Positions 1 through 64,000 of a stretch of 64,000 nt of DNA are shown piece by piece. Source of the stretch: Candidatus Peribacteraceae bacterium (lineage in GTDB: Bacteria > Patescibacteriota > Gracilibacteria > Peribacterales > Peribacteraceae); NCBI GenBank assembly GCA_028699155.1, contig JAQVVD010000004.1, positions 3,924-67,923 on the forward strand. The letters are read 5' to 3'. Under the pieces are notes generated by a model. That model saw only the letters and a list, made by a program, of their open reading frames with translations. It had not been told where the DNA came from and did not search any database. A program made the position numbers and the translations under genes. The first letter of the stretch is position 1. Every line of letters begins with the position of its first letter.

Positions 1-294
1 GTAGTCGAGGAAAACAACCATACTGCCGTCTTCGGAATAACCAACCAGATCAGGCTGGAATTTGATGCCGTGCTGGTTGATGCGGACATCGATGCCGACC
101 TGGGCGATGTGCGGCACATCCCAGAGGAGCCGCGCGAGGATGCCCCACGTCAGCGGATGCGTGAGGTTGTTGCCGGTTTGCGTGAACGCGAATGAATTGA
201 AGAACCCATCGGGAACGTATTGAATGGCGGGCTCGAGGCGGCTGGCAATCTCATCGGCAATGGTGTCGCAATGCATGGTGCTGTTGGGCGGCAT
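1..294 (-). CDS. hypothetical protein; its 3' part runs off the left edge of the window
   Basis: Uninterrupted reverse-strand frame from ATG at 294-292 down to position 1 (98 codons, MPPNSTMHCDTIADEIASRLEPAIQYVPDGFF...FQPDLVGYSEDGSMVVFLDY). It is missing from the ORF track only because it has no stop inside the window. No family recognised. Confidence 0.4.
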   Translation of the reverse strand, partial: MPPNSTMHCDTIADEIASRLEPAIQYVPDGFFNSFAFTQTGNNLTHPLTWGILARLLWDVPHIAQVGIDVRINQHGIKFQPDLVGYSEDGSMVVFLDY

Positions 295-446
295 AACTTC
301 TGATTATGGGTGCAGATCATCCTGTCTTCTTGACGAATTGTACCAGATGGAATGAGCGTACGGACATTTGAGAGATTTGTGGTTGATGCAACGTGTACAG
401 CCACCAAAGGTGCTCATCCAAAGAATCACTTGCGCTCTCCTTGTGC

Positions 447-537
447 GCTATACTCATTCCCGTGTCTACTTTCGCCACCCTGCATCCCGTTCTACAAGCA
501 CTCATCGCCACGATAGTTACATGGGGTGTTACGGCGC
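447..537 (+). repeat. left copy of a 91-bp imperfect direct repeat (zupT promoter/5' end)
   Basis: Aligns without gaps to 4776-4866. The two copies share GCTATACTC, then a divergent 12 bp around the start codon, then 70 bp (468-537 vs 4797-4866) with 3 mismatches. Confidence 0.9.
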
Positions 538-563
538 GAGAAATTTCATCGTTTTGTAAATGA
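462..563 (+). pseudogene. truncated zupT-like 5' fragment (25 ZupT-like codons, then unrelated sequence and a stop)
   Basis: The frame from GTG at 462 reads VSTFATLHPVLQALIATIVTWGVTA, compared with MTTFATLHPVLQALIATIVTWGVTA for intact ZupT at 4791. Homology ends at 538 and a TGA stop lies at 561-563. Confidence 0.6.
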
Positions 564-750
564 AAGAAGGGAAAGGTATCTCGTACAAAATTGTTCTGTA
601 GAGAAACAGTACCGTATATCTGTCTATACAGGCAAAGATCAGATAAGCAGTATACTTGACTATTTCTGGTCGCTGCGTATCCTCTGCAATCCGTGAGAAT
701 TTTTGTATCACGGCGTTTCGCTGACCTTTCAAATCATCGGAGAAAGACTC

Positions 751-2055
751 ATGAATAAGATTGTTTCCCGTACATTCGCCGATGCGTTCTTCGCCATGAA
801 GGCTGACTCCAAGAATGCGATCTTCTTTGAAGGCGGTTCCTGCCGCATTGCCCAGCGACTTATGACTGATCCAAATTACATGCCTACTCAGACAGATTTT
901 CCGGAGTACGACCCCAGTTGTTGGTCGAACATTGAGGAAGACTGTTCAAGCCTGCGGAGTGAAATCACAGAATTCCTCACAGGAGATACGCCGCCAATTC
1001 CAGGGCAAAGAGACAAACCGTCTGAGCCAACTGAGGATACACCTCTTGCGAGACTCAAAACCTACGCAAAGACGTACTGGCAGCTCACCAGCGCGGATGT
1101 CGAACTCACGCATCTTTGCAATTGCCGCTGTCGGTTCTGCTATCTCGCATCTTACGAGAATAGTGGTTTGCGACTCGAGGAATTGCAACGAATTGGATCA
1201 GCACTGAAGGATGCAGGCGTGATCTTTACGTCGCTGACGGGCGGCGAACTCTTCTTGCGACCCGATGCAATGGACATCCTGCAGTTGTTTACGGATTTGA
1301 ATTTCATGCTGGAAATTAAATCCAATGGTACGCTGCTGGATGCCGCAAAAATCGAAACGCTGGCTCGATTGCCCATCTTCGACATGCAGATTTCGATCTA
1401 CGAAACCGCCGACGGATTCTCGGCAACAACACAGCGATCGTACCCCTTCACGCAAGTGACGGAAAGTATCAAACAGCTTGCCTCATCCGAGGTGCCATTG
1501 ACGCTATCGGTCACCGTCGGGAAACACAATGTGGACCGACTGGACGAAATCCACCATGCTCTCAAGCAGATTGCTGACATCGCCATTTTTTACTCGCCAT
1601 ACATCACTCCGCGACGTTCTGGGGCAGATGACGGAATTACATTCCGCCTTTCTACAACGGAAATGCAGGAAAAATTACTCCCGTTCCTGAGAAGGACAGG
1701 TAACTTTTCCAAAATGGAGCCGTACCGCGATTGCACCGCCTGTTTGCATCCGTGCACCGCAGGCATCACGCAGGTTGCCATTGATCCCTTGGGAAATCTG
1801 TATCCTTGCTTGGATCTCCCTGTCGTCATCGGCAACGTAAGGCATGGCGATGTCGACACGCTCCTGTCTTCCGCAACCCGGGGACAGGCAATGAGCAGAT
1901 TCCGGATGGCAGACATGGCTCAATGCCTTGAATGCGATGTCCGGGAGTACTGCGACAGTTGTGTAGGCATCTCACTTTTGGAGAACGGCACTCACACTCG
2001 GCCGGCTAGACACAAGTGCGATGTCGTTCGTTTCTTTACGTTGAACGAACCCTAA
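751..2055 (+). CDS. radical SAM / SPASM-domain enzyme (candidate peptide maturase)
   Basis: CX3CX2C cluster (LCNCRCRFCY), GGE-type SAM motif (LTGGELF), and a C-terminal SPASM-like pattern (CTAGITQVAIDPLGNLYPC ... CLECDVREYCDSC ... HKCD). I moved the start from the listed TTG at 703 to ATG at 751, which is preceded by GGAGA. About 125 aa of non-rSAM sequence lie N-terminal to the cluster. Confidence 0.85.
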   Translation: MNKIVSRTFADAFFAMKADSKNAIFFEGGSCRIAQRLMTDPNYMPTQTDFPEYDPSCWSNIEEDCSSLRSEITEFLTGDTPPIPGQRDKPSEPTEDTPLARLKTYAKTYWQLTSADVELTHLCNCRCRFCYLASYENSGLRLEELQRIGSALKDAGVIFTSLTGGELFLRPDAMDILQLFTDLNFMLEIKSNGTLLDAAKIETLARLPIFDMQISIYETADGFSATTQRSYPFTQVTESIKQLASSEVPLTLSVTVGKHNVDRLDEIHHALKQIADIAIFYSPYITPRRSGADDGITFRLSTTEMQEKLLPFLRRTGNFSKMEPYRDCTACLHPCTAGITQVAIDPLGNLYPCLDLPVVIGNVRHGDVDTLLSSATRGQAMSRFRMADMAQCLECDVREYCDSCVGISLLENGTHTRPARHKCDVVRFFTLNEP

Positions 2056-2073
2056 CCTGAAAGGAGGCTTCTC

Positions 2074-2166
2074 ATGAAGAAGTCTTTCTCCAAGACCCGT
2101 GTCACCAGAAACGCGGCACGCGTCTACGAATGCAACGGCAAGCAATCCAAAAACGCTTGCCGGTAG
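2074..2166 (+). CDS. 30-aa basic two-cysteine peptide MKKSFSKTRVTRNAARVYECNGKQSKNACR, candidate RiPP precursor
   Basis: It is below the ORF-track size cutoff. AAGGAGG at 2061-2067 lies 6 nt upstream of ATG 2074. The ORF starts 19 nt after the rSAM stop and is followed by an intrinsic terminator at 2270-2303. Confidence 0.55.
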   Translation: MKKSFSKTRVTRNAARVYECNGKQSKNACR

Positions 2167-2269
2167 ATTGACGACGGCCCTGCCATTGTCATGCCGAAGT
2201 AAGCTCTGATCATATGCTGACACTTAAACTCTAGCCGGCCTTAAGTGCGGCGCATGCAAGCAGAGCAAA

Positions 2270-2303
2270 GAGCGAGACCCCTGTGGTCTCGCTCCATTTT
2301 TTT
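2270..2303 (+). terminator. rho-independent terminator after the peptide gene
   Basis: Perfect 10-bp stem GAGCGAGACC / GGTCTCGCTC with a 5-nt loop, followed by CA and seven T (2297-2303). Confidence 0.7.
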
Positions 2304-2400
2304 ACGCTACAATATCCCCGCTGTGCAACTCACTCTCTTCAGCAAACAACGGCGTGAAAGTGTTTTAGAAACACTGGCGATCTGCAAGCGTCTTGTAGGG

Positions 2401-4146
2401 ATGATTTGGGACATGGACAAGCGCCTGCTCACCGCTGCTGTACTGAGTGCTCTCGTGCCGAGCATCGTGCCATTCGTAAACGCCTATATCTACAAACTTG
2501 TCATTGATGCAATCATTGCTGGTCTCAGTGACCCTGCTGCAATCAATATGCAGCATTTGGTCATGTTGCTCACCACGCGTGTGGCAACGTACTTTGTACA
2601 AGATGCTGCATTCAGTACGCAGGGTTATGTGGAACGGCTTCTGTGGACCAAATTCCCCATTTATTTGAACAAAAAGCTCTTCGGTCATATAGCCGAGCTG
2701 GATATCGAAAACTTTGAAGATCCAGCGTTTCGCGACCGCCTAGAGAAAGTGCGTGATTCTTGGTATCGACCGCAAAATCTCATCACGGGCATGCTTTTTG
2801 CGCTCCAGAGCCTCGTGCAGTTTCTAATCGCGTTCGTCGCGATGCTCACACTGAACTGGATGCTCGTGCTGCCCATTGCGCTGATTGCCATTCCTGAATT
2901 CCTCTATCGGCTCTATGAGTCGCAATCCGCCTGGTCGATTTGGGACTGGCATAGCCACCGCAAAAAGCGATATTCCTACTTGTCGCATATGCTGCAGGAT
3001 GCGCAAAGCATTAAAGAGATGCGCATTTTCCGGCTTGCCCCGCTGTTTGTGCAGCAAACAACGGCAGTGCAGGAAGAGTTTTATGAAGATAACAAAAGTC
3101 TTTCAATGAGAGCATACCTGTTTCGGCTCATTTTCAACGGGCTCTCGACAGTGGTCTTCGTCGGTATAGAAGTCTATGTCATTGTACTCGCCTTCGCGCG
3201 AAGGGTGACAGTCGGTGACATCAGCTTTTACACGCAGATCGTGAGCAACTTCCAGAACGGTTTGGGCGGGCTGCTGCGCAACATGAATGACGTCTTCGAA
3301 GCCAGCTTGTACGTGAAGAGCTTTTTTGAGGTTATGGACGCCCCCGCAGTTATGTCATCGGCGCAGAACGCCACCGTGCTAGAACTCACTCAATCGCCAT
3401 CCATCACCTTTGATCATGTGTCATTCCGGTACCCGGGAATGGATCACGAAGTTCTTAATGACTTCAATCTCGAAATTTCTCCCAGAGAGAAAGTGGCATT
3501 CGTCGGTGAAAACGGTGCGGGGAAGACAACTATCATCAAGCTTCTCGCCCGTTTCTACGATCCGACGAGCGGTCGAATTCTCGTGAATGGCACGGATCTC
3601 CGTGAGCTGGAGCTCGACAGCTGGCACAGACAACTGGCAATCCTGTTCCAGGACTTTAACCGGTACGAAGACACCGCGAAGCAAAACATCTACTTCGGCA
3701 ATGTGCTGCGCAATATGGACATGAAGGACATCGAAAAGGCAGCAGTCGACGCGGGTGCGAATGCCATGATCGATGCCCTAGAGAAGGGATACGACCAGAT
3801 GCTTGGTCGTATGTTCGAATCCGGCGAAGAACTATCCGTTGGGCAGTGGCAGAAAATCGCTCTTGCCCGGGCATATTACCGCAATGCACCCGTCCTCATT
3901 CTCGATGAACCAACTGCAGCCATCGATGCAAAAGCCGAGGCAGAGATCTTCACACGTGTCGAAGAACTAAGCAAAGACAAAACCGTCATCTTAATTTCAC
4001 ACCGCTTCTCTACCGTGCGCATGGCGGACCGCATCATTGTCATCAACGAGGGCAAGCTCTTCGAACAAGGATCGCATGCAGAGTTGATGCGGCAGAAAGG
4101 AGTGTATGCGGAACTCTTTAGCCTGCAGGCAAAAGGGTATCAATAG
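2401..4146 (+). CDS. ABC exporter, fused permease/ATPase half-transporter (MsbA/MdlB-like)
   Basis: N-terminal six-TM-type region, Walker A GENGAGKTT, signature LSVGQWQKIALARA, Walker B VLILDEPTAAID. The listed start at 2245 would read through the terminator, so I use the first ATG after it (2401). No C39 peptidase domain is present. Confidence 0.9.
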   Translation: MIWDMDKRLLTAAVLSALVPSIVPFVNAYIYKLVIDAIIAGLSDPAAINMQHLVMLLTTRVATYFVQDAAFSTQGYVERLLWTKFPIYLNKKLFGHIAELDIENFEDPAFRDRLEKVRDSWYRPQNLITGMLFALQSLVQFLIAFVAMLTLNWMLVLPIALIAIPEFLYRLYESQSAWSIWDWHSHRKKRYSYLSHMLQDAQSIKEMRIFRLAPLFVQQTTAVQEEFYEDNKSLSMRAYLFRLIFNGLSTVVFVGIEVYVIVLAFARRVTVGDISFYTQIVSNFQNGLGGLLRNMNDVFEASLYVKSFFEVMDAPAVMSSAQNATVLELTQSPSITFDHVSFRYPGMDHEVLNDFNLEISPREKVAFVGENGAGKTTIIKLLARFYDPTSGRILVNGTDLRELELDSWHRQLAILFQDFNRYEDTAKQNIYFGNVLRNMDMKDIEKAAVDAGANAMIDALEKGYDQMLGRMFESGEELSVGQWQKIALARAYYRNAPVLILDEPTAAIDAKAEAEIFTRVEELSKDKTVILISHRFSTVRMADRIIVINEGKLFEQGSHAELMRQKGVYAELFSLQAKGYQ

Positions 4147-4173
4147 CTTTCCACATTCGAAAACGCGTCACAT

Positions 4174-4695
4174 TCAAAGCGATTTCAACATCTCGATGGT
4201 CCGATCGCAGTACCCGCATTTTTCATAGAATGTATGTGCTCCCGTGTTCGGCGCAAAACATTCAACGCGAATGTGTATGCAGTTCTTTTCTTTGAGGAAT
4301 ACCTCCATTGCCGCCATCAGTTCTTTTCCCACGTTCTGTCCGCGATGCTCAGGGCTCACGACCAGTTCCACGATCCTTCCGCTCGTTTCCGGATATACTT
4401 CTATCTGATCTTCCGGCGATGTCACCTCAACCACTCCGGCAATGCCACCAAGGATGCCACCCTCTTGCTCTGCAACAAAGATTCTGCCGTTGTCTTTGGA
4501 AATGCGTCGCAGCAAACGCTCCACATACGTGGGTACATCGAATTTCTTTCCTGATTTGTTGAGTCGTAGAGGATCAAGACCGGCGACGTAATCCTGCAGG
4601 ACACGGATAAGATCTATGAGACCTTCTTTATCTTCGTTGATATATGCCCGTATTTCCACGTGGGGATTATAGCTATGAGATTTTCGTCTGTGCAT
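4174..4695 (-). CDS. GNAT family N-acetyltransferase
   Basis: 173 aa with an acetyl-CoA binding motif of the R/Q-x-x-G-x-G/A type (HRGQNVGKELM) and GNAT-like beta-alpha topology. Confidence 0.8.
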   Translation of the reverse strand: MHRRKSHSYNPHVEIRAYINEDKEGLIDLIRVLQDYVAGLDPLRLNKSGKKFDVPTYVERLLRRISKDNGRIFVAEQEGGILGGIAGVVEVTSPEDQIEVYPETSGRIVELVVSPEHRGQNVGKELMAAMEVFLKEKNCIHIRVECFAPNTGAHTFYEKCGYCDRTIEMLKSL

Positions 4696-4775
4696 CCAGA
4701 TAAGCCAAAATGCATCTTTAATCGGAACCTAGTCGAGCCGATTAGCGATGTATAAGCTCCTCTCAATGAGAGAAT

Positions 4776-4866
4776 GCTATACTCCCACCAATGACAACTT
4801 TCGCCACCCTGCATCCTGTTCTTCAGGCACTCATCGCCACGATAGTTACATGGGGTGTTACGGCGC
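4776..4866 (+). repeat. right copy of the 91-bp imperfect direct repeat (functional zupT promoter and first 25 codons)
   Basis: See 447-537. The three mismatches in the 70-bp core are all synonymous third-position changes (CCC/CCT, CTA/CTT, CAA/CAG). Confidence 0.9.
4778..4783 (+). promoter_or_regulatory. putative -10 box TATACT, 7 nt upstream of the zupT ATG (leaderless-type)
   Basis: TGCTATACT followed by 7 nt and then ATG at 4791, with no Shine-Dalgarno. The same arrangement occurs at 449-454 with GTG at 462. Confidence 0.35.
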
Positions 4867-5600
4867 TCGGTGCCAGCATGATCTTTGGTTTTCGAACGCT
4901 GAATCAGAAGGTCCTGGATGGAATGCTCGGGTTCGCCGCCGGAGTGATGATTGCTGCGAGTTTCTGGTCGCTCTTGGCTCCTGCAATAGAAATGTCTGAG
5001 GGGGGGCCTTTGCCGAAGTGGATACCTGCAGCATTGGGATTTGCGGCGGGTGGCGTATTCCTCAGGATTCTTGATAGGCTGATTCCGCACCTGCACCTGG
5101 GTTTCCCAAAGTCAGAAGCAGAAGGGCCTCACACACACCTGCACAAAACGACACTGCTCATTTTGGCGATTACGCTCCATAACATTCCGGAAGGGCTAGC
5201 CATAGGTGTCGCATTCGGTGCTCTGGCGAATGGCGGCGATGCGATCACTCTTGCAGGCGCTGTGGCGTTGGCGCTGGGCATAGGGATTCAAAATTTCCCG
5301 GAAGGATTTGCAGTAGCAGCTCCCTTGAAGCGAGAGGGAATGTCTACCGGAAAATGTATTTGGTACGGGCAGCTTTCTGCTGTTGTGGAACCGATCGCTG
5401 CTGTAATCGGCGCAGCAGCTGTCATTGTCATGCAGCCAATCCTACCGTATGCATTGGCTTTTGCTGCGGGAGCAATGATCTTCGTGGTGGTGGAAGAGGT
5501 CGTCCCAGAGAGCCAGCGCGCGGGGCACACGGATATCGCAACTGCATCTGCAATGCTCGGATTCCTCGTGATGATGACGCTAGATGTGGCATTGGGGTAG
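4791..5600 (+). CDS. zupT: ZIP family zinc/metal transporter
   Basis: 269 aa, about 8 TM segments, with ZIP signature segments (LHNIPEGLAIG, GIGIQNFPEGFAVA). Confidence 0.9.
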   Translation: MTTFATLHPVLQALIATIVTWGVTALGASMIFGFRTLNQKVLDGMLGFAAGVMIAASFWSLLAPAIEMSEGGPLPKWIPAALGFAAGGVFLRILDRLIPHLHLGFPKSEAEGPHTHLHKTTLLILAITLHNIPEGLAIGVAFGALANGGDAITLAGAVALALGIGIQNFPEGFAVAAPLKREGMSTGKCIWYGQLSAVVEPIAAVIGAAAVIVMQPILPYALAFAAGAMIFVVVEEVVPESQRAGHTDIATASAMLGFLVMMTLDVALG

Positions 5601-5631
5601 CCCTCTGTCTCTGCTGGTCTATGATTCGCCC

Positions 5632-6867
5632 TCACTCGTACCGCAGCGCATCGATCGGCTTGAGTTTGGCGGCCTGCCACGCCGGGAGAATGCCGAAGAA
5701 CACGCCGATCCCGATGGAGAAACCGAGCGCGAGCAGAATGGAATCGAAGGAAATGATGGCGCGCGTTTCCGCGTAGTTCGTCACGATCCAGGCTCCCAGG
5801 TAACTGATGAGCACTCCGATCGCGCCTCCCAGAACGCTCAGGACCATGGACTCCACCAGGAACTGCTGGAGAATGTCACGCTTCTTGGCGCCGATCGCCT
5901 TGCGGATGCCGATCTCGCGCGTGCGCTCCATCACAGAGACAAGCATGATATTCATCACGCCTATGCCTCCGACGATCAGGGAAATCGCCGCGATTCCCCC
6001 AAGGAGGAACGTGAATGTCTGGGTCACTTCATTCAGGGTTTCGACTGTATCGGACTGGTTTGCGATGTTGAAATCCTGATTGGCAATATTTGTGATGCGG
6101 TGCTGATTGCGCACAACGACCTCGATGAGAGCGGCCGTTTGGCTCATCTGATCCTGCCTCTCCACGGAAATATTGATGGAACTGAGCTTGTCCGTGCCCT
6201 GCACGCGCTGCTGCATCGTCGTGAGCGGAATCAGCGCGACTTCATTCTGGTTCGTGAATCCCTGCTGTCCTTTCTCCTCCATGATACCGATCACCGTGAA
6301 GATGTGCTGCTCGATGCGCATGTCCCTGCCAATGGGGCTCTCCGCCCCAAAGAGCGTCTCTGCCGCCTCCTGCCCCAGTACAACGACCTTCTCCCGTTTA
6401 TCGATGTGCCCCTGCGTGATGAATGACCCGAATTCCACGTTGAAATTCTTCACAACCGGATAGTCCGGCGTGACGCCGATGACACTCACCTGCATGTTCT
6501 TGTTCCCGACAATCGCCTGCATAGTTCCGGAAAGCTCTGGCGAAATTCCTATCAAGCCGCTCACGTTCTTCTCAATCGCGCTGACATCGTCCGACGAGAG
6601 CGTACTCGTGGAACTCCCCCCTCCCGCGCGGCGGAAGAGCGACCGCACATTCGTCTGCGAGGGGCTGCCGGGGCTGACCGTCAGGAGGTTCGTCCCCAAA
6701 CTCTCGATGCGTTCCGTGATCTGCTGCTGGGACCCCTGCCCTATGCCGACCATGAGTACCACGGATGCAACGCCGATGATCACGCCCAGCATCGTCAGTC
6801 CCGCGCGCAATTTGTTGCTGCGAATCGCATCGAGGGCGCTGCGGAGATTTTCGAGGAAATACAGCAT
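5632..6867 (-). CDS. ABC transporter permease, MacB/FtsX family
   Basis: 411 aa with an N-terminal TM, a large periplasmic MacB_PCD-like region and a C-terminal FtsX-type 3-TM bundle (ERTREIGIRKAIGA). It starts 4 nt after the stop of the ATPase gene. Confidence 0.9.
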   Translation of the reverse strand: MLYFLENLRSALDAIRSNKLRAGLTMLGVIIGVASVVLMVGIGQGSQQQITERIESLGTNLLTVSPGSPSQTNVRSLFRRAGGGSSTSTLSSDDVSAIEKNVSGLIGISPELSGTMQAIVGNKNMQVSVIGVTPDYPVVKNFNVEFGSFITQGHIDKREKVVVLGQEAAETLFGAESPIGRDMRIEQHIFTVIGIMEEKGQQGFTNQNEVALIPLTTMQQRVQGTDKLSSINISVERQDQMSQTAALIEVVVRNQHRITNIANQDFNIANQSDTVETLNEVTQTFTFLLGGIAAISLIVGGIGVMNIMLVSVMERTREIGIRKAIGAKKRDILQQFLVESMVLSVLGGAIGVLISYLGAWIVTNYAETRAIISFDSILLALGFSIGIGVFFGILPAWQAAKLKPIDALRYE

Positions 6868-6870
6868 AGA

Positions 6871-7563
6871 TCACTGCGTATGAATGAGGCCGTCCAGTAT
6901 GTGAATCGTTCGTCGCGCGTGCTCTGCCACATGCGGCTCATGCGTGACCATCACAATCGTCACGCCATTCGCACTCAGCTCATCCAGGAGCCCCATGATC
7001 TCTTCTCCAGTTTTGGAATCAAGCGCGCCTGTCGGCTCGTCTGCGAGAATGATCGCCGGATTGGTCACCAGTGCTCTCGCGATCGCTATGCGCTGCTTCT
7101 GCCCTCCGGAAAGCTCGTTCGGAAGATGGTGCATGCGATCCGCCAGTCCCACCGCCTTCAGAGCACTCTCCGCGTGCTCGATAGCCTCATGCCGATGCAC
7201 GCCCTGATAGAGCAGCGGCTGCATCACCTGTCGCAGCGCATTCATGCGCGGCAGCAGGTTGAACGCCTGGAATACGAACCCGATGCGCCTGCTGCGCACT
7301 TCCGCCTGCTCTCTCTCGGAGAGGTGGCTGACTTTCCTGCCCTCCAGGGTGTACGTCCCCGTGCTGGGCGTATCGAGCAGCCCGATGATATTCATGAGCG
7401 TCGATTTTCCGGAGCCGGACGGTCCCATGATCGCGATGAACTCGCCATCCTGAATGTGCAGGGAAACTCCTTTGAGCACCGTGAGTTCCTGGGTGCCCAG
7501 GACGTACGTCTTGGTGATGTCATGCAATTGGATCATGAGTCTGATGCGGGAATGCAGGATCAC
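6871..7563 (-). CDS. ABC transporter ATP-binding protein (MacB/LolD type)
   Basis: Walker A GPSGSGKST, signature LSGGQKQRIAIARAL, Walker B ILADEPTGALD. GTG at 7563 overlaps the adaptor stop as GTGA. An alternative ATG start at 7536 gives MIQLHDITKTY. Confidence 0.9.
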   Translation of the reverse strand: MILHSRIRLMIQLHDITKTYVLGTQELTVLKGVSLHIQDGEFIAIMGPSGSGKSTLMNIIGLLDTPSTGTYTLEGRKVSHLSEREQAEVRSRRIGFVFQAFNLLPRMNALRQVMQPLLYQGVHRHEAIEHAESALKAVGLADRMHHLPNELSGGQKQRIAIARALVTNPAIILADEPTGALDSKTGEEIMGLLDELSANGVTIVMVTHEPHVAEHARRTIHILDGLIHTQ

Positions 7564-9503
7564 ATGCGCGGAGGCCCTCCGCCCATTCCGCCCATCGGCA
7601 TCATGATGCCGCCACCCCTGTTCGTACTCTCTTCTCCAGACGTCTCTGCAGCATTGAGCGATACGCTAATCGACTGAATGCGAGTGCCTTCCTCTATGCC
7701 AGAGAGAATCTCCGTGTAAGAACCATTTGTGATTCCCGTCTCCACGGGAATGCTGGCGCCGTCTTCCCTGGTCACGAACGTGCGGTTCCCCTGCGTGCGC
7801 AGCGCAAGCGCGGGAACTGCGAGCGCATTCACGGCGGATGCCGTCTGGATTTCCACCGTTGCGGTCATTCCTGAGAGGATGGTGTACTGCTCGCTCGGCG
7901 CAAGCATAATCTCCACCTCGTACGAAACGACTCCCGACGTCTGGACCGGCGTCGTATCGATCAGATTGATCGTGCCTTCGAACGCCACATTCGGCACTGC
8001 GTCGAAGGTAATGAACGCCTTCTGCCCCTCTTTCACATTAACCACATCCACCTGATCGAGCTGCACGGTCACAATGAAGTACTCCGGGTTCTCGAGCACC
8101 ACGTACTTCGTCTCGCTCGCATCCGCCAGCAGGTTATCTCCGACCTGGAAATCTACGCGCCGGACGATGCCGTCGAACGGCGCCCTCAACTCGTAGTTCT
8201 CCAGAGCGCGGCGAGCTTTCTCCAGCGCGACCTGCTTCTGGGCCAATGCATTGCTCTGCTGACTAATCTGTATGTTGACACTCGTAGTCGTCTGCTTCAG
8301 ATTCGCCTGCCCGGCACTCAGTTTGTCATTCAGATTCTCTATTGTTCTCTGCGCGGAATCGGCGGTCGTCGTTCCATTCTCCTGCTGCGACCTGAGCACT
8401 TCCAGGTTGTTTTTCGCATCCTCGAGATCCTGGAATGCAGCACTCTTGCCGGGCTGCGTCAGCATGGCCTGCTGATCGCGCAGCGTATTGAGCAACGAGA
8501 GTGCCGCCGTTCTCTTGGTGTTGATCGTTGTTTTCCATTCATTGATATCTGCGTCTGTATACTGGGTTGAGGGCACGGCTGTCCTCAGGAAATCATAGGA
8601 AATATTCGTGAGATCAATGATTTTCTGCGCCATGGTTATCGCATCTTCCAGTGCGGACTCCAGCTGTTTCGTATCATCCACATCCTGGAGCGACCCGTAC
8701 TCTTCCCGCAGGGCATCGTACGTATTCGATGCGTCGTAGTACGCGAATTCCGTCTTATTTTTCAAATCATAATCCGTGAAGTAAAACGCGATTTCGAACG
8801 CCTTGTACCGTACCGCGCCGCGCACCACGGAATCGCCGCTGAGAATTGCGATGACGCTATCGAGGATTCCATCCGCACTCGCAATGGAGCTCTCGATGCT
8901 CGCCGCCAGATCATGTTGCGCTTTCTCATATGCCGCCTCCTTTTCCTTCACCGTGGTCTCTGCTTGCGCAATCAGGTCTTCCGCCTCCATCTGCTGCGAC
9001 GGGAGATCCCCGTTGGCTTCCTCCAACTGCCGCTGCAAATCACGTACGCTGTTTTCGGCAGTCAACAGTGTCTCATCACGGCTCGCCTGCAGATCCTGCA
9101 ACTTTAAATACGCATCATTGACCGAAAGTTGCGCCTGGCGGATGTCGGCGTTCGGATCCGTCTTGTCCAGTTCCGCTATGAGATCGTCCCGCTTGACCGT
9201 ATCCCCCGTTTTCACATGGACCTTCTCCACCTTGCCCTGCACGTTGAAGCGCAACTGCTGCTCATTGGCGAGCGTCACACTGCCCAATGCCTTAATGGAA
9301 AGCGTGATGTCCCTGCGCCCCACGGTGACGATTTCCCCGACAACCTCCTGGGCACTCGTACCGCTGTTGCCGAGGAAGTGATACCCCAGTACGAGAACGA
9401 GTGGCGTGGCGAACCCCAGCAGAACGCTGCTCCATGCAAGCTGCTGCGCGAGAGCCAGCAGGCGTCTGAAGTGGAGCCGTTGCAGGAATGACAGGAGGGT
9501 CAT
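7560..9503 (-). CDS. efflux periplasmic adaptor (HlyD/MacA family) with an unusually long coiled-coil hairpin
   Basis: 647 aa with an N-terminal TM anchor, lipoyl/barrel-sandwich segments (VKTGDTVKRDDLIAEL; APFDGIVRRVDFQVGD), about 300 aa of coiled coil between them, and a Gly/Met-rich tail GGGIMMPMGGMGGGPPRM. Confidence 0.8.
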   Translation of the reverse strand: MTLLSFLQRLHFRRLLALAQQLAWSSVLLGFATPLVLVLGYHFLGNSGTSAQEVVGEIVTVGRRDITLSIKALGSVTLANEQQLRFNVQGKVEKVHVKTGDTVKRDDLIAELDKTDPNADIRQAQLSVNDAYLKLQDLQASRDETLLTAENSVRDLQRQLEEANGDLPSQQMEAEDLIAQAETTVKEKEAAYEKAQHDLAASIESSIASADGILDSVIAILSGDSVVRGAVRYKAFEIAFYFTDYDLKNKTEFAYYDASNTYDALREEYGSLQDVDDTKQLESALEDAITMAQKIIDLTNISYDFLRTAVPSTQYTDADINEWKTTINTKRTAALSLLNTLRDQQAMLTQPGKSAAFQDLEDAKNNLEVLRSQQENGTTTADSAQRTIENLNDKLSAGQANLKQTTTSVNIQISQQSNALAQKQVALEKARRALENYELRAPFDGIVRRVDFQVGDNLLADASETKYVVLENPEYFIVTVQLDQVDVVNVKEGQKAFITFDAVPNVAFEGTINLIDTTPVQTSGVVSYEVEIMLAPSEQYTILSGMTATVEIQTASAVNALAVPALALRTQGNRTFVTREDGASIPVETGITNGSYTEILSGIEEGTRIQSISVSLNAAETSGEESTNRGGGIMMPMGGMGGGPPRM

Positions 9504-9525
9504 AGGGCAGATAGAGTATCGGATA

Positions 9526-9978
9526 CTATCGGGGGAGGGGTTCCTTTTCCTCTGATTCCGGGAATCTCATCACAACGCCATGCTCATCCGCGATATCCAT
9601 CAGGCGCTTGCCTGCAGACAGTTCCTGGCGCAACTCCTCTACAGACATGCCCATGCGCGCCGCCATGCTCTGCAGGAATTCCTGCTTTTCGGCTTCGTCC
9701 ATCCAGCGGGGAGGCAGGCGAAGCTCCACGTTCCGCTCCCGCGCGATTTCCATCATCGATTTCCCTTTGTCCAACTCCCCGCGCAGCTCCTCGCGTGACA
9801 GACCGAGCTGTTCTGCCATACCCGGGAACGGCCTGTCCTCCTGCGCATCACGATAGGCGCCGTGGTAAGAAGATGCATCCGTCTTGCTGCGCAAGTGCAG
9901 CGAACCCATAGCTAGGGCAAAGAGGAGGAATGCCGTGAGAATGCCGATCGCGAAGGAAGAGAGAGTGGCTGGTTCCAT
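9526..9978 (-). CDS. membrane-anchored hypothetical protein with two copies of a roughly 28-aa G(L/M)SxEELRxELxxGK..IA motif
   Basis: N-terminal TM helix. The internal repeats are GLSREELRGELDKGKSMMEIARERNVEL and GMSVEELRQELSAGKRLMDIADEHGVVM. It lies in the same operon as the efflux genes. Confidence 0.6.
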   Translation of the reverse strand: MEPATLSSFAIGILTAFLLFALAMGSLHLRSKTDASSYHGAYRDAQEDRPFPGMAEQLGLSREELRGELDKGKSMMEIARERNVELRLPPRWMDEAEKQEFLQSMAARMGMSVEELRQELSAGKRLMDIADEHGVVMRFPESEEKEPLPR

Positions 9979-9989
9979 AGAAAAAGGCG

Positions 9990-10436
9990 TTAATTCGTGC
10001 TGGTTGTTCCCGGCAATGCCTGCTGTAGCGCGCCCGTAGATGCTTCAGGTACATCACCCGTAGACCCGGATCCCGTTCCCGCCGAAGGGGCATCCGCCCT
10101 CCCTTGCCGCATCCCCGCAGGGAAATCCATTCCACGTTCTTCTGCAATTTCCGGCAGCGTCTTCCCTGCATCCAGCTCTGCCTGCAACTCCCCTACGTTC
10201 ATCCCAAACCGGTCTGCCATCATCTGCATGCGATTCTCATCCAACTGGCCATCTGCGGGGAATCTCGCAGCACCGGATCCAAACTGCCCCTGTGATTGGG
10301 CGATAGGCGCTCGACCTTGCTGTGGCGATGCCTGCGATGATGCGCCGAAGAATCGGTTCGCCCCGAAGAGCAGAGCGAGTACTACTACGCCTGTCGCTAC
10401 ACCAATGCCGTAGGAACGAACGTTGAATTGTTTCAT
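9990..10436 (-). CDS. membrane-anchored hypothetical protein, paralogous motif to 9526-9978
   Basis: N-terminal TM helix and one copy of the motif (GMNVGELQAELDAGKTLPEIAEERGMDF), with low-complexity Gly/Ser/Gln regions. Confidence 0.6.
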   Translation of the reverse strand: MKQFNVRSYGIGVATGVVVLALLFGANRFFGASSQASPQQGRAPIAQSQGQFGSGAARFPADGQLDENRMQMMADRFGMNVGELQAELDAGKTLPEIAEERGMDFPAGMRQGRADAPSAGTGSGSTGDVPEASTGALQQALPGTTSTN

Positions 10437-10654
10437 TGGTCATTCTGGGAAGAAAACAGACGCAGAAGTGCGCCTTGTTTTGTTTATACGCAGCAAGCGT
10501 GCATATTTTTTCAAAAACTGGTAGCTGACTCAGTGCGCTCACCGCACCGAATGATGCCTGGTACAGACAAATATCCTCGAGACTCTGCTTCCCAGAATGC
10601 CTTTGTATCGATAGAGTGCATCCAATTTTCCCCGAGATTTGACAACCGTACAGA

Positions 10655-12457
10655 ATGCATATCAGGAATATTGCCATCATCGCGCACGTCGACCACGGCA
10701 AAACGACGCTCGTGGACGCCCTGCTCACGCAGGGGGGCGCGTTTGCAACACACGAGCAGGTCGGGGAACTGATGATGGACTCCAATGAGCAGGAGAAGGA
10801 ACGCGGCATTACGATCTACGCGAAGAATACGTCCATCGTCTACCGGGACTGCAAAATCAATATCGTAGACACGCCCGGCCATGCCGATTTCGGCTCCGAA
10901 GTGGAACGAATCCTCCGGACGGTAGACTGCGTTCTGCTCCTCGTCGATGCGCAGGAAGGCCCCATGCCCCAGACGAAGTTCGTGCTGAAAAAATCTCTTG
11001 AACTGGGGCTGAAACCGATTGTTCTCATTAATAAAATTGATAAGCCTGCCGCACGATCGATCCGGGTAGTCGATGAGGTGTTCGACCTCTTCGTCACCCT
11101 GGGCGCAACAGATGAGCAGCTCAATTTCCCCTACCTCTTCAGCATCGCCAAACAGGGCATTGCGAAGCGGACACTGGAGGATGCATCGAACGATTTAAGC
11201 CCTCTGTTCGATCTAATCATGGCGCATGTGCCCGAGGCGGAGCGGAATATCGATGCACCGTTCCGCATGCAACCCAGCAGCCTTGGGTACGACAACTACC
11301 TGGGCAGATTGGCGATCGGACGCGTATTTGAAGGAATCGCCCGCGCCGGAGACACGGTCTATGTGAAACGCGCTGACGGAACATCCCGTACCGCGAAGAT
11401 CACGAAAGTATTCGTCGCACAGGGGCTCAAGCGCGTGGAGGTTACTGAGGCGCATGCGGGCGATATCGTGACGATCGCAGGTATTCCGGACATCTACGTA
11501 GGAGAGACAATGTCTACGGACCCCGATGCGCAGCCTCTTCCTGCCATCACTATCGATCCGCCGACGATCGCCATGCACTTCCTGGTCAATAATTCCCCGT
11601 TTGCCGGAAGGGAAGGGAAACTCGTGACGACTAGGCATATCCGCGCGCGGCTAGAGAAGGAGCAGGAAACGAACGTCGGGCTCAAGGTCGAGGAAGTCCC
11701 GGGCACGGATTCCTACAAGGTTTCCGGGAGGGGCGAACTGCACCTCTCCGTCCTCATAGAAGCAATGCGGCGGGAAGGTTTCGAACTGCAGGTCTCCCAG
11801 CCAGAGGTCATCTGCAGGGAGGAGAACGGCGTGAAACTAGAACCGATTGAACAAGTCATCGTGGATGTGCCCGAGACATTCACAGGCACGGTCATTGATA
11901 TGCTGGCTAAGCGCAAAGGCGAGATGGTAGACATGAAGACGCACGAAGGGAACACGCGCCTGGAGTACAAAGTCCCCACGCGCGGACTCCTGGGATTCCG
12001 CGGGGAATTCATCATCGAGACGCGCGGCGAGGGAATCCTCACGCACTCCTTCATTGCCTATGAACCGCACAAGGGCGTGCTGCCCGGCAAAACGCGGGGT
12101 TCCATGATCTCCATGGAAAACGGCGTTTCGGTCGCGTACGCGCTCTGGGGACTGCAGGAACGAGGCAGGCTCTTCATCACGCCTCAGACGAAGATTTACA
12201 GCGGCATGGTGATCGGCGAGAGCGCGAAGGGCGAAGACATGACAGTGAATCCCATGAAAGAGAAGAAGCTTACGAATGTGCGCGCTTCGGGCTCGGACGA
12301 TGCAATCGTCCTCACCCCTGTCCAGCCGCTCACGCTGGAACAGGCACTGGAATACATCGCAGAAGATGAGCTGGTGGAAGTCACGCCGACGAGCATCCGC
12401 CTGCGCAAGAAGTGCCTGAACGAACACGATCGGCGCCGGAGCCGGCGGAAAGAGTAG
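10655..12457 (+). CDS. typA: translational GTPase TypA/BipA
   Basis: 600 aa. G1 AHVDHGKTT, DTPGH, NKID, and EF-G-like domains III/V with a BipA-type C-terminus. Confidence 0.95.
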   Translation: MHIRNIAIIAHVDHGKTTLVDALLTQGGAFATHEQVGELMMDSNEQEKERGITIYAKNTSIVYRDCKINIVDTPGHADFGSEVERILRTVDCVLLLVDAQEGPMPQTKFVLKKSLELGLKPIVLINKIDKPAARSIRVVDEVFDLFVTLGATDEQLNFPYLFSIAKQGIAKRTLEDASNDLSPLFDLIMAHVPEAERNIDAPFRMQPSSLGYDNYLGRLAIGRVFEGIARAGDTVYVKRADGTSRTAKITKVFVAQGLKRVEVTEAHAGDIVTIAGIPDIYVGETMSTDPDAQPLPAITIDPPTIAMHFLVNNSPFAGREGKLVTTRHIRARLEKEQETNVGLKVEEVPGTDSYKVSGRGELHLSVLIEAMRREGFELQVSQPEVICREENGVKLEPIEQVIVDVPETFTGTVIDMLAKRKGEMVDMKTHEGNTRLEYKVPTRGLLGFRGEFIIETRGEGILTHSFIAYEPHKGVLPGKTRGSMISMENGVSVAYALWGLQERGRLFITPQTKIYSGMVIGESAKGEDMTVNPMKEKKLTNVRASGSDDAIVLTPVQPLTLEQALEYIAEDELVEVTPTSIRLRKKCLNEHDRRRSRRKE

Positions 12458-12590
12458 TCTCCATGAAGCAGCCGGTTTCTACTTTGGTGATATAAACCAC
12501 AGAACGGAGGGTCAGTCTACGGGGACATCCGTGCCTCTGCAGCACCCTCCTGCTATAGTCGCAGCGGTTTATCATTTTCATCCCCCCACT

Positions 12591-13013
12591 ATGGCAACAG
12601 ACCGAATGGCATTCGTCGCAGAGCTCAATAAAGACCTGGAGTGGGAATTCGCCTCTGCAATTCAGTACGTGCAGCATGCCGCCGTCATCACCGGCCCGGA
12701 GTACGATTCGATTGCCAAAGAACTCGTCGTGCACTCCAATGAGGAAATGGGGCACGCCGTGCAGCTTTCCACCCTGATTGCGGATCTGGGAGGCGTTCCG
12801 ACAATCGATGTGGAGCAGCGGAAGATCTCTGAAAATTCTGCGACCATGCTGGAGCAAGATCTGGAAGGAGAGGAACTCGCGATCTCGCGCTACAAGGAGC
12901 GCATTGCACAAGCGGAAGAACTGGGCGAGTACGGCGTGCGGCGCGTACTGGAAGACATCCTGATGGATGAAGAGGAGCACCGGCGCGACCTGGTCAGTTC
13001 GCTCGGAAGGTAA
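12591..13013 (+). CDS. ferritin-like (bacterioferritin/Dps-type) four-helix-bundle protein
   Basis: Di-iron type ligand pattern (EWEFASAIQY ... NEEMGHA ... EGEELA ... DEEEHRRD). I moved the start to ATG at 12591 (MATDRMAFVAELNKDLE). Confidence 0.8.
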   Translation: MATDRMAFVAELNKDLEWEFASAIQYVQHAAVITGPEYDSIAKELVVHSNEEMGHAVQLSTLIADLGGVPTIDVEQRKISENSATMLEQDLEGEELAISRYKERIAQAEELGEYGVRRVLEDILMDEEEHRRDLVSSLGR

Positions 13014-13169
13014 AGCATGACGGCTGAAAAAGCCGTATCGTTGCAAGCACTTTGCGACACCCGTTCGTAGCCCCGCCTACGCGGGGCGGAGAAGGGTGAT
13101 CTGCCTCGCAAAAACCACCAAGGAAAGATGGCGGGAAATGCACCGTTCGTATAGGATACTTGTCTACAC

Positions 13170-13562
13170 ATGAAGCACCTCTTCCTCTCCATCTTCGTAG
13201 CATCGCTCTTCTCCGGCAATTTCTGCCCGATGCGCGCCGTACACGTGCAAGCTGCAGATATGCCGGTTGTAATGCATCAGCAGATGGCACATGCGGCAAA
13301 CCACGAACCCTGCCAGCCGGAACCGGCGCAAACGTTCCAGAACGCTCCCTGCACGGGGAATGCGTGTTTCCTTGGCGAGTACGTTGCAGACCAAAGATCT
13401 TCCTCCCTCGCGAAGCAAACAGCGGAGCCCGCTGCATTTTCGGGCATCATCCCAGGCATGCTGCCAGCGGATACTCCGATGGATTTCCCTGTGATCGTTA
13501 CGCCGCCAGGGGGATCACTCCCCTCTTTGAGACACATCGCTACCATAGTGTTGCGCACGTAA
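13170..13562 (+). CDS. small secreted His/Met/Cys-containing protein (possible periplasmic copper-binding protein)
   Basis: Signal-peptide-like N-terminus MKHLFLSIFVASLFSG, followed by MPVVMHQQMAHAANHEPC. It sits immediately upstream of the copper genes. No family recognised. Confidence 0.45.
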   Translation: MKHLFLSIFVASLFSGNFCPMRAVHVQAADMPVVMHQQMAHAANHEPCQPEPAQTFQNAPCTGNACFLGEYVADQRSSSLAKQTAEPAAFSGIIPGMLPADTPMDFPVIVTPPGGSLPSLRHIATIVLRT

Positions 13563-13635
13563 AAAGAAGGTACGAACCATCTGCAGAGCCACGCAAGCGC
13601 GGTTCTCTGTTTGTATCTCTCTTCTTCTCTTCACT

Positions 13636-15183
13636 ATGGAACACACGTCAAAACACCTTGAACTCATTGAGCTCCGCATTGCGGGCATGCACTGCAGGAG
13701 CTGCGAAATCATCCTGGAACGCGCATTGAAAGGCATTCCAGGCGTGGCAAAATCGCACGTCAATTCTGCGAAAGGGACGGCAAAAATCTATGCAGATCCG
13801 ACCCAACTCCCTTCGATGGCAACGATTTCCGCTGCCATAGAGGAAGCCGGGTACAGCGTGGTAGCGCAGGACGCATCCGCAGGAACAGTACGCGGGAACC
13901 ACGCAGACACTTCAGAAATTTCCGGCACAAGGAAGTGGCTGGAAATCGGCGCAGCGCTCATCATCATTCTCGCGCTCTACCAGGTGCTCAAAGGGCTTGG
14001 CATCACGGATTTTGCCTCGTCTGTCAGCGGGACTGCGACGCTGGGCGGCGTCTTCCTGATCGGCATCGTCGCGGGTTTGAGCAGCTGCCTTGCCGTGACC
14101 GGCGGCCTCCTGCTCAGCGTGACCGGCAAATGGAACGAGTTGCACCCGGACCAGGACGGCTGGACCAAGTTCAAGCCGCTCCTCGCATTCAACATCGGGC
14201 GGCTCGCTTCGTACTTCGTTCTTGGCGGCGTTATCGGCTTGATCGGAACTTCCATCTCCTTAAGTCCGCAAGCCGGCGGATACCTGAGCATCGCTGTGGC
14301 ACTCGTGATGCTCTCGCTCGCCCTCTCGATGCTCAGAATCATTCCGAAAGGCAGCTGCCCCATACGGCCTCCCAAGCGGCTCGCTCACTGGATCGCCGAT
14401 ATGTCCGAGCATCCGCACCCGGCCGCACCGTTCTTTCTGGGGGGACTGACATTCTTCCTCCCGTGCGGCTTTACGCAATCATTGCAATTGGTCGCACTCG
14501 CATCAGGGAGCTTCACCATGGGTGCGCTGATCATGTTCTCCTTCGCTCTCGGCACACTCCCAGCGCTCCTGGGTTTAAGTGTGATCTCCGCAACGGCGAA
14601 AGGGACATACTCGCGCGTCTTCCTGCGCTTCGTGGGAACACTGGTGCTGCTGCTCTCGCTCTGGAACCTGCGCAGCGGCCTCACGCTCGTGGGTGTGGAT
14701 GCCGCAAGCCTGCTCTCTTTCGGGGAGAGCGCAACGGATGCCGCATACGCGAAGAATGCGGATCCCAATGTCACTATTGCAGCGAACGGGGACCAGATCA
14801 TCAACATGCGCGTAGACGGGTACGAATATACGCCGGATACCTTCACGGTAGAAGCGGGAAGAACTACATGGGTCTATGCCGATGCAGACCGCATTACCGG
14901 CTGCACGAGCATTCTCACCGTCCCAAAATTCGGGTTGCAGGCACGTCTCCAGCAGGGAGAACAGGTGCGCCTTGGCCCCATCAGGAACCCGACTTCCGAC
15001 TTCTTCATCACCTGTTCCATGGGAATGGTGAGCGCGAGGGTACGGGTCATACAACCGGGCGTACCCGGCAGTCAGGCTGTGAATCTTCCGCTTGTGGAAC
15101 AGGCGTCGGCGCAGGAAGATCCGTTTGATGCACCACGCCCGTCCTGCGGCAGCAGTGGCGGATGCGGTTGCGGAGGGGCATAA
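13636..15183 (+). CDS. heavy-metal-associated (HMA) domain / TauE-SafE (UreH-like) membrane domain / cupredoxin-like domain fusion protein
   Basis: N-terminal GMHCRSC metal-binding motif, about 7 TM helices in the middle, and a C-terminal beta-rich region with ITCSMGM typical of cupredoxin_1-like domains. The tail is Cys-rich ([12 protein letters not shown]). Confidence 0.8.
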
Positions 15184-15202
15184 TTCTTTTTCCCACCAAA
15201 CC

Positions 15203-17521
15203 ATGCATACAGAACATGTGAATCTCTCCATCACCGGCATGCACTGTGCGAGTTGCGCACTGCTCATTACCAAGAATCTGCAAAGCAAGAAAGGCGTCCA
15301 GGACGCCAACGTGAATTTCGCGGCAGGCAAAGCGCACGTACGCTACGACTCGGGTACGATCGATGCACAGGCGCTCGTCACCGCGGTGAAAGAAGCCGGG
15401 TACAGTGCGTTCATCGCCAACGAGCAGGATCGGGAAGCCGAACAGGCACGGCGCGATGAGGAAATCCGTTCCTACAGGAATAAGTTTCTCTGGGGCCTGC
15501 TCTTTAGCGGCCCGCTCCTCTTCATGATGATCCTTCCGCTGCTCCCGGAGAGCGCGATGGAACGCATCGGTCCCTGGATGGGCATCGCATCATTCCTGCT
15601 CGCGACACCAGTCCAGTTCTGGCTCGGAGCGGGGTTCTACCGCGGAGCGTGGTCGAGCCTGAAGGTACGGACATTCTCCATGGACAGCCTGATCGCGATC
15701 GGCACCTCCACCGCATACTTCTACAGCGTCGCCAATTTCATGCTCCAGGGATTCGATGCGGGCACAGCCCTCTTTGAAGCGGAGAACCTCTACTTTGAAG
15801 TTGCGGCGATGCTCATTACCTTCGTGCTCCTCGGCAAGTGGCTGGAAACGCGTGCAAAGGGGCACACCGGCGCCGCAATCCAGAAACTCATGGGATTGCA
15901 GGCGAAGACTGCGCGCGTGCAGCGCGGCAAGGACATCGTGGAGGTCCCTATGGAGGCAGTCGTCGTGGGAGACATCGTGATCGTACGCCCGGGGGAGAAA
16001 GTCCCCGTGGACGGAATGATCACCAAAGGATTTTCGTCCTTCGATGAATCCATGCTCACGGGAGAGAGCATTCCCGTGGAGAAGAAGGAAGGAGACAGAG
16101 TCTTCGGCGCTACGATGAACGGGCACGGCAGCCTGGAATTCCGCGCGGAGAAAGTGGGTGCCGATACCGCGCTCGCGCGCATCATCCGCTTCGTGGAAGA
16201 AGCGCAGGGTTCCCGCGCGCCGATTCAGGCATTCGCAGACTGGGTATCCAGCTGGTTCGTGCCGACCGTCATCGGCATTGCAGTCCTCACGTTCGCCATC
16301 TGGATGCTACTGGGAGCGGGGCTCTCCTTCTCGCTCCTCGCATTCGTCTCGGTCATTGTGATCGCCTGCCCGTGCGCGCTGGGTCTCGCAACGCCCACAG
16401 GCATCATGGTGGCAACAGGAAAAGGCGCGGAACTCGGCATTCTCATCCGCGGAGGAGAACCGCTGCAAGCTGCGGAACACATCGACACGATCATCTTCGA
16501 TAAAACCGGCACGCTCACGAAAGGAAAGCCGGAAGTGACTGACATACTGGCATTCCAGGGAAAGGAAAATGAACTGCTGCGCATTGCGGCGTCGCTCGAA
16601 ATGGGATCGGAACATTCGCTCGCGGAAAGCATCGTGCAAGCGGCGAAAGAGCGCCATCTGGAGCTCTGGCCGCATGAGAAGTTCGCTGCGATCCCGGGCC
16701 ACGGCATCGAAGGTACGCTGGAGGGAAAGCACTACTTCCTTGGAAACCGCAAATTGATGCAGCGCGAGGGCATTGACTTCACCAGCGCAGAGAAACAATT
16801 GCAACAACTGGAAGAGACAGGGAAAACAGCCATGCTCCTCGCTTCCGGCAAGCAGCTGCTCGGCATCGTCGCCGTCGCCGATACGATCAAAGAGACGACA
16901 AAAGATGCAGTGGAAGCACTGAAGCACCTTGGCATTACCGTCTACATGATCACCGGCGACAATGCGCGCACCGCGCGTGCGATTGCGCTGCAGGCCGGCA
17001 TAGAGCACGTCCTTGCGGAAGTCCTGCCGGAAGAGAAGGCGCTGCAGGTGAAACGCCTGCAGGAGAAAAGCAGGAAGGTGGCGATGGTCGGCGACGGCAT
17101 CAACGACAGCCCCGCGCTTGCACAGGCAGACCTGGGCATTGCCATGGGCAGCGGAACGGATATCGCGATGGAAACAGGCGGCATCGTACTGGTGCGCAAC
17201 GATCTGCGGGATGTGGTTACCGCAATCCGCTTGAGCCGCGCTTCCATGAACAAGATCAAGCAGAACATGTTCTTTGCTCTCTTCTACAATGTCATCGGCA
17301 TCCCGATTGCTGCGCGCGTTTTCGCCCCCCTCGGTATTGTCCTGCGGCCGGAACTCGCGGGGTTCGCCATGGCACTGAGCTCCGTCTCCGTGGTCACCAA
17401 TGCGCTCCTGCTGCGTGGATTTAACCCTACGCGCAGGAACTGGCTCTCAAACATCGCACCGATCGTGATGGTGATCGGCTTTACGGTGCTCTTTCTCTTC
17501 TTCGCGTTCGTCAGTTCATAG
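15203..17521 (+). CDS. copA: copper-translocating P1B-type ATPase
   Basis: HMA motif GMHCASC, TGES, CPC ([11 protein letters not shown]), [18 protein letters not shown] moved the start to ATG at 15203, because the listed ORF start at 15092 overlaps the previous gene. Confidence 0.95.
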
Positions 17522-17545
17522 GAAGCAGATTCTTTGCAGAGAGAA

Positions 17546-17573
17546 GAAGAACCGGCACGCCTGCCGGTTCTTC
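17546..17573. terminator. bidirectional hairpin between convergent copA and the MATE gene
   Basis: Perfect 12-bp stem GAAGAACCGGCA / TGCCGGTTCTTC with a 4-nt loop, followed by TTT on the + strand. Confidence 0.5.
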
Positions 17574-17574
17574 T

Positions 17575-18999
17575 TTAGAGCACTGTCGCTTCATCTGCCG
17601 CCGCCGTTTCGAACACTTGCTCCTTCATCTCGCTCTCACCGGTAAGCGGCTTGGCCTTTTTCCAACCGCTATACGGCAGATAGGCCAGCGTGATCACTGC
17701 AGAAAGCACATTCGTCGCAGCGAACCCCCACCAGATGCCCGCCTCATGGAGAGAGGTGTGCTTCGAAAGTATGTACGCCAGCGGGAATTGAATGACCCAG
17801 AGGGACACTAGGGAAAGCACCATGGAAGCAACCGTATTGCCTGCACCGCGCAGCGCCCCATAGAGCACCTGCTGCAAGCCCATGAAACCGAATGTCAGTG
17901 CGATAATCCGCAGAAACCTGCTCCCCATCTCGATCACTTCCTGATCATCGGGGATGAAGAAGGCGATGGACGGTCGCGCGAAGAGAAAGAAGGCGATGCC
18001 AAGGACAGAGAGGAGCAAGAAGCTGATCGTCGCACTCATTCTTGCTGTCTGGACCGCGCGTTCCCGTTTGCCTGCGCCGATATTCTGTCCGACCAGCGCA
18101 GATGTCGCCATGGAGAATCCCATTGCGGGAATGATAACGAAGCTGAAGATGCGCCCTCCGATCCCGTACGATGCCATCACGACCGTTCCGAAGCTCGCGA
18201 CGAGGAATACCATGACTGCCATTCCAAGCGCACGCATGGATTGCTCAACAGATGCGGGGAACCCCAGGCGCACCATTTGCCAGAGGAGCGGGAAATCCGG
18301 CGTGAAGTCATGCCACTGGAAGTGGATGCCGTAGCGGCCGCTCAGGAGGAAGAGGAGACCGATCACCGTTGCCACGGTCTGGGTTCCTACGGTCGCTATG
18401 GCTGCTCCGGTCACGCCGTACGCAGGCACGGGCCCGTAGCCCATGATGAAGAGCGGATCGAGCAGGAAGTTGAGGATAACGGTAGACAGCACGATGTACA
18501 TGGGAAGCTTCGCGCTCCCAACACCCTGCATGAGTGACTGGAAAACGAAGAAACCGAACATCATCGGCAATCCGATGAAGGAGATGCGCATGTAGGATGT
18601 TGCAGAGGGCAACACGTCCGGCGGAGCGCCCATCAGGCGGAGAATCGGCTCGGAAACGCCGTACCCGAGCAGCGCCAGCGGCAGAGCGATGATCGCAACC
18701 ATGATGATCGTCTGCGTTGCTACGTGATTCACCTGTGCGGTATCCCCCTTCCCCTTGTTCTGCGCGACAAGGATCGTCCCGGCGATGGCAAGGCCTCCGC
18801 CCATGGAAATGAGCAGAAAGATGATCGGGAAACTCAGGGAAACGGAGGCAACGGCGGCCGCACCGACTTTCCCCACCCAGTACGTATCCGTGAACTGGTA
18901 CGCGGTCTGCAGGAGGTTTGAAAGAACAATAGGAAAGGAGAGCGCGAAGAGCACCCGAACGATTGAGCCTTCCGTCAGTGATGGACGTGCTGATCGCAT
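17575..18999 (-). CDS. MATE family efflux transporter
   Basis: 474 aa, 12 TM helices, with a typical MATE N-terminus (LFALSFPIVLSNLLQTAYQFTDTYWVGKVG). Confidence 0.9.
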   Translation of the reverse strand: MRSARPSLTEGSIVRVLFALSFPIVLSNLLQTAYQFTDTYWVGKVGAAAVASVSLSFPIIFLLISMGGGLAIAGTILVAQNKGKGDTAQVNHVATQTIIMVAIIALPLALLGYGVSEPILRLMGAPPDVLPSATSYMRISFIGLPMMFGFFVFQSLMQGVGSAKLPMYIVLSTVILNFLLDPLFIMGYGPVPAYGVTGAAIATVGTQTVATVIGLLFLLSGRYGIHFQWHDFTPDFPLLWQMVRLGFPASVEQSMRALGMAVMVFLVASFGTVVMASYGIGGRIFSFVIIPAMGFSMATSALVGQNIGAGKRERAVQTARMSATISFLLLSVLGIAFFLFARPSIAFFIPDDQEVIEMGSRFLRIIALTFGFMGLQQVLYGALRGAGNTVASMVLSLVSLWVIQFPLAYILSKHTSLHEAGIWWGFAATNVLSAVITLAYLPYSGWKKAKPLTGESEMKEQVFETAAADEATVL

Positions 19000-19125
19000 G
19001 CTTTTTTTCAGTGAATGAGTGCGGATTGTAGCAGAATTCCGATATGAACAAATACGAGTACTTCTGGCATCACGAGAGCCGAAGTGAATGTGTACACAAT
19101 AGTTTACTAACTTAGTTTAATATTG

Positions 19126-19131
19126 TATAAT
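19126..19131 (+). promoter_or_regulatory. putative -10 box TATAAT, 7 nt upstream of GTG at 19139
   Basis: The sequence TTGTATAATATAATTCGTG lies in an AT-rich intergenic region, with no SD. Confidence 0.35.
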
Positions 19132-19138
19132 ATAATTC

Positions 19139-20155
19139 GTGAACATAGAAAAACCACAACTAGATGGAGGGAAGGAACAAGCAGATAAGACACCGGCAAG
19201 CCGAGAAGGAGCACTGCCCCCTCCAGATACGGCACAACAGGTGGAGCAACTGCTCACAGAAAAATTAAGTACGCGTCTTACGCGAGAACTTGCAGGAATT
19301 GCTACGGTTCGGATTCTTGAAGAGCCCAAGAAGGAGGGCGAACGACCGCGGGAGATTCTGCAAATTGATATTACAAATCGCGAGAAATGGCAGTCCCCTG
19401 AATGCCAGCGCAAGTTCCTGCCGCTCATCGGTGTGATTCTCCAGCAAACGTTCTTCCCGGAGAAAGATCCAAATGATTGGACTCCCGACGGATTAGTCCG
19501 AGAATACCACGACTGTGATCCGGATTTCACAGACCGCATTATCCTGCTTACGAATGGACAACGAGTCACGGGGTTTTCGATGGTAAAAAAATGCAACAAT
19601 ACACAAACGGACAATATTCCTGTTGTTGCTCTACAACTTAGATCTGTCGAAGCAGGTAAACGGTACAAAGGCACAGGAGCGCACCTCATTCATTTAATAC
19701 GACAAACATATCCTGATGCAATAATTATTTCCGCTACACATACGCCAGCAGCTGTTACTGCAACAAAACGCCATGCCGATGCGAGTGGAGAGCCTTTCTA
19801 TTTCTGTGGGTATCGCAATGGCGACTCGTCATTAATCAATACCCCAGCAGAGGAACATACCATCACTGAAGCGGAGGAAAGCTATCGGGATATGCTGCGT
19901 GTCGACTACGGCGGTTTGGACGAAGAAGAGCAGAAAGGAATTCCGCCACACTGTGTAAACTATGGAGAAGGTTCAATCTCTTGGACAGATGATCATCAGT
20001 GGAAACCGGGGGATACCAGCCCTATTGCAGCGACATTCAATCAACTGCGAAAATCAGTCTTTGACCAAGGCAGACAACAGGAAGGTATTTATGGAATGGC
20101 TACCGTACTACCAAAAAATTTCCTTACGAAGAAAGTTCCACCACAGGCGGAATAG
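19139..20155 (+). CDS. hypothetical protein (possible GNAT-like fold in the central part)
   Basis: 338 aa with a GTG start. The central segment VALQLRSVEAGKRYKGTGAHLIHLI resembles the R-x-x-G-x-G/A CoA-binding motif. Its 3' end overlaps the convergent decarboxylase gene by 32 bp. Confidence 0.5.
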   Translation: MNIEKPQLDGGKEQADKTPASREGALPPPDTAQQVEQLLTEKLSTRLTRELAGIATVRILEEPKKEGERPREILQIDITNREKWQSPECQRKFLPLIGVILQQTFFPEKDPNDWTPDGLVREYHDCDPDFTDRIILLTNGQRVTGFSMVKKCNNTQTDNIPVVALQLRSVEAGKRYKGTGAHLIHLIRQTYPDAIIISATHTPAAVTATKRHADASGEPFYFCGYRNGDSSLINTPAEEHTITEAEESYRDMLRVDYGGLDEEEQKGIPPHCVNYGEGSISWTDDHQWKPGDTSPIAATFNQLRKSVFDQGRQQEGIYGMATVLPKNFLTKKVPPQAE

Positions 20156-21407
20156 CCCGAATGAAATTCTGCGCAAGCGCATAAGTGTATGCCCCCTGGT
20201 AGGGCAAGCAGATGGTATCGCCTTCTTGCACATCGCTGCAGTGGAGGTAGTACCCCCACAGGTCATCAGGCGTACAGAGGGAACCGTAGAGGAAGAATGG
20301 AACCTCGCGCTCGGCACTGAAATGCGTGAGATTAAAGACGGGTGAGTAGTAGAAGTACTGGTACTTCTCCCAGCCGATCATATTGGTACCGGCATCCGTA
20401 ATCCCCATCCAGTCTTCTTTCTTATCAATGAGCGTCAGCAGAAGATGCATGCTGTTATTGGAGAGGAGCCTCCCCGGCTCTGCGTAGAGTTCTGCGTGTG
20501 GGAATGTGGTGCGCACTGCATCTTGATAGACCGCGGAAACTGCGCTGGCAAAATCCTGCATCGGGATAATCTGCGGCGGAATCACCCGTGGCTTGATGCG
20601 ATCGGCACGAATGTCTTGCAAAACTTTGGCGCTGGCATGCATGCGCTCCAGCTTGTCATTCCACGGATACGTGCATTCAAGCAGATCCTCCGGGTAGAGA
20701 CCTCCCCCCATATCTATGTATGTACATTCTGCACGCTCTTCCGGTGAAAAGTGCTCCCGTGCGTACGCACACACTTCCTGGATCGTGCGGACATATCGAT
20801 CTGGATTCCCATTGAAACTCGTATGGAAGTGCACTCCGGAAAAATCAAGTGATGCGTGCCGCTTCGCGGCATCGTAGAAAGGGCGCAACTGCGTAAGCGG
20901 CTGACCAAACTTGGTCCACCCGTGCTGATGATCGGTCACGACACGCAACCCGCAACGAACCTTCACTCCCCTCTCCTTCGCCATCCTCCCAAGCAATTCA
21001 AGCTCCCGCATGCTTTCCAGGTTCACCGTAATACGTCCCGGGTGGTCTACAACGTACGCGAACTCTTTTTCCGTTTTCGCCGGACCCGTGAGGAGTATCT
21101 GCTCAGCACCTGCAGCAAGCGCAAACGCAAGTTCCCGCGTGCTGGACGCATCCAGGCCACCACCTGCGGAGACAATGGTTTTGAGCAATCCGGCGTATGA
21201 ATTGCTCTTCATGGCAAAGAACGGATGAAGAGTGACGCCTTCGTGCGCGAATGCATCTGTTACTTTCTTATAGCTTGATAGGACCTCCGCCTCTTCGTAC
21301 ACAAAGAGCGGTTCCCCTGGAATTTTTTTCAGAGGAAGCAGTTTCTCCCGGAGCGCGGGAACGCTCTCTAGTCTGCGACGAGCCGCATCTGCAAGTGGCG
21401 ATTTCAT
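20124..21407 (-). CDS. PLP-dependent decarboxylase, Orn/DAP/Arg decarboxylase family (alanine racemase-like fold)
   Basis: PLP-lysine context FFAMKSN, GGGL phosphate-binding loop, EPGR motif, and C-terminal GSLCTPDD. ATG at 21407 forms an ATGA overlap with the upstream stop at 21404-21406. Confidence 0.85.
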   Translation of the reverse strand: MKSPLADAARRRLESVPALREKLLPLKKIPGEPLFVYEEAEVLSSYKKVTDAFAHEGVTLHPFFAMKSNSYAGLLKTIVSAGGGLDASSTRELAFALAAGAEQILLTGPAKTEKEFAYVVDHPGRITVNLESMRELELLGRMAKERGVKVRCGLRVVTDHQHGWTKFGQPLTQLRPFYDAAKRHASLDFSGVHFHTSFNGNPDRYVRTIQEVCAYAREHFSPEERAECTYIDMGGGLYPEDLLECTYPWNDKLERMHASAKVLQDIRADRIKPRVIPPQIIPMQDFASAVSAVYQDAVRTTFPHAELYAEPGRLLSNNSMHLLLTLIDKKEDWMGITDAGTNMIGWEKYQYFYYSPVFNLTHFSAEREVPFFLYGSLCTPDDLWGYYLHCSDVQEGDTICLPYQGAYTYALAQNFIRAIPPVVELSS

Positions 21408-22729
21408 GCGGGATGAGGGGACGGTGCACCAAGGATAGAGCATTCGATCGTTTGAAGCAGCTCCGCCCCATTGGAATTCATAGTCGGGACACCTTTGCCA
21501 TCGATATCGAACAGAGGAAAATTTGTGAAGAGCGCGGCGAGATTATAGAGACACGATACGGGAGAGGTGGCGGGAAGTGCGGCGTAGAAGAGCCCCTCAT
21601 TCTTACCGGAGAAAGCGCCGCGACCGGTTGGCTTCCACGTGCCGTTGCCCCAATGGTAGAACCCGACTGGCGGGATCGTAACATTCTTGTACCCCTTCGG
21701 CATGCGCTGAATCAGATAATCAAACTCAATGTACGATCCTCTGAATACCGTATCGGGGACGGTTGTCAGATTTGCTCCAAGGCGCTTGCCGGCGAGAGCC
21801 CTGCGAAATTCGGCGAAGAAATCGAGTCCGTGCAGTAATTCCGGCTGTACAGCAAGCTCCGGCGTGGAAGAGGACATGCGCGGATTGCATTCGAGTACGA
21901 CCACGGAACGATCTGATGCAATCAGATCGACATTCGCAACTCCACGAAATCCGGCTGTGCGCATTGCATTCGCCAAACGGAGAAGCACATCTTCAATTGT
22001 CCGAATCATTGCGGCGGGCACATCGCAGCGAGGTATCCAATGCACTCCCAGAAACTCTTGCAGTGGCGGTTCCGGTGCAAAACACTGCAACCGAAGCGCG
22101 GAAACAATCGTATCCGCACGCCCGATGAGCAGCGTCACACCGAGTGGCATGCCTTCCGTGAATGCCCTACAGAGGAGGGGCAGATACGCCTGAAACTTCG
22201 CAAGATACGCTTCCAATTCCTGTGCATTGGAGACGACTGTGTGCTCGATCGGGGGAAGAAGTGCAGGATGTTGCAGGACAACCGGAAATACTGATACACC
22301 GGATGCGTCTTCCGGCTTGCGCAGTATCCGTGTCATGGGAGTCGGCAGCCCGTTCCTCTCCAGGAACTTCTGAAAAAAGAGTTTCTCCTCGAATGTCTCC
22401 TGATAGGACCACGCCGTTTGCAGCAGCCTGATGCCATTCTGCCGCGCCCACGATTCTATGAACGGAGATGAGCGGTGTGAAAGGAAAAGTTCATCCGATC
22501 CATTCGCCCTCATCGCATCCAGGATATTCGTATGGCGAATTACCTCCTCGTCGTTTGAGAAAAGGTCCAAAGGCTTGTCTGCATCCAAAAAACATACCTG
22601 AACCTGCGGGAAATGCTCGCGTACAAACATGGCACTCACGCTCTTTTCTGTCGTGAGGAACAGCACATGCTCTGCGGCTTCTTTGGAAAAGAGGCATTCT
22701 ATCCCGTCAATGCACGCAATGCGTTTCAT
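21404..22729 (-). CDS. ATP-grasp domain protein (carboxylate-amine ligase type)
   Basis: 441 aa with the ATP-grasp hallmark FRGVANVDLI...VVVLECNPRMSS and a K-x-x-F-x-x-F-L...G-x-P-x-P segment (EKLFFQKFLERNGLPTP). ATGA overlap with the upstream gene. Confidence 0.75.
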   Translation of the reverse strand: MKRIACIDGIECLFSKEAAEHVLFLTTEKSVSAMFVREHFPQVQVCFLDADKPLDLFSNDEEVIRHTNILDAMRANGSDELFLSHRSSPFIESWARQNGIRLLQTAWSYQETFEEKLFFQKFLERNGLPTPMTRILRKPEDASGVSVFPVVLQHPALLPPIEHTVVSNAQELEAYLAKFQAYLPLLCRAFTEGMPLGVTLLIGRADTIVSALRLQCFAPEPPLQEFLGVHWIPRCDVPAAMIRTIEDVLLRLANAMRTAGFRGVANVDLIASDRSVVVLECNPRMSSSTPELAVQPELLHGLDFFAEFRRALAGKRLGANLTTVPDTVFRGSYIEFDYLIQRMPKGYKNVTIPPVGFYHWGNGTWKPTGRGAFSGKNEGLFYAALPATSPVSCLYNLAALFTNFPLFDIDGKGVPTMNSNGAELLQTIECSILGAPSPHPA

Positions 22730-23859
22730 GAGGTTTTTTGTGGTTGTTCGAAATAGTCGCAGACCACATTTGCGATACGCGTGACATCGGATTCTTCCAT
22801 GGACGGGGTAAGCGGAAGAACCATGATAGACGAGCCGAAGGTACGCAGGTCTTCCGGAAGTTCTTGCACGCCGCTTAAGTCCCAGAGCTGATCAAGCAGA
22901 ACATGCCGCTTCGCGGCATACATCACCAATTCATGTGCGGAAGCCAACGGTACGGAAATGAAATAGTAACAAACTTGTCCGCGGGCAACCGGGGAAAGAT
23001 CGTAGAAACGCATGCCCTTCGGACTTCGGCGACACAACACTTCATCATACGCCCCCCACAGGGCTGCGCGTTTCTCCGCAATGCGCTCATAGCGAAGGTG
23101 CTCGTAGAGCATACGATCCCATGGGAATGCGGCATGGGGAACAGTGGAAATTCCAATGGCATCGTTATGCAGCAAAAATACCCGCTCTGATGCATGCGCT
23201 AACCATGTGATGCCTGTAAGGCGATGCATCCGTAAAATCCACTGCTTCAGGAAAAATAGCAAAGAAGCCTTGATGCTGTACCAACTGATGCATCTGATGC
23301 GCCTGGCATCTACAGAAAACCCCGGCGGGCAAACGAGATGGGAAACCATGTACGGGGTACATTTCCGTGCACTGTCGATGTAAAAATGGTTCGGATGCAA
23401 AACAGTCAGCGGATGGAGGGGGAGAAGGGAGTGTGCCATGTCACTGATGAGCAGCGCGTCCCCGCGCAGAAAACGCACCCAATCCGTCTTCTTGTGCAAC
23501 AGCGTTTCTTTCCCCAGTACATTGTAAATCAGGACAACCCGCGGATGTTCCGACTGTAGTTTCTGCATAAAATCCACCGGATCGGCATCGAGTGTTTCCG
23601 GATCGATCTTGTAGAACGCCAGGTTGAAATGTCGGCGAAAATATTCGGATGTTTCCTGGCAGTACAATGAAGGAAGAAGCAGGGTTTCCTTCTGGAATGC
23701 GAAGTGCTGAACCAAGTATCCAAACGCATCTACGAACGAAAGGAAGGACACTATGCGCCGTCCGGGCATTTTGCTCTGACGCCGCAGCCTATAGAAGCGC
23801 AGCGGGAATAGATACGTTGCAGTCAGGACAATCCTTGGCATAGTTTCAGAGGGATACAC
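22726..23859 (-). CDS. DegT/DnrJ/EryC1-like PLP-dependent enzyme (aminotransferase fold), tentative
   Basis: The segments LLLPSLYCQETSEYF...FYKIDPETLDADP...VVLIYNVLG...LLISDMAHSL follow the layout of the DegT family. The lysine motif is not clear. The start is uncertain (23859, 23841 or 23769). Confidence 0.5.
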   Translation of the reverse strand: MYPSETMPRIVLTATYLFPLRFYRLRRQSKMPGRRIVSFLSFVDAFGYLVQHFAFQKETLLLPSLYCQETSEYFRRHFNLAFYKIDPETLDADPVDFMQKLQSEHPRVVLIYNVLGKETLLHKKTDWVRFLRGDALLISDMAHSLLPLHPLTVLHPNHFYIDSARKCTPYMVSHLVCPPGFSVDARRIRCISWYSIKASLLFFLKQWILRMHRLTGITWLAHASERVFLLHNDAIGISTVPHAAFPWDRMLYEHLRYERIAEKRAALWGAYDEVLCRRSPKGMRFYDLSPVARGQVCYYFISVPLASAHELVMYAAKRHVLLDQLWDLSGVQELPEDLRTFGSSIMVLPLTPSMEESDVTRIANVVCDYFEQPQKTS

Positions 23860-24919
23860 GGAGAGGATACCCTACTGAGATGTATCCGTCCTGGACGCGG
23901 AATCCGCCGGTGGCAGGATCATCGTCAAAATCCATATTTCCGCTGTCGATATCTGCAACATCGACCTCAAATGCGAGCGCAATATGTGCCGCGGTTGTCA
24001 GGGAAACATTCGACTCGTACATGCAGCCGATAAGAACGATCTTATCGTGTTCTTTCGCATAGCGAATGATGCGCTCCGCATTCAATAAGCCGCCGCACTT
24101 CATGAGTTTCACATTCACACCTGCTGCGTAGTCCCCATCGAGAAGTTGTTTGACGCCTGCGAAACGCACTGCTGCTTCATCTGCGACAACGGGGATACTC
24201 TGCATATGGTGGAGCGTGCGCAATCCCTCGAGATCTGCTGCCGAAACGGGCTGTTCAATCAGCACTATGCCTGAATCTTTTAACGCATTCAGGCATTCCA
24301 CTGCTTCAGCCATTGCATACCCCTGATTTGCATCGAGAAGCAAGGAGCCGTCTGGGGGGAGAAGGGCGAGAGACTTCTGTATCTTGCGCAAATCCGTAGC
24401 CAAATCCGTACCGCACTTCATCTTGATTGACCGAAACCCCTCGTCTAAACGGCGCCGTACTTCCTCTGCCGTCGCTCTCTCCTCCAGAATTCCGATGGTC
24501 ACTGTTGCGGGGCACGCGGAACGTATGGGAGGCAATACATCCGTAAAAGACAACAAATTCTGCTGGAGAAGCAATGAGCATAGTGCTTCCTCAGCAGCGG
24601 ATTGTGCAGATGGGGAATCTGCAAATGCCTCTTCGAGGTATGCGTGCACTCCATAGAGAGATCCGGGAGTTGCCAATGCCTCAGAATGTAAACGTTCTTG
24701 GAGGCTCTCCAAAGCCATTTCCAGCGTTTCACCAGTGACCTCCGGATCAGGTGACCCCGACCCGATGCCGACTCTGCCTTCCACATCGCACAGACGAACG
24801 AAAACAACATCCGCCGTCTCCACCGTTTCATACGCGATGGAAAACGGTTCGCGAAAATGCATGGTATGCCTATGAACCTGTATATCCTCTACCGGAGCAA
24901 GGAAAGGAAGGTCACGCAT
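23846..24919 (-). CDS. enolase-superfamily dipeptide epimerase (L-Ala-D/L-Glu epimerase / MLE subgroup)
   Basis: KxK motif (SIKMKCG), metal ligands in LLLDANQGY, LIEQPV and VVADEA, and a second catalytic Lys in VNVKLMKCGG. I moved the start to ATG at 24919 (MRDLPFLAPVEDIQV). Confidence 0.85.
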   Translation of the reverse strand: MRDLPFLAPVEDIQVHRHTMHFREPFSIAYETVETADVVFVRLCDVEGRVGIGSGSPDPEVTGETLEMALESLQERLHSEALATPGSLYGVHAYLEEAFADSPSAQSAAEEALCSLLLQQNLLSFTDVLPPIRSACPATVTIGILEERATAEEVRRRLDEGFRSIKMKCGTDLATDLRKIQKSLALLPPDGSLLLDANQGYAMAEAVECLNALKDSGIVLIEQPVSAADLEGLRTLHHMQSIPVVADEAAVRFAGVKQLLDGDYAAGVNVKLMKCGGLLNAERIIRYAKEHDKIVLIGCMYESNVSLTTAAHIALAFEVDVADIDSGNMDFDDDPATGGFRVQDGYISVGYPLRVSL

Positions 24920-26309
24920 CGAGAGCCTGGAAGTCTTCAAGTTCCTCGGAAAAAATGGATTGTAACCGAGGCAGAATTTCCTCAGGGAGGTTCGGCGAGG
25001 CATTCACGCCAAGATACTGACGCCTCAGACGCTTCTCTTCTTTCTCGATCTTTGGTTGCACCTCCCTGACAAAGCGTTCAATACTTGCTCCTTTCTGGTT
25101 CATGCGCTTCGCAAGTAAGAAGGCCAGCCCAAGCTCTTCCTGCGAACCGTATACCGGATTCTGGGGATCGTACTCAAAGAACGTTTTGTAGATGTCAGCA
25201 TGTTGCTCCGCAAAAAGATTTTTGGAAAAACCGATCTGCTTGGCATCCACACCACAACCCGCACACAGTGCATAGATATATCCGCACTTCGTGCATTTCT
25301 GGCACCAACGGGAATGCTCCGCCGCGGAGGAATCCGCCATGCATGACATTTGGTATGTACCAATTCTCGGGTAGCGATGATGGAGGATGGCAGTGATGGC
25401 AAGCTCATAGAGCGGCTCCATTAAACTGATGACTTCTATTTTCCTGCCAAGGAGCAACGTTGCCAGCAACGTCTGCTGCGAGAGCCAGTTGCTATGCTGA
25501 TCATATCCCGCCTTGTAAGTGCGCACTCCTTCCCGGTCGATGAAGATGTCATTGCAGGACTGCTCGTTCCCCGGGAACGTGTACTGCGCGTTGAGCGCAT
25601 ATGCAAAGGGAAGCGTAAGCAGTGCTGCGTACTCGGTTGTATGCAGTCCCCAGCCCAACTCCGTTTTGAGACCCCAGTACGTCCCGTAACGAAAGATGCC
25701 GGGGCCGAACTCAACGACGTGTATCGTCGTACCGAATTCCTTCTGGAATTTCTCGATCAGCCCTTTCTTATGCTCATACTCAAACATGTGGGACGGCTCG
25801 ATGAAGAGCACCGGAATCGGCTCCATCCCCAACTCCCGGCTGAGAGCAAAACTGAGCAGGCTCTCTTTCCCGAACGAAAACGGGATGATCGCACGAACAG
25901 GCGTATCTTTTCGTTTGATGAAATCGACCGAAGCGGGCGTTGCGATTTTGTTATTCGCAAATGACCAATTCGTATTGAAGAAATCCTTTATGTACGCAAG
26001 AGAGGATGCTTCATCCGATTGTGCGGAAGACGGCATATCATAGATGCCATTCTTGAAGAGGAATGTTTCCGCTGCCGGGCGGTTGGTGCGCATCTGCACG
26101 GTACGAACACCGAGCATCTGCGGCAGAAAAAGCGTGGTGCTATACGCCAGGTTGTCGCGGAGTATCTCCTTACGATCCTGCGGGTACTGTTCCCAGATTC
26201 CAGGAGGGTAGCGAATGGGAAACGCCTCCTCATTCACCAGGATATCTATCCCCTCGTCGGTGATACGTGCGTCGATTGTGAGCGATGTAGGGATCGGATG
26301 CGCAGCCAT
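24912..26309 (-). CDS. PP-loop-like (adenine nucleotide alpha-hydrolase-like) protein with a C-terminal Cys cluster, function unknown
   Basis: 465 aa. IIPFSFGKESLLSF resembles the SGGKDS PP-loop, and the Cys cluster is WCQKCTKCGYIYALCAGCG. The family assignment is tentative. Confidence 0.55.
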   Translation of the reverse strand: MAAHPIPTSLTIDARITDEGIDILVNEEAFPIRYPPGIWEQYPQDRKEILRDNLAYSTTLFLPQMLGVRTVQMRTNRPAAETFLFKNGIYDMPSSAQSDEASSLAYIKDFFNTNWSFANNKIATPASVDFIKRKDTPVRAIIPFSFGKESLLSFALSRELGMEPIPVLFIEPSHMFEYEHKKGLIEKFQKEFGTTIHVVEFGPGIFRYGTYWGLKTELGWGLHTTEYAALLTLPFAYALNAQYTFPGNEQSCNDIFIDREGVRTYKAGYDQHSNWLSQQTLLATLLLGRKIEVISLMEPLYELAITAILHHRYPRIGTYQMSCMADSSAAEHSRWCQKCTKCGYIYALCAGCGVDAKQIGFSKNLFAEQHADIYKTFFEYDPQNPVYGSQEELGLAFLLAKRMNQKGASIERFVREVQPKIEKEEKRLRRQYLGVNASPNLPEEILPRLQSIFSEELEDFQALDA

Positions 26310-26350
26310 GTCTCAAGCACAGGGAGAAGGATAGAAGCAGCGGATGAACA

Positions 26351-28741
26351 TCAGGAAGCGATTTGTTCCACTCGTGTGCCGCGAACCCATGCCGGCGTCT
26401 CACGCTTGTACCATTCCACGGCACTCCAGATGATGCTCTCCAGGAGTTCTCCGTAATCATACCCTGCGAGCTTTGCTGCCGAAGGCAAAAAGTCCGTGGG
26501 TTCGATTCCCGGATTCGGGTTGAGTTCCAGTACGAACGGATTCCCTTCCCGGTCTATGCGCATCTCGATCTCCGCGTAATCTCTGCAATCGAAAATCGAG
26601 AACATATCGAGTGCGATCTCGCTCACCAACTTATCGAGTTTCGGCGGGATTTTTGCAGGCTTCTCCACGCGAATCGACTTGAGGATATCCTGGTACTTTT
26701 CCGTCATGAGTTCCCATGTGTAAATATGCCAATGCCCTTCGGGCATTTTATCGAATACGGAACGTATCAGCGGGAGCACTTCCGCCTCATCCCCGTTCCC
26801 GAGCACGCACGCATCTATCTCATCGCCTTCAATATATTCTTCGATCAGAGCCGGCTGCCGCATATCCTGGACAATCGTCCTGAGCTGTTTCTTCAGTTCG
26901 CGCTCATTTGTGACCACCGAGCAGAGACCGATGCCATAGTAGTTATCCGCAAGCGCGGGTTTGACCATCAGCGGGAATTCAAGATTGGGATTAATCTTCT
27001 CTCCGATCTCTTCAATATAATCCCACTCGGGAGTAGGGATATTATGATAATCGAGCATCTTCTTCACATCGATTTTGTCCAACGCAGCGGCAATGGTCGC
27101 AGAACTGGATCCACTGAAAGGCAGGTGCAGCATTTCGAGCAATGCCGCGATATGCACGCCGAGGAACGGCGCATTGGGATCTGCTTCGCAGAGATTCAGC
27201 ACGAAATTGAAGTTCGCATCCTGTATCTTGCGAATGGGTATCGGCATCTGGCTCACGTCGATGAGATCAGCATGGTATCCGCGTTCCATCAGCATACTGC
27301 GCACGCTCTCCCCTGCGGGAGAATTTGAGAGAATGCCGATGTACATGCTGCGCATATCCTTCAAATTTGAAGATCGCAATTTGGCAAGTCGCGATGCTTC
27401 GATGATTTGGCTGCGGACAACCGATGCGGTGTCGAGTGCATGTTCGCGGCTTGTTTTGCCAAGGGAAGAATCCCTGTGGAATTTCGTCACATTGAATTCT
27501 ATTCTTCCCATAATCCGCTCAAGAGCAGCTTGCGCCTGCTGGTGCGTCTTCCCGCTTGCAACAACCCACCCGGCATTCTCGTATCCCTCAGGAGGCACGA
27601 GAACGGCATCACCCACCTTTTTGGTGAGGGATAAATGGATAAGACTGGGCGATTTCAAAATATCTTTCGGATAGGAAATGCCGCTCACAATCCCGGAATA
27701 CGGAGGAATGAAATACTCGCATGCGACGCATTCCCTTCGCGTCTTCTTCTCTCGCTGCACATACACCCCGCATGCAACCTGCAACCCAATGTCCACCAGG
27801 TTTTCATCTTGTGAATGTTTCACGTACAAATAGATGTCATCTCCTCCCATACGTGAGCCGACTTCGACAATCTTGGGACCCTGCGGAGTCGTCTTGATCT
27901 CAATATGCGCCAGGCTATCCGCCACGCCCAACGCTATCATCGCCGACTCGGCGAGCTTGATTACCGCTTTCTCCGTCTCCTCATCCAAACGCGCGGGGGC
28001 ACAATCCCCTCTCTCCACGAAATATGGCAATTTCATAGGATATTTTTCATTGATCCCGATTGTATGAGGAATACCGTACTGCGCGTAACACTCTACGCTG
28101 ACCTCCATTCCCTCCATGTATTCTTCGTACAGAAACATACCCTCGTTGTACTTGAAGATCGGGTTGAACTGCTCAGTGCAGTTGAGCAGCAGATACCGCA
28201 GTGTCACTTCTGCTTCCTTGACGTTGTTCACGAGTACCACAAACTCGCTGTCCGCACCCCATGCCGGCTTCATGACAGCGGGGAACCCGATGCGCTCAAT
28301 CGCCTTCTGCAAATCGCGCTTACTGCGCACCATGTGAAACATGGGAATACCGAGACCCGTCTCCTGCAAACGCTTACGCATGGCGAATTTGTTACGCGTT
28401 ACCACCGCTGTTTTGTAGGTGTTACCTGGCAGATTGAGTTTTTCACAAATGCGCCCGAGGAGAGGCACATCGTCCTCCCAGAATGTGATCGCCCCATCAA
28501 ACTTCACGTGGGGATTGTGACGGAGAAACGCTTCAATTTTCTTGATGCACTCCTCATGATTGAACGTATCTGCTTCGATGAAATAATCGACAATGTGCTG
28601 CTTGCGCTGGTCTGGAGCTTTGTCGAGCAGAACAATTGTCATGCCGAGTTTCCTGGCTCTTTCGATCGTGAATCGCTTCTTCTTGCCTCCGGAATTTACG
28701 AACAGCACTGTTTTTCCTGCAAGGCCACTCTTCGTGTTCAT
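26351..28741 (-). CDS. double ATP-grasp ligase (N-terminal L-amino-acid-ligase-like domain plus C-terminal D-Ala-D-Ala-ligase-like domain)
   Basis: 796 aa from ATG at 28741. The N half contains FPAVMKPAWGADSEFV...HIEIKTTPQGPKIVEVGSRMGG. The C half contains LEMLHLPFSGSSSATIAAALDKIDVKKML...PLMVKPALADNYYGI...YAEIEMRIDREGNPFVLELNPNPG. Confidence 0.8.
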   Translation of the reverse strand: MNTKSGLAGKTVLFVNSGGKKKRFTIERARKLGMTIVLLDKAPDQRKQHIVDYFIEADTFNHEECIKKIEAFLRHNPHVKFDGAITFWEDDVPLLGRICEKLNLPGNTYKTAVVTRNKFAMRKRLQETGLGIPMFHMVRSKRDLQKAIERIGFPAVMKPAWGADSEFVVLVNNVKEAEVTLRYLLLNCTEQFNPIFKYNEGMFLYEEYMEGMEVSVECYAQYGIPHTIGINEKYPMKLPYFVERGDCAPARLDEETEKAVIKLAESAMIALGVADSLAHIEIKTTPQGPKIVEVGSRMGGDDIYLYVKHSQDENLVDIGLQVACGVYVQREKKTRRECVACEYFIPPYSGIVSGISYPKDILKSPSLIHLSLTKKVGDAVLVPPEGYENAGWVVASGKTHQQAQAALERIMGRIEFNVTKFHRDSSLGKTSREHALDTASVVRSQIIEASRLAKLRSSNLKDMRSMYIGILSNSPAGESVRSMLMERGYHADLIDVSQMPIPIRKIQDANFNFVLNLCEADPNAPFLGVHIAALLEMLHLPFSGSSSATIAAALDKIDVKKMLDYHNIPTPEWDYIEEIGEKINPNLEFPLMVKPALADNYYGIGLCSVVTNERELKKQLRTIVQDMRQPALIEEYIEGDEIDACVLGNGDEAEVLPLIRSVFDKMPEGHWHIYTWELMTEKYQDILKSIRVEKPAKIPPKLDKLVSEIALDMFSIFDCRDYAEIEMRIDREGNPFVLELNPNPGIEPTDFLPSAAKLAGYDYGELLESIIWSAVEWYKRETPAWVRGTRVEQIAS

Positions 28742-28844
28742 GGGGAAACGTGCAATGGGAAAATAGAAGTAAATGTGCGCAGAGCGTACGCCTGCTATAC
28801 CCAGACGCAAGAGGCATTCTCATGACGAATGACACTGATGCATA

Positions 28845-31166
28845 CTACTTCACATACGTCGTTGAATTCACCGAAAGCTGACCAATATCCACCCACCCGA
28901 TGGTGGTGATTCCGTCGCTCCACTCAATGGTGCCAATTGCCGTTGGATCGCTGAGCGACTGCAGTGACGCCTGCAGAATAGACGTACCCGGATTCATCTG
29001 CGGAGTCACGATGAACCCCCGCAATTCCAGATCAATGGATCCTCCGCTCTGGATAACGGTGCCGATCTGCGACGATGCGAGGTTATCGCACGTGACCGAG
29101 ATGGACCCTGTGTATGCTGACGCCGCACACTCGTGCGTCTTCGTCGGGTCCAATGCATTCAGCAACTTGAAGCTCCCTGCGAGGAATTGGACATTCGTCG
29201 CATTGACCGTAAAGACGATGCGCTGGAATTCTACCTCATTACGGCCATCGGGCATGTTGTCGTTCTGCGCCGCAGTGAAGCGGAACTTTCCAAAGGAACG
29301 GGTGCCAGTCGGCACAGAGGATTGGTCCGGATCGCTATTCGCATTCTGGATCGACAGTATTTTTGCGAATACCACTGTATGCGTCGGTCCGATAATGTCC
29401 TGATCAGCCCCGGGCACAGACCTCCCCAGGAATACTTCGCCTTCCTCAATCGTATCGCCGTCATTGAACGTGAGGTCTTCCTGTGAATTTACGCCTTCCG
29501 CCTGCACCGCCTGGATCGCAGGATCCGCCTCCATGCGAACCGCTGCGCTCGCACCGCTCGTCCCGCCCTGCTCTTCCGACTTCACGACGCCGCGCACGAT
29601 GTACGTGACTTCCTGATCACGAGGTACGACGAATGACGTGCTCGCGCAGAACTGGCCGGAAACGACCGGGCTGCAATTGGTTGTCCACGCAGTCGCAATC
29701 GGGAACGTCCCCCCGGCCGCATAGAGGAGCAGTTGCGAGAAGACCGTTTCCTCCGCATGCAGTTTCACCGTTTTGACGCGCACATCTTCCCCGTTCGCAC
29801 GGAACGTGATCCTCAGGAGGTCATCCGTTGTTTTCCCTGCAAGTAATTGCCGACTTCCAACGGGTTGCGAAGCCGCCGTCACATACAAGTTGCCGCGGCC
29901 GACGATCTGAAATAACGGGGCAGACGGGAACGTGTACACGCCGATCCAGCAAATTGAGGTCTCCGCACAATCGGCTCCGTCCAGTTCGATGCCCGTGAGG
30001 TCGCGACCATCCGCCATACCGATGCCCTGTACAAAGCGCGCATTATCCAGAGCAAACTCAACCCCAAAACTGCCCGAACTGATCCCTGCCTGGAAATCTG
30101 CAACCAGTTCCACGCGCACGGCAGCTCCCTCCGGCACAGCGATGGCGATACTGCTGAATGAAACGGTGCTGCTGCCTGGAGACGCCGTTCCTGCAAGTGC
30201 ATCTGCAATGCCATCCCCGTCACTATCCGCGTACACGCGGAAATTCGTTGCGGCAGAGAGCGTTCCTGCCTTCGCCCGGAACACGAGGTTTGTCATAATC
30301 ACATCCTGCCTGCCTGCAATCGCGTCAAAAGCGAGCAGCGTCACGTCTTTCTCGCCCGGCGAAACGGTCGTGACGCTCACAGGCCGCTGCTCGATGCGCA
30401 ACGCGCCATGCTGCACTGTCTCTTCGACAATCACACAAATCTTGCTGCATCCATCTCCGTTCTCCAGATTGCCGTCGTCACACTGCTCCCCGAATTCCAG
30501 GATGCCATTGCCGCACACGGGCGTCGCCTGCTGCGCCTGGCTTGCATCCTGCGATGAAGAAGAGGACGCAGGCAGCATGCTGCTGACATCCTGCAGCTCC
30601 TCTCCCAGCGCGACGATGAGGTACGCCATGTCGCTGCGCGTGAGCTTGTAACTTCCGTCCTGCGGGAAGTATTCGAAGAGACCCCGCTCCGCGGCAACCT
30701 CAAAGTACGGCACGTACCAGTACTCCGGCGCATACACGTCGGGCGGCGTGGGAACATTCCATGCCCGTTCCGCCATCTTGAGCGCCTCCGCGAGGTTGAC
30801 CGTCTGCGCGCCGTGGAACGTCCCATCGGGATACCCGCCGATGATGCCGCGCTGTTTCGCCGTGCATGCGTGCGACCAGAACCACTGTGACTCTCCCGTA
30901 AAATCCGCAAAACACCTGTCATTGTACACGTTGTACGATTCCGTTCCGTACACCGCGAGCATCAGAATTTTCAGAAATTCCGCGCGGTTGATTGCAATGT
31001 CCGGGCGATAGATTCCATGTCCATACCCCTGGACGATGCCAAGTTCTGCGATCTGCTCTATGTACTGCTCGTGCGGATGGCTGACCGTGTCTATGAAACG
31101 TCCCGCCTGTGCCACAGGAACGAGAAAAAAGAATGTGAAAAGGAGAAGTGTGACTCGTATGCGCAT
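28845..31166 (-). CDS. SLH-domain cell-surface protein with a cysteine-rich repeat and a long beta-rich region
   Basis: Signal peptide MRIRVTLLLFTFFFLVPVAQA, SLH repeats (RPDIAINRAEFLKIL; GYPDGTFHGAQTVNLAEALKM), and CGNGILEFGEQCDDGNLENGDGCSKIC (myxococcal-type Cys-rich repeat). I moved the start to ATG at 31166. Confidence 0.85.
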   Translation of the reverse strand: MRIRVTLLLFTFFFLVPVAQAGRFIDTVSHPHEQYIEQIAELGIVQGYGHGIYRPDIAINRAEFLKILMLAVYGTESYNVYNDRCFADFTGESQWFWSHACTAKQRGIIGGYPDGTFHGAQTVNLAEALKMAERAWNVPTPPDVYAPEYWYVPYFEVAAERGLFEYFPQDGSYKLTRSDMAYLIVALGEELQDVSSMLPASSSSSQDASQAQQATPVCGNGILEFGEQCDDGNLENGDGCSKICVIVEETVQHGALRIEQRPVSVTTVSPGEKDVTLLAFDAIAGRQDVIMTNLVFRAKAGTLSAATNFRVYADSDGDGIADALAGTASPGSSTVSFSSIAIAVPEGAAVRVELVADFQAGISSGSFGVEFALDNARFVQGIGMADGRDLTGIELDGADCAETSICWIGVYTFPSAPLFQIVGRGNLYVTAASQPVGSRQLLAGKTTDDLLRITFRANGEDVRVKTVKLHAEETVFSQLLLYAAGGTFPIATAWTTNCSPVVSGQFCASTSFVVPRDQEVTYIVRGVVKSEEQGGTSGASAAVRMEADPAIQAVQAEGVNSQEDLTFNDGDTIEEGEVFLGRSVPGADQDIIGPTHTVVFAKILSIQNANSDPDQSSVPTGTRSFGKFRFTAAQNDNMPDGRNEVEFQRIVFTVNATNVQFLAGSFKLLNALDPTKTHECAASAYTGSISVTCDNLASSQIGTVIQSGGSIDLELRGFIVTPQMNPGTSILQASLQSLSDPTAIGTIEWSDGITTIGWVDIGQLSVNSTTYVK

Positions 31167-31238
31167 GCATACATTGTATGCAAATGCGCGCAATTGCCGC
31201 ATTGTTAAATTGTAAAATTGTTCAATTACTACTCACGA

Positions 31239-31643
31239 TCAGCCCATCTGCTGCGCGTACTCTGCGTCGGACTGCCGCTGTTCCTCCTCCTGACGTTCCG
31301 CTTCCTCGATCATCTGTTCTGGCGACTGTTGCTGATCCGCAGTGACGATCTGTTCCTGCTCCTCTTCCTTACGCGTCTTCGTCTCGGCATACAGAGGGCG
31401 GTGCTCTTCATCGCGCGCGGCGCGCTCCTGCCGCTTCTTCTCCTCATCTTGTTTCCCGGCCAGGCCCTGCCGGAGTTCCTGCAGGTGCTGCGCTGCTTCC
31501 TGTCCCGTCACTGTGCGCCCCTGCGTACGCTCCAACTCACGACGAAGCGCCTCTGTCTCCCCTCTGTCAGCCCGCGTGAACTGATCGGAGGAAGAGGACG
31601 AAATTTCTGTACCGAATTTCTTCTCATCATCACGTCGCGCCAT
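31239..31643 (-). CDS. highly charged E/R/Q-rich hypothetical protein
   Basis: 134 aa, low complexity. The opposite-strand ORF (31218-31661) looks like its Leu/Arg-rich shadow. Confidence 0.5.
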   Translation of the reverse strand: MARRDDEKKFGTEISSSSSDQFTRADRGETEALRRELERTQGRTVTGQEAAQHLQELRQGLAGKQDEEKKRQERAARDEEHRPLYAETKTRKEEEQEQIVTADQQQSPEQMIEEAERQEEEQRQSDAEYAQQMG

Positions 31644-31703
31644 GCGCCAAGTATACCATGAAGCAGTGGAGAAACCGGGTGGAACGTGTTACAACATGTC
31701 TGC

Positions 31704-31780
31704 GCCTCCATAGCTCAATTGGATAGAGCGTCGGTCTTCGGAACCGAAGGTTGCAGGTTCGAACCCTGCTGGAGGCACCA
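31704..31780 (+). tRNA. tRNA-Arg (anticodon TCG), CCA encoded
   Basis: Cloverleaf read by hand: acceptor GCCTCCA/TGGAGGC, D arm GCTC-AATTGGATA-GAGC, anticodon arm TCGGT-CTTCGGA-ACCGA (TCG at positions 34-36, G37), variable AGGTT, T arm GCAGG-TTCGAAC-CCTGC, discriminator A, then CCA. Confidence 0.9.
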
Positions 31781-31792
31781 TGTACGCATAGC

Positions 31793-31823
31793 AAAACACC
31801 TGCCCGATGGGCAGGTGTTTTTT
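31793..31823 (+). terminator. rho-independent terminator after tRNA-Arg
   Basis: Stem AAAACACCTGCCC / GGGCAGGTGTTTT with loop GAT, running into a T tract. Confidence 0.75.
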
Positions 31824-31842
31824 GCAACCCCACTTGTGTGCA

Positions 31843-31941
31843 CTATCTGCGCTTCTTCGTGGCCTTCTTCTTGGTTGCCTTCTTCTTCGTGGCCTTCTTC
31901 TTGGTTGCCTTCTTCTTCGTGGCCTTCTTTTTGACTGGCAT
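31843..31941 (-). CDS. possible 32-aa lysine-rich peptide MPV(KKKAT)x5 KKRR
   Basis: This is the last Met of the listed 88-aa ORF, and only this C-terminal part looks like real sequence. No SD is present. It is encoded by the 15-bp tandem repeat. Confidence 0.3.
   Translation of the reverse strand: MPVKKKATKKKATKKKATKKKATKKKATKKRR
31852..31926. repeat. tandem repeat, 5 x 15 bp (alternating CTTCTTCGTGGCCTT / CTTCTTGGTTGCCTT, i.e. 2.5 x 30 bp)
   Basis: Read directly from the sequence. It encodes KKKAT repeats on the minus strand. Confidence 0.9.
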
Positions 31942-32148
31942 TGGAGGAAAGGGGAACAAAAGTAAAGTTACTTCGGATTGTACTTCTCTTCTCATATTAC
32001 AAAAGATTTTTCGAGCAGCGATACTTGCAACATTGTGTTCTTTTGAACTTATACAAAGAATTGCATGCGCGTTTTTCCTTTTGCTACAGAGGAAAAAACG
32101 CATACGCATTTTTTGTGTTTCTCAAAAAATTCCGCACAAAATTTTTTT

Positions 32149-33360
32149 TTAGAATTGTTGGAACATGTGTCCGAGTTTTTCTTTTTTCGTCTTCAGATAT
32201 TTTCTCTGCCGTTCATTCTTCGCAAGGAACTCGATCGGAATCTGTTCCGCAATGTGAATGCCGTACCCCTCGAGTCCGATCACTTTCTTGGGATTGTTCG
32301 TGAGCAAACGTACGTGCCCCACTCCCAGATCTTTCAGAATCTGCGCCCCGATCCCGTAGTCGCGCAAATCAGCCGGCAGTCCCAGCATCTCGTTGGCTTC
32401 CACCGTGTCATACCCCTGTTGCTGCAATTCATACGCGCGCACTTTATTCGCAAGACCGATTCCCCTCCCCTCCTGCCGGAGGTACAGGAGCACGCCCTGC
32501 CCGTGCTCGCTGATCACCTGCATCGCGCGATGGAGCTGCTGTCCGCAATCACAGTGGAGTGACTGCAACACGTCACCGGTGAGGCATTCCGAATGCACGC
32601 GAACGAGGCTCGGTACCAGCGGCTGGATCTCCCCCATTACGAGCGCCACGTGTTCGCCACCCGTGAGCATGTCACTGTAGACGCACATGCGCCACGTGCC
32701 CGTTTCCGTCTCTAAGAACGTTTCCGCCTCCCTGCGAACATGCGCCTCGCTCCGACGCCGATACGCGATAATATCGGCGATGGATACAATCGGCAGATCC
32801 CACTGCTCCGCGAATTTCTGGAGCGCGGGCAGCCGCATCATCGTCCCGTCATCGTGCATCAGCTCGCTGATCACCGCTCCCTCGCGCAAGCCCGCCAGTT
32901 TGCAGAGATCGACGGATGCCTCCGTATGACCCGCTCTGCGCAACACTCCGCCTTCCGCAGCGCGCAGCGGGAACACGTGCCCCGGCCTGCACAAGTCCTG
33001 TGGCTTCGCTACAGGATTGATCGCAACCGCAACCGTGCGCGCGCGGTCATGCGCAGATATGCCGGTGGTCACGCCATCCGACGCTTCGATGCTCACTGTG
33101 AACTGCGTGCGCAGCCGCGCCGTATTGTTGGGCACCATCGGCGGCAAATCCAATTGGTTCGCAATGGCATTGCTGAGCGCCAGGCAGAGCACTCCTCCCG
33201 TGTGGCGAATCAGGAACGCCACCCGCTCCTCCGTCACGCACTCTGCTGCCATGACCAAATCTCCTTCGTTCTCGCGCTCCTGATCATCGACGACGATGAG
33301 CATGCGCCCCGCCCGGAGCGCTGCGATTGCATCCTGAATGGAAGAGAATTGTGCCGCCAT
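32149..33360 (-). CDS. ribBA: bifunctional 3,4-dihydroxy-2-butanone-4-phosphate synthase / GTP cyclohydrolase II
   Basis: DHBP synthase N half ([19 protein letters not shown]) and GCH II C half ([21 protein letters not shown]). I moved the start to ATG at 33360 ([11 protein letters not shown]). The listed N-terminal extension overlaps the upstream gene. Confidence 0.93.
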
Positions 33361-33415
33361 GGACGGTGGAGTGTAGCACGTTTGCCGGAAGAGAAAGACG
33401 CAGAACCTTCTTTTC

Positions 33416-34810
33416 TTACTCTCGCAGGAGAATGGTGTACGTCTGCGATGTGGACTTCCCCGTCTTCCTGCCGATAGCGACGTAGTACGTTCCCGGAGGA
33501 TACAGGTAGTACTGGTTGCACTGCGGCATCGTGAAACCGAACAGATCCACGTCATGCATGGCATACACGATACAGGTGAGATTCGTCGTGTTGCTCGTCT
33601 CAACCTTGAGATGCTGCGCTTCGCTGCCCGCAATGGAAAACCTGTACCAATCGACGAAGTTATTCGGCGGGAGCGTGGCGGTTCTGGCCGTGTTGCGCGG
33701 CAAGAGCTGCGCCTCAATGAATCCGTCATTGCCATCACCCGCCGCCTCAGCTACTGCCACGGTGAACGTGGTATCTGGCTCTGTCGGCTGCAATTGCAAC
33801 TGGTACGCGCCGGGGCTCAGCGTGGTAAGCAGTTCGCACTTGCCGCCATTCTGCACCCCCAGGTAATACTGCTCGCTGAATCCATCGTCTTCCATCAAGT
33901 AGAGCGTGCACTGGATTTTGCCCGTCTGCCCCGCCTGGAGAGATGCGATCGTGGCAATCGTCATCTGATTGCTGAGACTGAAGCGGAAGGAGTACGTCTG
34001 CTTTCCGGAAAATTTGCCCCGCTCTTCGAACGGGAATGTCACATCACGGGAGATTGGCACAACCGCCGGAGAGTTCTCCGCCATCTGCTCCTCTGTAGCG
34101 GGTTCGCTGCTCGCTTGTTCTCCTCCTTCCTCCTCCTGCATTGATTCCTCCTCGATCTGCTGGCGCTCCTCACGGATCTCGGCGTGCTGCGCGTTGTAAA
34201 TCATTGCCGCGGCCTCGCCACGCTTGAGTGCCCGCTCGGGGAAATAGCGGGACGTATCCTGGCCTGCAATCGGCAGGATACCGACGACATGTGCATTGAA
34301 CAGGTACTTGATATACCAGGCAGATGTGGACACATCGACGAACTGCACAACCGAACGATCAAGTTCCGTCACGTTCGGCACGGGGAGACCGAACACTTCC
34401 TGGATCATCTTGAGCGCTTCAACGCGGTTCACGCTCTGCGACGGTCTGAAGGTGCCGTCGCTGTACCCGGCAACGTACCGCATTGCCGCAGCATCACAGA
34501 CGAACGACTCGTACCAACTGCCCGGGATCACGTCCGGAAAACAGCCTACGCTGGTGGGATCGGGCTGCTTCCCCTGTGCCAGATAGAGCATCTTGAGCAT
34601 CTCTGCCCTGTTGACATCGCGATCCGGGTAGAAGTTCCCGTCAGGATTTCCGCCGATCACTCCCGAGGCAACCAGCTGTTCTATGGAATCCCGGTACACA
34701 TGCCCAGAGGGCACGTCGGGGAACGCCGCAGCCAGGACCGTCGTGCACACGAGCAATCCGGCAGCGGCAATTGCGAATGAGAGTTTCCATTTACAGAACA
34801 TGATTGTCAT
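33416..34810 (-). CDS. SLH-domain surface protein with a C-terminal PPC-like beta domain
   Basis: Signal/TM sequence [29 protein letters not shown] and three SLH-like repeats ([18 protein letters not shown]...[13 protein letters not shown]). The C-terminal segment [29 protein letters not shown] resembles a pre-peptidase C-terminal domain. Confidence 0.8.
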
Positions 34811-34860
34811 GAGGAAAAGGGCAAACCGATCGTACCCTGAAACCGCGCAGGCACAATGCC

Positions 34861-35328
34861 TCAAGACTGCAAGCGTTTTAGTTGTGCAAGCGAATGTAAG
34901 ACGGCGAATGCGCACTCCCTCCCCTTCTCCGGTCTCGCTCTGGCCTGTGCGATGTCGGTGACATGCAGTACGCCGTATGCGAACGGCATGCCGTATTCCA
35001 GTTGCACATCCATCATGCCCCGCGCGACTGCGCGGGAGAGATGCTCTGCGTGTTTCGTCTCTCCCTGGACGACGATTCCCAGACCGATGATGGCATCGGC
35101 CGATCTGTTGCGCGCAATGGCGGTGCCAATGAGCGGCACTTCCGATGAGCCGAATACGGGGAAGAGCGAGATGTTCCCCTCTGGGATTCCCGCTGCCAGC
35201 AATGCGTCTTTCGCTGTAACCACCATCGCTGCCACTTCCTCCTCGTAGTAGAGCGCATGCACGATTGCCACGCGCCAGGCGGGATCAACGCCGCCAGGTA
35301 GCCGGAAGTCGATGGAATTCTTCTTCAT
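34861..35328 (-). CDS. ribH: 6,7-dimethyl-8-ribityllumazine synthase
   Basis: 155 aa from ATG at 35328, with VFGSSEVPL and GIVVQGETKHAEH motifs. It forms an ATGA overlap with the ribE stop. Confidence 0.9.
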   Translation of the reverse strand: MKKNSIDFRLPGGVDPAWRVAIVHALYYEEEVAAMVVTAKDALLAAGIPEGNISLFPVFGSSEVPLIGTAIARNRSADAIIGLGIVVQGETKHAEHLSRAVARGMMDVQLEYGMPFAYGVLHVTDIAQARARPEKGRECAFAVLHSLAQLKRLQS

Positions 35329-35897
35329 GCTGCGGGCGGGGAAAGGCGTTCCCTGACTGCGCGAACCAGAATATCGGTTTCCACATTCACGAGATCGCCC
35401 TCCTTCAGTTCGCCCAGCGTGGTCTCTCTGATCGTATGCGGAATGAGTGCAACGGCGCATGCATTACCCCGGATGTCTGCAACCGTGAGCGAGACGCCGT
35501 CAATTGCAACGGAGCCCTTCAGGAAGACGTACTCCACGAGTGTGTCCGGCAACGTTATCGTGAGGACTCCTGCTCTGAACTCCTGCACTGTCGCGACCCC
35601 CTCCACATGCCCCTGCACGATGTGCCCCTCGAACCGCCCCTGCGCAGAGAGCGCCCGTTCGAGATTGACCACATCGCCTGCCTGCAAACTTCCGAGCTTC
35701 GTCCTCTCCCACGTTTCGGGCACGACATCGAATGTCATGCTCTGCGCATCGCATGCGATGACAGAGAGACACGCGCCGGAAACGCAGATGCTGCTGCCAA
35801 TGCGGATATCGGTGAACGCATCCGGCCTGGAAATGCGCAAGCCGCCTTCGGTTTTCTCCTTCACAATGCCGGTAGCTTCGATGACGCCTGTGAACAC
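35325..35897 (-). CDS. ribE: riboflavin synthase (alpha chain)
   Basis: Two Lum-binding repeats beginning VFTGVIEATG, then GSSICVSGACLSV and GSVAIDGVSLTV. The likely start is GTG at 35897, 6 nt downstream of a TATACT box. The listed ATG at 35963 would add 22 atypical residues. Confidence 0.85.
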   Translation of the reverse strand: MFTGVIEATGIVKEKTEGGLRISRPDAFTDIRIGSSICVSGACLSVIACDAQSMTFDVVPETWERTKLGSLQAGDVVNLERALSAQGRFEGHIVQGHVEGVATVQEFRAGVLTITLPDTLVEYVFLKGSVAIDGVSLTVADIRGNACAVALIPHTIRETTLGELKEGDLVNVETDILVRAVRERLSPPAA

Positions 35898-35962
35898 GGC
35901 TGCAGTATACAACAGATCGATGCGAGGAAGCCTGAAGACTCCACTTTCTTTCGGCTCTCCCA

Positions 35963-37219
35963 TTACGTCGGCAGCCCTCTGGCGCCAGGAGGGGCGTCAT
36001 GGGTGAACGCGTAGGTGAGCGCCTCCTCCATCGTCGGCACACGGCGGTCTCCGTTCTGGCCATGATAGAGTGAATCCGAGAGCATCGTATCCCGCTGGGA
36101 ACCGGTGAAAAGCACGCCATCCGTCCTCCCCTCCCACGTCTCCGCAAGATCGCGCGCGATGCAGTACGCTCCGCCCTCCTGCATGCCTGTTTCAGGGTAC
36201 TTGCACTTCCCGGGCTTCAGGCACGAAACACAGTAGCGCATTGCCGCACGCATGTTCTCGATCGTCGGCGAAGTGAGCGGCGTATCGAGACGGCGCGCGG
36301 GATAGTCGGTGGGACTGCGCGCGTCCTCTATCGTCCGTACTGCCGGATCGAGATATTTGGAACGGATTGTTTCATCGGGCATGCCCGATTCCTGCGTGAG
36401 CAGGCAACGCGTCCCCATCACTACACCCTGGTACCCCATTCCCAGAGCACGGCTGATCTGATCGCGGTACCCGATGCCTCCGCCGAGCAGCACGGGCGTA
36501 TCCGGCGTGAGTTCTCGGATCTCATCACGAATGCGCTGCGGATCATGCATCTGCGCATCGTTCACGAATTCCAGCTTTGGTTGTCCAAGATGCCCTCCTG
36601 CATACTGCGGCAGCTCCACGTAGAAGAAATCGGGTGCGCGCCCGCCCTTCTTGTGCGCTGCGCGCAGCACGAGCTCTGCTGCAGTTCGCGAGGAAACAAT
36701 GACGCCATAGAGCACATGTTTCGCATCCGCCTGCGCAAAACGCTCCGGCGCCCACCGCGGCAGCCCCGCTCCGATCTTCACGAGATCGATCCCCCCTGAA
36801 GCAATGATCGCATCAACCGTTCCATGGCTGTCTTCCAGGATATCCATCACATTCGCTGCAACGATTTCGTTGGGGAATTCCTCCCGGATCCCGGCGATCT
36901 GCCGCGCAAGGAGAATGCGGCTCTCCTCGTGGAACTGCAGTCTGCGCTCCTCCTTTCCTTCCGCCAATTTCTCCGGGCGCAGACGCAGGGGGAATCCCGA
37001 TGCGGCGGCAGTCAGCGTGCCTATGCCACCGAACCTCGTAACCGCCCGCACTGCGGCGGGACCGGAGAACCCTGTGCCCATCCCTCCCATGACCATCGGC
37101 CATGGAACCTTCCCTGTGAGAAGCTCTTCTTTCAGGTAGGCGCATTTATCCTCCGGGTTTGAGAAGGCGTTTGCGCGCAGTGATGCAGGTATTTCCGGCA
37201 CAGGGGAGGAAGGTAGCAT
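35963..37219 (-). CDS. nitronate monooxygenase / NPD-like FMN-dependent TIM-barrel oxidoreductase
   Basis: GGMGTGFSGPAAV, GGIDLVKIGAGLP, and LLGGGIGYRDQISRALGMGYQGVVMGT, with a C-terminal Cys-containing extension. I moved the start to ATG at 37219. Confidence 0.7.
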   Translation of the reverse strand: MLPSSPVPEIPASLRANAFSNPEDKCAYLKEELLTGKVPWPMVMGGMGTGFSGPAAVRAVTRFGGIGTLTAAASGFPLRLRPEKLAEGKEERRLQFHEESRILLARQIAGIREEFPNEIVAANVMDILEDSHGTVDAIIASGGIDLVKIGAGLPRWAPERFAQADAKHVLYGVIVSSRTAAELVLRAAHKKGGRAPDFFYVELPQYAGGHLGQPKLEFVNDAQMHDPQRIRDEIRELTPDTPVLLGGGIGYRDQISRALGMGYQGVVMGTRCLLTQESGMPDETIRSKYLDPAVRTIEDARSPTDYPARRLDTPLTSPTIENMRAAMRYCVSCLKPGKCKYPETGMQEGGAYCIARDLAETWEGRTDGVLFTGSQRDTMLSDSLYHGQNGDRRVPTMEEALTYAFTHDAPPGARGLPT

Positions 37220-37417
37220 ACCACACCAGAGTGTACACGTGCCCTCTGCAGAAAATTCTGTTTTCCCAAGATGGATCACATTCCTCTTCTCCCCCCGCAC
37301 CCAGACCCTGGACAAGGGAAGATTTTTTTGGTACGCTCCGTGCTCGCTGCGCGCGCATGTGCGCGGCATTTTTGTTTGCCTTCAAAAAAGAAACCTGCCT
37401 CTCTCCCCATCTATCGC

Positions 37418-40336
37418 ATGTCTTCTGACTCTATCATCGTAAAAGGAGCAAAGATGCACAACCTGCAAAATATTGATGTACAGATTCCACGGAACAAACT
37501 CACCGTTGTAACCGGTCTGTCTGGTTCCGGCAAGTCATCGCTCGCCTTCGATACGATCTTTGCGGAAGGGCAGCGCCGGTACGTGGAAAGCCTGAGCGCG
37601 TATGCCCGCCAGTTCATTGCACAGATGGAAAAGCCGGAAGTAGAGAGCATTGATGGCCTGAGCCCCGCCATCAGCATCGATCAGAAAACCGCCGCACGAA
37701 ACCCGCGTTCCACGGTCGGCACCGTGACAGAGATTTACGATTACATGCGCCTGCTCTGGGCGAAGGTGGGCAAGGTGCACTGCCCGATCTGCGGCAAGCT
37801 GCTCTCCAAGCAATCCTCCAGCGGAATCGTGGATACAATCGCCTCTCTCCCGAAGGGGACGAAAGTGTTCCTCCTTGCTCCTATTGTGAGCGATCGAAAA
37901 GGTGAACATACCAAAGTATTCGATGCGATCAAGCGCGAGGGATTCGTGCGCATGCGCATCGATGGAACGATCGTCACTGCCGACGAAGAGATTCGGCTGG
38001 ACCCGAAGAAGAAGCACACGATTGAGATCGTGGTTGACCGCCTGGCTGTACGGGAACTGCAGGCTGAGGAAGGCAAAGCAAACCCGAACCGTTCGCGCCT
38101 GGCCGACTCGGTGGAACTGAGCCTGAAGAAAGGAGAGGGCACCATGATCGTACTCAATGCAGATACGAATGAGGAAACACGTTTCTCTGAGAACTTCGCC
38201 TGCGATGAGCACCCGGACCAGGGCATACCGCAGATCGAGCCACGGAGTTTTTCCTTCAACTCTCCGCACGGCGCCTGCAGCACATGCCACGGACTCGGCA
38301 CGATCCTGCAAATCGACCATGATTCCATCATACCGAATCCACGGCTCTCTCTGGCAGAGGGAGCGATCCATCCCTGGGCGACAAGTTCGAGCCGAATGAG
38401 CTTCATGATGCGGCTACTGGAGGCTCTTTCAAAGAAACTCGGATTCAGCATGAATGCGCCGTGGAAAACACTCTCGCCAGAGGTGCAATCAGTCATCTTA
38501 CATGGTCATGACGAACCGATGGAAATGTCCTGGGAGAGCACGAGTTTCGACGGGACGTACCAAACGAAGTACGAAGGCGTCATCCCCAACCTGGAACGCA
38601 GGCACAACGAAACCGATTCGAGCTACGTGCGTTCGCAGATTGAGGAGTACATGCTGGAATTGCCTTGTCCGGATTGCCAGGGACGGCGCCTGAAGAAAGA
38701 GATTCTCGCAGTCACAGTGGGTGAGAAGAATATTGTTGATGTGACGAATATGAGCGTGGAAGATGCGCAGAAATTCTTCTATGCATTGATACCGGAAGAA
38801 TGGCGCGAAAAATTTGAAGGCAACTGCGAAGCGGCCGAAGGTATCGCGCCGCTGAACGCGTACGATTTCACGATCGTCCGCAAGGTGCTCCGCGAGGTGA
38901 TCGTACGGCTCTCGTTCCTGATGAACGTTGGCTTAAAGTACCTGACGCTCTCGCGCTCCGCCGCAACGCTTTCCGGCGGAGAAGCGCAGCGCATCCGCCT
39001 GGCGACGCAAATCGGCTCCGCGCTGCAGGGAGTGCTCTACGTCCTGGATGAACCGAGCATCGGCCTGCATCAACGGGATAATGCGCGACTCATTGAGACG
39101 CTCACGCGCCTGCGCGACCTCGGGAACACCGTGATCGTCGTGGAGCATGATGAGGAGACGATGCGTGCTGCAGACTACCTGCTGGAAATCGGACCGGGCG
39201 CCGGCAAGTACGGAGGGAAAGTCACCGCACAGGGAACGGCGCAGGAGCTGATAAAAAATCCTCAATCTGTCACAGGACAGTACCTGAGCGGGAAGAAATC
39301 ACTCCCCGTTCCCAAAACCCGCCGCAAGGGCACCGGCACCTGCATTACGATCCACGACGCACACCTCCATAATTTACAACACATTGACGTGTCGCTTCCT
39401 CTGGGAACGTTCATAGGAATAACCGGCGTATCAGGATCCGGAAAATCGAGCCTGATTCACGGCATTCTGGCTCCCGAACTCCTGAAGCAACTCAATAAGG
39501 CGCACTCCAAGCCGCAGAATGTCGGAGGCTTCACAGGACTGGAACACCTGGATAAGGCAATCGTCATCGACCAGTCCCCCATCGGGAGAACGCCCCGCAG
39601 CAATCCGGCAACGTACACGGGCATCTTCACGGACATCCGCGACCTCTTCTCCTCGACGCCGGAGGCGAAACTGCGCGGATACAAGCCGGGGCGATTCAGC
39701 TTCAATGTGAAAGGCGGTCGTTGCGAGGAATGCGAGGGCGACGGTCTCAAACGCATAGAGATGCACTTCCTCCCGGACGTGTACGTCACCTGCGAATCCT
39801 GCAAGGGACAGCGCTACAACCGGGAAACGCTGGAAGTGACCTACAAGGGGAAGAATATTGCGAACGTGCTCGATATCACCGTGCGGGAAGCCCTGGAATT
39901 CTTCTCCGCGATCCCCACGCTCAAGAAGAAACTCCAGACGCTGGAAGATGTAGGCTTGGGGTACATCCATCTGGGACAGAGCGCCACGACGCTCTCCGGA
40001 GGAGAAGCGCAGCGCGTCAAACTCGCAACGGAGCTGATGCGGCGTGCGACGGGCAGGACATTCTACATTCTGGATGAGCCTACGACCGGACTGCACTTCG
40101 ATGATATCCACAAGCTTCTCACCGTGCTGCAACGCCTGGTGGATAAGGGCAATACGGTTCTGGTGATTGAACACAATCTGGACGTCGTGAAGGCTGTGGA
40201 TTTCGTGCTGGACCTGGGACCGGACGGAGGAGGCGGCGGCGGGAGAATAGTTGCCATGGGCACACCGGAAGAGGTTGCACAGACGAAAGGAAGCTATACC
40301 GGAGAGTACCTGAATGCAGTGCTTGCGAAGAAGTAG
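37418..40336 (+). CDS. uvrA: excinuclease ABC subunit A
   Basis: 972 aa from ATG at 37418, with two ABC modules ([14 protein letters not shown]; [10 protein letters not shown]), zinc-finger CxxC pairs, and [18 protein letters not shown] signatures. Confidence 0.95.
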
Positions 40337-40396
40337 CGACAACGCAGGAACTTCATTCTTGGCTTCGCCGCACTCTCTCTCTACAATGCCGTACGC

Positions 40397-41386
40397 ATGT
40401 TCCTGCTGCACACGGAAATTTTTTGGTGGGATCTTCTCCTCCTTCTCCTTCTCTCTTTCTCGTTGAGCGGCATTTTCGCGTGCGAAATCTGGCGCAGGAG
40501 ACACAGGGAAAAGCGGTTCCGAAGAGTCGGCGTTCGTTGCGTCGAGCTTCTGGCGCTCCTGGGCCTTGCGCTCCTCGTCTACGGATCATTCGTTGAACCG
40601 CACATCCTGACTACGACGAAATTCTCCGTACCTTTCGGCGCATCGGAATCCCTGCGCATCGTCGTCATCGGTGATTTGCATGTCGGCCCGTACACGGGAA
40701 ACGGAAAAGTCGAACGTGCAGTAGAGCGCGCAAACCAGCTGTTGCCCGATTTCGTGTTCCTGACGGGAGATTTTATCCTCGGGAACAACAGTGACCTGAG
40801 CTTACTCGATCCGCTCGGGGACCTCCGCACAACGCAGGGCGTGTACGCGGTACTCGGCAACCATGACGCGGGATTCGTTACCAACATGCTGCAACAGAGA
40901 ATGCGCAAAGATGACCAGAGTGAAGCAGTCGCCACGAAACTGGCAGCATTGGGCGCCACAGTCCTGCGGAACACGCACGCCGTCGTGCATACCGGCGATA
41001 CTGCAATCGCTATCGCAGGAGTGGAGGATATATGGGCAAACAGGCATAACCTCGCGGCGGCACTCAGCGGCATACCGGAGAAAGCGCCGGTCATACTCCT
41101 CTCGCACAATCCGGATAGCATCCTGCACCCGCAGATCGATGCCGTTGATCTCGTCGTGAGCGGGCATACGCATGGGGGGCAAATGCGGCTGCCGCTCCTG
41201 GGATCACTGGCACGCATGCCGACTGAACTCGGACGGGATTTCGACCATGGTCTCTTTCCGTTCCCGGCTTCCGCGAAAGATGAAGGATCCCTCTTCATTA
41301 CAAGAGGGGTAGGCGTATCGGGCCCGCGCGCGCGCCTGTTCGCCTGGCCGGAAGTCGCGCTGCTCACAACGACGGCTGCGAGGTGA
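40397..41386 (+). CDS. membrane-anchored metallophosphoesterase (YkuE/calcineurin-like)
   Basis: N-terminal TM helices, then GDLHVG, LTGDF, LGNHD and SGHTHGGQ motifs. Confidence 0.85.
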   Translation: MFLLHTEIFWWDLLLLLLLSFSLSGIFACEIWRRRHREKRFRRVGVRCVELLALLGLALLVYGSFVEPHILTTTKFSVPFGASESLRIVVIGDLHVGPYTGNGKVERAVERANQLLPDFVFLTGDFILGNNSDLSLLDPLGDLRTTQGVYAVLGNHDAGFVTNMLQQRMRKDDQSEAVATKLAALGATVLRNTHAVVHTGDTAIAIAGVEDIWANRHNLAAALSGIPEKAPVILLSHNPDSILHPQIDAVDLVVSGHTHGGQMRLPLLGSLARMPTELGRDFDHGLFPFPASAKDEGSLFITRGVGVSGPRARLFAWPEVALLTTTAAR

Positions 41387-41944
41387 TTATTCCTCCCTCC
41401 ACTTGATGGAACAGCCGATGGCATTCGCTTCGTGCACCTTTGGCTCTTTGCCGTGCACAAGCGCAAAAATTGCATCGTACAGATTCCTCTCGGATACTGC
41501 TTCCGCATGTTCCCAGTTATCGTCCACGCGCCCTTTGTACTGAAGCATTCTCTCACGATCGAACGCGAAGCAGTGCGGCGTGCAGAGCGCACCGTACTCG
41601 CGCGCCACCTCCTGCGATTCGTCGAAACAGTAGGGACATGGAAACCCTTTCTCCTGGTAACGGACCTTCATCTGCTGAAAAGAATCTTCCGGATACTGGG
41701 AAGCATCATTGCTGTTGATGAGAATGAACTGCACGCCTTCCTCGTCGAATTCCCGCGCCAGTTGCACAATGCGATCCTCATATGCCTGCGCGTACGGACA
41801 GTGGTTGCATGTGAAAATCACGACGAGCACGGGGTCTTTGATCTTCTTCGTATCAATGAACAGGCCGTCCGCAGATGGGAGGGCGAAGTGCGGCATGGGA
41901 TCGCCGATCGCAAGGGCCGATGAATTGTCATTGATGAGGACCAT
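41387..41944 (-). CDS. thioredoxin-fold protein (AhpC/TSA-redoxin like)
   Basis: 185 aa with VVIFTCNHCPYAQAY, a CxxC-type motif, in a thioredoxin-like layout. Confidence 0.8.
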   Translation of the reverse strand: MVLINDNSSALAIGDPMPHFALPSADGLFIDTKKIKDPVLVVIFTCNHCPYAQAYEDRIVQLAREFDEEGVQFILINSNDASQYPEDSFQQMKVRYQEKGFPCPYCFDESQEVAREYGALCTPHCFAFDRERMLQYKGRVDDNWEHAEAVSERNLYDAIFALVHGKEPKVHEANAIGCSIKWREE

Positions 41945-42180
41945 GTCTGAAAGGAGTAAAAGAAGGCAAAAGACGCAGAGGATTGAAAAGAATCCTTATG
42001 ATACCATTTTGCCCGGTAAAGAACAGTTGTCCTTTGCTTCTCCTGACTCTTCTTCCTTCTCCCCCTTGTCAGACATCGCCGCACCGAATGCGGAGACGGC
42101 AATTTTTGCGAATGTGCAAGCGTACATTCTCCTGGCGCTTCCTACGGCGGATAGAACTGTTTTTTCTGCGGAATAGAGGG

Positions 42181-42186
42181 TATACT
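42181..42186 (+). promoter_or_regulatory. putative -10 box TATACT, 11 nt upstream of ATG at 42198
   Basis: The sequence is GGGTATACTCTGCCATCTGGATG, with no SD. Confidence 0.3.
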
Positions 42187-42197
42187 CTGCCATCTGG

Positions 42198-44951
42198 ATG
42201 CAGTGGAATGAATTTCAATCATACATCCGGCACTTTGCTTATCAGGATCAGGAACGCCTGAAGGAAGCATTCTACTTTGGAGAAAAGGCACACGAAGGAC
42301 AGGTGCGATTCTCAGGGGAACCGTACTTTAACCACCCGATTGCAGTCGCAAAAACACTCGCAGATATGGGGGCAGATGCGGATACGCTGATCGCAGCGCT
42401 CCTGCACGACACAGTGGAAGATACGTCGCTCACCCTGAAGAAAATTGATGAAAAATTCGACGGAAAAGTGGCGTCACTCATTGACGGGGTAACCAAATTA
42501 TACGCAGAAGATCTGCAGGACCATAAAGAAATCCGGACGCTTGATGAGAAGATAGAAACACTCCGGAAGATGTTCACCTTCCTGGAGAAGGACGTGCGCA
42601 TCATGGTCATCAAACTCGCAGACAGGCTGCACAATATGCAGACAATCGAATTTTTCCCGAAGGAGAAACAGCAGACGTACGCGCAAGACACGCTGGATAT
42701 CTACGTGAAAATTGCCGAGCGTCTCAGTATGCTGGACATGCGTGAAGAGCTGGAATACCTGTGCCTCGCGGTGTTGGAACCCGCACTGCTCAAATCGCTG
42801 GTAGAACTGCGCAGTACGCATGAGCAGCAAGCGCAGCAAGTGATCCGTACCATGCAAGAGAAAATTGGCGGTTTCGTGCGCAATCCGCCTGTACGCATCG
42901 AGTTCGCACAGAAACCCTGGCATAAACTCCGCCTGCAGTTGGAGGCAGGAGGAGGACCGGTAACGGGAATATCCGATCTGGGGATGTTCTTCATCTGCAA
43001 AGACAACAACGCCTGTTACCAGGCACTCGGCATCCTCCACCAGCTGTGGCCGCGTGAACAGCTCTCGTTCCAGGATTTTATCAATGCCCCCATGGTGAAC
43101 GGCTACCAGGGATTGCATACCACCGTCATTCTTGAGAATGGCATGCGCATTCGCTGCAAGATCCGTTCTGAGGAAATGCAAACGTACGCACATCGCGGGA
43201 TTACGACAAAATGTTTCGACAGCAAAGCAACCGGTCTCCTGGAATATTTGCCTTGGACCAAGCACATCTCCACCCTCTCACAAGACACTACGGACAAAAG
43301 CCAGGAATTCTGGGAGAGCCTGCAGAGCGACATCTTGGGGGAATCGATCATCGTTCACAGCAGTGACAGCCAAACTATTATGCTCCCGGAGGGCGCGACT
43401 GTTTTGGATGGAGCTTTCTACTGCTACGGCAATAACGCACTCTCGCTCAAAAGCATCATGATGGACGGAAAGGACGTGCCGCTCTACACGCCGCTGCAGA
43501 ATGGCGCATCTCTCGCTATCGAAGTCAGCAGGAAGAAAACCGTCAACCACGATTGGCTACGATACGCGAACACCGGATTGGCAACCGCCAATATCCGAAC
43601 CGCACTCTCCTCCCGATCTGCCGCAAAGAAAATACAATTGGGACGACAACTGCTGCAAGACGTCTTCTGCAAGAAGCATAAGGGATTCATCGAAGAATTT
43701 GACGCAAAGAGTCTCGTCAATGGAACCGCCTCTCTGGGATACAAGACGCTCGAGGATGCATACATTGCCATTGCAGACGGCCACCTGGATCCTACGTCCC
43801 TCTTCGAAGTGCTCTTCCAACAGAAGAAGACGCGCGCTGTTACGCCTCAGTACGAACGCTGTGTCGTGGATTTCTCCGTCAATCTGGCTGATGCGGCATC
43901 TGTTGATGGAGTTATGAGTACATGGAAGAGGCACAATGCCGCGATGAAGAAGATGCGATTCAAACCTCTCGCGAATGCACGAAGATTCGTACACTGGTCT
44001 CTGCTGCTCACCCCTCCCGAGCAACAAGAGATCATTTCGGAACTGCAAGCCGCAGGAGCGACGAACATATCGCTGCAAAAAGCATATGAGCAGCGCAAGT
44101 TCCTGTACCTACTCCTCGGTACGACGATGCTGTGGGGGCTCGACCCTGTTGTCGCACATCGTCTCCTTGCAACTGTGATTACTCCATTGGACCTCACACT
44201 CCTGCGTTTTCTTGCGTTCTTTGCATCAACGGCGTGCTTCTACTTCATACAGTCCCGCCTGGCACAACAGAAATTCAAACCGCTCACCTTGCGGGATCGC
44301 TGGCTCTTCCTCTCCGCCATATCTCTCTTTGCTACAGCGCTCGGCACGTACTTCGCATTGTGGTACATCTCTCCTACGCAGTACATCCTCTTCATTCTGG
44401 CGGGCACAACCGTTCCGTCGGTGCTCGATGCTCTGTTCCATGGCACGAAGAAAAAAATGCCCGTCGCCGCATTCGCGGCACTGTCGCTCACGATCCTCGC
44501 CATGATGGCCATGCAGGGTACATCGCTCGTTGGCGTCGCATCTGCGGTCCTGGCATCCTTGGGCTTCACGCTCTACTCACTGTTCAACAAGTACTATCAA
44601 CTGCACACCGCCCGCGTGCAGGCACGGTACGCCGCATTCCTCTTCTGGCTCGCCTCCATCCTATTGCCCCTCTCACTTCTGCTCATTCCGTGGACACATA
44701 TCTCAACGCTTTCTCTGCCCGTCATTCTCGGCAGCGTCGCCTTCCTCCTCCTTTTCACCACCGTACCGTACGGCCTTTTCTACGCGCTCCTCCTTCAGAA
44801 AGATACATACAAGCTCGGTGAAGTACTCCTCCTCACGGCTGTACCGACCGTCGTTGCCGAATCGGTTCTCTCGCATTCGCTCTATCCGCTCATCACGCTC
44901 CCCATTCTCCTCGGGGTTTTCGCGCAGCAATGGCGGTCGGCAAAAGAATAG
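42198..44951 (+). CDS. long RelA/SpoT homolog (HD hydrolase, synthetase-like, TGS, ACT-like) fused to a C-terminal EamA/DMT-type 10-TM domain
   Basis: HD motifs HPIAVA...LLHDTVEDT...ADRLHNM, a synthetase-fold segment (CYQALGILHQLWP...NGYQGLHTTV), TGS (IMLPEGATVLDGAFY), and an ACT-like region. From aa 633 (nt 44094) onward there are about 10 hydrophobic helices with EamA-like repeats. Confidence 0.85.
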   Translation: MQWNEFQSYIRHFAYQDQERLKEAFYFGEKAHEGQVRFSGEPYFNHPIAVAKTLADMGADADTLIAALLHDTVEDTSLTLKKIDEKFDGKVASLIDGVTKLYAEDLQDHKEIRTLDEKIETLRKMFTFLEKDVRIMVIKLADRLHNMQTIEFFPKEKQQTYAQDTLDIYVKIAERLSMLDMREELEYLCLAVLEPALLKSLVELRSTHEQQAQQVIRTMQEKIGGFVRNPPVRIEFAQKPWHKLRLQLEAGGGPVTGISDLGMFFICKDNNACYQALGILHQLWPREQLSFQDFINAPMVNGYQGLHTTVILENGMRIRCKIRSEEMQTYAHRGITTKCFDSKATGLLEYLPWTKHISTLSQDTTDKSQEFWESLQSDILGESIIVHSSDSQTIMLPEGATVLDGAFYCYGNNALSLKSIMMDGKDVPLYTPLQNGASLAIEVSRKKTVNHDWLRYANTGLATANIRTALSSRSAAKKIQLGRQLLQDVFCKKHKGFIEEFDAKSLVNGTASLGYKTLEDAYIAIADGHLDPTSLFEVLFQQKKTRAVTPQYERCVVDFSVNLADAASVDGVMSTWKRHNAAMKKMRFKPLANARRFVHWSLLLTPPEQQEIISELQAAGATNISLQKAYEQRKFLYLLLGTTMLWGLDPVVAHRLLATVITPLDLTLLRFLAFFASTACFYFIQSRLAQQKFKPLTLRDRWLFLSAISLFATALGTYFALWYISPTQYILFILAGTTVPSVLDALFHGTKKKMPVAAFAALSLTILAMMAMQGTSLVGVASAVLASLGFTLYSLFNKYYQLHTARVQARYAAFLFWLASILLPLSLLLIPWTHISTLSLPVILGSVAFLLLFTTVPYGLFYALLLQKDTYKLGEVLLLTAVPTVVAESVLSHSLYPLITLPILLGVFAQQWRSAKE

Positions 44952-44980
44952 GAATACATGCCGCGACATCGGTATACACA

Positions 44981-46048
44981 CTATTTTTCGACTCGGTCGA
45001 GATTCATGAATACTGTTTCCCAACTGATGCCAAGATCGACACGCGCCTGTTTCCCCGGCTGATCGGGACAATCAACGAAAGTAGGCAGAGGCTTGCCCTT
45101 CAAGCAATACGCATGCGCCCCCTCGCCAAATACTTCGCTGAACCGGTGCATCATGAGACTCCGCGTACTGATAATGGGACTCTCTATTGGCTGCCACTTT
45201 CCGCTATTGACTCGCGCTCCTTGTATTCTGAAAATCTTTGCGATCAAGTACCGTATCTTATTGCGGCGCTCCCGATTGATATTCTCACGAATATGATCGA
45301 ACAGTTCCGTGCGCGCGCACGAGGCAAACCTGCGGTTTCGATACTCTTTGGGAGCAACGCTCACATTGTCGATGCACGCCGCAATGGCGGGATTGCTCTG
45401 GATTTCGCTCGCTATCTTCAGGGATCGATCGCGATCATGCGCATAGAATGCACGCGTATGATCCGGACGGATCAACGGAGTCACCGGCGCCGTTTCCGCA
45501 TCATCCGGAGGCAGTTGAATATGGATATCGGAAACGAAACGAAAGTCACGGAGCGCGAGCGATTGGGGATCGCGGATACGCCCGCCCGCATGAGCAAACA
45601 CGAAGAGCGGGTCTGCAATTCTCCGCTCGACCTCCTCCGGAGGAAGTTCCTCAAAAAATCCCCCTGCATTCGGGAGCGTTCTGGCAAGTTCGCGAAGAGA
45701 AGACGGATCACCCAGCGCAATAGCGGCGTAGAACGCATCGGCAACCTGCCGCCGGATGCTCAGGATCCGATGGCGCTCGGCAAGCTCCGGCGCATACGCC
45801 ACATCGGCAATGACTTCTGCACGCATATCCTGTACATCGGTACACTCGATTTTCCCCTGATCATGTAACTGGCGGAGCACTCCCATCAGTCCCTCGCCTG
45901 CATCGGAAGCAGACACACCAATACCGGACCCGGACCCGTCGGATTGCGGTTCGAGCTCTTCGAGCGCATCTCTGATAATAGCATCCACATCATGGGGCAG
46001 CGCATCTCCATTGGTCAGACCGTTGCTATGCTCGTTGCCTTCTGACAT
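44981..46048 (-). CDS. hypothetical protein
   Basis: 355 aa with an acidic N-terminus. No motif recognised. I prefer it over the Arg-rich opposite-strand ORF 44930-45868. Confidence 0.55.
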   Translation of the reverse strand: MSEGNEHSNGLTNGDALPHDVDAIIRDALEELEPQSDGSGSGIGVSASDAGEGLMGVLRQLHDQGKIECTDVQDMRAEVIADVAYAPELAERHRILSIRRQVADAFYAAIALGDPSSLRELARTLPNAGGFFEELPPEEVERRIADPLFVFAHAGGRIRDPQSLALRDFRFVSDIHIQLPPDDAETAPVTPLIRPDHTRAFYAHDRDRSLKIASEIQSNPAIAACIDNVSVAPKEYRNRRFASCARTELFDHIRENINRERRNKIRYLIAKIFRIQGARVNSGKWQPIESPIISTRSLMMHRFSEVFGEGAHAYCLKGKPLPTFVDCPDQPGKQARVDLGISWETVFMNLDRVEK

Positions 46049-46184
46049 GAGAAGTGGTGACTGAGCAAAATAAACTTAATAGTATATTATGCAATATATT
46101 CTAATAATCAACAAATTTTTAGAGATTCTCGCGTAAAAAGGCACATAGGAAATTGATCTAATCTCTGTATCTACGTAGATCTCT

Positions 46185-46685
46185 CTACTCCGTCTGGATG
46201 CTCTGTTCAAGTCGCTCTCCCCCGTAGGCAGCACCCGCAGACAGTATCTCGAACGTACGGTTTTCCATGGCTCCGACAGTACCATTGACGGTTTCCGCTA
46301 TCGCACCCGCATCAAGATGATAGTTGCCTTTCTTCACCATCCTCTGGACCACTTCAGTGGCAAAGGGCTTGGATACGGCACCCACCACTCTTTCACGTAA
46401 TTCTTGTGGAGTCGCAATAGAACGAAGTCCGCTGCGGCAATGGTCAAATATGGACTGTAGTCCACCGCATTTTTGCGCCACATCATCAAACAGAGCGCCC
46501 GCCGTGGAGCGCAAGATCCCCCCGATGCTGAGTGTGAGCACTCTGATGCGATTACGAGCTTCCTGCTGCCCATCGCACTGATTCTCCAACGTACGAGCGA
46601 TAGCGCCTATCAGTGCTTTTGACTGCGTAGCGCGTCGTCTCGCCGTTTCGTATTCTAATTCAGGCATACAATCGGAATTGAACAC
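46185..46685 (-). CDS. hypothetical protein
   Basis: 166 aa. No motif recognised. It is preceded and followed by AT-rich spacers. Confidence 0.5.
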   Translation of the reverse strand: MFNSDCMPELEYETARRRATQSKALIGAIARTLENQCDGQQEARNRIRVLTLSIGGILRSTAGALFDDVAQKCGGLQSIFDHCRSGLRSIATPQELRERVVGAVSKPFATEVVQRMVKKGNYHLDAGAIAETVNGTVGAMENRTFEILSAGAAYGGERLEQSIQTE

Positions 46686-46766
46686 CTAGCATTCTCTCTG
46701 TCGGAATACGCTTGTCAATTACATTGAATGATATTTATGAGATAGAACACACAACAGTACAGCACA

Positions 46767-48149
46767 TCATTCCTTCGCGCAGAAATGGGCAGGGAACGCA
46801 TCCCCGAGCAGCCTCCATAAAATATCGCGCACCGTGGCGACGCTGCTGATCGACGCCCGCTCATACATGGAGTGCGCGCCGCTGCCTCTGTAGGGAAGAT
46901 CGAACACGACTGTCGGCTCACGGAGGCCCAAATCACCGTAGTGCTCCCTGAAGAATCCATGGAATAAATTGGAATCCGCATTGGAACTCCCCCCCACGAT
47001 GAGCGGGTCATTATCGGGATGGGCCACTTCTCTGGCCACAGATTTCGTGCGTTCGATCACCGGATGCGACGGGTCCGTAAAGAACGGCAGATAACTGGTG
47101 TGCTCGTCATCCTTCCACAGGCGCAGCTGCACTTGATTTCTCTGCCAGCCGATGGCAGTGAATGTGCGCTGGAGAAGCCGGCGTTGGCGCAGAATCTCCT
47201 GGTTGATTGCTCCCGCAACGCCAAACGGCGCTTCCGGATCTTCCTTGCCAGGCACGAGGAGCACCGTGTACGCAAACTCTCCGCGCGAAGGCGGCGATGC
47301 CTCCTCGCGCCCATCCGCGGATACAGCCGTATCGATTGCCTCTTCTCTCCCCAGAATCACATGTTCCCGCATATGCTCGGTAGAACTCAGGAATCTATCC
47401 AACTGCCCCAGGCAACGAATGGCATTGGGAGACCCGACGGCAGAATGCCCCTGCGCTCCTTCTGTGATTCTGATATCCCCCCCGACTTTCAGAGCGCCTC
47501 TCCGACCCACTACTATGCGTTGGCGCATATCTCTGTCTACCGCGGTACGCGGCTCGACCTCGGGCGAAAGACACACATGGTATCCCCTGCGCTGTTCAAG
47601 AATCCATTCGGCCAAACGTTGCTGGCCGCCGGAACACCTCTCTTCGTCCGGGAGGAACGCAATGTCCACATGCATGCCCGGCGGCGGCGGGAAGTATCTG
47701 CCGATATCCATGGCAAGCATGACGCCCGCTTTCATGTCATACGCACCTGATCCAAGCAAATCATCGCCTTCGATGCGCGGCGTATAACGGTCCGGCCACG
47801 GGTCTGTCCATTTCCCGCGATCTTTTCGCGAAGGGAACAACGTACTGGACTGATTCCGTTCCTCGGTCTCTGTCCCGTACACCGTATCGATATGGCTGTG
47901 GAGCAGCACGGAACACCGGGCTTGCTCGATGGGACAGCCCAACTCTGCGACCAACGTCGGGCATCCTCCTGTCTCCAGTTCATGCAGTGTGATTCCTTTC
48001 CGTTCGATCCGATTGCGGATATAGCGTATGATTTCCTGTTGCCCTTCAGAATCAACGGAAGGAATTCGTAGAAGTTCCAGCACTGTTTCCTGCTGCCAAT
48101 CTGTGAGCGTCCTCTGCATTTCTGCTGCCATAAGCAGTATACCGTACAA
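46767..48149 (-). CDS. M20 family metallopeptidase (ArgE/DapE/ACY1-like)
   Basis: LHSHIDTVY, GSGAYDMKAG and LPDEERCSGG metal-ligand motifs in the canonical order. Confidence 0.85.
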   Translation of the reverse strand: MYGILLMAAEMQRTLTDWQQETVLELLRIPSVDSEGQQEIIRYIRNRIERKGITLHELETGGCPTLVAELGCPIEQARCSVLLHSHIDTVYGTETEERNQSSTLFPSRKDRGKWTDPWPDRYTPRIEGDDLLGSGAYDMKAGVMLAMDIGRYFPPPPGMHVDIAFLPDEERCSGGQQRLAEWILEQRRGYHVCLSPEVEPRTAVDRDMRQRIVVGRRGALKVGGDIRITEGAQGHSAVGSPNAIRCLGQLDRFLSSTEHMREHVILGREEAIDTAVSADGREEASPPSRGEFAYTVLLVPGKEDPEAPFGVAGAINQEILRQRRLLQRTFTAIGWQRNQVQLRLWKDDEHTSYLPFFTDPSHPVIERTKSVAREVAHPDNDPLIVGGSSNADSNLFHGFFREHYGDLGLREPTVVFDLPYRGSGAHSMYERASISSVATVRDILWRLLGDAFPAHFCAKE

Positions 48150-48263
48150 CTATTGTTAGATTGATGCAACTATCCAGGAACGGTTCCCGCAACCAACGCT
48201 TTCCCCGCGAATAGGAGACTTCCCATTGGCGAGTAGTCAGCTCTCCGACTACACTACTGCGCA

Positions 48264-51200
48264 GTGTTCGATCCGGTAGATCCCAAACAGGCATTGCCAA
48301 AAATGGAGCTCGGCATCCTCCAGTACTGGAAGGAGGAAGATATCTTCCAGCGCAGCATCAAGCAGCGGTCTTCCGTACAGGGTCGCGCCTGGCACGATGC
48401 GAAATCAGCCAGTCCGGAGGATACGTTCTCCTTCTACGACGGTCCGCCGTTCGCCACGGGGCTCCCACACTACGGGCATCTGCTGGCCGGAACGATCAAG
48501 GATGTGATCCCGCGCTACCAGACGATGTGCGGCAAAGTGGTGCAGCGTCGGTTCGGCTGGGATTGCCACGGCCTGCCCGTGGAGAACCTGATTGAGAAGG
48601 AACACGGCATAGAGGGGCGTAAGCAGATTGAGGAGATGGGCGTGGGCAAATTCAACGAACTCTGCTGCAGCTCCGTACAACGCTTCACGAAAGAGTGGCA
48701 GGAAGTTGTGGAGCGTATGGGGCGCTGGGTGGATATGAACTGGGACTACCGCACCATGGACCCTGACTACATGGAAAGCATCTGGTGGGTCTTCAAGCAG
48801 CTCTACGATAAGGGATTGGTCTACGAAGGGCACAAGCCCATGCACATCTGCCCCCGCTGCGTGACTCCCCTCTCCAACTTCGAGGTGACGCAGGGCTACA
48901 AGGAAATCACCGATACGTCGGTGACGGTGAAATTTGAATTAGTAGATGAACCGGGCACATTCGTACTGGCATGGACGACAACGCCATGGACACTGCCGGG
49001 GAACCTGTTTCTTGCTGTCGGTCCAAAGATCCAGTACGCCAAAGTTGCATTTGAGGGGAACCACTACATCCTTGCAAAGTCAGCTGTTGAAAAAATATTC
49101 AAAGGGAAGGAATACAAAGTGCAAGGAAACATGGCAGCAAATACGCTCGCCGGAAAACACTTTAAGCCCTTGTTCCCGTACTTCGTTGAGACCTACAAGA
49201 AAGAGAAAAATACATTCCGAATCGTTACTGCAGATTTCGTTGCAACGGATGAAGGCACCGGCATCGTTCACATTGCTCCGGGATTCGGCGAGGATGACTT
49301 TCGCATCGGCGAACGCGAGAAGGTGGATGTCCTGCAGCACGTCACGATGGATGGCAAATTCGTGCCGGAGGTGACGGACTTTGCGGGAATGGATGTGAAG
49401 CCGATTGATGATCCGGGCAAGACCGACCGCAAGGTGGTCGAGTGGCTGGAGAAACACGGGCTCCTCTTTTCCAAAGAGCCCTACCGCCACAGCTATCCGC
49501 ACTGTTGGCGGTGTGACAGCCCGCTGCTCAACTACGCCACCAGCTCATGGTTCGTGAGTATCGAGAAGATCAAGGAGAAGCTCCTGAGCAACAATGCCAA
49601 GACGGAGTGGATCCCGGCGCATCTGCGCGACGGCCGATTCGGCAAGTGGCTGGAGGGTGCGCGCGACTGGGCGATCAGCCGCAACCGCTACTGGGGTACG
49701 CCGCTGCCAATCTGGCGCAATGAAGAAACCGGAGACGTGGAAGTGCTTGGGAGCCGCGATGATTTAATGGCACACGCGCCGGAGCGGTTCACCAAGGTGA
49801 CAATCGTTCGCCACGGCGAGAGCGAGGGAAACTTAACCCCTATCTACCAGGCGATTGAGCCCGGAACCAACCTGACAAAGCAGGGGAAGGAGCAGGCGAA
49901 GGCAACGGCGAAACTGCTCGCAGGCAGAGATCAGAAGTCAAAAATCAGAAGTCAGGTTCCTGTGGACATCATCTACTGCTCCCCGCTCGCACGCACGCAG
50001 CAGACTGCGCAGACCATCGCGAAGGAAACGGGAGCGGAGATCATTGTGGATGACCGCCTGCGCGAGGTGAACTTCGGGGAGTATGAGGGCAAGACCGTGG
50101 ACTTTAACGACCTCGCATTCGTGAAAGCGCGTCGAGCCCATAAGCTGCAGGAAAAGAGCCCGGAGAGCATCTACCATTTTCCGGGCATGGAAACGTGGAA
50201 TGACGTGCAGAAACGCCTCTCGTCTTTCATGGTGGAAATGCTCCCCCGGCACCGCGGCAAGCATGTGGTTGTCGTGACGCACGCGGACGTGGTACAGAAT
50301 GCCAAGCACTTCTTCACCAGGGAGGACCCGCTCAAGATCTCGCACCAGCCGTACCCGAGCTACGCGGAACCGCGCGTGTTCTTCTGGGATCATGAACGCA
50401 ATGCCCAGATGGACCTGCACAAGGATACGGTGGATGGAATCCTTTGGAATGGGAGCGGAAGTACAAATGGTGTGGAGGCACTGTTTGTCCGCCATGGCGA
50501 AACCGACTGGAACAAGGAGAAGAAAATCCAGGGAAAGCAGGATACTTTGCTGAATAAGACAGGAAGGGAACAAGCTAGGAAACTTGCAAAGACACTCGCG
50601 AAAGAACACTTCGATGCCATCATTTCATCCGACCTTAAACGAGCTGCAGAAACTGCCGATATTCTCTCCGAAGAATTGGGTATGCCGGTTGATGCGCGTT
50701 GGGATGAACTCCGTGAACGAAGTTTCGGCGATTGGGAGGGTAAAAAACGCGACGAAATTGATGCGACCATCCCCGGACAGTTCGCGGTGCAAGATATGCA
50801 TTTCCCGAATGGGGAAACAATCAATGCATTCTTTTCGCGCATCCGCTTAGCACAACAGAAACTGCTCAAGGCGTATGCCGGTAAACGCGTACTCGTTGTC
50901 GCACATGGCGGCGTACTCAAAGCCATTGAGGTACTCAACGGATTGAAGTCCCTGGAAAAAGTACAGACAAGCTTCACAGAAAATACTGCATCTGTTCATG
51001 TCTCACTGCATCCCCCGTTCAAGCGCATCCCGGAAGTCCTGGATTGCTGGTTTGAGTCGGGTGCGATGCCCTACGCGCAATCGCACTTCCCATTCGACCA
51101 TGCGGGTGAAGAGCTGCCGCCCGGTTTCCCGGCGGACTTCATCGCGGAAGGAGTCGACCAGACCCGCGGATGGTTCTACACCCTCATGGTGCTCTCCTCC

Positions 51201-52628
51201 GCGCTGTTCAATGAACCTGCATTCAGGCACTGCGTCGTAAATGGCATCGTGCTGGCAGAGGACGGTAAGAAGATGAGCAAGCGCCTCAAAAACTACCCGG
51301 AACCCACGGAGATCGTGGAGAAGTACGGCGCAGATGCGATTCGGTTCACGCTGATGAGCTCACCCGCGGTGCGCGGAGAAGACCTGCGCATGAGCGAGAA
51401 ACTGGTCGCGGAGAGCCTCCGCAACGTCCTGCTGCCCCTGTGGAACACCTACAGCTTCTTCGTGACGTACGCGAATGCGGCAACATTCGAGCCGGTTGCT
51501 ACGCGCAAGGCATCCGCACATCCGCTGGACCGGTGGATCCTCGCGGAAGTGCAGGATCTGGTGAACCGGATGACGGAGCAGCTCGACCGGTACGAACTCT
51601 CCGCGACGTGCGCCGAGCTGCACGACACGATCGATGCGCTTACCAACTGGTACGTGCGCCTCTCCCGCCGCCGCTTTGCGGGGAAGACCGCACTGGAAGA
51701 AGGTGAGAGCGCAAGCGCGATCCAGCAGATTGACGGAGCGGAAGAGGACCGCCTGGATGCGCTGCGTACGCTGTACGATGTCCTCATCAGCCTCACGCAG
51801 CTGCTCGCACCGTTCTGCCCGTTCATCACGGATGCGATCTATCTGAACCTCGTGCCGGAGGAGCACGTTTCCGTGCACCTCACGGACTGGCCGGAGGCGA
51901 GAGCGCTCAGGAAGGAAGAGCTTGCGCTTCTTCAGAAGACGCGGCTCCTCAGGACGATCGTCTCGCTCGGTCTCTCCATCCGCAGCGAGCAGAAGATCAA
52001 GGCGCGCCAGCCGCTCGCATCCGCCACCGTCGCCGTGCCTCCGGCACTGGCGAAAAATGCGGCGCTCTCCGATGAGGATGTGCAGCTGCTCAGGAACGAA
52101 CTGAATGTGAAACACCTGACGTTCACGGAAGACCCCGGTTCCCTCGCCACCGCAGTGGCGCTGGTGGACGCGCGCAAAGCCGGCCCGCGGCTGGGCGCGC
52201 GGGTGCAGGAAGTGATCAAAGCCGGAAAGGCAGGAGAGTTCACACAGCAGGAAGACGGCTCCGTCCTCGTCCTTGATGAAGTGTTCTCCCCCGATGAAGT
52301 ACAGATCGTGTATCGCGGCGAGGAAGGCAGAAATGCCGCTGCGAACCACGGCATCGTCGTGAGCATAGAGACAACGCTCACCGAGGACCTGAGACTGGAA
52401 GGGCTCGCGCGCGATGTGATTCGCGCGGTACAGCGCCTGCGCAAGGAAGCCGGACTGGAATTCACCGACACGATCACGCTGGCAATCGATGGCGCAGAGG
52501 AGCTGATGCAGACGCACGGCGATCTTATTGCCCATGAAACGCGCGCCCGATTGGGAGAGAATTCCGGCGGGAAGCACACTGTGGATTTAGAAGGACAGGC
52601 AGTGACAGTGCGGTTTGAGAAAAAATAG
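48264..52628 (+). CDS. ileS: isoleucine--tRNA ligase (type 2) with two inserted histidine-phosphatase (PGAM-like) domains
   Basis: 1454 aa with a GTG start. HIGH motif (PHYGHLLAG), editing CP1 (TTPWTLPGN, GTGIVHIAPGFGEDD), KMSKR at aa 1002-1006, and a type-2 C-terminus. aa 511-705 and 737-915 carry RHG...H phosphatase motifs. Confidence 0.9.
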   Translation: MFDPVDPKQALPKMELGILQYWKEEDIFQRSIKQRSSVQGRAWHDAKSASPEDTFSFYDGPPFATGLPHYGHLLAGTIKDVIPRYQTMCGKVVQRRFGWDCHGLPVENLIEKEHGIEGRKQIEEMGVGKFNELCCSSVQRFTKEWQEVVERMGRWVDMNWDYRTMDPDYMESIWWVFKQLYDKGLVYEGHKPMHICPRCVTPLSNFEVTQGYKEITDTSVTVKFELVDEPGTFVLAWTTTPWTLPGNLFLAVGPKIQYAKVAFEGNHYILAKSAVEKIFKGKEYKVQGNMAANTLAGKHFKPLFPYFVETYKKEKNTFRIVTADFVATDEGTGIVHIAPGFGEDDFRIGEREKVDVLQHVTMDGKFVPEVTDFAGMDVKPIDDPGKTDRKVVEWLEKHGLLFSKEPYRHSYPHCWRCDSPLLNYATSSWFVSIEKIKEKLLSNNAKTEWIPAHLRDGRFGKWLEGARDWAISRNRYWGTPLPIWRNEETGDVEVLGSRDDLMAHAPERFTKVTIVRHGESEGNLTPIYQAIEPGTNLTKQGKEQAKATAKLLAGRDQKSKIRSQVPVDIIYCSPLARTQQTAQTIAKETGAEIIVDDRLREVNFGEYEGKTVDFNDLAFVKARRAHKLQEKSPESIYHFPGMETWNDVQKRLSSFMVEMLPRHRGKHVVVVTHADVVQNAKHFFTREDPLKISHQPYPSYAEPRVFFWDHERNAQMDLHKDTVDGILWNGSGSTNGVEALFVRHGETDWNKEKKIQGKQDTLLNKTGREQARKLAKTLAKEHFDAIISSDLKRAAETADILSEELGMPVDARWDELRERSFGDWEGKKRDEIDATIPGQFAVQDMHFPNGETINAFFSRIRLAQQKLLKAYAGKRVLVVAHGGVLKAIEVLNGLKSLEKVQTSFTENTASVHVSLHPPFKRIPEVLDCWFESGAMPYAQSHFPFDHAGEELPPGFPADFIAEGVDQTRGWFYTLMVLSSALFNEPAFRHCVVNGIVLAEDGKKMSKRLKNYPEPTEIVEKYGADAIRFTLMSSPAVRGEDLRMSEKLVAESLRNVLLPLWNTYSFFVTYANAATFEPVATRKASAHPLDRWILAEVQDLVNRMTEQLDRYELSATCAELHDTIDALTNWYVRLSRRRFAGKTALEEGESASAIQQIDGAEEDRLDALRTLYDVLISLTQLLAPFCPFITDAIYLNLVPEEHVSVHLTDWPEARALRKEELALLQKTRLLRTIVSLGLSIRSEQKIKARQPLASATVAVPPALAKNAALSDEDVQLLRNELNVKHLTFTEDPGSLATAVALVDARKAGPRLGARVQEVIKAGKAGEFTQQEDGSVLVLDEVFSPDEVQIVYRGEEGRNAAANHGIVVSIETTLTEDLRLEGLARDVIRAVQRLRKEAGLEFTDTITLAIDGAEELMQTHGDLIAHETRARLGENSGGKHTVDLEGQAVTVRFEKK

Positions 52629-52652
52629 AGGAATTGCTGCGAAGCCATGTAA

Positions 52653-52700
52653 CAATTTAACAATTTAACAATTTCGCAATGTAGCAATGTCACAATGCAC
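52653..52700 (+). repeat. six CAAT motifs at exact 8-bp spacing (aaCAATtt x3, then cgCAATgt, agCAATgt, caCAATgc), the last containing the ATG at 52695
   Basis: Read directly from the sequence. CAAT starts at 52653, 52661, 52669, 52677, 52685 and 52693. Confidence 0.85.
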
Positions 52701-53120
52701 CATGTTTCCAGTAGAGTACCCACGATGTCTTCCGACTCCCGCACGCCCCTCTGGCTCGTCATTCTCCTCAGGTTCCTCCTGAACGTGGCGCTGGTATGGC
52801 TGCTCACGGTGAAATTCAGCCAGTACTTCGTGCTCACGGGGGACTTCGGCTCCATCATCGTCATCGGATCGCTGCTGACACTGCTCAACCTCTTCGTGCG
52901 GCCGTTCCTGAATGCCGTCACGCTGCCGCTAAGGCTGTTTGCCACACTGCTCGCGCTCGTGATCGTGCACGGCGCTTTCCTCTTCATCACGCTGCGCATC
53001 ACGGGAATGATGGATCCGGAAGTGCTCACGTTCTCCATCGGCGGAGGCATCGCCGGCTGGATCGCAGTTGCCTTGGTGCTCGGCACAGGCAACTGGATCA
53101 TGAAACTAGCAGTCAATTAG
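52695..53120 (+). CDS. small 4-TM membrane protein (phage holin family IV / DUF360-like)
   Basis: 141 aa with a hydrophobic layout and segments (FVRPFLNAVTLPLRLFATLLALVIV) resembling YvlD/DUF360 proteins. An alternative start lies at 52725. Confidence 0.55.
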   Translation: MHHVSSRVPTMSSDSRTPLWLVILLRFLLNVALVWLLTVKFSQYFVLTGDFGSIIVIGSLLTLLNLFVRPFLNAVTLPLRLFATLLALVIVHGAFLFITLRITGMMDPEVLTFSIGGGIAGWIAVALVLGTGNWIMKLAVN

Positions 53121-53242
53121 AAGCCAGAGACCAGAAATAAGATAACAGAGGCCAGAGATCAGAGAACAGTAGATGCAAAATGTACTAATGCATGCATTGA
53201 ACACGCATACTGACCTCTGATCTCTGTTCTCTGATTTCTACT

Positions 53243-53476
53243 CTAGAACTCCCGTTCGATGAACTCATGCAGGATTTTGCTGATCCCCTTGATCGCGGCG
53301 ATCTTGGGCATGTGGTTGTAGGAGGAAACAATCTGGAACGTCTCATCGGACTTCTTGTAGCCGAAGACGATGAACCCCGGAACGCCGAGATTCTTGAGGA
53401 AGTCTTCGACTTTCTTCTGAATAGTGACGTCGCTTGGATCTGCCATAGGAAACGTGTGGAACAGGTAGGGATTCAT
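53243..53476 (-). CDS. hypothetical small protein
   Basis: 77 aa from ATG at 53476 (MNPYLFHTFPMADPSD...). No family recognised. Confidence 0.4.
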   Translation of the reverse strand: MNPYLFHTFPMADPSDVTIQKKVEDFLKNLGVPGFIVFGYKKSDETFQIVSSYNHMPKIAAIKGISKILHEFIEREF

Positions 53477-53510
53477 TCTACCCGAAGTGAATGGAATCTC
53501 CACGCAGATC

Positions 53511-53807
53511 TCACGTATCTGCTTCCTGCCATTGCTCCGAGAACAGCTTCGTGAGACGCGCACGGAACGGATCTATCGCCCCTTTGAGCACCCGCACATT
53601 CACCGGATCCTGCCGCACATCAATGGCGATGACGTCGGCATTGCTCGGATCATCTGTACGCTTCTTCCCCATGAATTCCGCCCTCCCCTGCGATTCGTAC
53701 GCATTGCCCGCAATGTCGCCATTTGCCCCCTGAATGTGGATCCATACATGGAACGGCGCATCGTCCATCATATCCCCACCATACGCCCGCATAGGCACTG
53801 CGCACAT
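53511..53807 (-). CDS. hypothetical small protein
   Basis: 98 aa on the same strand and tightly spaced with its neighbours. No family recognised. Confidence 0.4.
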   Translation of the reverse strand: MCAVPMRAYGGDMMDDAPFHVWIHIQGANGDIAGNAYESQGRAEFMGKKRTDDPSNADVIAIDVRQDPVNVRVLKGAIDPFRARLTKLFSEQWQEADT

Positions 53808-53826
53808 ACCAAGACACGGAGATTCT

Positions 53827-54096
53827 TCATGCTTTGACTACCAGCGTGCCTTCGTGCACCGGCTCGTTCACCTTCATGCCGATTGCCTGACCTTTCTTGG
53901 CGGCAATGACCGACTCATGATCCATCTGGAGCGACGAAACCTCCTGGCACAGCTCATGGTCTCCACGCTTGAAGCACACGGTTTCACCGACTTTGAGCGG
54001 CGCAGCCAGTTCTACAACCGCCACACCGATGTGATCGTAGTAGTGCGTCACTTTCCCGATGATTTTTTCCTTCTTGCCTGCTGCCGTTGGGGACAT
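53827..54096 (-). CDS. small EF-Tu-domain-2-like beta-barrel protein (translation elongation factor-like protein)
   Basis: 89 aa from ATG at 54096. IGKVTHYYDHIGVAVVELAAPLKVGETV...GQAIGMKV resembles the stand-alone EF-Tu domain II family. Confidence 0.55.
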   Translation of the reverse strand: MSPTAAGKKEKIIGKVTHYYDHIGVAVVELAAPLKVGETVCFKRGDHELCQEVSSLQMDHESVIAAKKGQAIGMKVNEPVHEGTLVVKA

Positions 54097-54286
54097 AGGG
54101 AGAAATGGGAAGGAAGTAAAGGCAACTTTGCATGTTACACTCCTCCCCATGCGTTGGAAATAGCATTGAGCAAACTGTTGCTTCGCGCCTGCCGTGCTAT
54201 CGCACGTACTTCCAGTTCACGATTGGGCAAACCCCTTCCTGCATAGAAACAATACAGTGCATTCCGCTGCCATTGACAGTGTGCCT

Positions 54287-55036
54287 CTAAGCCCGCGCAG
54301 CATACCGCCACGCCATCTCGAAGATCTGCCGCTGCGTCTCCGCGACCTCCCTGCTCTCGATGATCACACCGAACACGTCCTGTGGTCCTTTTCCGAAGGA
54401 AATGATGGCAACGCAGCTATCGTAGATGTTGATCTCGTTGTTGAAGTTGAATTCTCTGGCGGGGACCAGCCGTATCTCGCGCAGGCTCTGCCTATCCAGC
54501 CCCCGCACCCGCTTGCCCGCCGCGTCATTCGGAGCGATGCCGCGCAGATGGATGCCGCGCTTCACGCGCTGCGCCACGTACTCCTGATCATAATCGGGCC
54601 AGTTGGCCCGCACGATGGCGGAGTTGGCGAAGTTGAGGAGTTCGGTGCGCGCCGTGAGCGTGTGCTCGTACACGTGGCGCACCCCCTCCCACCCCTGGAA
54701 AAACCGCACGTTCGGTTTGCGATCCTCCGCGCTCTGCAGAGAGCGCAACTCCGGCAGTACCTGTTCCAGCGTTTCCGCATGCTTGCGCGCCTCCAGGCTC
54801 AGGTACTCCGGCGCGACCGGCGCGTACCACTTCGCCCTGCGCTTCTTCACCACTGTAAAAAGTCCGCGCTGCACCAGATCTTCCAGCACGGTGTACGCAG
54901 TGACGCGGTTCATCTGCGCCCTGCGCGCATACTCGGAAGCCGGTGCGGACCCAAGTGCCAAGCCGGAGAGGTAGAGCGCCGCTTCCTTGGGATTGAATCC
55001 GACGGACTGCAGGATGTGCTGGAGATCATGCTTCAT
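54287..55036 (-). CDS. TrmB family transcriptional regulator
   Basis: N-terminal winged HTH (LQSVGFNPKEAALYLSGLALGSAPASEYARRAQMNRVTAYTVLEDLVQRGL) plus a TrmB-type C-terminal domain. Confidence 0.85.
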   Translation of the reverse strand: MKHDLQHILQSVGFNPKEAALYLSGLALGSAPASEYARRAQMNRVTAYTVLEDLVQRGLFTVVKKRRAKWYAPVAPEYLSLEARKHAETLEQVLPELRSLQSAEDRKPNVRFFQGWEGVRHVYEHTLTARTELLNFANSAIVRANWPDYDQEYVAQRVKRGIHLRGIAPNDAAGKRVRGLDRQSLREIRLVPAREFNFNNEINIYDSCVAIISFGKGPQDVFGVIIESREVAETQRQIFEMAWRYAARA

Positions 55037-55248
55037 ACGCTCTTAAGAGGAAGTGACGCAGAAAATTCTGCCTGCATATTCATGAATTCTGCAAGTAGTT
55101 ATTTTTTGTAACAGTAATTTGCTCCATGTCATTCTCTCGAAAAGAGACTCTAGAGAAAACAATAACTTGTCGTTAGTTTTCTTAACTGTTACAGATGAGC
55201 GACAGCCATGCCTGTTGACTTGCACAGCGAAATAAGAAGAATGCTGCC

Positions 55249-55623
55249 ATGCCTGAATCCCCCGCCACAGAACATTCTGTCTTCACGATCCGCCTTGCCG
55301 GCCTGCAACGCCGCTGCTCCTTGGAAGATGCTGTACACCTGATCGGCGAGGCGAGCGGCATCGCACCCGAACGCAGAGATAGTGATGCCGATCGCGCACG
55401 CGCAGCTATTCGCGAGGAACTGCGGCACGTCATCTTCCGCAATACATTCACCGGCATAGAGGATGCGTGCCCGGAACCCCGGTTCTACACAGAACCTGTT
55501 CTCTGCTCCGTGCGCGGCGTTCTCTGCACAACAACAGAACATGAGAAGGCGTTCTCGAACGAAGCAGCAATAGAACCTGTTTCTGCCAGACAAACATTTG
55601 AGGCGGCATGCACCGCCGCGTAA
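55249..55623 (+). CDS. hypothetical protein
   Basis: 124 aa starting MPESPATEHS. No family recognised. Confidence 0.4.
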   Translation: MPESPATEHSVFTIRLAGLQRRCSLEDAVHLIGEASGIAPERRDSDADRARAAIREELRHVIFRNTFTGIEDACPEPRFYTEPVLCSVRGVLCTTTEHEKAFSNEAAIEPVSARQTFEAACTAA

Positions 55624-55643
55624 TTCTTTCCCCAACCCCTTCT

Positions 55644-55955
55644 ATGTCAGCCATCGAAACACCGCAGGAAACAATTCCCCGGTTCGAAGCGCCGGAAACG
55701 CCCGAAGAGACCACCGTACTCATCCGCATATTGGAAGGCAACGATGCCGCCTGGCAACAACTGATGCAGGTGAAGCATGAAGATCCCAGGCGGTATGAGG
55801 AGATTCAGGCACTCATGGCACGAGCGAAGGCAGAGGACGTCTCCGCAAAAGAGCAGCAGCAGGCTGCCGAGCGGGTGCTGCGCATCTCGGGAATGCTCCG
55901 GGAACAGGTGCGCAGAGGACCCTTTGGGAGGCTACGCGGCGCGGTAGGGCTGTAG
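55644..55955 (+). CDS. hypothetical protein
   Basis: 103 aa from ATG at 55644 (MSAIETPQETIPRF...). Helical and charged. Confidence 0.4.
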   Translation: MSAIETPQETIPRFEAPETPEETTVLIRILEGNDAAWQQLMQVKHEDPRRYEEIQALMARAKAEDVSAKEQQQAAERVLRISGMLREQVRRGPFGRLRGAVGL

Positions 55956-56108
55956 GAATTGCCATACAACGGACGCGTGCTCTACGAACCGACGGATGAG
56001 ACTGTCGCTCTGTATGCAAATACCCCGCACATCTTTCGGGAAAAATACAGGTGGGAACTGGCTGCATATCTCGTAAAGAAAAAACGGGCGTTGCATGGAA
56101 CAGCCTAG

Positions 56109-56114
56109 TATACT
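56109..56114 (+). promoter_or_regulatory. putative -10 box TATACT, 8 nt upstream of ATG at 56123
   Basis: The sequence is CTAGTATACTGCGTCGCTATG, with no SD. Confidence 0.3.
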
Positions 56115-56122
56115 GCGTCGCT

Positions 56123-56980
56123 ATGCCAGAGTCCCCCTCCCAACTCTCACACCCGGAAGCGGCGAAAGATCCGCTCCGGGCATCAAAGGAACTGCTTACC
56201 CAGGCCTCCGGGGCACTCCGCAGCGTTGTCTCGCAATTCGGCGTTGACTGGCCGAGACTTGCGGCAGCCTTCCCTCACGAGGGTTTGACGGAGAATCATT
56301 CTACGCTCACCGCATATGAGCCTCCTGCGGAGGACGCACACGAAGGTGTGTCACTGAAACTCGTCATGCAGAAAGAAGAAAGCGCTTTCCTCTGCAGCGT
56401 AGAGAGAGGATGCACGCGTTGCGGGGATGAAGCTGGCACGGAAAGAACGCACGTATTCAAATCAGGCATCACACTCGAACAGTGTGCCGGGCTTGCCATC
56501 GACTTCACTGATGAAAGCGGTGACGCAGAAGCGGTGCAGTGGGGCAAACTCCACGCGTACCGCAGGCAGCAGCGCGCGCTTCTGGAACAGGAGGCTGCAG
56601 CCATATATGCAAACATACACCCTGTGCAGACACTCATGGAACAGATGAAACAGGAGTTCGCTTCCGCCATCCCGATCCCGGGTTTCGGTCGCATCATGGG
56701 CCAGAAAACGCTGCATCCGAAAAAGGGAGGCGCGCCGACGATCGATGCTTCTCTGGAACCGCGCATCAACCCTTCGCTCATCGCGCGGAAAGCACTGGAA
56801 CAGATGCTCCAGAGTCATGCAAACGCCCTGCAGGCAGCGGCCGCTATTCTGGAAAAGAATCTGGGCACGCTGCAGGCAAGAATCGCAGAATTACAGAAGC
56901 AAGAACCTGCTGCCATGCAGGTCCCCGCAGAGAACGTGCCAGACGCTCCTGCCCTCCAAACGAAGCAGGAATACGCGTAG
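56123..56980 (+). CDS. hypothetical protein
   Basis: 285 aa from ATG at 56123 (MPESPSQLSHPEAAKD...), with a coiled-coil-like C-terminus. Confidence 0.5.
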   Translation: MPESPSQLSHPEAAKDPLRASKELLTQASGALRSVVSQFGVDWPRLAAAFPHEGLTENHSTLTAYEPPAEDAHEGVSLKLVMQKEESAFLCSVERGCTRCGDEAGTERTHVFKSGITLEQCAGLAIDFTDESGDAEAVQWGKLHAYRRQQRALLEQEAAAIYANIHPVQTLMEQMKQEFASAIPIPGFGRIMGQKTLHPKKGGAPTIDASLEPRINPSLIARKALEQMLQSHANALQAAAAILEKNLGTLQARIAELQKQEPAAMQVPAENVPDAPALQTKQEYA

Positions 56981-57029
56981 TAAAAATCCTGAAGGCGCAT
57001 CTAGCAGCAGCCTTCCTGAGCCACGGTCA

Positions 57030-57428
57030 TCAGTTATTCATGAAAGGCGCATCTCCTCCTGACAGAGGATCAGACAGGAATGAGGATCGATGTTCCCACA
57101 GCATGCGTGAGAACCTACTCTTGGGTTGAGCCCGCGCTGCTCCCTCCTGCTGCCGACGCATCCTCTCCTCCGTGGTTTCCTCTCCCCGCTCATCTTCGAA
57201 ATTCTCCTCCAGCACAATGAATGCATCCTGGAGCACCTGCAACGCCCTCGCCCTCTGGTCGACGACAATCTCATCAACATAGAGCACGCAGGAAAACTCG
57301 GATTTCTGTCCGGAGAACGCACGATCGAATGCGATGCCATTCCGCCGGAGTGCTTCCTTCGCTTTCGATGCGACGTACGATCCGTCGTTGTCCTGCACCA
57401 GAAGCAGCAGGGATTCTCTCTTGGACAT
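57030..57428 (-). CDS. small hypothetical protein
   Basis: 132 aa (MSKRESLLLLVQDNDGSYVASKAKEALRRNGIAFD...). Only the C-terminal third of the listed 459-aa ORF looks protein-like. Confidence 0.5.
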   Translation of the reverse strand: MSKRESLLLLVQDNDGSYVASKAKEALRRNGIAFDRAFSGQKSEFSCVLYVDEIVVDQRARALQVLQDAFIVLEENFEDERGEETTEERMRRQQEGAARAQPKSRFSRMLWEHRSSFLSDPLSGGDAPFMNN

Positions 57429-57674
57429 CTCTGCGATTGTATTTTTATTACAAAATATATCAAGTAATATGCAATGATTGTAGAATCGTTTACAGAAGCC
57501 GATGGAATCGTAGAGAGCCGAGAAGAGTACTCCTTTTATAGGATTGCGGAAGAAGACGGTGATGCGGCTCACACTCATCTCGTTCATCCCCGCAGACAGA
57601 GATGCGGACGGACCGCGTGCCTCCGGCGGTGCCGGATACCTTCCTTTCCGCTCCCAAGAGCGTATGATGCATCT

Positions 57675-58265
57675 ATGCCTGATTTTCTTCAGAAGAACTT
57701 CGCCCTGGTACTCGCGTTTGTTCTGCCGATGCTGCTCATCGTGCTGGTTGCCCTGAGTACGTATCTGCCGTCGCTCTTCCTCTCCACCGATTACAATTTC
57801 CTCTACGCATCCTGTACGAACGGGAGGGACCCCTACCCCTACCGGTGCGATGACTACCTCCAGAGGCGCTTCACCGTTACGGATGGAAGGTTGTCCGTGC
57901 ACACGGTCGACGGAACGGTGGATACAGACAAAGACGGAGTCCCCGATTCCAACGATCAGTACACCGAACGCATTTTCTTCCATGACACGGCAAAGAACGA
58001 GAGCAGGGAGATCACGCTCGCGGAAGCGCAGGCAATGACGCTGAACACTCTGCTCACATCGCCCGACGGCGTGACGGTTTCGAGCCACTATGACCGGGGA
58101 GGGGGCGATTTCTTCCTCTTCTTCGGCGGGAGGTCCTCCTACGGATACTCCCTCACGAAAGGGAGAGCCAGAAGCAAGCTCAACCTCATCAACAACGATG
58201 ACCAGTACTACTACCAGAATAATTTTCACTTCCTCGGGTGGGTGACCCCCGGCAGGAATTCGTAA
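57675..58265 (+). CDS. membrane-anchored hypothetical protein
   Basis: 196 aa from ATG at 57675, with an N-terminal TM (FALVLAFVLPMLLIVLVALSTYL) and a DTDKDGVPDSND calcium-binding-like segment. Confidence 0.55.
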   Translation: MPDFLQKNFALVLAFVLPMLLIVLVALSTYLPSLFLSTDYNFLYASCTNGRDPYPYRCDDYLQRRFTVTDGRLSVHTVDGTVDTDKDGVPDSNDQYTERIFFHDTAKNESREITLAEAQAMTLNTLLTSPDGVTVSSHYDRGGGDFFLFFGGRSSYGYSLTKGRARSKLNLINNDDQYYYQNNFHFLGWVTPGRNS

Positions 58266-58284
58266 CAACATTCCCCAACTTCCT

Positions 58285-59259
58285 ATGGAAAAAGAAGCGC
58301 TGCTCCAGGAACTCGCTGCCAAGGTACGCTCGGGGGAACTCCGTCCGGATGAGGTGCTGCACCGCCTGAAACTCTCCCCGGCACGGAAGGAGAAAACAGA
58401 GGCCGTCACGCGGTTCTCCGTTGCGAAGATGCTCTACATCATCGGTGCGACCATCGTGGTCATCGGCATCCTCTTCTTCGTGTCGCAGATCTGGAGCGAT
58501 ATCGGCGCATTCGGACGCATCATCGTGACGCTGGGCCTGGGGCTCCTCCTCACGGCGCTGGGATCCATGCTCCTTACCAAGAAACCGCAGGACACCATCG
58601 GAACCGTATTCCATGCCATCGGGGGCATGCTGATTCCGGGTGGCGCTCTGGTGACGCTCTCGGAACTGAGCGTGGAAACGTTCTCCGTCTGGCCGGTGGC
58701 GATCACGTTCGGCGTGATCTTCGGGTTCTACCTCGCGCTCAACGCAATCCATAAGAGCCCCGTCCTCACCTTCTTCGCCATCGCGAACGGAACGGCATTC
58801 ACGTATCTGCTGGTGGAAGCGATTGTCTCCGGCTCCTTCAATCAGCACGAGGATCTGTACGCGTACCTCACGATGGTGATCGGCATCAGTTACCTGCTGC
58901 TTGCGCACGCCTTCCGGGACGGCTGGAACAGCGTGCTCCTGGGCGTGCTCTCCTTCTTCGGCATCACGGGATTCCTGGGGGCGGGCTACTCACAGGTGTT
59001 CGATTCCGTCCCGTGGCAGCTGCTCTACTTCCTCCTCGTGGGGGGAGGTTTCGCTCTGGCCGTGTACTCCAGGAATCGCAGCATCCTGGTGATGAGCACG
59101 GTCTTCCTGATCGCGCATGTGTCGTACATCACGAGCGAGTACTTCGCGGATTCAATCGGCTGGCCGATCTCGCTCGTGCTGCTGGGATTCTTCTTCGTCG
59201 GCCTGGGGTATGCCTCCATCACGATCAATAGGCGGTACATTGCGGGAGGGAAGGCCTAA
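58285..59259 (+). CDS. multi-pass membrane protein, unknown function
   Basis: 324 aa with a soluble roughly 45-aa N-terminus followed by about 8 TM helices. Confidence 0.7.
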   Translation: MEKEALLQELAAKVRSGELRPDEVLHRLKLSPARKEKTEAVTRFSVAKMLYIIGATIVVIGILFFVSQIWSDIGAFGRIIVTLGLGLLLTALGSMLLTKKPQDTIGTVFHAIGGMLIPGGALVTLSELSVETFSVWPVAITFGVIFGFYLALNAIHKSPVLTFFAIANGTAFTYLLVEAIVSGSFNQHEDLYAYLTMVIGISYLLLAHAFRDGWNSVLLGVLSFFGITGFLGAGYSQVFDSVPWQLLYFLLVGGGFALAVYSRNRSILVMSTVFLIAHVSYITSEYFADSIGWPISLVLLGFFFVGLGYASITINRRYIAGGKA

Positions 59260-59280
59260 GGCGAGAAGTGTTTGTGAGGG

Positions 59281-59687
59281 TGGTGGAGATGCCGGGAATT
59301 GAACCCGGGTCCAACGTGTCGTGCACCGTGCCAGTACTGATATGCCCTTCTCAATTCTCTCCTGCCCTAAGAGAAGGGCAAAGATGGGCGGGAGAGGGTT
59401 GATGCTGTATACGGAGCACTGTCGCATCAGGCAGTGCTACGTCTCGCTGATGACGTCTCTTCCGCTTACGCGAGAATGGGCGGAGAGACGTGTTCCCGGT
59501 AATGGGGAACTTATGCAAGGACAGGGACGAGCTGCGGAAGGCGAACCTTACCAGCAATCTCGCGTGCCTTTGCAAGGATACCGTTTTCGGCATCTATAGT
59601 GTGCAGCATGTGGGTAACGGGAACCGCTGCCATCCCGATCAGAAGCAAACAATGACGAGTGTCACGCTGTCGAAGCCTGTCATCCCC
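59281..59687 (-). ncRNA. ssrA: tmRNA (ssrA)
   Basis: 5' GGGGATGACAGGCTTCGAC and 3' CCGGGTTCAATTCCCGGCATCTCCACCA form a tRNA-Ala-like acceptor with a G3:U pair. There is an internal tag ORF GCC...TAA at 59591-59511. Confidence 0.85.
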
Positions 59688-59720
59688 GAAGATGTAAACG
59701 ACCGAGCACCGAAGTATACC

Positions 59721-59889
59721 AGAAATAGCTGAGTCCTGCCCGGCGAAGTTCCGAAGGAACGAAGTCGGGTCATCCCCACTGGAAAAGGTTTCTACAAAGT
59801 TAGAAAAACAAGAAACAGCTGAGTCCTGCCCGGCGAAGTTCCGAAGGAACGAAGTCGGGTCATCCCCACTGGAAAAGGTTTCTACAAAG
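59721..59889. repeat. two tandem 79-bp direct repeats (59721-59799 and 59811-59889, 1 mismatch) separated by 11 bp
   Basis: Read directly from the sequence. Each unit contains the imperfect hairpin CCCGGCGAAGTTCC-GAA-GGAACGAAGTCGGG and the string CGAAGTCGGGTCATCCCC. Confidence 0.9.
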
Positions 59890-60137
59890 GAAATCTGTGC
59901 TGTGAACGATCGAAACGAAGGCTCCGTATCCTAGCATATTCCACATGGAAATGCGACGCTCTTCTGTCAATTTCTATTTCTGAAACGGCACTTGCGTGCG
60001 GGACTGATGTGCATACAATTCGCGCGACGCTGCTTTCTTGAGCAACCGATTTCCATCGCTTGCAGCGAGAAAATGCGTCGCCGGAAGCCTACCAGGTTTC
60101 CGGCAATTTTAGTATTCTCATGTTATTAAAATTCTGG

Positions 60138-60143
60138 TACTAT
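60138..60143 (+). promoter_or_regulatory. putative extended -10 box (TGGTACTAT), 8 nt upstream of ATG at 60152
   Basis: The sequence is CTGGTACTATCTGCCCGTATG, with no SD. Confidence 0.3.
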
Positions 60144-60151
60144 CTGCCCGT

Positions 60152-60409
60152 ATGGCAGATTCCAGCAAGAAAGTGGCAGAGGCAATCGGGCACACGCTCG
60201 CTCATGTGCAGGACGGCGTGGACTTCTTCATCGACTGGGGATTCAAGGCGCTCAAGAAAGTCGGCAAGGAGAAGTTCGTGCCGCAGAAGGATGAGAACCA
60301 GTACCTCCGCACGACCAAGAAAGTGAGCAGGAACGTTCTCACATTCCTGGGAGAAGCCGGCGACTCCTTCTACAAAAAGTATCAGGAGCTCAAAGCGAAG
60401 AAGCAGTGA
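60152..60409 (+). CDS. small hypothetical protein
   Basis: 85 aa, Lys-rich and helical. No family recognised. Confidence 0.5.
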   Translation: MADSSKKVAEAIGHTLAHVQDGVDFFIDWGFKALKKVGKEKFVPQKDENQYLRTTKKVSRNVLTFLGEAGDSFYKKYQELKAKKQ

Positions 60410-60424
60410 CGCTCGTGGCGCCGC

Positions 60425-61213
60425 TTACGCGTTCGTGGGAGTTTCAGCCGCAAGATTCTGTACCGCCTTCCTGACGTACGTATCAAGCATCGAGGGTCCC
60501 GCAGGATCGCCTGGTTCCTCGGGCCGCGCATCGAGACCGGAGAGCTGCACCGCCATATGCACGCTCGTTCCGAATTTTCCGGAAGGCCCTTCTGCTCCGT
60601 CTTCAAACACATCGGTGAACCTTGCGGAGAGCAATCTACCGCGTCCATTCACTTTCTCCAATGCCTCATCGCTGCGCGGATCCGGCACATCGGTCGGGTC
60701 GAAACCCTGCCCTTCATCCCAGCTCACAACATGCATCTTCCCCTCTTCGTCTATCCAGTACCGGACGCCGATCATCCTGCGGGGATCGCGGTTGCCGTGC
60801 CTGGCATGGTTGATGAGCGTCTCCTCCATCGCAAGATTGAGCCCGAAGAGAATTTTGTGGATCGTTGCCCGACGCACCGATTCGACATGCTGCGCAGTCC
60901 TCTCCAGCGACTCCTGTCCGTTGCCCTCATGCAACCGGTCGAGTGAACGCGACACCTGCTCGAGCGGCAGCCCTCCATTCAGGAGAAAACGCCGGGCGCA
61001 CGCCAGTACTTCATCCTGTACGGCGTGAATGGATGCCGACACGCTCTGTGCGAGAATCTCCACCTCATTCTCGTGCGCTTCGCCCGCCGCCACCTGCTGC
61101 ACAGCCTGCTGCACCTCCTGCGTCTGCAGCGCGTACTCGCTCTCGCTCATGGGACCGATGCGACAGGTGCGCACTTCGTGGTCATCCGGCTGGATCGGCG
61201 TATTCGGGTTCAT
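60425..61213 (-). CDS. HATPase_c-type ATP-binding protein (RsbW/SpoIIAB-like anti-sigma kinase fold) with an unknown N-terminal half
   Basis: 262 aa from ATG at 61213. The C-terminal half has an N-box-like EETLINHARHGN, VVSWDEGQGFDP (G1-like) and NGRGRLL (G2-like). Confidence 0.55.
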   Translation of the reverse strand: MNPNTPIQPDDHEVRTCRIGPMSESEYALQTQEVQQAVQQVAAGEAHENEVEILAQSVSASIHAVQDEVLACARRFLLNGGLPLEQVSRSLDRLHEGNGQESLERTAQHVESVRRATIHKILFGLNLAMEETLINHARHGNRDPRRMIGVRYWIDEEGKMHVVSWDEGQGFDPTDVPDPRSDEALEKVNGRGRLLSARFTDVFEDGAEGPSGKFGTSVHMAVQLSGLDARPEEPGDPAGPSMLDTYVRKAVQNLAAETPTNA

Positions 61214-61382
61214 ACGGTAATGCAGTAACTTAGAATGGCTTACATGAGGGCTCCCTGCAAGCATGAGGAGCGGGAATATTCCCATGGGAACGGGAACGGC
61301 TCTACGGAGTCGAACGAAAAGTGGCAGCGAAACTACTGGAGGCACGGAAAAGATTGCTATACTCAGCCGCGTTCACTCTCCT

Positions 61383-63239
61383 ATGCCGCCTATCCTCACA
61401 GACGATATCCGCCAGGCGTACCTCGACTTCTTCCGGTCGAAAGGCCACGCCATCATCCCCGGCGCGCCGCTCGTGCCGGAGAACGACCCGACTGTGCTCT
61501 TCACGACAGCGGGCATGCACCCGCTCGTGCCGTACCTGATGGGAGAGAAACATCCTGCAGGCACGCGGCTTGCGAACGTCCAACGGTGCGTGCGCACGCA
61601 GGATATTGATGAAGTGGGCGATGCATCCCACCTCACGATGTTCGAGATGCTGGGGAACTGGTCGCTGGGCGATTACTTTAAGGAGGGGGCGATCCAGATG
61701 AGCTTTGAATTCCTTACCAAGGTGCTGGAATTGCCAGTGGAGAAACTGGCTGTGACCTGTTTCGAAGGTGATACGGACGCGCCGAAGGATGAGGATTCCG
61801 CAGGCATATGGAAAGCGGCCGGGATTCCGGAGGAACGCATCGGATTCCTGCCGAAAGCCAAGAACTGGTGGGGTCCCGCGGGGCAGACCGGCCCCTGCGG
61901 CCCGGATACGGAGATGTTCTACTGGATGGGCAAATCGAAACTCCCCCCGGCGGGCAGCAATCCTGCGAACGATGAGGCGAACTGGCTGGAGATCTGGAAC
62001 GACGTCTTCATGCAGTACGGCAAGAAGGAGGATGGGACGTTCGAGCCGCTCGCGCAGCAGAACGTGGATACCGGCATGGGCCTCGAGCGCGTAGCCGCCG
62101 TGATGCAGGCCCCGTCGGTCACGACCGACGGGGCAGGGCGTATCACAGTCTACGAAACCGACAGGATGAAGCCGATTCTGGATGCAGTGAGCTCCATCGC
62201 CGACCAGAAGGATGTGGCAATGCGCCATCCGCGCATCATCGTGGACCACATCAAAGCGTCGGTGTTCATCATCGCCGATGGCGTCAAACCTTCGAATGTG
62301 GATCAGGGATACGTGCTGCGCCGCCTGATTCGCCGCGCAATCCGTTCGGCCAGGCAGCTTCGCATTGAACACGACGGAACATTCTCGCCGGGCATCGCGC
62401 GCGCGGTGATTGCGCAGTACGCCCACGCGTACCCGCATTTGAAGGCGCGGGAACAGGAGATCTTAAGCGCGCTCCAGACCGAGGAGCAACAGTTCGTCAA
62501 AGCGCTGCAGGAAGGAATGAAACAGTTCGAGAGAGCCACTGCAGGAGCCGGATCACAGATCGACGGCACGACGGCATTCCACCTCTACGATACCTACGGA
62601 TTCCCGCTGGAACTCACCCGGGAAATGGCAGCGGAACAGGGCATGACTGTGGATGAACCTGCCTTCAGGAAGGCATTCGAGGAACACCAGAAGCTCTCCC
62701 GCGCGGGCGCGGAAGCCAGATTCAAAGGAGGATTGGCGGATAACAGCGCAGAGACGACCAAGCTGCACACCGCAACGCACCTACTGGATGCCGCTCTGCG
62801 CGAGGTGCTGGGCGATCATGTGTACCAGAAGGGCTCAAACATCACTGCGGAACGTTTGCGGTTCGATTTCTCCCACGAGGAGAAGATGACGCCCGAGCAG
62901 ATTGCGGAGGTAGAGCGGTTGGTAAATGAAGCAATCAGGGCGGACCTGCCGATTGCGTACCACGTCACGACGGTGGAAGGCGCCAAGAAGGAAGGAGCGA
63001 TCGGCGTCTTCGACGAACGGTACGGCAGCGAAGTGAAGGTCTACGTCGTCGGGGAAGGGAAGAACGTCTTCAGCCGGGAAATCTGCGGCGGCCCGCATGT
63101 GGCGCGCACCGGCATGCTCGGCTCGCTCAAGATCCAGAAGGAAGAGAGCTCCTCCGCGGGAGTGCGGCGCATCAAAGCGGTGGTTGCGGGAGGACCTGCG
63201 GAAATCGAGGTAGCAACAGAAATGGAAAATGGTAAATGA
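61383..63239 (+). CDS. alaS: alanine--tRNA ligase, short form ending after the editing domain
   Basis: 618 aa from ATG at 61383, with class II motifs (FFRSKGH, FTTAGM, FEMLGNWS), an editing-domain HxxxH (TATHLLDAAL) and CGGPHV. No C-Ala/DHHA1-like C-terminal domain is present. Confidence 0.9.
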   Translation: MPPILTDDIRQAYLDFFRSKGHAIIPGAPLVPENDPTVLFTTAGMHPLVPYLMGEKHPAGTRLANVQRCVRTQDIDEVGDASHLTMFEMLGNWSLGDYFKEGAIQMSFEFLTKVLELPVEKLAVTCFEGDTDAPKDEDSAGIWKAAGIPEERIGFLPKAKNWWGPAGQTGPCGPDTEMFYWMGKSKLPPAGSNPANDEANWLEIWNDVFMQYGKKEDGTFEPLAQQNVDTGMGLERVAAVMQAPSVTTDGAGRITVYETDRMKPILDAVSSIADQKDVAMRHPRIIVDHIKASVFIIADGVKPSNVDQGYVLRRLIRRAIRSARQLRIEHDGTFSPGIARAVIAQYAHAYPHLKAREQEILSALQTEEQQFVKALQEGMKQFERATAGAGSQIDGTTAFHLYDTYGFPLELTREMAAEQGMTVDEPAFRKAFEEHQKLSRAGAEARFKGGLADNSAETTKLHTATHLLDAALREVLGDHVYQKGSNITAERLRFDFSHEEKMTPEQIAEVERLVNEAIRADLPIAYHVTTVEGAKKEGAIGVFDERYGSEVKVYVVGEGKNVFSREICGGPHVARTGMLGSLKIQKEESSSAGVRRIKAVVAGGPAEIEVATEMENGK

Positions 63240-63241
63240 AA

Positions 63242-63284
63242 AATTGAAAATGGATTTGTTTCCAAGAATTTTCCATTTTCAATT
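63242..63284 (+). terminator. hairpin after alaS (13-bp perfect stem, 17-nt loop)
   Basis: AATTGAAAATGGA pairs with TCCATTTTCAATT. The large loop and AT-rich stem make efficient intrinsic termination uncertain. Confidence 0.4.
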
Positions 63285-63317
63285 ATCAATTTTCCATTTT
63301 GTTCTACACTCTTCCCC

Positions 63318-64000
63318 ATGAGCAGAGCGGCTCACTTCCTCGCAGTGGCATTCCTCCTGCTTGCAGCGCCCCTGGGCGCGCAGGCGAAGGAGGAGACCGT
63401 CTGGAGTTTTCTGGGAGAAAATGTGCCGGGGCAGTGGGAAGTGAAAGGGCTGGATCCTGTCCCCTCCCCCACGCCCGAGGGCCTGCTCATCCAGACGAAT
63501 CAACTCGGCCGGATGCAGCGCACACTCAAGCTGCCGCACCCGATTGAATGGATCGCGATCGACTATGTGAGCCCAGCCCCGACGGAAGCGCTCCTCATCT
63601 CCCGCAGCGAAACAGGCGAATTCACGGAATTGCCATTTCTCTTTGAGCAGGCGATAGAGCCGGGTACCGTGCTGCTGGATGTTTCGACGTACAGAAACTG
63701 GAATCCAACCACTGCGGAGATCGGGCTGGTCTTCCCGGAGAACACACAGCTGCTCATCCGCACAATCAGCTTCTCTTCTTCCACGCTGCAGGAAAAAGCG
63801 ATCATGGCTCTGCGCTCTTTCTGGCAGTTCGATCAGTACACGCCCCGCACGATCAACTTCCTCTGGGGACCGCGCATCGCGCTCAATCCGGGGGAACTCG
63901 GGCTCATGTATGCATATTCCCCTCCGCACACCCCCTCTGTGAACTGGCTCTTCTACATCCTGTTGCTCGGAACGGCAATCGCGCTGGTCTTCCGCGTATG
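63318..64000 (+). CDS. secreted/membrane hypothetical protein; its 3' end runs off the right edge
   Basis: ATG at 63318 opens a signal peptide (MSRAAHFLAVAFLLLAAPLGAQA), and the frame stays open to the end of the window, finishing in a TM helix (NWLFYILLLGTAIALVF). It is absent from the ORF track because no stop lies in the window. Confidence 0.6.
   Translation, partial: MSRAAHFLAVAFLLLAAPLGAQAKEETVWSFLGENVPGQWEVKGLDPVPSPTPEGLLIQTNQLGRMQRTLKLPHPIEWIAIDYVSPAPTEALLISRSETGEFTELPFLFEQAIEPGTVLLDVSTYRNWNPTTAEIGLVFPENTQLLIRTISFSSSTLQEKAIMALRSFWQFDQYTPRTINFLWGPRIALNPGELGLMYAYSPPHTPSVNWLFYILLLGTAIALVFRV

Follow-up and report, generated by a model that had tools for sequence, protein, structure and literature searches.

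An isoleucyl-tRNA synthetase from Candidatus Peribacteraceae with two histidine-phosphatase modules inserted in its CP3 subdomain

Results

The ileS locus

Here we report the analysis of an ileS gene from a Candidatus Peribacteraceae bacterium, an uncultured member of the Peribacteria within the candidate phyla radiation, carried by a 64,000-nucleotide stretch of DNA (the window), the relevant features of which are collected in Table 1. The predicted product begins with MFDPVDPKQ, in agreement with the consensus of its family, and no second ileS was found within the 64-kb window. An earlier reading of the DNA, made from the sequence only, took the host protein for a type-2 isoleucyl-tRNA synthetase (IleRS), and this identification holds: the protein scores 842.5 bits against the NCBIfam ileS equivalog TIGR00392 (cutoff 621.4), and a type-2 C-terminal organisation is evident from its Anticodon_1 and DUF5915 domains as well as from the overall fold of the structural model. 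Membership of the MupA/MupB mupirocin-resistance IleRS families (NF000257/NF000258) was rejected, at 643 and 639 bits where 1900 are required. The Pfam tRNA-synt_1 match is split, running over aa 47-504 and then picking up again.

Table 1. Features of the ileS locus, with positions counted from the first nucleotide of the window
Feature	Position	Strand	Basis or remark
RelA/SpoT-family (RSH) gene, 924 aa	42177..44948	+	Context; upstream of ileS
ileS, type-2 isoleucyl-tRNA synthetase	48264..52628	+	1454 aa, from a GTG start; span includes the stop codon; one ORF
HIGH signature motif HYGH (aa 69-72)	48468..48479	+	Kept in 119/119 homologues
CP1 editing domain (~aa 210-412), with WTTTPWT and GTGIVH	48891..49499	+	Limits per PMC7955072
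Expanded CP3 subdomain (aa 472-926)	49677..51041	+	Alignment to 6ldk and 7d5c sequences; limits from PMC7191050, PMC7955072
HP1, histidine-phosphatase module 1 (aa 511-705)	49794..50378	+	Profiles, residues, closest solved relatives, AF2
Island of host CP3 sequence, MDLHKDTVDGILW (aa 716-728), separating HP1 and HP2	50409..50447	+	Aligned with DLHRESVD in solved IleRS2
HP2, histidine-phosphatase module 2 (aa 737-915), volatile slot	50472..51008	+	Profiles, residues, closest solved relatives, AF2
KMSKS signature motif KMSKR (aa 1003-1007)	51270..51284	+	Residue conservation in homologues
Anticodon-binding domain (aa 1089-1252)	51528..52019	+	Pfam Anticodon_1, E 7e-26
Type-2 C-terminal domain DUF5915 (aa 1275-1453)	52086..52622	+	Pfam, E 4.5e-24
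Small 4-TMS membrane protein	52695..53120	+	Directly downstream of ileS; recurs there in related loci

The residues on which aminoacylation and editing depend are well conserved. Within KMSKR, K1003, M1004, S1005 and K1006 occur in 120/120 homologues and R1007 in 101/120. In the CP1 editing domain, whose limits in the ORF are approximate because they were carried over from the yeast numbering with an offset (PMC7955072), the motifs WTTTPWT (aa 237-243) and GTGIVH (aa 331-336) are invariant or nearly so: W237, T238-T240, W242 and G331 are invariant in the homologue alignment and H336 is at least 90% conserved. The synthetase body is that of a canonical type-2 enzyme in which the synthetic site, the editing domain and the domains that bind tRNA are all intact, and charging of tRNA-Ile is presumably normal.

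Insertion points in the CP3 subdomain

Stripped of both inserts, the IleRS gives a collinear and almost gapless alignment to solved type-2 and eukaryote-type IleRSs (E 2e-69 to 1e-55). This alignment corrects one point of the sequence-only reading, which had placed the inserts in the catalytic core proper; they lie instead in CP3, which measures 455 aa in the window IleRS vs 68 aa in yeast IleRS. CP3 is a peripheral subdomain whose topology varies among solved IleRSs (PMC7191050, PMC7955072). It comes directly after the CP2-3 linker, which lines the pocket for tRNA A76 (PMC7955072), and carries a zinc-binding motif in Thermus IleRS (PMC7191050). In human IARS1 the same subdomain serves as a docking surface for proteins. 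The CP3 of the window enzyme lacks the cysteines that form the zinc knuckle of the Thermus enzyme.

The segment between the two inserts, MDLHKDTVDGILW, is genuine IleRS sequence, as had been proposed, and because it aligns opposite DLHRESVD of solved IleRS there are two separate insertion points. Its residues D717, L718, H719 and D724 are kept in 120/120 homologues. HP1 and HP2 flank this conserved host DLHK helix, one inserted in the CP3 surface loop before it and one in the loop after it. No described role for the DLHR island was found in two structure papers on yeast IleRS. Tandem di-His_Phos proteins of ~410 aa are common in free-standing form, and a single insertion of such a ready-made di-domain phosphatase was considered and rejected: in the free di-domain protein P0214 the position facing the island lacks a DLH motif, and more distant IleRSs (37-45% identity) carry HP1 alone.

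The histidine-phosphatase modules

Both modules lie in frame within 49794-51008, exactly aa 511-915, as the sequence-only reading had it. Pfam His_Phos_1 (PF00300) matches two stretches of the protein (E 7e-84, 280.7 bits against a gathering cutoff of 21.7), and profile and fold searches agree that the inserts really are histidine phosphatases. The full branch-1 catalytic set (the RHG His, two Arg, Asn, Glu and the second His) is present in each. The predicted nucleophile of HP1 is H517 (nt 49812-49814), with E601 as general acid and H673 as second His; the counterparts in HP2 are H744 (nt 50493-50495), E818 and H881. The earlier reading had noted the RHG motif and the downstream catalytic His in both inserts, and conservation of the full sets extends to the family at large, with R516, H517, N523, R577, E601 and H673 of HP1 conserved in 120/120 homologues, R743, H744, N750, R793 and E818 of HP2 in 118/118, and H881 in 117/118. 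HP1 also has a family-specific T-H-A-D-P motif following the second His.

In sequence searches the closest solved relatives of both modules are small-molecule phosphatases, and their nearest free-standing relatives carry the names PhoE or histidine phosphatase. Since neither module alone attains any curated cutoff, true membership of the neighbouring equivalog families was rejected. Against dPGM (TIGR01258; cutoff 81.7) HP1 scores 33.7 and HP2 65.2 bits, only the sum over the modules (84.9) passing; against alpha-ribazole phosphatase CobC (TIGR03162; cutoff 162.9) they score 88.3 and 130.7 bits; and against the metal-independent phosphoserine phosphatase PspA (NF045917; cutoff 350) the modules score 82.7 and 87.1 bits. 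The modules resemble PhoE/PspA/GpgP/CobC-like phosphatases and not true phosphoglycerate mutases.

Other identities for the inserts were also considered. The absence of intein splicing, asserted from the sequence, is borne out by the Pfam search, in which no Hint/intein family appears among the matches at E<=0.01, and the inserts form complete phosphatase folds in the AF2 models; an intein is thus ruled out. A generic basic tRNA-binding appendage is unsupported, the median module pI being ~6.5, similar to that of free-standing relatives. No PADLOC profile for anti-phage defence was matched.

Predicted structure

Structure prediction, which the earlier reading had proposed, was confident overall (pLDDT 89-92, pTM 0.86-0.89), AF2 models being made of aa 470-940 (pLDDT 91.8, pTM 0.89) and aa 1-1200 (pLDDT 88.9, pTM 0.86). 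The body of the model matches 6LDK and 1ILE with a TM-score of 0.84 and 8C8V with 0.68 (normalised to target), and the modules match PhoE, PspA and GpgP with TM-scores of 0.74-0.80 and Foldseek E-values of ~1e-13, thereby displaying the phosphoglycerate-mutase-like alpha/beta fold. The high pTM of the whole 1200-aa model suggests that the modules are tightly integrated, and HP1 and HP2 are predicted to pack rigidly on each other and on CP3. Free-standing histidine-phosphatase relatives form dimers, and the HP1-HP2 pair is probably an intramolecular version of these.

Distribution and conservation

A database search recovered the same architecture in >120 protein clusters at 59-76% identity, in all of 8 Peribacteria genome loci and in closed Ca. 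Peribacter riflensis genomes; the two-module IleRS is common to the whole lineage of the window organism. The proposal that the arrangement is undescribed stands as far as publications go, since phosphatase-bearing IleRS or ValRS were absent from the literature searched, including the Peribacteria genome paper and a 2026 preprint on IleRS domain evolution. It does not stand for the public databases, where such proteins are numerous and some homologues have been named by JGI, with the label cofactor-dependent phosphoglycerate mutase.

HP1 occurs in every homologue examined. Averaged over pairs of family members, identity is 62% for HP1, 67-74% for the core and 44% for HP2, and HP1 is under constraint close to that of the synthetase core. 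Between the window IleRS and its nearest relative synonymous sites are saturated and yet the core remains 85% identical, indicating purifying selection.

Turnover of the HP2 slot

The same pair of sequences shows how differently the modules behave, with 85% identity over the core, 79% over HP1 and 43% over HP2. Among homologues the HP2 slot holds 0-2 modules, and three-module forms exist. The modules in this slot form 48 clusters at 50% identity despite hosts that are at least 60% identical; HP2 identity between close hosts is bimodal, HP2 groupings conflict with host phylogeny, and the breakpoints of HP2 swaps are sharp and fall at module boundaries. All six catalytic positions stay essentially invariant in both modules, even across non-orthologous HP2 replacements. 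HP2 sits in an accessory slot in which modules are lost, duplicated or replaced, and swapped between closely related hosts, and HP1 is the fixed, co-evolving module.

Several inferences about the origin of the modules were not upheld. Recent capture of HP2 from free-standing genes is unsupported, as two “free” cluster-mates look like fusion fragments because their matches extend into flanking host segments. GC3 is 0.50 in HP2 vs 0.72-0.77 elsewhere in ileS, but we have downgraded this dip as a sign of foreign HP2, since the editing domain dips likewise and related loci are inconsistent. A single clade of HP-bearing IleRSs was recovered in 0/100 bootstraps of a crude NJ tree with unreliable deep nodes.

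Modules in valyl-tRNA synthetases

The phenomenon is wider than first noted, as valyl-tRNA synthetases (ValRS) of Gracilibacteria and some Peregrinibacteria also have His_Phos_1 modules, in 1-4 copies. In ValRS the modules go mainly into this CP3 loop, which is bounded by WGxxIP and DxWFxS and holds 1-3 of them, and IleRS and ValRS are the only multidomain hosts found in this phosphatase subfamily. The ValRS modules are not more closely related to the IleRS modules than to free-standing ones. An either/or pattern, in which a genome would have HP on IleRS or on ValRS and never on both, was also considered; the ValRS-HP assemblies (JACRHZ01, JBAXIU01) differ from those that gave ileS, and the query of the last large search, the “Peribacteria” ValRS P0386, is an outlier. 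Approximately 40% of single-module ValRS inserts are without the general-acid Glu, and many of them also without the second His; these degenerate inserts keep the Arg-His...Arg pocket, which hints at phosphate binding rather than turnover as the common denominator.

Gene neighbourhood

In 5/5 Peribacteria loci examined ileS is preceded by an RSH gene, at a distance of 0.5-3.3 kb, and a NUDIX gene lies further upstream in the three called Peribacteria loci that extend that far. No RSH gene was found near insert-free ileS in ~70 loci, nor next to ValRS-HP in the 2 loci examined. The RSH-ileS adjacency is part of a larger collinear block (uvrA ... ileS-4TMS) and may therefore reflect conserved gene order only.

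Discussion

The IleRS described here combines a type-2 synthetase with two histidine phosphatases. The reading that we prefer, and to which we give about even credence, is that a working IleRS has been turned into a bifunctional synthetase-phosphatase in which the phosphatase chemistry is independent of aminoacylation. Each module would hydrolyse a phosphomonoester via a phospho-histidine intermediate, H517 of HP1 and H744 of HP2 serving as nucleophiles and E601 and E818 as the respective general acids, and the likeliest substrate would be a small phosphorylated metabolite or nucleotide, as for PhoE, PspA, GpgP and CobC. The fusion would tie both the dosage and the location of the phosphatase to the synthetase. 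Such independence is consistent with the conserved catalytic residues of synthetase and phosphatases alike, with the small-molecule phosphatases that are their relatives, with modules that are not basic and with the abundance of free-standing tandem relatives. However, the restriction of the multidomain hosts found to IleRS and ValRS, with the same CP3 loop as the main ValRS site, is more easily explained by a link to class Ia function than by chance hitch-hiking. Nearly core-like constraint on HP1, the tight integration suggested by the pTM of the 1200-aa model, the phosphate binding hinted at by degenerate ValRS inserts and the position of CP3 immediately after the A76-pocket linker also weigh against it.

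Much of this evidence would fit a coupled function, which we regard as possible though doubtful, whereby the phosphatases act on something of tRNA charging or its signalling and CP3 holds a third catalytic site, one with a regulatory or protective effect on aminoacylation. Candidate substrates would be a 3′-phosphorylated nucleotide or alarmone derivative, a tRNA phosphorylated at its end, or a residue of the synthetase that bears a phosphate. The roles suggested in the sequence-only reading, hydrolysis of an inhibitor or of an Ap4A- or ppGpp-type signal, are likewise speculative. Two paralogous class Ia synthetases have repeatedly captured modules at one and the same loop of CP3, and those in the different hosts are not each other's closest relatives; HP1 shows core-like constraint, the docking is predicted to be rigid, and CP3 adjoins the linker lining the tRNA A76 pocket (PMC7955072). 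The RSH gene upstream of ileS in 5/5 Peribacteria loci, with NUDIX further upstream in three and no RSH near ~70 insert-free ileS, points in the same direction. Against coupling, the modules are not basic and their closest characterised relatives act on small metabolites; furthermore, two ValRS-HP loci are without RSH, the adjacency falls within a collinear block, and no role was found for the DLHR island.

A broader proposal, which we advance only tentatively and consider unlikely, is that the CP3 phosphatases give class Ia synthetases a third functional site beside the synthetic and editing sites, one coupled to charging, with HP2 exchange reflecting antagonistic co-evolution and the IleRS and ValRS captures being convergent in reduced-genome bacteria. 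Such a site might dephosphorylate a nucleotide signal connected with the stringent response, the RelA/SpoT gene being a conserved neighbour of ileS in Peribacteria, or it might reverse an inhibitory phosphorylation of the synthetase or tRNA.

We think it decidedly unlikely that the modules are non-catalytic, acting as phosphate-ligand sensors or as oligomerisation or docking domains with the catalytic residues kept for binding; the phosphatase folds could, for example, bring two synthetase chains together or join IleRS to other proteins. The many ValRS modules that retain the R-H...R pocket without the general acid and second His would suit such a role, as would the protein-docking surface of human IARS1 CP3 and the dimers of free-standing relatives. 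The IleRS modules, however, keep all six catalytic positions essentially invariant, also across HP2 replacements, including a Glu that is needless for binding alone.

It is highly improbable, in our estimation, that the phosphatases, and HP2 especially, serve an arms race by inactivating a phosphorylated synthetase inhibitor or undoing a toxin kinase. Rapid HP2 exchange would then be antagonistic co-evolution, and the 48 clusters, the bimodal identities, the groupings against host phylogeny, the sharp boundary breakpoints and the retained catalytic residues are all in keeping with it. Nevertheless, there is no PADLOC match, HP1 is without such dynamics, we know of no inhibitor or kinase for these organisms, and the turnover is equally well explained by differential loss of paralogous modules, given the three-module forms, or by neutral recombination.

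The probability that the arrangement is an artefact or in decay, whether through chimeric assembly, pseudogenisation or removal of the insertion before the protein works, is negligible: the gene has an unbroken frame and conserves all motifs, its product is modelled with confidence and has no intein domain, a chimera is excluded by recurrence in >120 independent clusters and in closed genomes, and a decaying copy, which the sequence-only reading had also raised, is excluded by strong purifying selection. The window has no other ileS.

Few known enzymes are as conserved as aminoacyl-tRNA synthetases, and cassette-like turnover of HP2 within an essential gene is unusual. Should the phosphatase be independent of charging, as in our preferred reading, this IleRS would be a clear natural domain insertion that gives a bifunctional essential enzyme in reduced genomes, and its recognition would correct annotations that could wrongly assign phosphoglycerate mutase to these organisms. 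Should it be coupled, tRNA charging would gain a novel level of regulation or protection. Either way, CP3 is a natural insertion-tolerant site that is useful in synthetase engineering.

Comparison with known systems

The window IleRS shares HIGH, KMSKS, CP1, the CP2-3 linker, the anticodon-binding domain and the type-2 C-terminal domain with type-2 IleRSs, the eukaryote-like, mupirocin-insensitive type represented by 8C8V (Priestia megaterium IleRS2), 1ILE (T. thermophilus), 6LDK (C. albicans) and 7D5C (yeast). It differs in CP3, which is ~62-68 aa in fungal IleRSs (PMC7191050, PMC7955072) and is enlarged to 455 aa in the window enzyme because two phosphatase folds have been inserted. PhoE (1EBB/1H2E), PspA (4IJ5), glucosyl-3-phosphoglycerate phosphatase (4PZ9/6S2Q) and CobC have the same fold and catalytic set as the modules and are their best sequence and structure matches, but these are free-standing proteins of ~200 aa, in contrast to HP1 and HP2, which are internal domains that singly remain below equivalog cutoffs.

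Two other families are instructive. The bifunctional RNase H/acid phosphatase NF005567, of the mycobacterial Rv2228c type, also joins a CobC-like histidine phosphatase to a nucleic-acid enzyme; that fusion is end to end, whereas the IleRS modules are inserted inside the catalytic domain and score 86-108 bits, far under the cutoff of 326. NF040702 (isoleucine--tRNA ligase, N-acetyltransferase domain-containing) is likewise an IleRS with an extra enzymatic domain, but that domain is a GNAT, apparently at another position, and the window IleRS (273 bits against a cutoff of 1999) is no member. ValRS-HP proteins are alike in CP3 loop and domain family and differ in host and in having many degenerate modules. 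Among catalytic domains inserted in the class Ia core, the CP1 editing domain is the classic example; the enzymes described here have a second kind of hydrolase in another connective polypeptide, CP3, where strong selection has maintained it throughout an entire bacterial class, and ValRS has acquired a domain of this kind in the same loop.

Two phosphatase modules in the CP3 subdomain of IleRS

The window's ileS is a single ORF. In Pfam its product gives two His_Phos_1 matches (E 7e-84) alongside an anticodon-binding domain, a class I synthetase catalytic domain broken off at aa 504 and resumed further on, and, as the type-2 C-terminal domain, DUF5915; against the NCBIfam ileS equivalog it scores 842.5 bits (curated cutoff 621.4). 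These matches bear out the sequence-only reading, which had described two histidine-phosphatase domains within this IleRS at 49794-51008, an interval corresponding exactly to aa 511-915. The modules are referred to here as HP1 (aa 511-705) and HP2 (aa 737-915); no other class I synthetase or histidine phosphatase was found within the window.

With the inserts deleted, the protein gave a collinear, near-gapless alignment (E 2e-69 to 1e-55) with solved type-2/eukaryote-type IleRS (human 9W01, Candida 6LDK, yeast 7D5C and Thermus 1ILE). The short segment between the modules, MDLHKDTVDGILW, already recognised as IleRS-like from the sequence alone, aligns with the DLHRESVD... segment of these enzymes, which places the inserts at two separate points instead of a single one. 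By residue count, HP1 enters immediately N-terminal to the equivalent of yeast D499-L500-H501-R502, and HP2 takes the place of the beta-hairpin that follows it. The connective-polypeptide subdomain CP3 comprises residues 473-534 in Candida IleRS (PMC7191050) and 459-526 in yeast IleRS (PMC7955072), and is 455 aa long in the window IleRS compared with 68 aa in yeast. It is preceded by the CP2-3 linker, ARDWNVSRNRYWG, a stretch lining the tRNA-A76/reveromycin pocket (PMC7955072), and its topology differs among the Candida, Thermus and Staphylococcus enzymes (PMC7191050). On the alignment and these published limits, the inserts are located in the peripheral, plastic CP3 subdomain and not, as first thought, inside the catalytic core proper.

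Identity and predicted structure of the modules

Among solved proteins, HP1 is most closely related to the metal-independent phosphoserine phosphatase PspA (4IJ5, E 7.5e-15) and HP2 to PhoE (1EBB, E 4e-21), glucosyl-3-phosphoglycerate phosphatase and CobC; the modules share 34% identity and are not basic (median pI ∼6.5). In Foldseek searches, a predicted structure of aa 470-940 (pLDDT 91.8, pTM 0.89) matched GpgP, PhoE, PspA and dPGMs, and one of aa 1-1200 (pLDDT 88.9, pTM 0.86) matched IleRS2 structures, with a TM of 0.84 to 6LDK and 1ILE. Profile matches, solved relatives and Foldseek thus agree with the original assignment of the inserts as histidine phosphatases. pTM values this high in chains of several modules imply that, as modelled, HP1, HP2 and the synthetase body keep a fixed mutual arrangement. 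Neither module singly reached the curated cutoff of any NCBIfam equivalog (dPGM, CobC, PspA), so the label "bisphosphoglycerate-dependent phosphoglycerate mutase" used by JGI lacks support; whole-protein CobC and pgm_1 matches exceed their cutoffs solely through summing of the two modules.

Distribution and conservation

The proposed metagenomic search for this architecture was made over 5.8 billion proteins and found the domain set of the window IleRS in at least 120 clusters (59-76% identity), of which those named belong to Candidatus Peregrinibacteria, Peribacteria or Peribacter riflensis and some derive from contigs >1 Mb. Modules are also present in 8/8 Peribacteria species-representative loci taken from genome contigs and in the closed genome CP013064, all of which speaks against the assembly chimera that had been raised as a possible refutation. 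Across 120 homologues HYGH, KMSK, WGTPLP and CWFESG are nearly invariant, as are R516, H517, N523, R577, E601 and H673 of HP1 and R743, H744, N750, R793, E818 and H881 of HP2, confirming that both inserts keep their catalytic residues. The synthetase core averages 67-74% pairwise identity, HP1 62% and HP2 44%. Between the window and its nearest relative (P0002, locus L083) the core is 85% identical despite saturated third-codon positions (GC3 0.75 vs 0.38), which argues for strong purifying selection.

A stable module and a volatile slot

Judged by sequence comparison, HP1 is stable and the HP2 slot volatile. Two modules occur in 115 of the 120 homologues and three in another 3, whose extra module is HP2-like and orthologous among them; the remaining 2 have HP1 alone and, in an NJ tree, adjoin the clade that contains the window IleRS, a position that suggests secondary loss of HP2. 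Between the window and P0002, identity is 79% in HP1 and 43% in HP2, the profile falling from ∼0.84 to 0.12-0.5 at ∼aa 725-910 and recovering at aa 911. In 50 host pairs whose cores are at least 80% identical, HP2 identity has a bimodal distribution (<50% in 23, ≥70% in 16), and one tight host clade carries two HP2 types, P0013/P0039 and P0012/P0023/P0030, with 70-80% identity within type and ∼44% between, a grouping that conflicts with core similarities. The 121 HP2-slot modules form 48 clusters at 50% identity, with a median best identity of 60% to one another vs 44% to free-standing phosphatases. These patterns indicate that modules in the slot have been replaced as discrete units, or that paralogues have been sorted, rather than a uniformly fast drift of the sequence. 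The window's HP2 has a low GC3 (0.50 vs 0.72-0.77 elsewhere in the gene), but composition is not relied on because the editing domain of the same gene dips similarly and related loci are inconsistent.

Modules in other synthetases

The insert region was searched exhaustively against 1.84 billion representatives, followed by Pfam and NCBIfam scans. Among divergent IleRS (37-45% identity), P0127, P0272 and that of locus L050 have a single module at the HP1 position (site 1), P0132 has modules at both window sites, and P0129 and P0172 have one at site 1 and another where the anticodon-binding domain begins. These third-site modules (P0129 aa 869-1070, P0172 aa 434-598) occupy a variable loop between FFVTYA... 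and ...LDRWI. The one-module ileS of L050 (JACPMA01, from a second Peregrinibacteria lineage) aligns continuously in a single frame from nt 2790; its longest open frame begins at nt 3360, implying an in-frame stop or sequencing error near nt 3357.

A further match, P0271, is a valyl-tRNA synthetase (847 bits vs the valS cutoff of 704), and modules occur in 74/121 ValRS matches from a follow-up search, those named being from Candidatus Gracilibacteria and some Peregrinibacteria. Such ValRS carry 1-4 modules in total, with 1-3 at the main site, between WGxxIP and DxWFxS (a loop of 37-41 aa when free of inserts), and there is another site upstream of WxISRQ. Unexpected matches to PF04480 (P0343, P0346) and PF00216 (P0320) in three ValRS matches may be extra insertions or gene-call fusions.

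HP1 is nearest to site-1 modules of distant IleRS (48%), HP2 is 47% identical to free-standing phosphatases and 48% to extra HP2-like modules, and ValRS modules are 31-35% identical to IleRS modules vs 37% to free-standing phosphatases; these relationships suggest several captures. IleRS without inserts were found in one Peregrinibacteria genome (L059), one Gracilibacteria genome (L046), Saccharimonadales and Paceibacterota, and every non-CPR type-2 IleRS examined was insert-free. HP-bearing IleRS were not recovered as one clade in a crude NJ tree whose deep nodes are unreliable.

Gene neighbourhood and other features

In 5/5 Peribacteria loci with enough flank, ileS has a RelA/SpoT-family gene (RSH; HD + synthetase) 0.5-3.3 kb upstream, in a collinear block (uvrA - NUDIX - ... 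- RSH - ... - ileS - small 4-TMS protein). The orientation and form of this RSH gene (long, ∼920 aa, or short, ∼650 aa; 27-30% identity between forms) vary among loci. No RSH was found near ileS at ∼70 insert-free ileS loci, nor beside module-bearing ValRS at two loci examined, and we treat the adjacency as a lead, not as evidence of coupling. The 4-TMS protein matches Phage_holin_4_2 weakly, at 26.7 bits and so short of the 28.8-bit cutoff, and Pfam does not identify it as LspA; tblastn places it 3' of ileS in 5/7 related loci, and in L084-L086 a gene giving this Pfam match comes after ileS.

Elsewhere in the window, an 822-aa protein holds two ATP-grasp ligase units, its N-terminal half L-amino-acid-ligase-like and its C-terminal domain D-Ala-D-Ala-ligase. 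Three ORFs of low GC3 (0.41-0.49 vs the window mean of 0.66) have no Pfam match and may be acquired or fast-evolving.

Coordinates of features in the window and in compared loci
Feature	Location	Strand	Remark
ileS	window 48264..52628	+	1454 aa
RSH gene	window 42177-44948	+	upstream of ileS
RSH genes	L083 1310-3268; L084 5598-7532; L085 3321-6068; L086 4495-6549		upstream of ileS
Small 4-TMS membrane protein	window 52695-53120	+	directly 3' of ileS
Two-unit ATP-grasp protein	window 26354-28819	-	822 aa
Three low-GC3 ORFs	window 13100-15125; 19136-20152	+
tmRNA gene	window 59281-59687	-	tag peptide AENGILAKAREIAGKVRLPQLVPVLA
tRNA-Arg(TCG) gene	window 31704-31780	+
One-module ileS	L050 ~2790-6578
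Module-bearing ValRS	L081 1001-4150; L082 1001-4405		
Module-bearing ValRS proteins	P0271, P0128, P0281-P0383

Discussion

We put at about an even chance the reading that this enzyme is bifunctional and that its phosphatase chemistry does not depend on charging. Synthetase and phosphatase activities would then both be real, HP1 and HP2 would form an intramolecular pseudo-dimer, and the substrate would be a small phosphorylated compound. Single-domain relatives of the modules form dimers, and free-standing tandem di-His_Phos proteins of ∼410 aa are common. A phosphatase function coupled to charging is conceivable, if rather unlikely; its strongest arguments are that IleRS and ValRS are the sole multidomain hosts seen within this phosphatase subfamily and that the main ValRS insertion site is the same CP3 loop as in IleRS. 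In human IARS1, CP3 serves LARS1 as a docking surface, and among single-module ValRS inserts the general-acid Glu is replaced in ∼40%, many with the second His replaced too and R-H...R retained; a non-catalytic sensor or docking role, set beside the near-invariant catalytic residues of the IleRS modules, is nonetheless improbable. We give very little credence to a resistance or arms-race role, considered alongside a volatile HP2 and a stable HP1. An artefact is contradicted by the 120 or more clusters, the eight loci, CP013064 and purifying selection, and can practically be dismissed.

The fusion had been called undescribed, which holds for the full-text literature that we searched, where we found no description of a synthetase-phosphatase fusion (the Peribacteria genome paper and a 2026 IleRS domain-evolution preprint both leave it unmentioned), but not for public databases, where such proteins are abundant and some carry an automatic annotation as bifunctional. 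Extra domains are already known from synthetases, and an NCBIfam model for IleRS-with-GNAT exists. What is unusual here is the presence of complete second enzymes within the connective polypeptide of an essential synthetase, the recurrence of the trait in the paralogous ValRS, and the cassette-like turnover of one module, HP2.
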